This document shows positions 1 through 40,414 of a stretch of 40,414 nt of DNA, one piece after another. The notes beneath the pieces are model-generated. The model saw only the letters and a program-made list of their open reading frames with translations, did not search any database and was not told the DNA's origin. Location: positions 1-40,414 of the forward strand of contig JWZX01002443.1 in the NCBI GenBank assembly GCA_001275005.1, read 5' to 3'. Numbering within the stretch: the first letter of the stretch is position 1; each line of letters starts with the position of its first letter. The position numbers and the translations under genes are program-made. The DNA is from Chrysochromulina tobinii. Lineage: Eukaryota.

Positions 1-244
1 GGGGGTTTCTGAGGCATTGGGGGGACGTCGTGTTCGTAACACTATCACATCCCAAACAGAGCCCAACCGAGCACTGTGAAGCTGAGCCCATACTACAAGA
101 GTCCGGTGGTGCCTCATAGCAAACAACACAACGACAACCGAAGATTGACAAAATGTCGGTGGAGCCCGCCCATCTACGCTCGAACCCGCCCGCCAGCACG
201 GGCCCACTCCCCTATCACCCTCTGTCGCTCGCGCCAAAAACAGG

Positions 245-3200
245 ATGTCCACTCCACCCGACGACCTCTCGCGCTTGTCCTCGCTGGAGGAGGACAGCGT
301 GCGCAACGCGCTACGGGCTAGGTTTGAGAGCAACCATATCTACACCAACATCAATTCGCTGCTCGTTGCGATGAACCCGTACCAGCAACTCACCCTTTAC
401 GGTTCGAATATGCTGGAAGCCTACAACACCTATGGCCAGGCGTCTCCAGGCCCGCACGTCTATGGCGTCGCTTCCGCGACCTACAGAGGGCTCCTGGACG
501 CACGCTCACAGTCAGTCATCATCTCTGGGGAATCAGGCGCAGGCAAGACTGAGACAGCAAAGCGCTTCCTGCAATTTCTCGCATATGCAGCAACTCAAGG
601 ATCGGGCTCGTCAAACGAGGGCCTGGAGGACCGCGTGATCGCGACGTCGCCGCTGCTCGAGGCTGTGGGCAACGCCCAGACCGTCATGAACAACAACTCA
701 TCGCGTTACGGCAAGTACCTCATGCTGCAGTTTGATCTTTCTGGCAAAATTATGGGCGCTTCCATCAAAACGTACTTGCTGGAGAAGACGCGCGTCGTGC
801 GCCAATCCAAGGGCGAACGCAACTATCACGTCTTCTACCTACTGACGCAAGGTGCGGCCTCACTCGCTGGCCTGCTGCGCGGCTGTGGGAGCTGCTACTG
901 CTGCTTCCGGCTGCTTTCGGCGGCTTCGGCGGCTTCGGCGGCTTCGGCGGCTTCGGCGGCTCATGACCAGCCTGCCCTGAGCTGTGTTGCTTGCTTGTGA
1001 CTGGCGAGTCGTTGTCCATGTAGGCGCCCCCGAAAGCCTGTGCACACAGCTCAAGCTCGTTGGCAGCGAATTCAGCTACCTAGCTCAAAACGAGGATCTT
1101 CAGAAGACGGATAAGAAAGCTGGATTGTATGCCCTCGCCCCGCATGCTGCACGTGGCTTATATCCCCCTGCCGCGTCCAGTTGGCACTCAGAGCGCCCGG
1201 CCTCATCAGTGCCCTGCGTTGGAGCGCACGGCTGTTCACCGATTGTGATCTGGGGCGTGGACGCAGTGAAGAAGTCAAGAACGCAATGTCATCCATTGGC
1301 TTCGACCAGACGGAGGCGCGCGCAACCCGCCGCAGCCGCACGCGCGACGCTCGCACACGCGAACCGGCATCTTGCAGGCTCGGAGAACGACATCATCGTG
1401 CCGCACCCTCGCACAGCCTATTTCCAACCCCGTAACGCCGGTGGGCCGAATGTTCGATTCGCGTGGGTCCTTTGCAGCTCCTGTGGGTGTGGACTCTTTG
1501 CGCCGCCATCCTGAAAGTCGGAAACGTCGACTTGGGAAAAGAGGCTGATGGTGAGGCCAAGGTGCGTGCGGGTTAGGCTCGCCAAGTTCGCCTCGTCGAA
1601 TCTTTCTGGTGCTCACGGAAAAGCATCAACCTCTTTCGCGCGCTGAACCCCATCTTTGCAGGTGGTGGACCCAGCTGTTGTCGTCGAGATTGCTGCGATG
1701 CTCCGCATTGACCGCACGAACCTCACAAACGCTCTGACGACAAGGCGCATAAAGGCTGGCAGCGAGTGGGGTGCGACGCGAGGCTTTTCACTCTTCCCTC
1801 AGCGTATCCCTGAGCGCCCTGTCAGCCGAGGTGTCGTTTACACATATTGCTCCGTTGTTTCGATTGGCAGTCACCTCTCCTGTCAATGCCAGCACCGCGG
1901 TCAACGTTCGCGACGGACTGGCGAAGGCCATGTACCAACGTGTCTTTTCATGGATGGTTATGCGTATCAATGCCAACCTCGCGAGTGCGTCACAACGACA
2001 ATCCAACCGTCAGCCACCATCGCTCGCGATCATCATATCGTTCCGCATGCTGACGGCGCGTGCTCCCATATTACCCGTGCCACCTGACTCTGACCATCAT
2101 TGCCAGACATGCAGCTCGACGACGGCCTCACTCGGGCGCGCTTCTTCATTGGCATCCTGGATATTTTTGGCTTCGAAATCTTCGATGAGAATTCCCTTGA
2201 GCAGGCAAGCTGCCCGGCGTCTACATCTGTTGTTGAACGCCTTGCAATCCTGCAGAAGCGTTGCCGGAACTCCCACCCACAAGTCACGCAGCTCATTGCG
2301 CTCTGCACAGTCGCACGCTGACCGCCGCCGCACTCCCCTTGGCTGCCATTGCCTTTGGTCACTGCCATTAGTTGTGCATTAACTTCACGAACGAGAAGCT
2401 TCAGGCCACGTTCAATCAAGCCGTCTTCCACGCCGCCATGGAGGAAAATGCTGAGGAGGACGTCAATGTCGAGGTCGCAGACATGACCGAGATCGATAAT
2501 CAAGAGGTGATCGAGCTCATCGAGGGCAAGCCAGGAGGCATCCTGTCCATCCTGAACGAAGAGTGCGTCGTTCCGAAAGGTTCCGACAGCTCCTTTGCCG
2601 AAAAGCTGTTTGCTCAGTGCAGCGCCAACAAGCGACTCAAGAAGCCTCTCAAGAAAAAAGATGCCTTCCAGATTTCTCACTTCGCTGGGCAAGTTACTTA
2701 TACCGCGACGGGCATCCTTGAGAAGAACAAGGATCCTGTGAGCGAGGATCTGATGGTCATTCTCAAAGGTTCTGACGAGCCTGCCGTTCGCCAGCTCTTC
2801 ACCGATTCGCCTGACGAAGCCCAGCTCATGCTCGACCGCAAGAAGGGCGCGAAGTTTCAGGGCGTCGTCGCAAAGTTCCAGCAGCAACTTGCGGAGCTCC
2901 TTGCGATCGTGGAGTCGAGTGTGACACACTTCGTGCGTTGCATCAAGCCCAACCTTATCAAGGCCCCGGGTGTGTGGGAGGACGAGATCGTCTCCAAGCA
3001 GCTTCGTTGCTCGGGCGTCATGGAGGCGGTGCGCGTCATTGCTGCTGGCTATCCTGATCGCGTGCCGCACTCCGAGATTCTCGGCCGCTTTGCCGCGCTC
3101 ATCGCCGCCGACGAACGTCCGTCTGCCGACAAGGAGGGCGAAAAGAGCGCCGCTTCTAGAACGCTTGAGAAGCTCAAACTGGAACCCAAAGAATTCAGTA

Positions 3201-6200
3201 CGTGGCCTGCGGAGTGGAAGCCAGGGGCTGGAGGAAGTGGGTTCGCACACCGGTGTCGTACCTTGCTGACTTTGCTGCACTCGTGTGAATTGTGCGCCAG
3301 TGCCGGGTAATACCAAGATGTTCCTCAAGGCGGGCGCGCTTTCAAAGTTACGCGTACTGCGAGAGGAACACATCTTCAAGGGAACGAGAGGCATGCAGGT
3401 GCATTGCGCCTTTCGCGCGTGCTTTCGCGCCGCGCGCGCGCGCGCGCAAGAGTATTACCGAGCGAGCTGACGAGATGTGCGCGCCCACGACAATTACGGT
3501 TCGCCGAGCCCCGTCGCACCCTCAAAGGCTGTGGTACGTGGCATGATTGCTCGCAAGGAATATCGCGTGATGTGGGAGGAAGAGCAGGAGCGCAAACGAC
3601 GAGCAGAGGAAGATCGGAAACGCAAAGAGGAGGAGGAGCGGCTGCGCAAAGAGGAGGAGGAGCGCAAGCGAAGGGAGGAGGAGGAGGTGCGCGTCTCGCC
3701 CGCGCATGACTCGTCCCTGACCGCACGCCTGTCACTTTCGTGCGTCGCCGTCTCGCCCCTTTTGTGCGGGTACAGCTGGCTAAGCTGGCTGAGGAGGAAC
3801 GACTGCGCATTCTCGAGGACGAGCGTTTGCGGCGCGAGGCTGAAGCGCGTCAACTGCGCGAGGAGCAGGAGCGGCGACGGCAGGAGGAGGAGATGCATAG
3901 GCTCGCGCAGGAAGCCCTCGAGCGAGAGCGCGAAGAAGAGGAAGCGGCTCGCGCTGCCGATGAGTCCAAGCGACGTTTCCGCGAGCTGCGCGGCCTCGCC
4001 GAGATCGGCGCCCCATCGGATCTGCCTTCCGGCGGCGACGATGCCGCCGGTGCGGCAGGCAGTGCCACAGGCTTCAAGCTCGACATGGGCCGCGTCACGG
4101 GTGCTGCACAGAAGGCGGCGGAGCTCGAGCCCGACATGGCCAAATGGACTCCTCGTGCCAGACCCAAGGATGCGCCCAAACAGTCAGCACGCTACCAGAC
4201 AGACTTCAAAGCTCTGCCAGAGGATGTGCTTGAGTACGCTGTGTATCTCGGTATGGAGCCGACCGAAGACACCGATCTGCTGTGGATCGCCGAAGAGGCA
4301 CTCACCGCTGGCGAGCCGGATGGCTGGACAGAGCAGATGGACCCGAACGGCAATCTCTACTACTACAATGCGACCACAGGCCAGTCCTCTCGCCAGCATC
4401 CTCTTGACGAGTACTATCAGAACCTTTATCTCAAGCTCAAGATGCAGCGCACCATGGAGGTGGCTGGAATGGCCGTACCTGACGAGATCAAGAACCAATC
4501 GACCGCGCAGCTGACGACCGAAGACCTCAAACGGATGCGCGCCACCATGGCGGCGAAAATGGAAGGCGAGGCGTCCGTTCAGCAGCAGTCAGCGCCTGAG
4601 GAGGTTGCTTCTACTACCACGTCTATTTCGCAGGCTTTGTCGATGACGACGCCACGCTCAACGAAGATCATGTCAGAAAAGTTTGGGATCTCGCAGCCGG
4701 ATACCGACGTGCGCGCACTCCTGATCAACCCCGCAAAATGGGCGGAATCGCTTGCATACATCGACACCATCGTTGTGCGCGACACGTCGACGCCTCTGCT
4801 GCCGGCGTTTCACATGTACATGGTGCTCAACGAGACGTATAAGGCATTCGCGTTCTCCGCGGCCAAGCGTGTGGTTGCGCACAACACACACTACGCTGTC
4901 TCGCTCGACCACCTGGAGAACGGGCAAGCCTCGGAGGCCTTCTGCGGCAAGCTGCGCTGCAACTCGAAGGGTACTGAGTTTGCCATTTACGATGACTCGA
5001 ACGATCCGTATGGCCTCAAGACCGGCAAGCCACGACGTGAACTCGGCATCATCTCCTATAAGAAGAAGCTGCTCGGGCCGACCGAGCTGATCGTTGTGAT
5101 GCCCAGGGTGCGAAAGGACGGCGCATGCGCGCAATTCCGGCCATCGCAGCCAGAGGAGTCGATGATACAGCTCTTCAAAGCGGGCCGTGTTGAGCATATG
5201 TTCATCTTGCGTGGGACGGCAAACGTCGCGCCAGGGGGCATGGTCGAGCTCTTTCACAATGGGGCGCTCGGCTCGGGCACGGGCAAGGTCGTCTTCCAGG
5301 CTCACAAGCGGCCCGAGGGCGACTGGAGCGTCAAGTATATGCACCCACTCTCCTGTTTCCAGGCGTTCAATATCTGCATCTCCATCTTTCACAACCCGAC
5401 GACGGCCGGACTCGACGCGCTGCCAGCGGGCGAGCCGCGGCCGATGGTCCCTCTGACCGCCCAAACGACGGCGCCTGCCAGCGGCGCGCCCGGGCAGCCA
5501 GCCAGCGCTAAAAGCGAGCCGAAGAAGGAGGAAAAGGAGGACGCTACACGACCACCTCTCGCTGCAGGGGGCATTGAGCTTTCTGCCGCGAAGCCTGGCG
5601 CCATTATTAACACCGCATCGCTCGAGGGGCTCCCACACCAGGTATACTCGATGACTGTGCAGGGTGCGAAGGTTTACTCGGGACTGTACAATGGCTACAT
5701 TCAGGTTTGGCACATGGATGCGTACGTCAACCTCCCATCGGGTTCGCGGCCTGAGTACCACACTCTGACCGGGCACACGTCGTCTGTCTACGCGCTGGTG
5801 GTCTGCGAGCGCCAACTAATCTCGGCGTCGCATGACAAGCTCGTCAAGATATGGGACCTGAATACGCTCCGCTGCCGTCACACACTAAAGGGGCACAATT
5901 CGCGCGTGCGCGCTCTTGCCGTCTCCGGCAAGCTTCTGTTTTCCGGGTCGAACGACAAATCCATAAAAGTATGGAACCTCGAACTGGTCTCGCAGACACA
6001 GTCGCTGGAGTCTCACTCATCTTGGATCCGCGCGCTCGCCACGGAGAAAGACGTGTTAACATCTGCTTCCAAGGACAATACAGTCAAGGTGTGGGACCTC
6101 AAGAACATGAAATGCATCTTCACCTTTGCGTCAGGCTCCGAAGTGTACTCACTTGCGATGACCAATAATACAGTGTATGGTGGCTGTTTCGACCACAAGA

Positions 6201-6466
6201 TCCGAGTCTGGAACCTGAACACGATGCAAAAGTCGCACATGCTCATAGGCCACGAGGGTGTTGTGCGCTGTCTGACCATTCGCCATTCGACGTTGTACTC
6301 GGGCGGCTCGGATACCAAGCTGAAAGTGTGGGACTTGAAGTCCAACTCGTGCACCACGCTTTTCGGCCACACTTCCTTTGTCCGTGCCATCGCCGTGGAC
6401 GAGGCTGGCCAGACGCTTTACTCGGGAGCCGATGACAAGAAGATCAAAATCTGGCAAGCACGCTGA
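245..6466 (+). CDS. Unconventional myosin (motor, IQ, SAH, CEP164-like WW, Tubby C-terminal domain, WD40), ~1645 aa, 11 exons
   Basis: Manual splice model: 245-851, 1024-1126, 1267-1315, 1478-1561, 1662-1770, 1871-1984, 2107-2204, 2372-3197, 3301-3398, 3528-3686, 3776-6466 (4938 nt, all phases compatible). Motor motifs: GESGAGKT, NNNSSRYGK, TYLLEKTRV, LDIFGFE, EQLCINFTNEKLQ, HFVRCIKPN, QLRCSGVMEAVR, GNTKMFLK. IQ motif MQAVVRGMIARKEY spans intron 9. Confidence 0.92.
916..961 (+). repeat. 9-bp tandem repeat (TTCGGCGGC) x5 inside myosin intron 1
   Basis: Directly visible; it produces the spurious SAASAA/PPKPPK translations in the ORF track. Confidence 0.9.
4211..4430 (+). other. CEP164-N-terminal-like helical + WW module in the myosin tail
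   Basis: DVLEYAVYLGMEPTEDTDLLWIAEEALTAGEPDGWTEQMDPNGNLYYYNATTGQSSRQHPLDEYY follows the CEP164 N-terminal pattern (E..A..IG.DP..E..L.W.A.E...APLP..W.....G..YY.N...G.S..HP.D..Y), recognised from memory. Confidence 0.8.
4800..5392 (+). other. Tubby C-terminal-like domain in the myosin tail
   Basis: AAKR...THYAVSLD...FCGKLRCNSKGTEFAIYD...RRELGIISY...LLGP and the terminal SVKYMHPLSCFQAFNICISIF match Tub hallmarks (GKLRSN..GT.F..YD; Y.YPL...QAF.I..S.F). Confidence 0.85.
5620..6463 (+). other. WD40 beta-propeller (~7 blades) at the myosin C-terminus
   Basis: Repeated GH/SH...V..L......SGS.D..IKVW(D/N) units, e.g. LKGHNSRVRALAVSGKLLFSGSNDKSIKVWN. Confidence 0.93.
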
Positions 6467-6689
6467 GGCCATACAACGTTCAGTGTCAGCCAAACCCATT
6501 TACGTGTCTGGCCTGCTGAGGGTGCACGTGCTGGAGCACGTGGTGTGCCTTGCTCAAAGGAGAGTCAAGGTTGCTGGTGGTGGCCACTCACACAGTATCG
6601 TCTAACCAAGTACCAAAGGAGTAAGGTAAGTACGGAGGGGAAGAGGGTCAGCGGGTCAGCGACAGTTATGTTCGATATCGTGGAAGCTC

Positions 6690-7945
6690 CGGATCTCCTT
6701 CCTTTTTTGGAAGGATATATCCTTCCTTTTTTGGAAATCCCGTGACCCGTCCCACGTTCGCCGCCGTTCCTCCCTGGCATGATGTTTTCTCTTTTTGGAA
6801 AGCGCGCGCGCGATCCTCATGGATAGCGTCTGTTTGCATTGCGTTGCGCGATCCTCGCAGCATCTTGGTGGGTGAGTGGTGATGGCCAATGTCGAGACGA
6901 GACACAATGAATATACATTCTTAGGAAGCGGGTGCAGCAACCAGCATACGAACACATGACGCGTGTTGCACGCCGGTGTGAAACGAGATCCGACAAAAAT
7001 AATTTTCGAACTCCCGCAATGCGGGACCCCACTCGACTTTTCTCTCCTTCGCCCCACTCTTCTGCACAACGCCTTCAGCTGCCTCGCATGCACCGTATCC
7101 TCGAAGTCCTGTGGCAACACGGCGGCCTCGCTGTCCACTCTTTCCGGAGTGGCCGCAGTGGAGTGCTTGCTGCCTAGGTTTTCCACTGGTGCTTTGTTCT
7201 TGTTCGTAACCCACACGCAAGGCGTTCTCTAGCACATGAGCAACGACGAGCAGCGACGAACGCAAGACGTTCTCGAGCTTGAGCGTGGAGAACGCAAGAC
7301 GCTTGCGAGCGAGAGCCATCGTGATGAACGGTGAGTGAAGGGCTGTTGCAAGCATGGCGTTCTCTAGCATGAGCATGGGCCTCATCGATGTGCAGGAACG
7401 GTGGAACACTGTGATTTACCTGTGGAGACGTGGACGTCGCGAAGGGGGTGAGCCGCAAGCACGGCTGGGGCAGCATTCAGTGAGAGTGAAAGGTTTTCCA
7501 CTGGTGCTTTGTTCTTGTTCCCGCGCAGAGCTGGTCTGCGCGGGAACAAGAACGACGGGTGAGGAGTAGCACGCTGCGTGCGCACCGATCTATGCTCGGG
7601 GCATGACCTCCGCCGGAGCGTGCTCCTTGTTGGGCTTGAAGAGCTGCACCGATAGATACACCCCTCAACCCTATCCGCTCCCTGCCCGACGGCCGAGCTT
7701 TGAATTGCGCCCCTGGCGCCCCTGGCGCCCCTCTTTCCCCAAACTGAATAGTGAAGAAAGTTCCAAGATTTCCTCCCTTTCCCCAAACTAAATAGTGAGA
7801 AAGTTCCTAGACCTCCTAGCGCCCCCTGGGGCGTACCCCCTCGAGAAAAAGCACGGGGCGGTTTGTCGTGATTTCAACGTCATGGAATTTCGAGGGGGCT
7901 AGGATTACAATTCCGAAATTCCGGGATTTCAATTCCAAGTCCGCC
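6690..7945. repeat. Repeat-rich intergenic block, probable transposon remnant(s)
   Basis: CCTTCCTTTTTTGGAA at 6697 and 6721; identical 30-mer AGGTTTTCCACTGGTGCTTTGTTCTTGTTC at 7176-7205 and 7491-7520; perfect 19-bp hairpin 7511-7553; imperfect ~30-bp direct repeat TTTCCCCAAACT(G/-)AA(A)TAGTGA(A)GAAAGTTCC at ~7734 and ~7778. No transposase recognised. Confidence 0.55.
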
Positions 7946-8289
7946 CCTGCACTGTCGCCTCACCAACAAATATTCAAATTGTGCTGTGTATATCCACTGT
8001 GTCGCCTATACTGATATACTCAGTTTCATACGCCGAGAGCCTATACTTGATACTAGCCGAGAGATGCAAACGAACTACGAGAAAGACGCGCGCATTTCAG
8101 CGCGTACGGCTTCGGGCTCACCGCCCGAACCGCCATAGACCCTCCAGCGCCGCACACGCCCAATCCGGCTAAATCCGGCGTAAAGCTAAGCTGCAGACCG
8201 ACTGCGACGGGCGACGGGCTAAGCGCAGCGCCTCGCTGAGAATCCGGGCCCAGAATTCATTGAGTCGTTGCTGGGAGGACTGCTCTATC

Positions 8290-11200
8290 CTAGACGACAA
8301 CCCGGAGACCTGCGCCGCGCCCGGCGCTCTCGTCAAGCAAAGCATCGCCAGCGCCTCGCTCACCAGCCTCGCACTCATGCCAACCGCTGATTGGTGCGCG
8401 GCACATAGGGCAAGGTGGCATCGAGCTGGTCGAACGTGCCATCCAACCGTCAAGGCACTTTTTGCAAATCGAATGGCGGCACGGGTGCAAGATGAGGCCG
8501 CTAATCTTCAAGAGGCAGACCGGGCACTGTGGCAGTGTCGAGACGGCATCGGTCAGTTCATCAATCGTCGTCACGATTGGACGGAAGTTCTCATCGAGAC
8601 CGACGACCTGCTCCTGCCCGCCCGCAGTCGAAAGCTGGCCGGCGCGCCCGAGTGCCTCAAAGCAGCGCTGGTCGAGGGCATTGAAGCGCAGGTCCACGAA
8701 CGTAACCGACGTCGACTCGCCGAGCGCCGCGGCGAGCGCGAGGACGCCGTCGTAGTCGCGCCCGTAGCTCGTCAGCCCGTTCATTTGCAGCTCGAGGCCC
8801 GCGAGCTTCGTACAGGCGCGCACGCACGTGGCGAGCCCGCGCGCGCTCTGGCTGCCGAGACCGCACGCGACCAGCCGCAGCGACTCCAGCGCAGGCGCCC
8901 CTCCCGTACTGAGTGCCTGCAGCACCACGGCGCCACCCTCGTCCTTGAGCGCGTTCTTCGACAGATCGAGCTGGCGCAGCAGCATGTTGCGCTGGAGCGC
9001 CATCGCCATCGCGCGCACCTCTTCCCGCGTGAGGCTGTTCTGGCCAAGGGCGACCGAGGGCGCGACGCAGCATAGCTCGACGACCGCTCGCATCGCCGTT
9101 GGCCGGTGCCCCCCAATAGCCCCATGCAGATTAAGGCGCCCGTTGACCACTCGGGATCCCTCTAGCATGCCACTTGCGAAATCGGCACCCATCTCCGCGC
9201 CCAGCCGCAGCGTGTTCGCCCACCACACCGGCCAGCGCCACGGCTCGGCGGCGGAGGGCGGCAGCCGGTACGTGCGCGCACACGTGGCGCGCGCAGCAAA
9301 AAACTCCTGGAAGGAGAGATGCGAGAATTGCATCTCAAACGGGTCCGCCTGAAGCAGGCTAACGAGCGGCAGCCGGTCTTGCATGCAGCGCTCGCGCACG
9401 GCGCGTAGCGCGTCTTGCATCGCCTCGGGCAGCTCGGCGACGGCACAGTGCAGCGCGGCGCTGCGGGCACTCGCGCCGTACTGGCGTTCAAAGGCCTCCT
9501 TGCCCCACAGCCCAGTCGACTGCACGTCGTCGCGCGCGATCCACGCCGAGCGGGTGCCGCCGCCGGGCAGATCGATGAGTACATTGAAGGGCAGCTCGGT
9601 TGCATCCTCGTTCAAGATCAGGCCGTACGCGCCCCCATGCGCCCCTCGGAGCACCTGCACGTAGTGACCCACCTGAGCGCCCCCATCGTACGAGGGGCGC
9701 GTGATGGCCGCGAGACGCTCTGGAGACGCGAGCCCCACCGCCGCGGAGAGCAGGTGCTCCTCAGTGATGATACGCCGTTCCGCCGCGTGCGCCTGGAAGG
9801 CGGTGGCCTCGAGGAGCGCCGTCAGCTGCGCGATGGCAGCGGCTGACGCGGCGGCTCCACGTTCCCTGAGGTCGACGCGTGAGAGCATGGCCGACGACGC
9901 AGTCTGATAGAGCTCTGCGATGGTCGCTGGCATCGCCGCCAATGGAGGCATCGCGGTCCTGACGGCGCTGCTTCCGTTCTCGAGAGATGGCGGGGCCTGG
10001 GCCGCATGAGGCGCGTGGCGCGCCTCGTAGGCGGAGATGATCATCGAGAGCATCAGCGGGTTGCCTGTAGTCCGCTCGCCCGTCTCGTCATCAACGAGGA
10101 CGCGCTCGCACACGTACTGCCACAGCTCCTCAGCCCTTGCACGATCGCCGATGCGTTGCTCGATCACCTGCCGCTGCTGGTGATCGGAGAGTGGCCGTAG
10201 CACCATCGCATGGAACCCACGCTCAAAGATGGACCAATTGAAGCCCGCCGGCCGCGACGTGACGAGCATCACGTGTCCCTGTGGCGCGAGCACCTCCGTC
10301 ACGTGCCGCTCGATTTCCCGGCGTGCACGACCGCCCTCGTCGATGCCGTCGAGGATCACCAGGGCGCGGCGCGCCATCAAAGCTTGGCGCAGGAATAGGT
10401 AACGCTCCGAGCCCGCGCCGTGCGTGATGAGCAGGTAGGCGTCGACCCAGTTCCACATGCGGCCAAACACGGAGCGGTGCTCTTCCATCAGCAGTCGCCG
10501 TTGCAGTTGCTGCACCTTGATGGGCACCGGAATGAGCGAATCTGGGCGCTGCAGCATGTGCATGACTAGTTGCGATGTGAGACAGGTCTTGCCTGCGGCT
10601 GGCGGCCCCGTCAGCAGCACGCTCGAGCGCTCGCGCCCAGCGTCGTCTCGGGCTCCAGGCTGGGCGAGCCGCCGTGTGTACGCGCGGTGTAGCCATGCGC
10701 CGAGAGCGGCCACGTCACTCGAGGCAGCCAGGCTGACCACGTCATCCACGCCGTCCTCCTCAACCGCCGCAGCAAGTCCTGGGCCAAGTCCTGGGCCGAG
10801 CTCCCCCGCGTCATTCCTGTTCGGTTCTCCTCTTTCTTGACCATCATTCTTATTGGTGGTGCCTGCCTTGGTGGAGGTGGCACCGGCCGCTCTCGAGCAG
10901 TTGCCGCTGTCGTCCTCTGCGGCGGCTGCGGACTCGCCCAGAAGCTCCCACACGCCTGGCTCGAGATTGGATGGCCACGTGTGCCTCACCCAGCGCCAGC
11001 GCGTGCGCTTCTCGATTGGGTGCACACCGATCTCCTCGAGGCGCCGACGGCACGTTTCGGTGCACGCGTGCGGCGCGGGGAAGGGCTGCGTGCTCGTCGT
11101 TGCGACGTGCGGGCAGTTGGCGAACGCGACCATCACGCGCTCCCTGATCGCAGGTCCGGACCCCGTCGGGGCCGAGGCCGCGGGCGGCGCAGCTGGCACA

Positions 11201-14200
11201 CTTCCTTTCAAGGTGGGTGACGAACCACCGAGAATGGCACACGCAATCGGCACGCATTGCGCAAAGACGTCCAACCGCCGCCCACTGAGTGCGTCGACGA
11301 TGGACGAGTGTTGCGTCCGCAACGAGTGTTCCCAGCGCTGCCGCAAGGTCTCAAACGTAGCGCAGCCCATCTCCCGTGGTGTAGCGTTGAACGGGGTCAA
11401 GGAGAGGCTCACCTCGCGACCGGAGCGGCACAGCTGCAGCTTGTGCACCCAATTGAATGTGCACAGCTCGGCCTCTCCGGGCGGCTGCAAGACGTCGGCA
11501 TCCTTCCACTCCCCACCGTGGTACACCACGAGCGCCGCGCCCGTCTCGTACCGTCGCAAGCCGATCGCGCCACTGTCAGCCAGCTCAGCCGCGCATTCGG
11601 CCTCCAACGCGCACAGCGGGCTGGCCAAGGCAGCTTCGAGATAGGCGGCGCCACTCGACAGAGATGGGGCTACACTTGTGCTCGAGGTGTCGAACACCGC
11701 GAGGATCGAACGCATCTGATCACGGTACGTCCCCTCGATAAGCTGTTTGCCACAAGCCGTGCGCATGCGCTGCGGGAGCTTCATGAACTCGGATCGCGCC
11801 TCTTTGGTACGATGGCGCGCTTGGTAGACCTGCTCAAGTGCGCGATCAAGCAGCTCGCGCAGCCATGCCGAGCTCACCTTGTGCTGCTGCGAGCGCATCT
11901 GCTCGACTATTCGCTCGACACTCGCATCTAGCTCACGATGGTCTATCGTAGATTCCGTGCCGGTGAGCACGCCAGCGGGAGGCCCAGGAAGCAAGGAAGT
12001 CAGCCCACGCATCGTTCGCAGTGCCGCCCCGTCACCTTTCGCGTGTTTGATGACTGCCGCAAGACGGCTGGTCGGCGCAGGAGGTTGCCCTTTTGAAACC
12101 GTGCCCGGCGCCCAGTTACCCAAACCCGCAGTACGGTCGGCCGGCATCGGCCGCCACGGAAGCACGCGCTGGCTGCAGTTGTCAAAGCTGCAGCGTGGAC
12201 CCGCGCCCGTCGCCACCAGCAACTCGGAGGTGGGCGCGTCGAGCAGAGAGCGCTCTGGACGACTCTCCAAGTCCAAGTCGACCCCGTCCAAGTGCGTCAC
12301 TGCGAACTGCGTCTGACCTTCACCGCCTCGAAGTCGGCCGTCCGCATCGAGCAGCATCAAAAGGGGCTGGCCGGAAGCGAGCTGAAGCCCGTGGGCAGGC
12401 CCAGCCACCCCCTCGGCGCGTGTGATGAGGCGTGGCGGTGGGCGAGCGAGGCTCGCACGAATGGACACCGCGCACCGCCGTGCTATCCACCACGCGAGCC
12501 GCTTCTGTGCCACGGAGAGGTTGACGAAGTGCATCGAGGCTAGAGTGCGCTCGAGTAAGGGCATCAGGAAGTGGCACGAGTGCGTGTCCGCTTCGACGAC
12601 CGTTGCCTTGGGGACGCCACGCGACGCCGCACGTTCAGATTCGACACAGCGAGAGACGAGAGCGCTGGCTTGCTTCACAATAGTGCTCGCCAGCCGCAGA
12701 GCGAGCTGCGCGTGCGCTGGCCAGGAGGCCGGTGGCTCGCGTGTGCCCATCTGAGACAGCTCAGGCGGAAGCCCCGATACTGGAGCCAGAAACGCATCCG
12801 CAATGACAAGGGCCTCTCGCAAGCGTTCGTGCACCTCTTCGCGCTCGGCCACGCGTCTCAGTGAAGGGGATAGCTCAGTGTCGGCGGCCAGCGTCTGGCA
12901 GAGGTCACTTACGTGTGTGCACCGAACCAACGCAGCGTGCCACCGCGCCGCTGCTTGCATCGAGAGCCCGAACACAAGCGAGAGGCTTGCTGGGTCGAGA
13001 GCCCTCGCTTCTTCCAGCGTCAGCGGCAGAGGCAGCGTCTCCACGAAGATGCTCGAGATGAGCGCCGCAGCATCGTCGAATGGATTGGCTGCTCGCTCCG
13101 CCGGCGCTTCCAGAAGCCACAGGGATCCGTGTACATCCAAGATCACGTTGGCTGCGTGCAGGTTGGCGTGCTGGTGCGTCTGCAGCGGCCTCCACTTGGA
13201 CAGCCATGGCGGCGCCCACGGGCGCTGCGTGGAATGGTCACCGAGGGCGTGCGCTTTGAAACCGTGCGCACTCGTGGATGAGGGCGTGGACGATGAGTGG
13301 AAGGGAGATGACAGCGCTGGCTGTGATCCACGCTGCGCTGGGCCTCCGCTGCCTCCGCGCTGCGTAGCCACAGCCGCGAGGGATCCGTTGCCTGAAGCCG
13401 CCACAGGGCGCGAGCTGGCGCGACCAATATCCCGCGGCGTCAGCCCACCCGGCACGCCAGCCGCAGATTGACGCCCACCCCTCGGCGTTGCTTGGGCGCT
13501 CTTGTCGCATCCGTGGCCCCGTTCGGCCCCTCGAGGCGTTGCACAGGCAGCCTTGGGGACTTCGAGCTGCGTGGGAAAGGGCTCACCATCCGGACTGCTG
13601 CTGTGGCGCAGCGCGTGGCGGAGCGCTAGGTCAAAGTCCCACAGCAGCGAGCGCAGCAGCGTCATCGCGACCACCGCTTCGCAACCAGTGGCGGCCTGGA
13701 AGCGCTCCACTTTGTCCCGCTGCACGCTATCCAGGTCGCTCATCGGCACGTGGCTCATCGGGGCGTAGATCGATCGCATCTCCTTCTCCCACTTCTGCAA
13801 CACTGATGGCGATGTCGGCGACGGTGGTGGCGGCAACAGCAGCGATGGATGGGCAACCGGCGAAGGGGGCATCTCTGCGCTGCCATTGGGGGCGCCACCA
13901 GCGTCAGGCCTATTGGATTGCAAGCAGCTATGGAGAAATCTCATGAGCTCGACCAGTGGAGAGACGTCGAGGCTTTCCAGCTCCTCCAAGACCCAAGAGC
14001 TTGGCTGGTTCGAGCTACCCCGAGATCCGCTACGAGGAGTGGCGGCGCCACGGGGTGTCTTCGACTCGCCGCCGACGCAAGCGGTGCTGATCGCTGGAGA
14101 CGACGGCATGAAGGGCACTGCCGGCGCTGCGGCTTGCGAACTGCTGGCGCTGGCACTTGTGTTCGCCCTGGAGACATTACACACCGCAGCCAATACGAGA

Positions 14201-15936
14201 CTGTTCACGAAGCGTTGCTGACGCCCCATCCCGCCTGTCGGCTCCTCGGCGGGCAGGATGCCATCCGTGGTCAGCTCTCGCAAGCAGCCGAGCAGAGTAG
14301 CGGATGGCGTGTAGCTAGCAGCACGAGCAAGGTCTTCGTGCACTGGAGCGCGCGGCACAAACGCGTCGGCACACAGCGAGGCCACCGAAGCGAGCGATCG
14401 GCGCACCCAGCCGTGCCGAGCATCGTCCGCGGGTCGCTCGTCACGCGTTGCTGTGCGCATTGCGAGGGTGCACAGCGGTCCGCCCGGCCCCCATAGGTTG
14501 CGCACTACGGAGGTGGCGTCGTCGGCAGGCGCAGAGGCGCCACTGCTGAGAAGCTTGCTTAGATGATCGTGGAATGTGTAGAAGAGGTGGTTACAGAAGA
14601 GGGGCCCACTGCCGCCATCGGCATTGAAGTTGGGAAGCACCCAGCACGCGCCCGCCAGCTCGAACACGATAGCTCCCAGCGCCCCTCCCACGGGATCTCC
14701 TCCCAAGGCGGCCCCTCCCACTGAGTCCGTCTCGTCTTTGCCAGCTGCGAGCGCACCCGCAGCACTCAGCGCGACACCACGCGCGTCGACGTAGAGCGGC
14801 CCGCGCAGCAACTGCAGCGTGTGCTCCGACCCCAACATCTGAGAATGTGACTGAGTGCGCTCGGCCTCCCGGGCGGCCTCAGCTGCAGCCTCGATCTTAG
14901 TGATCGTCGGATCTTGCCGCCGGCCGTGCGCGTCGTAACCCTCTGTGCGAAGCAGGAGCGTCCCGCTCGAGAGGACACCACGCTCGCTCAGCGGTGCGAT
15001 CACGACGCGGGAGCAGCCTGCAAATAGCGACTCGATGAGCCGCTCGTGTGCACGCCGCAGCTCAAGCCCGGCATGCAACACGAGCGTCACCTGCGGCGGG
15101 GCAGCGGCGGTAGACGCAAGGGCAGCAGCGTCGACTGCAACGTTGCCAGCCGCTGCAGGAGCCACGCCCTCTCTCGTGCTCGCGTCGGCACCTGCGCCGA
15201 GCGCGACAGCAGCTGCTGACCTATCGGCGGGCGGCTCGGGATTGGATGCGATGGCAGTCGCGGGAAGCGGCAGCGTGGGTGGCGGTGGATCGACGGCGAT
15301 GCATAGCGGCGCGCTCATCAGCCCTGAAGCATGCGCATCGAATGTGGGCACATGCAGCGGCTCCACTGGCGCCAGGTCCGAATGCGGTGGGGTCGGACAC
15401 TGAACACGCAAAGCAAGGGGCGCCATTGCCGTTCGCTCTTCTGTCGCAACGACCGAGGCTGCGGACGCATCCTTCTCTGCAAGGGGGAGAACGAGAGCGC
15501 CATCGCCATCGCTGTTACCGCCAACTAACTCGCGAGCTGCTGCCGGATCAGCGACGGAGAGCGAGATGGCCAGCAGAAAATCGGAATCGCTCTCCGAATC
15601 TGCTGGCAGCACAGGAGCATCAGCAGCTCGTTTGGTGCTCAGGGGCTCCTCCTCTGAATCAGACAAAGTGGCCGGGCTTTCTGTGCTGCGATGGGGTGCT
15701 GGCCTGGCCTCTTTGATGGGCGACGGTGACGGCGCCCTCTGGCGCCGAGTGGGTGGCGCTGTTGCTGCTGCTGCCGTGGCTGTGGCTGTGGCTGTGGGCA
15801 TCCGCCGTTGCCCCGCCGCCGCTGGGCAGGCAGTGCGCCTCGAGTTTGGCCGGCTACCACCAGCTGGATCTGCATTGGACGATGGTGGTATTCGCAGCGG
15901 CGGCGTGGACGATGGTGATCGCCGGGACCTCGACAT
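8290..15936 (-). CDS. NLR-like STAND protein: UIM-like, degenerate kinase-like (split by a UBA-like insert), NACHT, LRR, C3HC4 RING (2548 aa)
   Basis: Uninterrupted ORF. Walker A LLTGPPAAGKT (~10586-10609), Walker B LVILDGIDE (~10336-10363), LVTSRP, GNPLMLSMI, winged-helix FSHLSFQEFFAA (~9293-9330), RI-type LRRs (LRQLDLSKNAL, LAGLELQMNGL, VTFVDLRFNAL), RING CPVC...PCRHSICKKC...CPMCR (~8396-8530). Start codon is uncertain because the N-terminus is low complexity. Confidence 0.88.
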   Translation of the reverse strand: MSRSRRSPSSTPPLRIPPSSNADPAGGSRPNSRRTACPAAAGQRRMPTATATATAAAATAPPTRRQRAPSPSPIKEARPAPHRSTESPATLSDSEEEPLSTKRAADAPVLPADSESDSDFLLAISLSVADPAAARELVGGNSDGDGALVLPLAEKDASAASVVATEERTAMAPLALRVQCPTPPHSDLAPVEPLHVPTFDAHASGLMSAPLCIAVDPPPPTLPLPATAIASNPEPPADRSAAAVALGAGADASTREGVAPAAAGNVAVDAAALASTAAAPPQVTLVLHAGLELRRAHERLIESLFAGCSRVVIAPLSERGVLSSGTLLLRTEGYDAHGRRQDPTITKIEAAAEAAREAERTQSHSQMLGSEHTLQLLRGPLYVDARGVALSAAGALAAGKDETDSVGGAALGGDPVGGALGAIVFELAGACWVLPNFNADGGSGPLFCNHLFYTFHDHLSKLLSSGASAPADDATSVVRNLWGPGGPLCTLAMRTATRDERPADDARHGWVRRSLASVASLCADAFVPRAPVHEDLARAASYTPSATLLGCLRELTTDGILPAEEPTGGMGRQQRFVNSLVLAAVCNVSRANTSASASSSQAAAPAVPFMPSSPAISTACVGGESKTPRGAATPRSGSRGSSNQPSSWVLEELESLDVSPLVELMRFLHSCLQSNRPDAGGAPNGSAEMPPSPVAHPSLLLPPPPSPTSPSVLQKWEKEMRSIYAPMSHVPMSDLDSVQRDKVERFQAATGCEAVVAMTLLRSLLWDFDLALRHALRHSSSPDGEPFPTQLEVPKAACATPRGAERGHGCDKSAQATPRGGRQSAAGVPGGLTPRDIGRASSRPVAASGNGSLAAVATQRGGSGGPAQRGSQPALSSPFHSSSTPSSTSAHGFKAHALGDHSTQRPWAPPWLSKWRPLQTHQHANLHAANVILDVHGSLWLLEAPAERAANPFDDAAALISSIFVETLPLPLTLEEARALDPASLSLVFGLSMQAAARWHAALVRCTHVSDLCQTLAADTELSPSLRRVAEREEVHERLREALVIADAFLAPVSGLPPELSQMGTREPPASWPAHAQLALRLASTIVKQASALVSRCVESERAASRGVPKATVVEADTHSCHFLMPLLERTLASMHFVNLSVAQKRLAWWIARRCAVSIRASLARPPPRLITRAEGVAGPAHGLQLASGQPLLMLLDADGRLRGGEGQTQFAVTHLDGVDLDLESRPERSLLDAPTSELLVATGAGPRCSFDNCSQRVLPWRPMPADRTAGLGNWAPGTVSKGQPPAPTSRLAAVIKHAKGDGAALRTMRGLTSLLPGPPAGVLTGTESTIDHRELDASVERIVEQMRSQQHKVSSAWLRELLDRALEQVYQARHRTKEARSEFMKLPQRMRTACGKQLIEGTYRDQMRSILAVFDTSSTSVAPSLSSGAAYLEAALASPLCALEAECAAELADSGAIGLRRYETGAALVVYHGGEWKDADVLQPPGEAELCTFNWVHKLQLCRSGREVSLSLTPFNATPREMGCATFETLRQRWEHSLRTQHSSIVDALSGRRLDVFAQCVPIACAILGGSSPTLKGSVPAAPPAASAPTGSGPAIRERVMVAFANCPHVATTSTQPFPAPHACTETCRRRLEEIGVHPIEKRTRWRWVRHTWPSNLEPGVWELLGESAAAAEDDSGNCSRAAGATSTKAGTTNKNDGQERGEPNRNDAGELGPGLGPGLAAAVEEDGVDDVVSLAASSDVAALGAWLHRAYTRRLAQPGARDDAGRERSSVLLTGPPAAGKTCLTSQLVMHMLQRPDSLIPVPIKVQQLQRRLLMEEHRSVFGRMWNWVDAYLLITHGAGSERYLFLRQALMARRALVILDGIDEGGRARREIERHVTEVLAPQGHVMLVTSRPAGFNWSIFERGFHAMVLRPLSDHQQRQVIEQRIGDRARAEELWQYVCERVLVDDETGERTTGNPLMLSMIISAYEARHAPHAAQAPPSLENGSSAVRTAMPPLAAMPATIAELYQTASSAMLSRVDLRERGAAASAAAIAQLTALLEATAFQAHAAERRIITEEHLLSAAVGLASPERLAAITRPSYDGGAQVGHYVQVLRGAHGGAYGLILNEDATELPFNVLIDLPGGGTRSAWIARDDVQSTGLWGKEAFERQYGASARSAALHCAVAELPEAMQDALRAVRERCMQDRLPLVSLLQADPFEMQFSHLSFQEFFAARATCARTYRLPPSAAEPWRWPVWWANTLRLGAEMGADFASGMLEGSRVVNGRLNLHGAIGGHRPTAMRAVVELCCVAPSVALGQNSLTREEVRAMAMALQRNMLLRQLDLSKNALKDEGGAVVLQALSTGGAPALESLRLVACGLGSQSARGLATCVRACTKLAGLELQMNGLTSYGRDYDGVLALAAALGESTSVTFVDLRFNALDQRCFEALGRAGQLSTAGGQEQVVGLDENFRPIVTTIDELTDAVSTLPQCPVCLLKISGLILHPCRHSICKKCLDGWMARSTSSMPPCPMCRAPISGWHECEAGERGAGDALLDESAGRGAGLRVVV

Positions 15937-16142
15937 CGGTTTCCGTCGTGGGCCAGGCTCGGGCGTCCAGCTCCTTGATGCCCTCTACTAGTAGTCGCGC
16001 AGGCTCCTCTCTTTTCCGCGAGAGTGTGAATCAAGGAGTGAACATGTGAATGGAAACTCGCCCGCAGCTGTCGTTAGGATAACACGTTCATGAATCCTTG
16101 GCATCCTCTGACGAACCGCCCACCACGGCGCTCACGGCAAAA

Positions 16143-17449
16143 ATGGCGTCACGGACACGGCCCATACGCTTCCGAACAACGTTCCGCAACACCATCTACG
16201 ACCTCTTCAAGTCGAAAGGATGGACCGAGACCGAGAGCGACACTGACTGGGATGTGGCATGGGTCGACAAGGACTGGATCCGAGAAAACTTTTTGCAGCA
16301 GACGCTTGCCGACCACCAGCGCATCAATCACTTCCCAAACCATTATGAACTCACACGCAAGGACAACCTCATCAAGAATCTCAAACGCACGCAGCGCGCA
16401 CTCCAGCGCGAGGGTCTGGTCGACGAGGCGGCCCGGTATGATTTCTTCCCCGGCACGTGGTTACTGCCGGCCGACTATGGCCTCTTTGTCGAAGAGTTCA
16501 AGAACTACCCTTCCGGCACGATCTGGATCATGAAGCCCACCGGCAGTGCGCAGGGCAAGGGCATCTTCCTCTTCACCCGGCTGCAGCAGATCAATGACTG
16601 GAAGAAGGACAGCGGCTGGAAGACCGACGCCGCTCAGGCCGCATCGTACGTTGTGCAGCGATACATTGAGAATCCGCAGCTCATCGGCGGCAAAAAGTTC
16701 GATCTGCGGCTCTACGTGCTCGTCACGTCTTACAACCCGCTCACGGTCTACATCTACCGCTCAGGCTTCGCGCGCTTCTCATCGTACCGTTACAATACGA
16801 CTAAAGCCAACCTGAGCGACACGTATGTTCACCTGACAAACGTGGCGGTACAGAAAACGGGCCCTGGCTTCGATGCGGGTGCGGGGTCCAAGTGGCCACT
16901 GCGCAACTATCGCCTGTTCCTCGTAGGCAAGTACGGGCATCAGGCGACAGACCGCATGTTCCTCGACGTTGAAGAACTCTGTGTGAACACGCTACTCTCT
17001 GTGCAGAAGGTGATGATCTCGGACGTCATCTGGCTGATTGCCTCCCTCATCTGTCTGATTGCCTCCCTCATCAGGTGATGATCTCGGACAAGCACTGCTT
17101 CGAGATGTACGGCTACGACATCCTGATCGACGAGACGCTCAAGCCGTGGCTGATTGAGGTGAACGCGTCGCCTTCCATCACCGCGGACACCATCCAGGAC
17201 TACGACCTCAAGTTTGGGCTGCTCGAGGACGTGTACAGCGTCGTCGATGTGGAGCAAAAGCTCGGCCACGGTGTGGATGGGCGGCCGCTCGAGCCAACCG
17301 TCGGTGGCTTCGACCTGATCTACCACGGCGAGAAGGTTCGGCCCGATCGCCAGGCGACGTACACGTCTAAGCTAGGTTGCTTTGACCCGGCCGATCGGCA
17401 ACGAGGCTTGAGAAAGCTGTGGGCCAGTGTTGGTGCGACCGGCAAGTGA
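16143..17449 (+). CDS. TTLL9: Tubulin polyglutamylase, TTLL9-like (413 aa; exons 16143-17009 and 17075-17449)
   Basis: TTL motifs INHFPNHYELTRKDNLIKNLKR, WIMKP...AQGKGIFLF, YVVQRYIENP.LIGGKKFDLRLYVLVTSY, HLTNVAVQK, CFEMYGYDILID..LKPWLIEVNASPS, VGGFDLI. Removing the GT-AG intron 17010-17074 restores VQK|VMISDKHCFE. Confidence 0.9.
17008..17089 (+). mobile_element. Introner-like 65-nt intron (17010-17074) flanked by a 17-bp direct duplication
   Basis: AGGTGATGATCTCGGAC occurs at 17008-17024 and 17073-17089. The interior is two copies of a 21-bp unit TCATCTG(G/T)CTGATTGCCTCCC followed by TCATCAG. Confidence 0.7.
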
Positions 17450-18407
17450 TCGCACGAATGAGTCCGGAGTCCGGAGGCCCGCGGGGCGCGGGCCACGCAA
17501 CAAGCCGTGTGCGTGCTTAGCGTGTGTGGCATAGGCCACAGCACACGGCAGGAGTCGCGCCGAGTCACGGTGCAGGAGCGTGTGTTCTCGGGGCCCGGCA
17601 TCGCAATAATGTTGATCTCGCGACGTGGAGCGGCGCGGGCGCGCGGAGTGCCGAGTGCCGGATTCAGGCCGGAGAGCGACGAACGCGACGGACCGACGAC
17701 GCGGACCGGATGGACGGCGGGAAGTACACGCAAGTGTACGGCGCGGACGCCGGGGGCTGCTTGAGGCGGGACAGGCGAAGCAACCGAACCCCAACAGGGG
17801 CCGTCACCTTCGCCACTCCGCCACTCCGCGGCGACTACCAGCATCTGTACCGCTGCCTGCTCTGGCTACACGGCACTAACACGGTACACATGCGATGAAC
17901 GCATGTAGCTACAACCTACATAGATCGCACGTCCTACAAGCTTGTCAGCTAACGTCGATAACCTGTTAATCTCAGGTTATAATATATATATATTATATAA
18001 AGAGAAAAGACGTGCTAATACCTCCGCGCCCGCGGCCCGGACGGGACGCACCGCATAGACCCGAACTTGTAGTTTTGAACTTATCGCTTTCGCCTTTCGA
18101 TAGGCGCAGCGGCCGCGGGGAACCAGGGTCCTGGGTCCATAGATAGGTCCCCAACCGGGAGGCGATGAAAAGCGGACTCACACTCACACCTCTTTAACAC
18201 CTCGTCGTATCTTCGGTATGATTCGTTTGTCGAATTCGTTTGTACAGCCTCGCCACGTGCCTTCCGCCTTCTTGCTTCTCGCTTCTGTTCCCCTTCTATA
18301 GTTCTCCTCTCGCGCTCAGACTCGAGTCACCACCTCTCGCTATCTCTCGAACTTTCCAAGTCTCCATCATCTCTGCTCTCGCCCTCGCGCGTCGCTCCTT
18401 ATTTGCT

Positions 18408-19688
18408 CTACATGTACGGCGGACTCCCGGATCGAGCTCTTTCCGGTTTGAAGCCCGCCTCGATCATTTTGAGCATTGGACGCTGATCGATCTGCATCAA
18501 TTGGAGCTGTTTTTGGCGATCCTCTAGGCCTGCGCGGATGTCATTCTCGTCGAGCTTGCCTGATGCGTCTGAGTCCAGGGCCTCAAACAGCTTGACGAAC
18601 ATGTCAACGTCCTCCTGCTTGACAGCGTCGAGCATCGTGAGCATACCTATCACGAACTCGAACTGGTTCACGCCGTCTCCGTCCTTGTCGAGGCTCATCA
18701 TCAGGTCCACGTCGAGCGAGCCCTTAACCATGTCCATCTTGCGGAGCGCCTCCTGTCGGGCCTTGCTGAGCTCGCTCACGTCGCGTACGCTGGCGGCCAG
18801 AATCGACACCGAGATGGCGATGTGGAAGAAGGCCCACATGCGGCCCCCGTCACTTGCGATCTTCACATCGCCTAAGCCCACAGTCGTCATAGTCACGCAA
18901 CAGTGGTAAATGGCGCTCCCAAAGTCCCAGCCTTCAATGGCGCAAAAGACCTGGGCGAACAAGCACTGGATGGCCACGATACAGATGAACGGCGCAATAA
19001 GGTTCTTAGAATAGTAGTAGAGTGGCTTCCGTGGCACTTTGAAGTCCTCGGTGCCGTCGCCGTCGATGTCGACACCCGATTGCGGGAACCAGCGCTCAAG
19101 AGCCGCACGAGACGAAATGTACATCGGCTTGATGCCCTTGGCAACCAGTGCAGAGAGCTTGGCAAACACGACGATGATACCGAAGAAGATGTACACGAGA
19201 GTGAACATGCGGCTCCCCGGGACGCTTGGGTCCGGATATAGGTCGCCGTAGCCCACTGTGGCTGCGGTCACCATCAAAAAGTAGAGGCTCTGCCAAATAT
19301 TCCAGCCCTGCAGACTCATGTAGAAGGCAGATCCCGTGCCAAAGTAGATGCAGCACCACAGTAAGCAAGCGGCGATTTCTTTCCCCAAGGCATGCATCGT
19401 TTGTCGTGGCGGCCCTAGGGTATTAAGCTCTAGGCTTGGCTGTGGTGGCACAGGCGCCACGAGCGCTGCTGGCGGCATCACAGGACGCGGCGCCCGTGCT
19501 CGTGCGGCCGAGGTCATAGCCACTGGCGATGAAGCTTGGACTTCATGCTCATCTTGTGGCGGTTCCGGAGGCCATTCGTGCTGTTTGTCCAGCCATAGCA
19601 CTTGCACTCTTTGTGCCGCAGGTGCCTTCTCAGGGGCGCTGCGCGTAGAGCGAGGCGCCGCCATCGCCAGAGACGGTGCGTCGACCAT
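18408..19688 (-). CDS. Two-pore-domain K+ channel (TPK/K2P-like) with C-terminal EF hands
   Basis: Pore loops SLYFLMVTAATVGYGDLYP and AIYHCCVTMTTVGLGDV, four hydrophobic helices, EF-like loops LDKDGDGVNQFEF and LDSDASGKLDENDI. Confidence 0.9.
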   Translation of the reverse strand: MVDAPSLAMAAPRSTRSAPEKAPAAQRVQVLWLDKQHEWPPEPPQDEHEVQASSPVAMTSAARARAPRPVMPPAALVAPVPPQPSLELNTLGPPRQTMHALGKEIAACLLWCCIYFGTGSAFYMSLQGWNIWQSLYFLMVTAATVGYGDLYPDPSVPGSRMFTLVYIFFGIIVVFAKLSALVAKGIKPMYISSRAALERWFPQSGVDIDGDGTEDFKVPRKPLYYYSKNLIAPFICIVAIQCLFAQVFCAIEGWDFGSAIYHCCVTMTTVGLGDVKIASDGGRMWAFFHIAISVSILAASVRDVSELSKARQEALRKMDMVKGSLDVDLMMSLDKDGDGVNQFEFVIGMLTMLDAVKQEDVDMFVKLFEALDSDASGKLDENDIRAGLEDRQKQLQLMQIDQRPMLKMIEAGFKPERARSGSPPYM

Positions 19689-19802
19689 TCAGAGGGCTTC
19701 CTTGACCGGCGATGACAGCTCATCCATCAAAAACCGAGGTTGCAAAAACCCGTTCTGCACTTTCGCGAAGGACTTTCGGGAATTTGAAAGCATTGCACAT
19801 GC

Positions 19803-19878
19803 AGTTCAGTTCAGTTCAGTTTCAGTTCAGTTCAGTGCCTGCAACATGCCATGGGTGCAGCAACGAAGGTGATTGCGC
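19803..19878. repeat. (GTTCA)n microsatellite abutting a dispersed repeat, copy 1
   Basis: 19835-19878 (GTGCCTGCAACATGCCATGGGTGCAGCAACGAAGGTGATTGCGC) is identical to 40371-40414. The element probably extends further right. Confidence 0.85.
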
Positions 19879-20626
19879 AGGACGCTGAGAGTGTAGCAGA
19901 GAGAGGCCGGACGGCGACGGCGCGGGCGGCGGCAGCAGCGAGGCCGGACGAGTGCTCGTCGCGGCATCGCGAAGAGGAGGTGCAAGCGCAGCCATGGAGC
20001 GCAGCAGGCAGAAGAACAGGGGTCAGCGGCAGGCGATGGCTAGGTTTGACCGACGACTGGCGGCGGATGACGCGAGCGTGAGCTGAGCTGAACGGTGCGA
20101 GGGCGAGGGTTCCGAGTCTGTGTTGCTCACGCGACTGCGGGACGGGCCCTCTCCCTTGTGCTGGTCATCTCGGCGAGCGTGACGCTGCGCCGACCGGCCT
20201 CGAGTTCCCCGGTCGAGGCGCCTATGTCTCCCTCTTTCTCTCCCCCAATCCCCCTCTCTCTATCTATTCTCTTCGATCTCTAGCTGTACTCTGAGGGCAC
20301 GCAGGCTAGCACCCTGTGGCGTGTCTCCTCCTGGTCTCCTTCCCGTTCGTGCTCCTTCCGTTGTGTCCTCACCATCTCCGTCGACTCTCACCCCCACTGC
20401 TAGCCTCGAGAGCACATTCGATAGGCTTCCGTTAGGTTGTCTGTTGTTTATGCAGTAACTGAACTTAGCTAAAAAAGGAGGGGGTGGCTGCAGAGTTCCA
20501 AGAAGCCTGGAGTGCAGCCCGCGGCGTGCATGCATATTTGGCGTTCTTTGTTTGTAATTATCCACAAGAATCTCGCCTGAAGAATCTCTCGCTGGGGCTC
20601 CGGAGACTGCGACCGACGACGGGATA

Positions 20627-21691
20627 ATGGACGGGATGCCGCGTGGGTGGACGATACTGGCCTTTTTTTCGGCGTTCGTATGTGTGGGCGCACTACAGCC
20701 TCCTCCGGCTCCGCGCCGCGCTGCTGCACGCACCACCGCCGCGATCAAACGGAAGAGCACCCTGAACGACCTCGACCCGACTCTCCAGAAAGCCGGACTT
20801 GCGTCGGCCCCGCGCGAGGCGACAGCATACCGGCTCAACCCGCAGCAGACGGCGGTTATACGCATCGCTCTTACCGGTGGCCCATGCGCAGGTAAGTCCA
20901 GCTGCCTCGCCCACATCACGGAGACTGCGTCGGCGGCGGGCTTTGACGTTTACCGCAGCCCTGAGACGGCGACGGTGCTCTTCAACGCCGGCGTGCAACT
21001 GCCTCTTGGCGATGTGGAGGGGATGTTCCAATTCCAGTTTTCCCTCATGCGCCTTCAGCTGGCCGTTGAGCGCAGCCTCACTAGGATCGCCGCTTCCACT
21101 GGGCGGCCCTCGATCATCATCTTTGACCGCGGCTTGCTCGACCCCAAAGGCTACATGGACGAGGCGACGTGGGCGCGCGTACTGAACGAATTGGACAGCA
21201 CGTACACGGACACTGGCTTCGTGAAAAAGGGCGTGACAGAATCTTATCTCCTCAACCGCTATGACGGAGTGCTTCACATGGTGACGGCAGCCGACGGCGC
21301 GACCGAGTACTACAAGTACGGCACGGTCAAGGACGATTCGGGCAATGTGGTGATCCGGCATGAGACGCCGGAGAAAGCGGTTGCGCTGGACGTCAAGATG
21401 CGCGAGTGTTGGAAAGCGCATCCCAATCAGCAGGTGGTGGGGAATGGTCAGGGCGGCTTTGGCGAAAAGCTTGAGGCTGCGGCGGCGGTCGTGCTCGGAT
21501 TGGCCAAGAAGACCCACCCGGTCGAGTTTGCCATGGCGGGAAGCCGAACTAAGCAAGAGGAGCTGGAGGCGCGAGCCATGGCGGCGGAGGAGCGCGCCAC
21601 GGCGGCGGAGGAACGTGCCATGGAGGCAGAGGTGCGTGCGAAGGAGGCCGAGAAGGCGCTCGACGACGTGCGACGAGCGAGGAGCGCGTGA
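20627..21691 (+). CDS. NadR/Ttd14-type (AAA_28-like) P-loop NTPase with N-terminal signal peptide and C-terminal coiled coil
   Basis: RIALTGGPCAGKSS, YRSPETAT, IIFDRGLLD.KGY, RYDGVLHMVTAADGA, RHETPEKA..LD, W..HP are typical of TRPL translocation defect 14-like proteins. Hydrophobic leader WTILAFFSAFVCVGA. Confidence 0.85.
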   Translation: MDGMPRGWTILAFFSAFVCVGALQPPPAPRRAAARTTAAIKRKSTLNDLDPTLQKAGLASAPREATAYRLNPQQTAVIRIALTGGPCAGKSSCLAHITETASAAGFDVYRSPETATVLFNAGVQLPLGDVEGMFQFQFSLMRLQLAVERSLTRIAASTGRPSIIIFDRGLLDPKGYMDEATWARVLNELDSTYTDTGFVKKGVTESYLLNRYDGVLHMVTAADGATEYYKYGTVKDDSGNVVIRHETPEKAVALDVKMRECWKAHPNQQVVGNGQGGFGEKLEAAAAVVLGLAKKTHPVEFAMAGSRTKQEELEARAMAAEERATAAEERAMEAEVRAKEAEKALDDVRRARSA

Positions 21692-23186
21692 GACAGGACA
21701 TCAGGCGTCAGGCCGGCGGCGAGGGTTAGGCGAGGGTGGGCGGAGAAACCGGTTGGAGCCGAATTGCGGAACACCCGGGGTCGGGGCTGCGATGATGCTA
21801 TGTGCGAAGAAGCCCACACCCTCAGCACGCAGCCTCCAACGTCCAACCTACGTCCAACCCTGTCGTGTGCCCACCCTCGCCTCGGCTCCTGGCGCGCCTC
21901 GACCCTCGACCAGTGTATCCAGTCGACCTCGTGGTTAGCTTTTTTGAACTTTTTGTCTTTACTCTTATGAAATAGATTTTACCAATTGCGTAACATTTGA
22001 ACCCAACCGAACGGAACGTGCGAGAGGTCCCTGTCGTGTCCACGCTCAGATTGAGGCATCGAGGCACCCGGTAAGCGCTCATTTTAGCGCGGCGAGTCGC
22101 GCGAAGATGTGGCAATCGCTGAGTAGGCGCGGTGACGGTTCTCTGCGGTTCGGTTAGGGATGGAGCTGTAGCCGTCATTGAACAGATCGACCCCCGCCCC
22201 CCCTCTCCACAGCGGACAGCGCCCAGGCTCACTGGTCTCGGCGGTAATGGATAATGGTACATATGTGTATTAAAGTGTAATAGCTTTCCCAGCCACGGTC
22301 GATGACGGACGGCGCGTCAGCGGCGGCCGTGTGATGAAGTAGATGAAAGAAGGTAAGAAGCCGTCTGCCGGATCGATGAGGATCCGATCTTCGAGGAGCG
22401 GGCCGACTCGCTCTTCCTCGACCTCGTCGCTCGCAGTGGACGAGTGGATATTGACTCGGAGTTGACTTTCCATGGGTGTAAAAACACACACAACTACACT
22501 CACGCGCAACACACTGCACACTGCACCTACATCGCCGCCCGGTCCGCCCCCTTGCGCCGCTAGCGCCGCCGCCTTTGCCGCCCGCACGTCACGTGCTTCG
22601 AGAGGAAGGAACAGTTGTACTCCCCGGGGAGTGCGAAGATGGCGTCTTCCTTCGCCAGCGCCAACGGGCGCGAGCTCTCTCCGCCACCGACCGCGCGCGC
22701 CCCGCCCATACTCGCGCGCCAACCCGTAGAGAAACGCCCCGTGGAGGAGCTCCACCCCAGAGCTTCCAACCAGGAACGTCGAGGCGCTTCCAACTGTGCC
22801 ACCGAATCCACAAAGCCCGGCTCCATGAACCGCACTTCTACTCCGACCGCGCACACTCGACGCACGTGAGCGCCTTCAGCTCCGGTCCTCCGTTGAAGCA
22901 CGCTCGGAGCCTTTGCCACGCCTCCAGCGAGATGAGCTTCATCGCGCCGGTGCGCGCGTGCTCCGGGTCCGCCGCGCCGCCGCCGTGGCGGCACAAGAGA
23001 GGCGCGTTATCAATGGGACCGGGCTCACCGGCACCTACGCCCACCCCCAGTGTCAGGCACGACTACAGCCAAGCGCTCCCGATCCAACGGCCGTCTTGGC
23101 CTTCGGCCGTGCCAAGGATCGGCACGAGCTTGTCCAAATGGCAACGCTCTGGTGCATAGCTCTGCGCACCTTAAAAAGACCATGCC

Positions 23187-23714
23187 CTAGCCCGTGACGG
23201 AATCATTTTCAAACCTCTCATTCTGCGGCGGTAGCACCTTTCCAGCGACCGGCAGCTCCACGATGCCAGTGACTGTGCCACACTCAGCTGGGAGCTTTTC
23301 CAAGTCCTTTGTGAGCGCCTTGCAAAGAGCTTTCTCCGAAAACATCTTGGTGGTGAATTGGCCTTCGGAGATTCGGCTCACGAGCAAAACGGTGCACCCA
23401 TCGTCGTCGCCAATTGTAAAGCGCACGCCGCCATCCTGACCACCCTTTTTGTCGGGGTTCATGGACCACTCGCTCGTCGGCTTGCGGCGAAAGGTGAGAG
23501 ACACGCCGTACTGCGGCTTCTCGAGTGGAAGCACCAGCATCGGCTGCATCGGCAGCACAGCGGCAAACGAGCGCTTCATCAGCCATTCTTCCAACTTTGC
23601 GGGCGCCCCATTCGCGAGCCGGACCTGAAGGAGCACGTCGAGTGCGGCAGGCCTTGACAGCGAAAAGGCGCCGGCGAGCGGCACGAGGAACGCAAGCACG
23701 ATACGAACGGCCAT
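23187..23714 (-). CDS. Small protein of unknown function, probably plastid-targeted
   Basis: ATG at 23714 gives MAVRIVLAFLVPLAGA-FSLSR (signal peptide followed by Phe, as in secondary-plastid bipartite leaders), then a globular-looking region (FRRKPT...KGGQDGGVRF...RISEGQ...FSEK). Confidence 0.7.
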   Translation of the reverse strand: MAVRIVLAFLVPLAGAFSLSRPAALDVLLQVRLANGAPAKLEEWLMKRSFAAVLPMQPMLVLPLEKPQYGVSLTFRRKPTSEWSMNPDKKGGQDGGVRFTIGDDDGCTVLLVSRISEGQFTTKMFSEKALCKALTKDLEKLPAECGTVTGIVELPVAGKVLPPQNERFENDSVTG

Positions 23715-23950
23715 TCCGAGCGTTCGTCGAGACCGTGAATAGACGTGAGCGTCCACAGCAAGGAGTTTTGACAGTCAACATTTGCCCACAAAAGGTGCAA
23801 GCCATTTCTGTTCACACCACGCGTCCGACTCGTTTCCCACGAGAATTGGGCCACCGGTCCGGTCGGCATACATGCCGCCGGCCAGCACCTCGCCCAGGGC
23901 CAAAGTGCCACCGCTCTCTCCCGGCAAGGCTGCCTTTGAAAAGAGCGCTG

Positions 23951-26900
23951 ATGCAGGAGGTGCGTGCAAACACCGTGCGAGCGATGATACCTGCATGCCC
24001 TACTGACGACCCTGCACGCCTCGCTCACGTCGCTGCTTCCGCCGTCATCGCAGGCAAGTCGGCTCGTTCAGGCTCGGCTCCGCCGGCTCGCCCGACTGGA
24101 GCACCGCTCAGCGCGCGGAATCCCCCGCCCTCCGCTGGGCCGCCACTGTCGCCTCGTGCGTCCGCACGCCCACCTTCACCTCGCGGAGCTCGTCCGAGCA
24201 CCGGCGGACTGACACCACGCCGGGAGTCCAGCGAGCCGAAGAAGAGTGGCGCTGGCGTCGCGGCTGGTGCTAAACCAGCCAGCAAAGAAGCGCCAGCCGC
24301 CAAGTCCAAGGACGGCACGAGAGAGGCTCAGACGGGAGCGTCGCCACCCAAGGAGGGCCGCAAGGCTACCGCCGCTGCAGCCGGTGCCAAGTTGCCAGGC
24401 GACCTTCGGAGCAGCAAGGACCGCGATAATGCTGCGAATGCCGCCGCGGAGCGCGCGGCCTCCGACATGGGCGTGGCGACGGACGTGCGCGGAGAGAAAG
24501 AGGTGTGCGGTCCCGCCATGACGCTCGAGGCAGCGGTTACGCTGGGTGCGCGGCTTGACGCGGCGGGGCTACCGCACAAGGGGCGCGCTGTGGACCTGAC
24601 GCGCGCACTCCTCGCCGCAAATGCGCCGCGGCTCGTGCTCACCTTCCTGCACTACTCGCGCCTCTCGGGCGTTGCGACGCTGCGAGAGGCCACGCGCTTC
24701 CGGCTCGCCGGACTGCAGCAGCTGGCGCGCGACTCGGGCCTCGACTCACGCGACTTCGACCTGAACTCGATCGCGCGCGTGCTCTCGATGTACGTGGAGG
24801 ACGCCAAGGTCGGCAAGTCCGCAGCTGCTGCCAAGGATGTCAAGGACAGCGGCATGCCACCCGAGCACGCGGAACTCCGCCTCGAGCAGTTCATGCAGCT
24901 CCTAGTGCAGCTCGCGTTCTGCTGGGTGCACCCGCGGCACGGGCACGCGCTCTTCGATGCGCCGCGACCCAACCAGTCGTTCGTCAACCAGACGTCCGTG
25001 CTCGGCAAGATCGACGAGACCACCGCCGTGCCCAACGCCGTGCGCAAGCTCATGGAGTCGCTGCTGCCCAAGATGAAGGGCGTCGAGTGCCAAAGCTACC
25101 GCGAGCGGCTGCAACGTGACGTCGAGTCACAGACGGTGCTCGCCTCATACAAGGGATCGATCGAGACGTGGGCTGAGAAGCTGCGCGCCTCGTTCTTCAC
25201 GAGCAAGGCCGATCCGCTCGAGCATTGGTCCAAGGCGCTCGACGCCAAGCGCTGCCTGGGCACGCTCACGGTACCCATCACGGACCGTAACGGTCAGCAG
25301 CGCACGTACAAGGCAGGGCTTTCAGCGGCGCAAGCGCGCGTGTGCTTCCTCGAGGCCCAGAGCGACGTGTCTTCGGTCGCCCTCGGCCGCGGCGCCTCGA
25401 TGTTCGACACCGGTGTCGTGATGGAGGCGCTCGCGCGCTGCGGCGAGGTCAAGTACGGCGCTGTGGAAGCGATGGGCACGCTCGCCAAGTGCGTGGGCGG
25501 GATGGTGCGCAATGTCATCGGGAGGGCAAATGAGATCGAGGTGCTCACCGAGGCGGTGGTGGGCAAGGATCTCGAGTCGACCGAAGGCCTCGCTGAGCGG
25601 CAGGAGGCTGCCCGCGCGGGGGCCTGGACGGCGTGCTGGAAGAAGATGGTGTTCAAGGATATGGTGGGCTACCCGCTGTGGGAGCAGCAGCTTCACGACG
25701 TGCTCCAGCCCGTCTTTCCGGACCTGCAGTCGATCTTCGTGCACTACTGCGGCTCTTCGATCCAGGGGACCATGACGATCTCGTCCGCGACGAAGCTCGG
25801 TGTCATGGAGCTGCTCACCCTTGCCAAAGACACCCAGCTCTGCAATAAGCAGTTCAACGAGGATGAGCTCACACGCCAGTTTTCCGCGGCCAATGCGCAG
25901 ACCGCGCTCGCCGAGAGCGGCTCGGCCGAGCGCCACGCCACGGTGGCGGGCGTCAAGAAGAAGCAGCTGCCCTGGGATCCGATTCGCGAAGCGATCGAGA
26001 AGCGCCTCAAGCGCGACACGCCGCCGCAGGACCAGCACCTCAATCTCTTCGAGTTCGTCAACTTCCTCGTGCGCGTGGCCTTCTGGCGCGCCAACCCGCA
26101 GTGGGGCTCCAAGTACAACAAGAAGGACCTCACGCCGGTGCCCGAGGCGATGCAGTTGCTGCTCGACGGGTTCCTGCCGCGCGCCAGGCGCGACACCTCG
26201 GGAGAGTTCCGCGAGCTGCTCGCCGAGGATATGTCGTCGCAGCACGTACTCTCGGAGTATCGCGAGAAGGTGCACGACTGGCTGCGGCAGGCGCTGCGCA
26301 AGGACAGCGGCAAGGCGGATGGGCTCAACGCAGCGGCCACGCGCCTCACCTATGGGCTTTGGGTGAGCCTCATGGACGGGCCCGATCCCGAGCAGCAAAA
26401 GGCATCCGCCGCGCGCGCTGCGTGCCCCAAGATGGTAGGCCTGTGGTCGTGTAGGCAAGAGTCGCAGATCACGGGCGACGAGCGCGTCCTCCGGCGCAAC
26501 CAGCTTGAGCTCCACGCGAAGCTCTCGATCCCGCAGGTCCGCTGGAACTTTCTGCGCTCTCAGCGCGTCGAGCAGATGGGCGAGGGTGAGGTCGGGGACG
26601 ATTCAAGCTACGGGGCCCTCGACTATACCGAGTTGCTCGAGTGCCTGGCGCGCTGTGCCGTTGACATGTTCGCCGATGCGATGAAGACCTGGGTGCCTTC
26701 AAAGGATGCGTACGCGTTCACGATGGCCGAGGCGATCCGCGCCTTTTTGCGTGTGCTGCTCTGGGAGGCGAGCGTTGAGTACGTTCTGTGGGAAACGATG
26801 CTCATCAAGGCCGAGCGCTTCGACGCCGAGCTGCACGCGCGCCCGCTGCCCACCCAGACCGACGCCGAGTTCCAACTCTTCAGGGACTGCTGGAAGGTGA

Positions 26901-29900
26901 TGCCGCTGATGGACCTGTACGGCTTCCCGCTCTGGGAGAAGGGCGTGCACGACGTGCTGCAGGCGCACTTCATGCCGATCATGCGCATCTTCGCGCACTA
27001 CTGCAAGGGCATCTCGGGCATCGACTCGGCCGCCGACGCACTCGAGATGGAGCTTGACGAATTCCACGACTTCGTCAAGGCGGCGCGCATCGAGACGCCG
27101 ATCATCCGCTTCGACACGATGTGCACCATCTTCGCCAAGGCGAACGCGACCAACACGCAAGCGGCCTACGAGCAGCGCAAGATGGAGCGACGCAACTCGA
27201 CCGTGCAGGCGGAGTTGGAGCGAAATCTGGATGAAAAGGCCCGAAAGGCCCGCGAGCCCGCGCACAAGCAAGGCAACCGCCCGGGCAAGGCAGTGGTCGA
27301 CTACCAAGGCGAGTTTGCGTACGAGGGCGACCGGTTTAAGAAGCCCGACAACCGGCTCACGCTGAGCGAGTTCCTGTGCTGCCTCGTGCGCATCTCCTTC
27401 CTGCGCGCCAACCCGAAGCACGGCCAGTACGACCACAAGGGCAAGGTTGACCCGCTGCCCGGCTGCCTCGAGAAGATGATCGTGAGCTGCTTGCTGCCGA
27501 ATGCGACGCAGGACGCCTCATCTCTCTTCCGCGAGGAGCTCCAAGCCGATCGTCACCGCCTCGCCGTCTTCGAAGCTAACGACGAGGAGTTGCGCTATTG
27601 GTTCCACGAGGTGACTCGGCTCACGGGCGCGCACGGGAACAAGAAGAACGCGAAGAATCTGAACATGGAGACCTACCTGGACATCGTGCGCGGCTTTCTC
27701 ACGTTCCACAAGAAGCCCGGATGGTCGATTAAGAAGGACGGCGAGGGCGGCCTCGTCATGAAGCGACGCACGGCTGGCCGCGGAGAAGTGAACACCTTGT
27801 CGGAGTTTGCCATCGTGGGCGACTGCACCGTCCAGCGCGAGTCGGACATCACCGGCGACGAGCGGTGCAAGGAGAAGTTCACCTGCCGCCTCTCAGTGCT
27901 CGAGTGCAAGTACGCCTTCCTCAACTCGCAGTCGCTCGAGCAGATGCGTGCGACCGAGGCGTCTGACGACTCGGACCAAGCGACGCTCGACTTTGACGAG
28001 TTCAAGGAGTGCCTCGCGCGCTGCGCGCACGCCAAGTACGGTGAGATCAAGCGCATCCCGCCGGCCAGGGGCCTGCAGGGCCTGATCGACAACCTCTTCG
28101 GGCGCGCCTCAGACGAGGCCATCATCCGCGACGCGACGTACATCTACGCGACGCGCTTCGACTGGGCTGACTCGCGCCCGCTGCCCGGCCAGTCGCTCGC
28201 GCTCCATCGGCAGTGGCGCGACTGCTGGCAGAACCTCGAGATCGCCGACCTGCACCACTTCCCGCTCTGGGAGAAGGAGGTGCACGACACGCTGCAGCCC
28301 GTTTTCGGCGAGATCCAAAAGATCTTTGCCAACTACTGCAAGTCGATAGGCGGCATCACGGCCGAGGACGCCGTCGAGATGACCATGACAGAGTTTAAGA
28401 AGTTGGTCAAAGATGTCCACCTCGAGACGCGAGACTTCAAGTTTGACGTGATGCAGAACTTGTTCAAGAAGGCGAACGCGCTCAACAACAATGCGGCGCA
28501 CTTCCAGCGCAAGCAGGAGGCGGGCAACTCGGACGTGAAGCAAGGCGTTGGTTCGAAGGTGAGGACGCTCGAGCAGAACTCGAAGCGGCGCTCGATGCGA
28601 GCACACGGGCAACGCGACCAGGAAATGGACAACGAGCTCGTTCTCTACGAGTTCGTCGAGCTGCTTGTGCGCATCGCCTTCTGGCGCGCCAACCCGTACC
28701 ACGGGCTGCTCAAGCTCGCTACGAAGCTCATCCCGCTGCCCGACTGCCTCTACTCGCTGCTGCACGAGGTCATTCTGCCCAACGCGAAGCGGGACGAGAC
28801 CTTCGCCTTCAAGGAGCGGCTGCGCCAGGACGCACACCTGCAGGCGGCGCTGCGTCAAGCTGAGCCACGGCTGCGCAGCTGGTTCAACGTGCACACGCAG
28901 TCGATGTGGCTGCGTGAGCAGCGGCGCGCTCTGCAGTTCCAGCAGTGGCAGGACCTCATGAAGCGTGGCTGGGGCTCGCGCGGGCCACTCTCGGCACAGC
29001 CACAGGTGGGCTTCTGCCCAGGGCAACTCGTAGGCACCTGGGAGATCAACCAGGACTCGGAGATCACTGGCGACGAGCGCTGCAGGAACAGGCACAGCTG
29101 CGCCCTCTCCTTCCCGACCATCAAGCTCGCGTTCATCGCGTCGCAGTCGCTGGACCAGATGACCGTCGGCCAGGCCAAGTCAACGGACGAGTTCTGTACT
29201 CTCGAGTACTCGGAGTTCGAGGAGTGCCTGGCGCGCTGTGCGCTCGACAAGTACCGATCGGTCAAGGGCATGCGCGATCCCGCGATGATCACTGCCTTCG
29301 TGGCCAACCTGCTCGGCGAGGAGAACACCGAAGAGTCGATGAACACGGCGACGCTCATCCGGTACCCACGCTTCGAATGGCGTCGTGAGGCGCAGCCGCT
29401 CGAGGGGCAGCCGCTGCGCGAGTTCAAGCGTTGGCTCGGCGTGTGGCAGCGGCTCGAGCTGAATGATCTCTTCTACTTCCCGATTTGGGAGAAGGAGGTG
29501 CACGACTGCCTGCAGCGCCACTTCCATGCGCTCTCGCTCATCTTCCTCGCGTACGCACGCTCGGCCCTCGGCTCGGACTCGGCCGAGGACGCGACGGAGA
29601 TGGAGATGGCCGAGTTCTACGACTTCGTGCAAGAGTGCCGCCTCGAGACCAAGCTGATCAACTTCGACATGATGACGAACCAGTTCATCAAGGTGAACGC
29701 GGTCAACTCGGCTGCCGCGCGCGAGCAGCACCATGATATCCGTCGCTCCGCGGGCACCAAAATGGACGGCAAGGCCGCCGAGCTCGAGCGTGTCAAGGGC
29801 AACAATGACGGCACCGAGGCAGTCAAGGATCAGGAGCTCGTGCTGTACGAGTTCGTCGGGCTGCTCGTGCGCATCGCCTTCCAGCGCGCCAACCCGACCT

Positions 29901-32900
29901 TTGGCAACTTTGGCAACAAGAAGCCCGTGGTGCACCTGCCCGGCTGCCTCGAGCGCATGCTCGTCGATGAGGTGCTGCCGCGCGCGCGCCAGGACTCGTC
30001 GGTGGTCTTCCGGCAGACCGTGATGCAAGAGCTCTCGGTCCTCAAGGTCTTGGAGCAGTACGGCGAGAAGCTGCGCGTGTGGTACAACAATGCCACGAGC
30101 AACGACACCGCGTACTTTGACCGCTCGGAGCAGATGGGGATGGAGCAGTGGTTACGGATCTGCGACCAGATGGACCTCGTCGGCATCTGGCGCTGCTACC
30201 GCGAGTCGGACATCACGGGCGACCCCGCGACGAAGACCGAATACCAGTGGAGCCTCTCGATGCTCCAGGTGAAGCTCAACTTTGCCGACTCGCAGGATAA
30301 GCTCGGAGAACTCGGCGCTGCCAAGGCGTCCGCTGGCGAGAGCATCACTACGCTCTCGTTCCAGGAGTGGCTCGAGAACCTCGCGCGCTGCGGCGTCGAC
30401 AAGTACCGCGCCGTCAAGGACATCGGGCCCGCGCAGGCGGTGGCGGGCTTCATCCAGAATGTGCTCAACGAGGCCTCGCCCGATCAGGTGGTGCTCGCCG
30501 CGACGCGCATCAGTGCCAAGCCATACGACGCCCAGCGGCTCGCGCGCAAGCTGAGCACCGACACGGACGCGGACCTCGCCAAGTGGCTCGACTGTTGGTC
30601 GCGCATCGAGCTCATGGACATGCACTTGTGGCCGACGTGGGACAAGGAGGTGCACGACATCCTGCACCCCCTCTTCAAGGAGCTGCAGCTCATCTTCCTC
30701 GCGTACACGCGCTCCATCTCGGAGGACAGCGCCGAGGACGCGATGGAGATGTCGATGGACGAATTCCACGACTTCGTCGTCGACGTCGGCCTCGAGACGA
30801 AGAAGTATAAGTTCGAGGTGATGCAGAACCAGTTTGTCAAGGCCAACGCGACCAACGTTGCGCAGGTGCGCCAGCAGCGCGTCGAGAGCCGACGCGACGC
30901 CCAAGCCAAGGGATTCGATCGCGAGGTGAAGTCCCTCGAGAAGACGGCGTATAATACGGACAGGGCGGGTAAGGTCAAGCAGGGCACCGATGGGCAGGAG
31001 GTCAAGAAGGACGCGGAGCTCGTGCTCTACGAGTGGCTCAACATGCTCGTGCGCATCGCCTTCTGGCGCGCCAACCCGGACTTTGGGCTCTGGGTCGACA
31101 AGGACGGTGATGGCGTCAAGGACCAGGAGGATCACGTGCCCGTGCCGATGGCGCTCAGCGAGATGCTCAACAAACTTGTTCTCCCGCGCGCCAAGCGCGA
31201 GAACTCGGCCGCCTTCCGCCAGAAGGAGATGCGTGAGTCGTCCGTGCGGAGCGCACTGCACTCGGTGCGCCCGCGGCTCAAGGTGTGGTACACCGACCTG
31301 CAGCAGTCGGCGCTCTCGACCGACAACGACACGAAGCTCGGCTTCGAGGAGTGGGTCAAGGCGATCCGCATGCCCCACGAGCCGACCGCCGAGAGGCCGC
31401 GCACGGACCTGTGCGGCGAGTGGGAGGTCGAGCAGATCTCGGAGATCACTGGAGATCCATCGACGCGCGGCACGCAGATCAAGTGCCGGCTCTCGGTGCC
31501 CACGTGCAAGGCCGCCTTCATGGACTCGCAGAAGGTCGAGCAGCTCGGCGTCGGCCAGGCAGCCGCGAACTCGGCGCAGACCGTGCTGAGCTTCGACGAG
31601 TTCATCGAGTGCATCGCGCGCTGCGCCATCGCCAAGTACTTTGCCGTCAAGCAGATGGACAATGGGCAGAAGATCCTCGCGTTCGTGCGCAACCTGGTAG
31701 GCGAGGCGTCCGAGGAGACGTGCATGCTCGAATGCACCGCGATCAAGGCGGTCCGTTATGATCTCGCCAAGTCGAAACCGCTGCCTGGGGAGTCGGCGGC
31801 AGAGCATGCGGCGTTTGTCGAGGCCTTCAGGAAGTGCCGGCTCGACGGCGTCTACGGCTGGCCCCTGTGGGAAGAAGAGGTGCACAAGTCGCTGCATCTC
31901 GTCTTCGCCGAGCTCTCCTCCATCTTCCGCGCGTACTCCAAGTCGCTCGGGGAGGCGAAGGACTCGGCCACCGCGCGCACCATGTCGCTCGAGGAGTTCC
32001 ACGACTTTGTGGTCGACGTGGGACTCGAGACCGACAACGGTGCGCCGTTCAACTTCGAGCTGATGAAGCCGCTCTTCCTCGAGGCGAACAAGAGCGGCAA
32101 GGGGATGGCGGGCCCCGAGGCGGACGCGGAGCTCGAGATGCATGAGTTCATGAGCGTGCTCGTGCGCGTGTGCTTCTGGCGCCTCAACCCCGAGTACGGC
32201 GAGGTGACCATGGAGCACCAATCGGAGCTGCTGCCCGTGCCGCAGTGCCTGCGCCAGGCGTTCGACGAGCACATCCTCCCGCTCGCGCGCCGCGACGACG
32301 CGGAGCAGTTCCGGCTCGAGGTGATGACGGATCCCGGCGTGCGCCAAGCACTGTACGAGTTCCGCCCTCGGCTGCAGCGCTGGTTCGCCGAGTTTGCGAC
32401 CGCCGACGGCGATACGGGCGACGGTGAGGCCCGAGTGTCGATGGGCAGCTGGATCAAGGCGCTCGAGTCGCTGCAAGGCATTGGCACGTTCGTGTGCGAG
32501 CGAACCTCGGACATGGTGGGCGATGAGCGCGCGGGCGACATGCTGCGCTGCCGGCTATCATCGCCGCAGGCCCGGGGCAACTTTGTCATGTCGCAGCGCG
32601 AGACGGGCGATAAGGGGCAGGACACGACGCTCGACTTTGACGAGCTGCTCGAGTGCATCGCGCGCTGCGGCGTGGACAAGTACAGAGGCATCGTGCAGAT
32701 GAAGCTGGGCGCCAAGGTGCGCGCAATGGTAGGCAACCTACTGGGTGATGTGACCGAGGAGGTGGCCATGGAGAAGGCGACGCACGTCTCGGTGCCGCGC
32801 TTTGATCTACATGCTGAGCCCAAGCCGCCGGGCCTGGCCGATGAGCAGCACGCCGAGTGGAAGCACATGTGGTCGCAGATGTCGCTGAGCGACTTGCACG

Positions 32901-34393
32901 GCTTCCCGCTGTGGGAGAGAGAGGTCTACCAAATGCTCCAATCCAATTTAGGATCTCTCAAGTCCATCTTCGCCGCGTACGCCGCCTCGTCGCCGGAGGG
33001 AGATTCGTCCTCGATGGACTTCGAGGAGTTGCACGACTTCGTCATCGAGACGTCGCTGCCCATCGAAGGGTACGGCTGGTTGGCTATGAAGCGCCAGTAC
33101 CTCGAAGCCAACCTGCGCTCGAACGACGAGGTGCTCGAGCTGCACGAGTTCCTCGTCTTCCTCGTGCGCGTCTCCTTTTACCGCGCGAACCCTCGCTACG
33201 GGCTGCGCATCGGCGCCGCAGCTGGCGCCAAGAATGACGGCATCGGCGGCAACTTGGCGCTCTCGGCGGGCCACGCGGCCCTCAAGGGGCAGGGCCAGCG
33301 CGGGGGCCAGCGCAACCCAGCGCTGGGTCCCGTGCTGGGCCGCGAGACAGCGCGGCGCGGCAGCACGGGAGCGCAGCGCGAGCAGGATGCGAGCGCCATC
33401 GAAATGCCGCTACCTGGCTGCCTCTTCGACATGCTCAACGGCTGCGTCATGCCGCACGCGCGGCGCGACGGCGACGTGCAGTACTTCACGGAGACGATCC
33501 TTCCCTCGAAGGATGTGCGTGAGGCGCTCCGGGAGAATGCTCACGATCTCGCCAATTGGTATGAGCTCGTCTCCCAGGGCATGGATCACCTCAACCTCAA
33601 CCAGTGGATCCGCGCTCTCGACGGCGCCCAGATGATCACGGACCTGTGCATCAAGAACTACGTCGTGCGCACCTCGCAGCCGTCGGCGCGCGCCGCGTTC
33701 ATAGCCTCCGCCAAGAACCCCCAAAACGGCCTCACGCCCCACGAGCTGCCGCCGTGCGTGGCGCGCCTCGCGTGCGACAAGTACCGCGCCGTCGATGCCC
33801 TCTCGCACGGAGGCAAGGTGCGTGCGTTCATCAAGAACCTTTTTGGCGTCGCCGACGAGCAGGAGGTACTCACGGCGGTGCCCGAGGCGCCGCCCATCAA
33901 GGGGCGCTCTTCGATGAAGGCGCTCGAGACGGCGCCGACCGAGGGGGCGTACCCAGCCCGCAAGGTCGGCGGAGCACCGACCACGCCGCCGGCCGGCGCC
34001 GCTGGCGAAGGCCCTACCGGGGCAGCTTGGAGCCATCTCGGAGCCGCCGGTGGCGCAGCCCCATCGTGGAGCCACCAGTTCAGTCACGAATTCCCCGACT
34101 TGGAGTCGGCACAGGCGGCCGCGGCTGCGGTGCTCGATGCCGAGGCGCTACTCGACGTCCTCGACCAGTCGGGCACGGGCATCATCATGATTGCCGAGCT
34201 CATTGAGGCCCTGTGTGAACACCATCCGGTGATGGCCGAGGCGCTGCAATCGACCGCGGGTACTATTCTCTTCAATTCTCTTAACAAGCGCGGCGATGAC
34301 TCGATCACGCGTGCCGAGGTGCACGAGGCGTTTGCCCAGGCCATCCTCAAGCATCCCCCACTGCAAGACGTTGTCAGCAAAGTGGGAAGGTAG
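23951..34393 (+). CDS. Giant intronless tandem-repeat protein (~3480 aa) with EF-hand-like helical repeats and a C-terminal EF-hand pair
   Basis: 10.4-kb open frame with strong C/G-ending codons. Motif (F/Y/W)P(L/I/T)W(E/D) recurs at 25670, 26924, 28259, 29477, 30629, 31859 and 32903. Units also carry L.L.EF...LVR(I/V).F.R(A/L)NP..G, (E/I)S.ITGD and L.(F/Y).E..E.(L/I)ARC..DKY. C-terminal LDQSGTGIIMIAEL and LNKRGDDSITRAEV. Start ATG 23951 is chosen; the ORF-track start at 23525 overlaps the opposite gene. Confidence 0.9.
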   Translation: MQEVRANTVRAMIPACPTDDPARLAHVAASAVIAGKSARSGSAPPARPTGAPLSARNPPPSAGPPLSPRASARPPSPRGARPSTGGLTPRRESSEPKKSGAGVAAGAKPASKEAPAAKSKDGTREAQTGASPPKEGRKATAAAAGAKLPGDLRSSKDRDNAANAAAERAASDMGVATDVRGEKEVCGPAMTLEAAVTLGARLDAAGLPHKGRAVDLTRALLAANAPRLVLTFLHYSRLSGVATLREATRFRLAGLQQLARDSGLDSRDFDLNSIARVLSMYVEDAKVGKSAAAAKDVKDSGMPPEHAELRLEQFMQLLVQLAFCWVHPRHGHALFDAPRPNQSFVNQTSVLGKIDETTAVPNAVRKLMESLLPKMKGVECQSYRERLQRDVESQTVLASYKGSIETWAEKLRASFFTSKADPLEHWSKALDAKRCLGTLTVPITDRNGQQRTYKAGLSAAQARVCFLEAQSDVSSVALGRGASMFDTGVVMEALARCGEVKYGAVEAMGTLAKCVGGMVRNVIGRANEIEVLTEAVVGKDLESTEGLAERQEAARAGAWTACWKKMVFKDMVGYPLWEQQLHDVLQPVFPDLQSIFVHYCGSSIQGTMTISSATKLGVMELLTLAKDTQLCNKQFNEDELTRQFSAANAQTALAESGSAERHATVAGVKKKQLPWDPIREAIEKRLKRDTPPQDQHLNLFEFVNFLVRVAFWRANPQWGSKYNKKDLTPVPEAMQLLLDGFLPRARRDTSGEFRELLAEDMSSQHVLSEYREKVHDWLRQALRKDSGKADGLNAAATRLTYGLWVSLMDGPDPEQQKASAARAACPKMVGLWSCRQESQITGDERVLRRNQLELHAKLSIPQVRWNFLRSQRVEQMGEGEVGDDSSYGALDYTELLECLARCAVDMFADAMKTWVPSKDAYAFTMAEAIRAFLRVLLWEASVEYVLWETMLIKAERFDAELHARPLPTQTDAEFQLFRDCWKVMPLMDLYGFPLWEKGVHDVLQAHFMPIMRIFAHYCKGISGIDSAADALEMELDEFHDFVKAARIETPIIRFDTMCTIFAKANATNTQAAYEQRKMERRNSTVQAELERNLDEKARKAREPAHKQGNRPGKAVVDYQGEFAYEGDRFKKPDNRLTLSEFLCCLVRISFLRANPKHGQYDHKGKVDPLPGCLEKMIVSCLLPNATQDASSLFREELQADRHRLAVFEANDEELRYWFHEVTRLTGAHGNKKNAKNLNMETYLDIVRGFLTFHKKPGWSIKKDGEGGLVMKRRTAGRGEVNTLSEFAIVGDCTVQRESDITGDERCKEKFTCRLSVLECKYAFLNSQSLEQMRATEASDDSDQATLDFDEFKECLARCAHAKYGEIKRIPPARGLQGLIDNLFGRASDEAIIRDATYIYATRFDWADSRPLPGQSLALHRQWRDCWQNLEIADLHHFPLWEKEVHDTLQPVFGEIQKIFANYCKSIGGITAEDAVEMTMTEFKKLVKDVHLETRDFKFDVMQNLFKKANALNNNAAHFQRKQEAGNSDVKQGVGSKVRTLEQNSKRRSMRAHGQRDQEMDNELVLYEFVELLVRIAFWRANPYHGLLKLATKLIPLPDCLYSLLHEVILPNAKRDETFAFKERLRQDAHLQAALRQAEPRLRSWFNVHTQSMWLREQRRALQFQQWQDLMKRGWGSRGPLSAQPQVGFCPGQLVGTWEINQDSEITGDERCRNRHSCALSFPTIKLAFIASQSLDQMTVGQAKSTDEFCTLEYSEFEECLARCALDKYRSVKGMRDPAMITAFVANLLGEENTEESMNTATLIRYPRFEWRREAQPLEGQPLREFKRWLGVWQRLELNDLFYFPIWEKEVHDCLQRHFHALSLIFLAYARSALGSDSAEDATEMEMAEFYDFVQECRLETKLINFDMMTNQFIKVNAVNSAAAREQHHDIRRSAGTKMDGKAAELERVKGNNDGTEAVKDQELVLYEFVGLLVRIAFQRANPTFGNFGNKKPVVHLPGCLERMLVDEVLPRARQDSSVVFRQTVMQELSVLKVLEQYGEKLRVWYNNATSNDTAYFDRSEQMGMEQWLRICDQMDLVGIWRCYRESDITGDPATKTEYQWSLSMLQVKLNFADSQDKLGELGAAKASAGESITTLSFQEWLENLARCGVDKYRAVKDIGPAQAVAGFIQNVLNEASPDQVVLAATRISAKPYDAQRLARKLSTDTDADLAKWLDCWSRIELMDMHLWPTWDKEVHDILHPLFKELQLIFLAYTRSISEDSAEDAMEMSMDEFHDFVVDVGLETKKYKFEVMQNQFVKANATNVAQVRQQRVESRRDAQAKGFDREVKSLEKTAYNTDRAGKVKQGTDGQEVKKDAELVLYEWLNMLVRIAFWRANPDFGLWVDKDGDGVKDQEDHVPVPMALSEMLNKLVLPRAKRENSAAFRQKEMRESSVRSALHSVRPRLKVWYTDLQQSALSTDNDTKLGFEEWVKAIRMPHEPTAERPRTDLCGEWEVEQISEITGDPSTRGTQIKCRLSVPTCKAAFMDSQKVEQLGVGQAAANSAQTVLSFDEFIECIARCAIAKYFAVKQMDNGQKILAFVRNLVGEASEETCMLECTAIKAVRYDLAKSKPLPGESAAEHAAFVEAFRKCRLDGVYGWPLWEEEVHKSLHLVFAELSSIFRAYSKSLGEAKDSATARTMSLEEFHDFVVDVGLETDNGAPFNFELMKPLFLEANKSGKGMAGPEADAELEMHEFMSVLVRVCFWRLNPEYGEVTMEHQSELLPVPQCLRQAFDEHILPLARRDDAEQFRLEVMTDPGVRQALYEFRPRLQRWFAEFATADGDTGDGEARVSMGSWIKALESLQGIGTFVCERTSDMVGDERAGDMLRCRLSSPQARGNFVMSQRETGDKGQDTTLDFDELLECIARCGVDKYRGIVQMKLGAKVRAMVGNLLGDVTEEVAMEKATHVSVPRFDLHAEPKPPGLADEQHAEWKHMWSQMSLSDLHGFPLWEREVYQMLQSNLGSLKSIFAAYAASSPEGDSSSMDFEELHDFVIETSLPIEGYGWLAMKRQYLEANLRSNDEVLELHEFLVFLVRVSFYRANPRYGLRIGAAAGAKNDGIGGNLALSAGHAALKGQGQRGGQRNPALGPVLGRETARRGSTGAQREQDASAIEMPLPGCLFDMLNGCVMPHARRDGDVQYFTETILPSKDVREALRENAHDLANWYELVSQGMDHLNLNQWIRALDGAQMITDLCIKNYVVRTSQPSARAAFIASAKNPQNGLTPHELPPCVARLACDKYRAVDALSHGGKVRAFIKNLFGVADEQEVLTAVPEAPPIKGRSSMKALETAPTEGAYPARKVGGAPTTPPAGAAGEGPTGAAWSHLGAAGGAAPSWSHQFSHEFPDLESAQAAAAAVLDAEALLDVLDQSGTGIIMIAELIEALCEHHPVMAEALQSTAGTILFNSLNKRGDDSITRAEVHEAFAQAILKHPPLQDVVSKVGR

Positions 34394-34733
34394 TAGAGGC
34401 AGCAGTTGCCGTACTGCATGGTGCATGGACTCTTGGTACATTTGTTCTCAGGACGTGATCGTGTGTGCGTGCACCGCCCGTGCCGGCCCCGGAATCAGAT
34501 GAATGCGGCGTGGGCGTGTGACGTCCGCGGTGGACGGTGCGACGCTGCGACCGCGGTGTCGCAACGTGCATGTAAGCGGAGATGAAAGCGATACGGAGGG
34601 ACATGCTCTCGACCCTCCGGACACCGCGACCCCGAGCGGTCCCCGGACAATGTAGTCGCGCGCCCGCATGAGTTCACACAAAGATTACACGCACCGCTGT
34701 AGACATTTCCGCAGATGTACGCACGCTCTCCGC

Positions 34734-35351
34734 TCAGCCAAAGATGGACCAGCCCTTCTTCTTTTCTTGCTCGACCTCATTCAGTAGCTGCTTCTGCATG
34801 CGCGTCATGCGTTCCTTCTCCTTCTCGATCTCCTTCTGGCGTGCAGAGTTGTTCTGCTTGGCTTTCTGGTCCTTGCTCTCGAAGACGAACGAGATAGTCA
34901 TGCCCTGACGCACGGCGATCGATTTCTCGAGACGCATTTTGCCAATTCGGCGCGCAGACCACATCTCGTCGCCGAAGGTCGCTGAAACCATCGTGACCTC
35001 GTCACCCTCCTTAATCTTGCCCTCCTTCTTCAGCTTCGCCGCCTCGGTACCCTCGACAATCTTGTCGATGTAGACCGCTTTGCCAAAATCCTCCGTGAAC
35101 TTGAGGCCCAGCTGGATGCCCTGCGTCGCTGCGTTGGGCTTGCGGAAGGTGACCTTCCTGTCGCCGGGGCGTGCATCACGCAGGCTGAGCTCCTCACGCT
35201 GCTTACGGCTCTCGTCGTTGTTTCCGAACAGGTTGATCATCGAGACATCGGTGGTGCGCGCAACGTGCGTACGTGTGGGCTGGATGAGCACGGCCGGCCG
35301 GAAGCCGGCCGAGGCCGCTGCGGAGCAAAGCAGGACGAGTGATCGAAGCAT
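34734..35351 (-). CDS. Plastid-targeted PDZ-domain protein resembling the PDZ part of plant MET1/ZKT (no TPR seen)
   Basis: Bipartite leader MLRSLVLLCSAAASAG-FRP; LGLKF...VYIDKIVEG..A....IKEGDEVTMVSATFGDEMWSA resembles the MET1 PDZ signature (SA.FG.E.W.A); C-terminal coiled coil. Confidence 0.78.
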   Translation of the reverse strand: MLRSLVLLCSAAASAGFRPAVLIQPTRTHVARTTDVSMINLFGNNDESRKQREELSLRDARPGDRKVTFRKPNAATQGIQLGLKFTEDFGKAVYIDKIVEGTEAAKLKKEGKIKEGDEVTMVSATFGDEMWSARRIGKMRLEKSIAVRQGMTISFVFESKDQKAKQNNSARQKEIEKEKERMTRMQKQLLNEVEQEKKKGWSIFG

Positions 35352-35999
35352 TGTTCTTTTGCGAGAGCTTGCGCAGATTGCGAAGTGATTGCGAAGTTAA
35401 CTCGAAGTGGAATGCCGGTCCGGTTCCTTCGTGTCGAATTATAACCCACGCTCGACCTTACTGGGACTTGTTTGCACTGGTGGCATACCGGGATTCGTTG
35501 GGAGCGGGAGGCGGCAGGGGGGCGGCCTCTTCTGAGTCGGCCGCGGGAGCGGTTCTTAAGAGCGGTTGGCTCCGGGGCTGCGGCTGTTGAGTCGGCCGCG
35601 GTTTCGGTCGTCGTGCGGTCGTGCGTGCGGGTGCGTTCATGGGCGTTAGGATGGTTGTGAGGTTGTTCGTCTGTGTGATCCTTGTGCCCACGTGTGCGCC
35701 CGTGTGTGTGTCCCGTCGCCTCCCGTGTGTGAGTCTCGGCTCCCCCCGCCCCCCCGTGTCTTTTTACCGGGATTCGTTCGCGGGTCGCACGTTGACTCGT
35801 GTGAACCCGGTTTTTAATCGAAAATGTACGTCGCACACGCTCATCAGAAATTCTAGCACGAGCCAAGGTCGCTCGCGGGTTCACGACTTCTACGCGTATG
35901 TTGCTTCGGTCGGTATCAACAATGAATACTTTACCGAGACATTGCTCGGGGTATTTTGCTCATGATTTTTCAGCCGGTCTCAACCATGTTTTCTCGCGC

Positions 36000-38340
36000 A
36001 TGGGCAACGCCTCTTGCGCCCAGGCTCTGGCCACCAGAAACTGCTCCGCTTGTGCTTCTGATGCTGCAGCATCAAAAGTTGCTGTCGTTGCGAATGCTGC
36101 ACACTCAGAGGATCTTTACATTTACAGCCACAGCAAGGTATGTGAGCGCAAGACAACGGGTGGAGATGCTTGGGTGGTTGAAGTACGCGGATGGGACTTC
36201 CATCACGGGCAGAGTCAGGAGAAGGTGAGGGCGCTGAAGATGGTATGGAGGGCACCTGCAAAGGACCTCGGGGATGGCCGGTACGTGGCGCATCTCCCGC
36301 ACTTGTTATTTGAGACGGGTCTCGCCGTGGGCGTCTCTGTTTCGCTTTGGTGGACGCGGGCGGATCCGTCGTGGTCTCTCGAGCACTCGTGGAATCAGGT
36401 GCGGCCGCAGAATTCCTCCACCTTGTACGTCGCGCACATCACCGACATGGTCACACCTGCGCCCACAATGCCTCTCCGCTTTCTGCTCACCGAGTGGTAC
36501 GCTCATTGCGCTGACGTCAAGTCCTCTTGCCTGCCTGCTCCCTTGCGGCACATTGCAGACGCGCGTCTCGACTTGGGATGCCCAATCTCAGAGCTTCCGC
36601 GCCTGCGCCCATGCGCTGCCGAGTCCGCACCTCGCGCCCAAGTACATCATACGCGAGGCGCTGGAGCAGCAGGAGCAGCACCTTCCGCAGTGTCATTCCG
36701 CGGAGGACCCGCTGCGTTGTACTGCGGCCATCGCCGCAACCTACAAGCTACACGCGCACGGCCAGCAGCTGCATGGTGGATGGTCATCTCTCTACCCTTG
36801 GCGATTCGACTCGCGACTCGTCCCACTGCTCGGCGGCACACCTCTCCGCAGTGTGCCGAATCGCAGCACGGATGGGACGGTCGATTCTTTCGAGTCTAAT
36901 TTGGATCATGGTGCGCACCGCTGCCCGCCTGGCTCCCAAGGGCGGTGGCTGTCCTCCGAAGCTCGTCGCGAACCCGGGCTAGACCCCGCCAAAGAGGGCG
37001 CAGCCGCGCTGCGAGGGGACCAAATGCATTGGGTGCCCTGGGGCTGCCGCGCCTCGTCCGCGTGTTTCGACGGCTTAGCGATTCGCACTTGCCTCGGCCG
37101 CCGCCGCCTTGTGCTCCTCGGTGACTCCGTCTCCGCCGGCACATTCCTCGACATATGCAGCGCACTCGGGGGGGGCAAGCAATGCGCCGTCTTCAACTGG
37201 GCAACGGGGACGCTGCCGCCGCAGGCGGTGGTGGCGTTCTCACCCTCTACCGGTCTCCCACCGCGCCAAGGGCTGCTCAATCTGTTCGGCAGCACTGATC
37301 CGGACGGCGAGGTCCTCGAGAGACTCCTTACGCGGGCGAACAACACGATCGTCGTGTTCCAGTCAGGCCTGCACGATATCTCCACTTTGGGAGGCTCTCA
37401 CGTGCGCCATCGAATTGCTCCGCTCCTCACGTACCAGTATCATCTGCGTAAGCTCGCGAGGGTGCTGAGCACAGTGAGGCAACGAAATCCGACGGCCACC
37501 TTTGTGTGGAAGCAGACCACCTACCCGAGAGCCTTCACCTCTCCCTTGCAGGCTGATCTCAGAGACTATCCTGAGCGAGCTCTGAACTCCAGTCGGGGCA
37601 GTGTGGACAAGGCCCGGGCGGCCCGCACGTCCGTTTCGCTGTGCAGGGATTTGGCCTTCCCTGCTACCTACACGCCACTAATTGAGAAGCTCAATCAGGC
37701 GGCGAGAGAACTCTTCGCGCCGATGGGGGTCCTCATCTGGGAAGAGCCCGCCCTCATGACCTTCACTGCTCCAGGTGGGTGGATAGTAGCCCGCCATGGC
37801 CGTGTTGCTGGCCAGCAAGCACCCGCGTGCACCCAGCCTGCCTATGCGCCCGCCACGGCGCTCGTCGCGGTGCCCACCACGGCGCCACTACGGCCAGCAT
37901 GCCGCACACGAGCGCGCCCACGCACACCCGTCGATGGTTTATGCGCTGACCACTTAATGCCTTGCCCCAGACACATGCTTCCCCAAGGACCCTACGCACT
38001 TCGACGCGTGCGGGGCAGGGGCGGAGAAATTTGACGTGAGTCAGAAGGCAGGGCGATGCGCTTTGTACCGAATGAATGGCGGCGGGGGCAGACCAGAATG
38101 GGGACGGAATGCGACAGTAAAGAACAACAAGGGCAGCACATTGTCCGCCGTACGACCGGTACGAGACAGCGGGTCGAACCCGCGTCGCTGGGGACCCATG
38201 GCCTAGCACCCAGTTCCGTTGCCCGCTCACCCTGGAAGCTAGCGTCACCCGCGCCTGACCACAGCCTGATTATCTCGCTCATTGCGCTCCTCAGGCTGAA
38301 CAGGTGCAAACTTTGCCGTGGGCTGGAACTGGCGGTCTGA
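36000..38340 (+). CDS. NXPE/PC-esterase (SGNH-type acyltransferase or esterase)-like protein; exon structure only partly resolved
   Basis: N-terminal Ig/filamin-like KTTGGDAWVVEVRG...KDLGDGRYVA; then HWVPWGC...CLGRRRLVLLGDSVS, VVFQSGLHDI, FVWKQT. Splicing GT 37775 to AG 37970 gives DTCFPKDPTHF, supplying the DxxH motif. A frame change near 36500-36650 and the final exon/stop are unresolved. Confidence 0.62.
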
Positions 38341-38518
38341 GCGAAGCGGTTACGCAGACGCTCTTTCCCCTTCTCAACTGCACCTGCGGATAAATCAGTG
38401 TAAATTTACGCCAAAGTTCGCGAAGTATAGTACCTCCATATATTGTGTTGTATTTTGTAACGTTATTTCATATTTGAATTGTATAGACGGTATGCAGAAT
38501 GCAGTATAATTATTAATT

Positions 38519-38672
38519 TCACTCACTCACTCACTCACTCACGCCTCACTCACTCACTCACTCACTCACTCACTCGCACGCCTCACTCACTCACTCACTC
38601 ACTCACTCACTCACTCGAACTCACTCACACTCACTCGCTCACTCACTCACTCGCTCGCTCGCATTCACTCAC
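38519..38672 (+). repeat. (ACTC)n tetranucleotide microsatellite, imperfect
   Basis: Directly visible; lies between two convergent genes. Confidence 0.95.
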
Positions 38673-38765
38673 GCACGCAGTCGAGCCGAAGCGCGAGGAC
38701 ATGCTCACCTCGACGAATTTCCCGGAGCGCCTCAAACTCTTCGCCCCTCTCTTCAGCCCCTCTTT

Positions 38766-39728
38766 TCACCTGCTCCTGTAAAAGACATGCAAAGAGGTTC
38801 CTTGAAACCAAGCATAGTCTTGCGCAACAGACCGAAGATGACTCGTTTCTCTTGCATCGAAAGTAAAGCCCCGCTCTGTTATGCGCCTGATGACATACGT
38901 CGAGCCGCGCTTGTTTACATGAGCAAGTCCGTCGCCTTCTGACCACGATAGCACCAGCCCGCGTTTGCTGCTGTTCAAAACATGAGTCAGAAAGATATCC
39001 TCGAAGGGGATAGGAATGTGTTCTGCAACCTCCAAACATAGAACCCAGTCGGCGCGCGGAAGCATCAGCGTTGGTGAAGTCAAATCTGCATGCTGTACCA
39101 GACCTCGAGTACGCTCGGCTACCCCTGGCGCTCCGTCAAAGGCCCACACGTTCGCCTGGTCCTCTGGCATGCCTCGGTCGTCGCGTAGCCAAGCAGAGTA
39201 GCACCCGAGGCCAGCACCAAGCTCAACAACCGATGCATTGCCAAACAAGGCTGACAAAGCAATGGCCAGTGTCAATTCAATATTGTAGTGATAGCCTGCG
39301 CCTAATTGCCATGCCCCCGTTCGCGTTGGATGCGCATGGGCAGCTCCAGGCGCCGAGGGATCAGCCGAATCCGAGGTATTGCACGGAACAGGGACGCGCC
39401 CACGAATGCATGCCGGAAGGCGGTGCTGATAAGGATGGCAGAACGGCCAGCCTGCTCGTTCTCTCCACTTATGGCAACCTGACCCTTCGCGTGTGATGCA
39501 CACTGGCCGCCATGCATGGCCGACTTGAGTGGATGAAGCGTGAGTGCTGGGCTCCGGCCTGTGTCGCAGGGTCAGAGCTTGTTCTCTCCAGAATTCGAGG
39601 ACGTCCAACGCCCTGATCATGTCGTGCTCCACGGCTTTGAGTTCCTCCTGGATCACCTTCTCGCTGGGAGACGCACTGACTGGCAGGGAGTGCAAAGAGC
39701 AAGAAAGAAGTAACACGACACCGCCCAT
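38766..39728 (-). CDS. Class I SAM-dependent methyltransferase with N-terminal signal/anchor
   Basis: Motif I SVVELGAGLGCY, AFDGAP, ADL, ADWVLCLEVAEHIP, GLVLSWS..DG.AHVN. ATG 39728 gives the hydrophobic leader MGGVVLLLSCSLHSL; the upstream ATG 39875 runs through a DNA repeat. Confidence 0.82.
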   Translation of the reverse strand: MGGVVLLLSCSLHSLPVSASPSEKVIQEELKAVEHDMIRALDVLEFWREQALTLRHRPEPSTHASSTQVGHAWRPVCITREGSGCHKWRERAGWPFCHPYQHRLPACIRGRVPVPCNTSDSADPSAPGAAHAHPTRTGAWQLGAGYHYNIELTLAIALSALFGNASVVELGAGLGCYSAWLRDDRGMPEDQANVWAFDGAPGVAERTRGLVQHADLTSPTLMLPRADWVLCLEVAEHIPIPFEDIFLTHVLNSSKRGLVLSWSEGDGLAHVNKRGSTYVIRRITERGFTFDARETSHLRSVAQDYAWFQGTSLHVFYRSR

Positions 39729-39809
39729 GTCACGTTTTTTGTCTGGCTTTTCGTTTCTTCTCTCAGTGCTTCTCGAGTGCGGCAGCTGCGCGGCTACAGC
39801 GCGGCTCCC

Positions 39810-39866
39810 GTAAAAAGACACCGGGGCTACCGGTAAAAAGACACCGGGGGAGCCGGCTACCGGTAA
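39810..39866. repeat. Short tandem duplication GTAAAAAGACACCGGGG x2 with GGCTACCGGTAA x2
   Basis: Copies at 39810-39826 and 39833-39849; GGCTACCGGTAA at 39825 and 39855. Confidence 0.8.
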
Positions 39867-40035
39867 CTCCCTCATGTGCCTTGATTAGGGACAAAATTAT
39901 GCGCCTGGTTTTTTGTTGAATCGGTCAAGAAATCACCTTTACGCTTTAGAGAAACGAAGCGACGGCAAACGGCAAGCCTACCGGTACACATGTAACGGGG
40001 GGTTCGAGTTCCGGAGTTCGAGAAGCAGCGTGAGT

Positions 40036-40414
40036 GTTCAGTTCAGTTCAGTTCAGTTCAAATGGCGTCCCTCGTCGTTCCTCTCTTCCTGACCCCTCTG
40101 GCGCAAGCGATCGGGAGGGCACGGCGCGGCGCAACTGGAATGGCTGGACGAGCGGTGTCATGGTCTGGTTACCCCAGTGCCGCACGTCGAGCGCGCGCGG
40201 CCCGCCTCTGACGAGTTTGGGCGTTTTGGCGTTTGGACTAGACATGGCCGTCAAGGCGGCGATGGCGGCTGGCGCAGCAGCGGCAAGGGCGCTCGAGGGC
40301 GTTACTGAGTGATGTGCGCCACACCCAGACCACGCACCATCTCACGCATGCGTGTGCGCGCGCGATACAGGTGCCTGCAACATGCCATGGGTGCAGCAAC
40401 GAAGGTGATTGCGC
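40036..40414. mobile_element. (GTTCA)5 tract plus dispersed repeat, copy 2, truncated by the window end
   Basis: (GTTCA)5 at 40036-40060; 40371-40414 is identical to 19835-19878. Confidence 0.6.

What the first reader, a model, noticed from the sequence alone, without database searches (positions are those of the whole stretch)
245..6466. Myosin fused to a CEP164-like WW module, a Tubby domain and WD40: candidate ciliary-base cargo motor
Seen: an intact motor and a last exon (3776-6466) that carries WW, Tubby and WD40 in one frame. Known: the CEP164 N-terminal/WW module acts at centriole distal appendages and binds TTBK2; Tubby/TULP domains bind phosphoinositides and act as ciliary membrane-cargo adaptors. 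Inference: an actin motor with two ciliary-gate modules could deliver membrane cargo to the flagellar or haptonema base. I do not recall this tail in the standard myosin classes, but cannot confirm novelty.
Basis: partly seen in the sequence, partly recalled or inferred. Interest (0 to 1): 0.85.

Follow-up and report, generated by a model that had tools for sequence, protein, structure and literature searches.

The report
Haptophyte myosin with Tubby-WD40 tail
This is a real, spliced and transcribed algal myosin gene, conserved across haptophytes, whose tail joins a CEP164-like WW module, a Tubby domain and a WD40 propeller; it likely moves or tethers membranes on actin, but it lacks key residues that its human look-alikes need for their cilium jobs.

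Summary
Observation confirmed. Eleven exons give a 1645-aa protein without internal stops; all 10 introns appear as RNA joints, and one 4504-nt RNA contig runs from the motor to the end of the tail. Order: motor, one IQ, a charged single helix, CEP164-NTD-like WW module, Tubby barrel, 7-blade WD40. Orthologues and paralogues occur in Chrysochromulina, Prymnesium, Phaeocystis and Pavlovales; every named carrier is a haptophyte. The family includes an Emiliania protein listed under 'myosin XXXII' in 2014, and that paper already names Tub and WW as myosin tail domains, so this is a new variant, not a new kind. I found no paper on the four-domain tail. The ciliary reading is weak: two TTBK2-contact residues (F77, W84) are replaced, the TULP3 cargo lysine K389 is absent, an 18-residue Tubby hairpin is deleted, and the WW module recurs in many unrelated proteins. 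The main PI(4,5)P2 pocket is kept, the second site eroded. Best reading (0.5): a low-affinity phosphoinositide-membrane cargo or tethering motor, probably in secretion or uptake.

The parts
245..6466 (+). Whole gene, 11 exons, 1645-aa unconventional myosin
245..3398 (+). Myosin motor domain, exons 1-9 (about aa 1-690), no N-terminal extension; P-loop at 527-550; switch 1, switch 2, relay and SH1 motifs intact
   Evidence: Pfam Myosin_head on exons 1 and 8; motif scan
3393..3554 (+). Single degenerate IQ motif (aa 695-705), split by intron 9
3570..3988 (+). E/R/K-rich helix (aa 711-820), predicted single alpha-helix lever extension, split by intron 10
   Evidence: 94 attractive against 19 repulsive i+3/i+4 pairs, 0 of 5000 shuffles as high; no Pro or Gly
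4205..4453 (+). CEP164-NTD-like module (WW inserted in a three-helix bundle, about aa 893-975); A948 and R955 stand at CEP164 F77 and W84
4667..5401 (+). Tubby-fold barrel; K1141, R1143, R1169 match the canonical lipid pocket; second basic patch reduced to 2 of 5; 18-residue hairpin deleted near 5207; no K389 equivalent
5402..5602 (+). Low-complexity linker, predicted disordered
   Evidence: pLDDT under 50
5603..6463 (+). Seven-blade WD40 propeller
1316..1477 (+). Intron 3, GC-AG
2205..2371 (+). Intron 7, GC-AG
3399..3527 (+). Intron 9, GT-AG, holds an in-frame stop if retained
3687..3775 (+). Intron 10, GT-AG, joins the helix exon to the tail exon in frame

Best explanation
This is a transcribed haptophyte-specific myosin that likely works as a membrane-cargo or membrane-tethering motor on actin. 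Shown: an intact motor, one IQ, and three tail domains in one transcript, conserved across haptophytes. Inferred: the charged helix is a single alpha-helix that lengthens the lever by up to about 16 nm and leaves the motor single-headed until clustered; the Tubby barrel binds a phosphoinositide membrane weakly (first pocket kept, second eroded), so binding would need several motors or a protein co-receptor; the WW module, with a non-canonical groove, and the WD40 propeller would pick partners or cluster motors. The most likely setting is plasma-membrane-directed traffic common to all haptophytes, such as actin-dependent scale-vesicle secretion, or uptake. The domains are predicted to hang as independent beads on flexible linkers.
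For: Motor motifs intact. Tail domains are more conserved than the motor between this gene and Prymnesium parvum: motor 69%, WW module 87%, Tubby 81%, WD40 89%. TULP3 K268 and R270, needed for PI(4,5)P2 binding, align to K1141 and R1143; the arginine at R1169 is invariant in 29 of 29 rows; its role as a lipid contact is recalled. Charge periodicity without a hydrophobic heptad in aa 711-750. Scale secretion in two haptophytes is blocked by latrunculin B (PMC5684398, passages). Whole-tail model: domains fold singly, pTM 0.44.
Against: No experiment on any member. The second PI(4,5)P2 site keeps 2 of 5 basic residues, and single alanine changes there remove strong membrane binding in tubby (PMC9451155; alignment), so lipid binding may be lost. 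The B paralogues have S at the R270 position in 6 of 6 rows, so the pocket is not essential across the WD40 group. The second half of the helix (aa 751-820) has 45-50% hydrophobic or alanine residues in two heptad registers, so a short coiled coil is not excluded. The link to scale secretion is circumstantial only.
Confidence: 0.5

Rival explanations
1. Actin organiser in the manner of alveolate MyoF: the WD40 propeller would oligomerise the motors and bind microtubules or a cortical scaffold, so the protein slides or anchors actin; the trimmed Tubby barrel is a protein-binding platform, not a lipid sensor.
For: Toxoplasma MyoF uses its WD40 tail to oligomerise and to bind microtubules (PMC12621969, abstract). 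WD40 is the most conserved part (89%). The lipid pocket is degraded in the B paralogues and the second site in all WD40-type rows.
Against: MyoF is a dimer without its tail, whereas this neck has one IQ and a single-helix signature. No evidence that the two propellers are related beyond being WD40: look-alike search gave only generic WD40 clusters. The canonical pocket is kept in 9 of 9 A-type rows.
Confidence: 0.2
2. One reading: a motor that delivers membrane cargo to the base of the flagella or haptonema, docking through the CEP164-like module and handing cargo over through Tubby.
For: Both folds are real and their best-studied relatives act at the ciliary base. All named carriers of the WD40 type are haptophytes whose groups bear flagella (flagellation recalled). 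None of the 30 Emiliania CCMP1516 myosins whose starts I saw in the 2014 supplement looked by eye like the WD40 type, and that strain is recalled to be non-motile; this is weak, as only about the first 400 residues were shown and the paper counts 53 genes.
Against: F77 to A and W84 to R: alanine at either site strongly reduces TTBK2 binding; R stands at W84 in 18 of 18 A/B-type rows. No K389 equivalent in 15 of 15 such rows; K389 is required for ciliary cargo traffic by TULP3. In CEP164 the module is the docking site for a kinase, not the part shown to target the centriole (mutants still localise). The module is widespread in unrelated proteins. TULP3 needs an N-terminal IFT-A-binding helix, which has no place in this architecture.
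Confidence: 0.15
3. A slow, load-bearing tether at membrane contact sites or the cortex, holding organelles (Golgi, peripheral ER, plastids) in place instead of moving vesicles.
For: Mouse tubby concentrates at ER-plasma membrane junctions. A single head with a single-helix lever suits tension holding (general myosin knowledge).
Against: That junction targeting depends on the second basic site, which is eroded here. Nothing here measures duty ratio.
Confidence: 0.13
4. The fusion is a gene-model artefact: a myosin gene beside a separate WW-Tubby-WD40 gene.
For: Some database proteins hold only the tail (for example P0001, 908 aa); low-depth contigs retain introns 9 or 10.
Against: One RNA contig spans exon 8 to beyond the stop with no mismatch; intron 10 is joined in 6 of 6 RNA runs laid; 7 of 28 hits carry motor, WW, Tub and WD40 in one protein.
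Confidence: 0.01

Closest known systems
Emiliania huxleyi 'myosin XXXII' of Sebe-Pedros et al. 2014 (PMC3942036)
   Same: EMIHUDRAFT_110275, listed in the block labelled XXXII, has motor plus Tub and groups with the C paralogues; all module-bearing haptophyte myosins lie on one side of a 98-99% SH-aLRT branch against the outgroups used.
   Different: C-type proteins end in an intact, canonical Tubby domain with W84 and K389 equivalents and have no WD40; the window's type has the hairpin deletion and a WD40 propeller. The passages I saw give no description or function for XXXII.
'Myosin XXI' of Sebe-Pedros et al. 2014 (stramenopile plus haptophyte)
   Same: The text lists IQ, WW, PX and Tub among its tail domains.
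   Different: Its one Emiliania member in the tree, Ehux_461567, does not resemble this motor by eye; WD40 has 0 occurrences in the main text. Which XXI protein carries Tub could not be seen.
Alveolate myosin F (TgMyoF, PfMyoF; class XXII or XXVII)
   Same: Myosin with a C-terminal WD40 propeller; linked to endomembrane traffic.
   Different: MyoF is dimeric and has no Tubby or WW module in the abstract seen; its WD40 is called exclusive to that class, which this protein contradicts. An independent gain is inferred from WD40 being confined to one haptophyte subclade, not from a tree that holds MyoF.
CEP164 N-terminal domain (PDB 7O06, 7O3B, 7NWJ)
   Same: WW inserted in a helical bundle; structural residues A56, P59, W62, H86, P87 and contact Y73 kept.
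   Different: F75 to Y, F77 to A, W84 to R, R93 to Q; residues before 23 not aligned; the module is internal to a motor protein and also common in unrelated proteins.
Tubby, TULP1, TULP3 (PDB 1I7E, 3C5N, 8FH3)
   Same: Barrel-with-central-helix fold, Z 25.4; canonical lipid residues kept.
   Different: 18-residue hairpin deleted, no K389, second basic patch 2 of 5, domain followed by WD40 instead of ending the protein.
Unclassified Emiliania plus Prymnesium orphan myosins of Kollmar and Muehlhausen 2017 (PMC5583752)
   Same: The paper notes orphans restricted to these two haptophytes and expects more classes there; these proteins may be among them.
   Different: Tubby, WW domain and WD40 do not occur in its main text; its domain figures were not available to me.

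Membership tests
Myosin superfamily | Motor domain with P-loop, switch 1, switch 2, relay and SH1 motifs | tested here: met
Myosin superfamily | Actin-activated ATPase and movement | not testable with these tools
   needs biochemistry
Myosin XXXII (Sebe-Pedros 2014) | Motor groups with an Emiliania sequence of that block against non-haptophyte myosins | tested here: met
   SH-aLRT 98-99 on quick trees; 6 to 7 outgroup rows only (class II, XI, one oomycete, one mite); block limits read from PDF text
Myosin XXXII (Sebe-Pedros 2014) | Exclusion of other classes (I, IV, XXI, XXIII, XXVII, XXX) from the clade | not tested
   no reference members of these classes could be fetched
Myosin XXI (Sebe-Pedros 2014) | Motor groups with stramenopile XXI members | tested here: inconclusive
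   the only oomycete row is of unknown class and a long branch; it falls outside the haptophyte group
Myosin XXI (Sebe-Pedros 2014) | Tail may hold IQ, WW, Tub | tested here: met
   a shared domain list does not show membership
Myosin F (class XXII/XXVII) | C-terminal WD40 propeller | tested here: met
Myosin F (class XXII/XXVII) | Dimer-forming neck without the tail | tested here: inconclusive
   one IQ and single-helix charge pattern, but a short coiled coil in aa 751-820 is not excluded
Myosin F (class XXII/XXVII) | Motor in the alveolate MyoF clade | not tested
   no MyoF motor among the rows; none among the 120 best motor hits listed
CEP164 | WW inserted in a helical bundle | tested here: met
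CEP164 | TTBK2-binding aromatic grooves Y73/W84 and F75/F77 | tested here: not met
   W84 to R, F77 to A
CEP164 | Module at the N-terminus of a centriolar coiled-coil protein (architecture recalled) | tested here: not met
   module at aa 893-975 behind a motor
Tubby/TULP ciliary adaptors | Tubby fold | tested here: met
Tubby/TULP ciliary adaptors | Canonical PI(4,5)P2 residues K268, R270 (TULP3 numbering) | tested here: met
Tubby/TULP ciliary adaptors | Second basic site, tubby 301-305 | tested here: not met
   2 of 5 basic
Tubby/TULP ciliary adaptors | Cargo residue K389 | tested here: not met
   absent in 15 of 15 WD40-type rows, present in 6 of 6 C-type rows; position placed by counting along the tubby alignment
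Tubby/TULP ciliary adaptors | N-terminal IFT-A-binding helix | tested here: inconclusive
   the match to full-length TULP3 covered residues 214-368 only, but the query was the Tubby region alone
Tubby/TULP ciliary adaptors | Phosphoinositide binding and ciliary localisation | not testable with these tools
   needs experiments

The most novel reading that the evidence does not exclude
Haptophytes built their own family of Tubby-tailed myosins, and this WD40-bearing branch, as old as the split between Pavlovales and the rest, is the actin motor that serves the flagellar or haptonemal base: a rewired WW groove and a hairpin-less Tubby barrel would recognise haptophyte-specific partners and bring membrane or captured food vesicles to or from that site, an actin-based counterpart of the TULP3 and IFT-A route.
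Probability: 0.15. Interest if true: 0.85.

Novelty: new variant of a known kind. Interest (0 to 1): 0.52.

Why it matters
It defines an uncharacterised, ancient branch of haptophyte myosins with at least five tail types built around one shared WW module, in algae of large ecological weight whose actin motors have no assigned jobs in the papers I found. It gives named candidates (Prymnesium parvum KAL1495652.1 and KAL1521949.1) for the motor behind actin-dependent scale secretion or prey uptake. It shows that a WD40 tail is not exclusive to alveolate MyoF, that the CEP164 N-terminal module is a mobile domain and not a centriole marker, and that a Tubby barrel tolerates loss of a conserved hairpin, giving natural paralogue pairs (canonical C type against trimmed A and B types) for testing what each Tubby surface does.

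Tried and rejected
First hand-made gene model had wrong ends for introns 6 and 8 and gave 7 stops; corrected from RNA joints. No whole genome is held, so I could not check whether this organism has its own CEP164, TTBK or TULP. Literature searches without a paper on this architecture: 0 papers each; 7 papers, none on haptophyte myosin classes by title; 17 papers, 12 listed, mostly giant viruses; 3 papers; only PMC3942036 relevant. Motif search of the 2014 supplement's FASTA found nothing, but long lines are cut there, so it shows nothing. Atlas look-alikes: generic Tub clusters at 0.76 and generic WD40 clusters, no family assignment. A search with the canonical C-type Tubby domain gave 18 of 24 hits with a myosin head, every named one a haptophyte, the other 6 animal TULP4; no stramenopile myosin-Tub was found, which is weak as the search needs shared words. 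Considered that the trimmed barrel had become LURP-one or scramblase-like: rejected, tubby Z 25.4 against At5g01750 Z 12.7. Considered fixed packing of Tubby on WD40 in place of the lost hairpin: no support, pTM 0.44, and the E paralogues appear by eye to lack the hairpin without having WD40. The careful tree did not finish; all trees are quick trees. Earlier scan findings: none. No complex prediction was run, as no partner is known.
Full report
Observation. The window holds, on the + strand, a spliced gene from 245 to 6466. A first model by eye had two wrong intron ends. RNA contigs from public runs fixed all ten introns: nine were joints in 4 of 4 runs laid and intron 8 in 3 of 4. Introns 3 and 7 are GC-AG. 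In a second laying, one 4504-nt RNA contig covered 2370-3197, 3301-3396, 3526-3684 and 3774-6700 without a mismatch, so motor and tail are one transcript; the 2 runs of unrecorded kind showed none of these joints and read through introns. Low-depth intron-retaining contigs also exist.

Anatomy. Exons 1 and 8 match Myosin_head, and P-loop, switch 1, switch 2, relay and SH1 motifs are intact. One degenerate IQ follows. Residues 711-820 are 67% E, R or K, without Pro or Gly, with 94 attractive against 19 repulsive i+3/i+4 pairs; 0 of 5000 shuffles reached that balance. I infer a single alpha-helix; the second half is ambiguous and could form a short coiled coil. The last exon matches WW, Tub and WD40 above Pfam's cut-offs. 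The WW lies in a module whose best PDB match is the CEP164 N-terminal domain, E 1.7e-15. A model of module plus Tubby (mean pLDDT 78) matched tubby at Z 25.4 and CEP164-NTD at Z 11.2 (Foldseek agrees). A model of the whole tail folded each domain, with a seven-blade propeller, but pTM was 0.44 and the linkers were disordered.

Distribution. A search with module plus Tubby among longer proteins gave 28 hits, 7 of which carry motor, WW, Tub and WD40 together. Named cluster members are Chrysochromulina parva (EP00900_P004077; all four tail parts 100% identical to the window, with extra inserts in the motor that the RNA joints do not support), Prymnesium parvum KAL1495652.1, fragments from Pavlovales sp. 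CCMP2436 and Phaeocystis antarctica. A second WD40-bearing paralogue (B) occurs in C. tobinii KOO23561.1 and P. parvum KAL1521949.1. A third type (C) ends in a canonical Tubby domain without WD40 and occurs in C. parva, Haptolina, Tisochrysis, Phaeocystis, P. polylepis and Emiliania. Further relatives carry the same module with PDZ domains, with a degenerate Tubby-like end (E), or with another canonical Tubby (D). Every named carrier is a haptophyte; most records are unnamed. Between the window and P. parvum the tail domains are better conserved (81-89%) than the motor (69%).

Phylogeny. Quick trees of motor domains (the careful search did not finish) put the 11 WD40-type rows together (SH-aLRT 95), sister to type E (98-99), and all module-bearing rows on one side of a 98-99 branch against class II, class XI, an oomycete and a mite myosin. 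One search left out the mite row and one D row and re-cut three motors. Outgroups are few, so this is not a full class assignment. EMIHUDRAFT_110275 groups with type C. In the supplementary tree of Sebe-Pedros et al. 2014 it lies in the Emiliania block labelled myosin XXXII, and other members of that block resemble by eye the E and PDZ types. The window's protein is therefore most likely a branch within that group.

Testing the ciliary idea. In CEP164, Y73 and W84 form one proline groove and F75 and F77 the other; Y73A, F77A and W84A strongly reduce TTBK2 binding (PMC8752127). The window keeps Y73 and the structural residues but has A at F77 and R at W84. R stands at W84 in 18 of 18 A/B-type rows, W in 7 of 7 C rows and N in 5 of 5 PDZ rows; 3 proteins were dropped because the pattern did not find their module. 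The module is not a centriole marker: 95 of the 150 best representative hits hold it, 74 of these show no match to motor, Tubby, WD40 or the PDZ tail, and 43 of those are 400 aa or longer, 40 with several copies (multi-copy proteins are favoured by summed scores). Of 37 long hits scanned, companions included IQ repeats, EF-hands, Sel1, LsmAD and PLAT. In the Tubby domain, TULP3 K268 and R270, needed for PI(4,5)P2 binding (bioRxiv 10.1101/2021.05.25.445488), are kept. The second site, tubby 301-305, keeps 2 of 5 basic residues, and single alanine changes there remove strong membrane binding in tubby (PMC9451155). An 18-column segment is missing in 15 of 15 A/B rows and present in 6 of 6 C rows, and the K389 cargo lysine, required for ciliary traffic by TULP3, is likewise present only in C; 3 proteins were dropped by the pattern. 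B rows have S at the R270 position in 6 of 6. One observation leans the other way: none of 30 Emiliania CCMP1516 myosin starts seen in the 2014 supplement resembled the WD40 type by eye, and that strain is recalled as non-motile; the set is incomplete and truncated, so this is only a lead.

Mechanism. Shown: one transcript, intact motor motifs, three folded tail domains under strong conservation. Inferred: a single-headed motor with an extended lever, weak phosphoinositide binding that needs clustering or a co-receptor, and partner selection by the altered WW groove and the propeller. The likeliest setting is membrane traffic near the cell surface; scale secretion in two haptophytes needs actin (PMC5684398), but nothing ties this gene to it directly. 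I give this 0.5, a MyoF-like actin organiser 0.2, the ciliary-base motor 0.15, a static tether 0.13.

Comparison and novelty. Sebe-Pedros et al. 2014 already name IQ, WW, PX and Tub as tail domains of their class XXI, so myosin plus Tub is in print; WD40 does not occur in that main text. Kollmar and Muehlhausen 2017 leave Emiliania plus Prymnesium orphans unclassified. A 2025 MyoF preprint calls the WD40 tail exclusive to that class. Six searches found no paper on the four-domain tail, but the library lacks most subscription papers, and I could not see Fig. 1 or supplementary file 1 of the 2014 paper or the domain figures of the 2017 paper, any of which may show it. What I saw of each paper: PMC3942036, passages, supplement file 2 part 1 and search passages; PMC5583752, passages and one spreadsheet search; PMC8752127, passages and section 11; the TULP3 preprint, PMC9451155 and PMC5684398, passages; PMC12621969, abstract and outline; other MyoF papers, search listing only. 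Recalled without a call: the lipid role of tubby R363, the overall architecture of CEP164, helix rise per residue, and motility of haptophyte strains.

Verdict. Real gene, real and conserved architecture, a new variant within a barely described haptophyte myosin family. The ciliary-gate function is possible but lacks the residues that would support it. Interest 0.52.

Noticed in passing
window 23498-34393 (+): Single 3631-codon open frame (first Met at codon 152) with no Pfam hit at 1e-3, built by eye of about 7-8 long tandem repeats of roughly 400 aa with EF-hand-like helical motifs.
   Followed up: partly
window 8290-15984 (-): 2564-codon open frame with a C-terminal RING finger and, by eye, a P-loop NTPase segment and leucine-rich repeats: looks like an NLR-type protein.
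   Followed up: partly
window 16083-17078 (+), 18408-19688 (-), 20558-21691 (+): Neighbouring frames match tubulin-tyrosine ligase family, a two-pore ion channel and AAA_28. No functional link to the myosin is claimed.
   Followed up: no
protein P0020 (unnamed JGI record): A protein kinase fused to the same hairpin-less Tubby domain, without motor: the trimmed barrel has been reused, or the record is chimeric.
   Followed up: no
proteins P0264, P0473, P0478: A further long-branch myosin type with the WW module and a canonical Tubby domain (183 bits); P0478 has a weak N-terminal EF-hand hit.
   Followed up: partly
proteins P0133, P0134, P0139, P0151 and others: The CEP164-NTD-like module occurs in tandem arrays, often with many IQ motifs or EF-hands; no Pfam family covering the whole module was among the hits shown.
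   Followed up: partly
window 245-3398 against P0119: The public C. parva model (1716 aa) has an extra N-terminus and inserts at several introns that RNA joints do not support.
   Followed up: yes
window 168: The first-exon contig begins at position 168 in 4 of 4 RNA runs; contigs cannot show a transcription start, so this is only a hint.
   Followed up: no

Follow-up and report, generated by a model that had tools for sequence, protein, structure and literature searches.

The locus raises the question of whether a single algal protein can combine an NLR-type sensor with its own ubiquitin machinery, or whether such a protein appears only because separate reading frames are joined. The window, the whole stretch of DNA that was analysed, comprises 40,414 nucleotides of contig JWZX01002443.1 of Chrysochromulina tobinii. 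On its minus strand, a single uninterrupted frame leads from an ATG at 15936 to a stop codon at 8290 and encodes 2,548 amino acids (Table 1). The architecture of this chain, comprising NACHT-LRR, RING, a probable UBA-like domain and a kinase fold without its catalytic residues, is genuine and transcribed.

The public gene model for this locus, Ctob_003295 (KOO29265.1), comprises 660 aa that are identical to residues 1794-2445 of the long frame. Its start lies downstream of the Walker A motif, the first 1793 residues are left out, and the implied intron at 8527-8600 changes the frame, so that the RING is lost as well. With neither Walker A nor RING in the public model, a NACHT-RING gene remained hidden at this position. 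The opposite interpretation would be that the long frame is an artefact caused by read-through of an intron or by the fusion of two genes, with the RING-less protein of 660 aa as the main product. It could rely on the GT..AG borders of the 74-base intron, on the fact that the frame is tiled by several RNA contigs, none of which covers its full length and which omit rare transcript forms, and on P0117, the product of a related species, which leaves the homology at residue 1644 and ends in unrelated sequence. Against this, the supposed intron is crossed without gap by at least four RNA contigs (one per run from four runs), which extend from 7981-7993 to 8691-8762, and the RNA contigs over 8527-8600 also include the RING and the stop codon (32 of the 76 pieces listed). 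The comparison of the four runs with positions 1-17600 showed 11 splice joints, nine of them GT..AG, all in adjoining genes and none inside the frame 8290-15936. Since joints are present in the neighbouring genes, the libraries contain spliced RNA. None of the refuting outcomes named in the preliminary description turned up, and as to transcripts excluding the RING, the contigs of the four runs keep it. Where individual runs left stretches of the frame uncovered, these were not counted as introns; the 14 RNA runs share a common year and habitat label and may originate from one campaign.

The comparison with other assemblies and with an orthologue points in the same direction. All 7647 bases of the frame are present in the metagenome assemblies L001 and L002 with 99.5% identity and without gap or stop, while L004 is 100% identical and may represent the same strain, not an independent one. 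The supposed intron is conserved as coding sequence, with 29 of 34 linker residues identical in P0140, an orthologue fragment of 80% identity, a single chain of which carries LRR, linker and RING. Non-synonymous and synonymous substitutions amounted to 17 and 16 in L001 and to 20 and 16 in L002; they are clustered in low-complexity parts and were not taken as a sign of selection. Beyond residue 1902, LRRs included, no amino acid change was found in L001 or L002. Three results thus favour the long frame: it is unbroken in L001 and L002, RNA runs ungapped over the supposed intron, and no joint lies inside. Considering also that the public model begins only after Walker A, an artefact is very improbable.

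Table 1. Features of the locus, with positions in the window and the evidence for each assignment
Feature	Residues	Positions	Strand	Evidence
Coding sequence, apparently intronless	2548 aa	8290..15936	-	frame, other assemblies, RNA
UIM-like motif (unconfirmed)	114-130	15547..15597	-	pattern match only
APH/TCAD9-type kinase fold, first half (N-lobe + helices)	283-600	14137..15090	-	model, VIA, BLAST, alignment
Low-complexity insert directly before catalytic loop	about 230 residues	13222..13914	-	alignment spacing
UBA-like domain (p47/FAF1/UBALD type), within kinase insert	738-778	13603..13725	-	UBA_4, PDB matches
Catalytic loop, HGD changed to HAN		13147-13170	-	alignment columns
Kinase C-lobe	905-1165	12442..13224	-	alignment, BLAST
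Family-wide pre-NACHT domain	1452-1580	11197..11583	-	family alignment
Small Cys/His-containing segment	1595-1644	11005..11154	-	sequence search
NACHT NTPase	1770-1975	10012..10629	-	motifs, Pfam below cut-off, model, Foldseek
Walker A, GPPAAGKT		10585-10608	-	family consensus match
Walker B, LVILDGIDE		10336-10362	-	family consensus match
Small beta-rich insert in helical part of NACHT module	2085-2140	9517..9684	-	strands in model
Winged-helix/HD2 region with FSHLSFQEF	2190-2265	9142..9369	-	motif, model, Foldseek
About six ribonuclease-inhibitor-type LRRs	2266-2436	8629..9141	-	sequence, model, Pfam
C3HC4 RING, plus linchpin R2513	2471-2512	8398..8526	-	Pfam; kept in P0140
74-base GT..AG intron implied by public model, would delete RING		8527..8600	-	reconstructed from model
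Probable 3' untranslated region		7981..8289	-	contigs from four RNA runs stop at 7981-7993

The preliminary description of this DNA had proposed a NACHT domain and LRRs of the ribonuclease-inhibitor type followed by a C3HC4 RING, and this order was found. The motifs GPPAAGKT, DGIDE, TSRP, GNPLM and FSHLSFQEF, which we take to be Walker A, Walker B, sensor-1 (TSR), GxP and the winged-helix motif, agree with the family consensus in the alignment. The Pfam score for NACHT amounted to 17.6 bits for the whole protein and 21.8 bits for the segment at a cut-off of 26.7, and close relatives such as P0003 and P0019 score above this cut-off. LRR_6 reached 29 bits on the cut segment compared to a cut-off of 23.4. 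In the predicted model of residues 1745-2525 (mean pLDDT 85), the NACHT-LRR part takes on the fold known from NOD2 and the NLRPs. Foldseek ranked NOD2 top (E 9.5e-15), with NLRPs and NLRC4 next, and all among the matches listed were NLRs or NLR-containing complexes, with whole-chain TM-scores of only 0.2-0.3. The small beta-rich insert was found in 86 of 216 family proteins and has no Pfam match. In the LRR part, 130 of 170 residues are identical in P0140; a home-made LRR profile undercounts the repeats (1 in the query), and its counts were discarded. The LRRs, short and unchanged in L001 and L002, do not look like the outcome of an arms race or like a classic fast-evolving sensor.

In terms of profiles, the proposed RING was recovered directly, since it lies over the cut-off in three Pfam families (PF13920, PF13639 and PF00097), whereas the NACHT stayed under its cut-off and was recognised by its structural match to NLRs. 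PF13920 scored 32.9 bits against a cut-off of 27 (E 5.6e-8, residues 2470-2517, whole protein). The zinc ligands C2471, C2474, C2486, H2488, C2491, C2494, C2509 and C2512 show the C3HC4 spacing, and a tryptophan is present in the RING helix, presumably at the position of E2 contact. Directly after the last zinc ligand, R2513 occupies the n+1 position, at which the linchpin is defined in the available text of PMC7667886. P0140 retains the eight zinc ligands and the linchpin arginine, with 36 of 46 RING residues identical. In the predicted model, the RING showed a pLDDT under 50, backed by two alignment rows. The RING is predicted with good confidence to be an active E3.

Two further motifs of the ubiquitin system, UBA-like and UIM-like, had been proposed, and both stretches lie at the positions given. 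For the first, UBA_4 (PF14555) scored 22.7 bits, marginally over the cut-off of 21.8, on a segment cut afterwards at the proposed site, and 15.9 bits, below the cut-off, on the whole protein. A comparison of the stretch with PDB sequences gave six matches, four of them UBA-like at weak E-values of 0.03-1.3, namely FAM100B, p47, FAF1 and OTUD7A, whose entries we assume to be UBA-like. The stretch is of low confidence in the model (pLDDT from the 40s to about 60, two alignment rows). P0117, which is about 91% identical to the query over residues 109-1644, keeps 40 of the 41 UBA residues compared to 88-89% in the flanks. A UBA-like domain is probable, with marginal support from the sequence comparisons. 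To our knowledge, not all UBA-like domains bind ubiquitin.

For the UIM-like motif, the pattern (acidic-hydrophobic-xx-A-xxx-S-xx-acidic), written down once the motif had been seen, fits at the proposed site. Among shuffled sequences it fits 19 of 5000, and among the other family proteins none of 212. No Pfam family was found at E up to 5 for residues 100-145, and a PDB sequence search with the stretch gave no relevant match. P0117 keeps 15 of 15 residues, compared to 74% in the following linker. What stands is a resemblance to a UIM, not a profile-confirmed domain. All three ubiquitin motifs together are found in one species only; of the two partial orthologue records, P0117 contains UIM and UBA, and P0140 contains the RING.

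The largest N-terminal domain, a kinase fold, was absent from the preliminary description. Residues ~290-1165 model as a single kinase-like fold in two halves, for which the best VIA match was maltokinase (Z 12.6, rmsd 4.2, 302 aligned), followed by glucosamine kinase and aminoglycoside phosphotransferases; all 50 of the 50 matches listed were kinase-like by title. Foldseek with the kinase model returned nothing at E 0.001, though kinases ranked top. BLAST to the relative P0010 gave an E of 2e-26 for the first half and of 7e-47 for the C-lobe. P0010 passes Pfam TCAD9, and the best Atlas match of its kinase was a bacterial TCAD9 cluster (0.96); no Pfam TCAD9 match was found for the query kinase itself. 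A search with residues 280-1300 was insensitive and returned two proteins, although more such relatives exist.

Among the 28 family proteins with this C-lobe, HGD is retained in 17 and the second aspartate in 25, whereas the query has neither, the DF aspartate being changed to glutamate (E943). The beta-3 lysine K347 is retained and the glycine loop is altered in the alignment. With both catalytic aspartates gone, the fold is predicted to be a pseudokinase. The spacing between the two anchors comprises 262 residues in the query and 272 in P0117; of the other 25 rows, one is uncovered and 24 show a spacing of 24-61. The UBA-like domain sits inside this kinase insert.

Regarding the remaining segments, of the 128 family members in which at least 250 aa precede the NACHT, 126 contain the pre-NACHT domain, and it showed neither a Pfam match nor an Atlas match at 0.9. 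Atlas SET clusters appeared for it at 0.87 with low recognition, which was treated as noise, and a SET identity was rejected. The small Cys/His segment occurs only in the orthologue line of the query, is kept at 47 of 50 residues in P0117 and has no Pfam match. An N-terminal CARD, PYD or BIR was sought with Pfam, which gave no death-fold or BIR match at E 0.1; the modelled part of the N-terminal region, residues ~280-1300, is the kinase-like fold. NCBIfam gave no match for the query protein, and the only PADLOC match was a trivial P-loop.

A search with the NACHT-LRR-RING part of the query returned 242 representatives (50%-identity clusters) at E up to 1e-30, and a second search gave 75 long relatives, one of which is an unrelated fish NLR. 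The few relatives with a visible species name belong to Chrysochromulina. The domain shuffling that was to be looked for in haptophytes was indeed observed: Pfam scans of 54 relatives (24 + 30), selected because they contain a kinase or a long tail, showed added Tpt1/KptA, NUDIX, C2, RRM, EF-hand, SPRY, Vint with Fic, PUB with OTU, F-box, PH, ankyrin repeats and TCAD9 kinase, several of these matches being under the cut-off. The RING pattern was found in 13 of 279 proteins, namely P0140 and a further twelve that nearly duplicate the query, and among the same 279 proteins only the clusters of the query and of P0117 match the UBA and UIM segments. It appears from these comparisons that RING, UBA and UIM arose only in this orthologue line, and since many of the 279 proteins are fragments, other RING fusions may be missed. 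Longer proteins were sought with the LRR-RING part of P0140, which as weak evidence returned one unrelated LRR protein and no RING. Weak scans of viral contigs, for which exact 8-residue words are needed, gave no relative of the NACHT or of linker and RING.

The winged helix is reached by 175 of 216 representatives, and a quick tree with midpoint root was calculated from the 118 rows with all three core domains. In this tree, the query branches alone within an unresolved group containing all 19 kinase-bearing rows, and lies outside a recently expanded clade of 33 rows with short branches and without kinase. Kinase decay requires four changes on the tree and is also found in six other rows without RING or UBA, so the loss of the kinase need not go along with the gain of ubiquitin motifs.

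Altogether, it is tentatively assumed that the locus encodes an NLR-type NACHT-LRR protein with its own RING, a nucleotide-gated ubiquitin ligase in which the ancestral kinase output was replaced by the writing and reading of ubiquitin. Within this reading, gating of the candidate ligase activity by the NACHT, which is based on analogy, has somewhat better than even prospects, and the candidate role in defence, the least supported step, slightly worse than even ones. NLR autoinhibition and RING ligases that are activated by clustering provide the analogies. The short LRR would keep the NACHT closed, as in NLRs, and a trigger, for which LRR, beta insert and dead kinase are the candidate sensors, could lead to nucleotide exchange and oligomerisation. 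The oligomerisation would cluster the RINGs, which may then build chains on the bound target or on the complex itself, and the UBA-like and UIM-like motifs might hold ubiquitin or ubiquitinated cargo. The main reason why the motifs are thought to work together is that three motifs of the ubiquitin system are found at three separate sites in one orthologue line. A RING after the LRRs would be located at the rim of the NLR wheel and not at its hub, which counts against this reading. The nearest published hint at defence is a NACHT gene up-regulated in virus-recovered Gephyrocapsa huxleyi (PMC12489294, available text), which may belong to the query family or to another one.

A different function of an active RING would be upkeep, with the RING ubiquitinating itself or cellular partners in receptor turnover or in a non-immune quality control. 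This would agree with the even and slow divergence over NACHT, LRR and RING, with the short LRR array and with the presence of the RNA in cultures without known infection. Since the query is a lone branch outside the expanded clade and its LRRs are unchanged in L001 and L002, a conserved regulator fits as well as a sensor. Nonetheless, the kinship to a fast-shuffling family rich in conflict-type domains, and the match of the relatives of its N-terminal kinase to bacterial TCAD9 proteins, speak against mere upkeep, which is considered unlikely. It is less likely still that the RING, UBA, UIM and dead kinase serve as integrated baits, which a pathogen protein aimed at the ubiquitin system or at kinases would touch and so trip the NACHT, with signalling via the pre-NACHT domain or a partner NLR. 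For such baits it could be argued that the add-on domains at either end change from one family member to the next and the pre-NACHT domain hardly ever does (126/128), that kinase decay is recurrent in several branches, and that, according to the available text of PMC7159879, bacterial conflict systems commonly contain inactive kinases. The add-on domains of the query are, however, conserved and not diversifying, and every catalytic hallmark of the RING is kept across 20% divergence.

A more far-reaching version of the preferred ligase reading would be that an NLR of one haptophyte lineage exchanged its effector chemistry: a conflict-type kinase of bacterial kin lost its activity, acquired a ubiquitin reader as an insert, and a RING joined the chain after the LRRs, resulting in a single-chain pathogen sensor that ubiquitinates its ligand upon oligomerisation of the NACHT. 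This sequence of events is rather unlikely as a whole; if true, the NLR would be its own E3 in a large undescribed algal NLR family with interchangeable enzymes. Should the NACHT gate the RING, this would provide a direct output from NLR to ubiquitin, which was not found described in the literature searched, and the locus offers a concrete candidate for it, a NACHT switch with its own predicted ligase. Of possibly greater importance than the query member is the wider family: its hundreds of representatives exchange kinase, Tpt1, Fic, OTU, SPRY and F-box domains and resemble an NLR-like repertoire that has yet to be catalogued. Plant NLRs carrying integrated RING domains may be in print; a literature search for them found none. 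Surveys by Urbach and Ausubel (2017) and by Richter and Levin (2019) may list haptophyte NACHT-LRR proteins. In a mostly open-access literature search, no paper describing this family or a NACHT-LRR-RING protein was found in the text available, including that of PMC4986451, PMC8195603, PMC7159879, PMC12436146, PMC6040629 and bioRxiv 2026.09.18.752743, none of which describes the family there. The terms NACHT, NLR and leucine-rich are absent from the main text of the C. tobin genome paper (PMC4580454), and antiviral mechanisms of bloom-forming microalgae are called underexplored in the accessible part of PMC12489294.

With the animal NLRs NOD2, NLRP1/3/7/9 and NLRC4, the query shares the succession and the fold of NACHT, winged helix and ribonuclease-inhibitor-type LRRs, at a sequence identity of 10-16%. 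It differs from them in that no CARD, PYD or BIR was detected, in its about six LRRs, in the N-terminal position of a dead small-molecule-type kinase and in the RING after the LRRs. With the Chrysochromulina NACHT-LRR proteins (Ctob_003240, Ctob_005463 'Protein nlrc3' and Ctob_003295) it shares the pre-NACHT domain, the NACHT clade and the LRR type, and a subset of these relatives carries the TCAD9-type kinase too, whereas RING, UBA-like and UIM-like motifs are restricted to the orthologue line of the query among the 279 proteins. C-terminal add-ons and kinase effectors are already known in NLRs. Add-ons after the LRRs are the B30.2 domain of teleost NLR-C and the FIIND-CARD of NLRP1 (available text of PMC12436146), and fungal PKinase-NACHT proteins, from NLRs without LRRs, carry a kinase in effector position, listed as PF00069 (PMC4986451, text as available); none of these additions is a ubiquitin ligase.

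APH-like kinases are named as effectors, without the term TCAD, in the accessible text of PMC7159879 and PMC8195603. The fold of the query resembles maltokinase, glucosamine kinase and APH, and its relatives pass TCAD9; in contrast to the bacterial TCAD9/APH-like kinases, it lacks both aspartates, is split by the insert of 230 residues and is fused to a eukaryotic NACHT-LRR. With TRIM-type ligases, as described in the available part of PMC8195603, the query has in common that a single chain unites a RING with a recognition domain. Different from these, it comprises no B-box, coiled coil or SPRY, and a STAND NTPase would bring about its assembly.

The myosin motor exons at the beginning of the window are linked to the WW/Tubby/WD40 frame at 3710-6466 by a spliced RNA contig of 5153 bases. 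Since this one contig connects both parts, they are read as a single myosin-WW-Tub-WD40 fusion gene (see table). Between this gene and the NLR-like gene (NACHT-LRR with C-terminal RING), many RNA contigs exit the window sequence, at 7962-7966 and at 6686-7164.

Features of the window beside the NLR-like gene
Feature	Position	Strand	Basis
Myosin-WW-Tub-WD40 fusion gene	244-6680	+	one spliced RNA contig
Repeat-like region, downstream of NLR-like gene	6686-7966		
Tubulin-tyrosine-ligase-family (TTL) gene	16148-17449	+	
TTL gene intron	17008-17072	+	
Two-pore-type ion-channel frame with weak EF-hands	18408-19688	-	
AAA_28 P-loop frame	20558-21691	+	
Open frame, 3631 codons	23498-34393	+	

The TTL-family gene and the NLR-like gene lie head to head, with start codons about 210 bases apart. 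The TTL intron opens with a copy of the initial bases of the following exon. At 17034-17055 a number of RNA contigs end loosely, as if the sequence of the intron were also present at other places. Possibly, this intron is a mobile-intron-like repeat. In the 3631-codon frame no Pfam family scored above cut-off; the scan showed just one weak EF-hand, close to the end of the frame.

In the comparison of the NLR-like product with its orthologue from a related species, P0117, the match is lost at residue 1644 (window about 11005), and the P0117 product ends 11 residues past this break (13 of the 13 compared cluster members). An intron at this place could account for the break, as could a frameshift or a gene split in two.

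Five relatives from the same NACHT family, whose domain make-up is taken from contig gene calls, carry five differing sets of add-on domains: PUB and an OTU-like domain in P0074, Vint and Fic in P0035, Tpt1/KptA and an intact TCAD9 kinase (an APH-like kinase type of bacterial conflict systems) in P0144, an F-box in P0065, and ankyrin repeats and SPRY in P0242. A near-copy of P0074 is present in Chrysochromulina parva.
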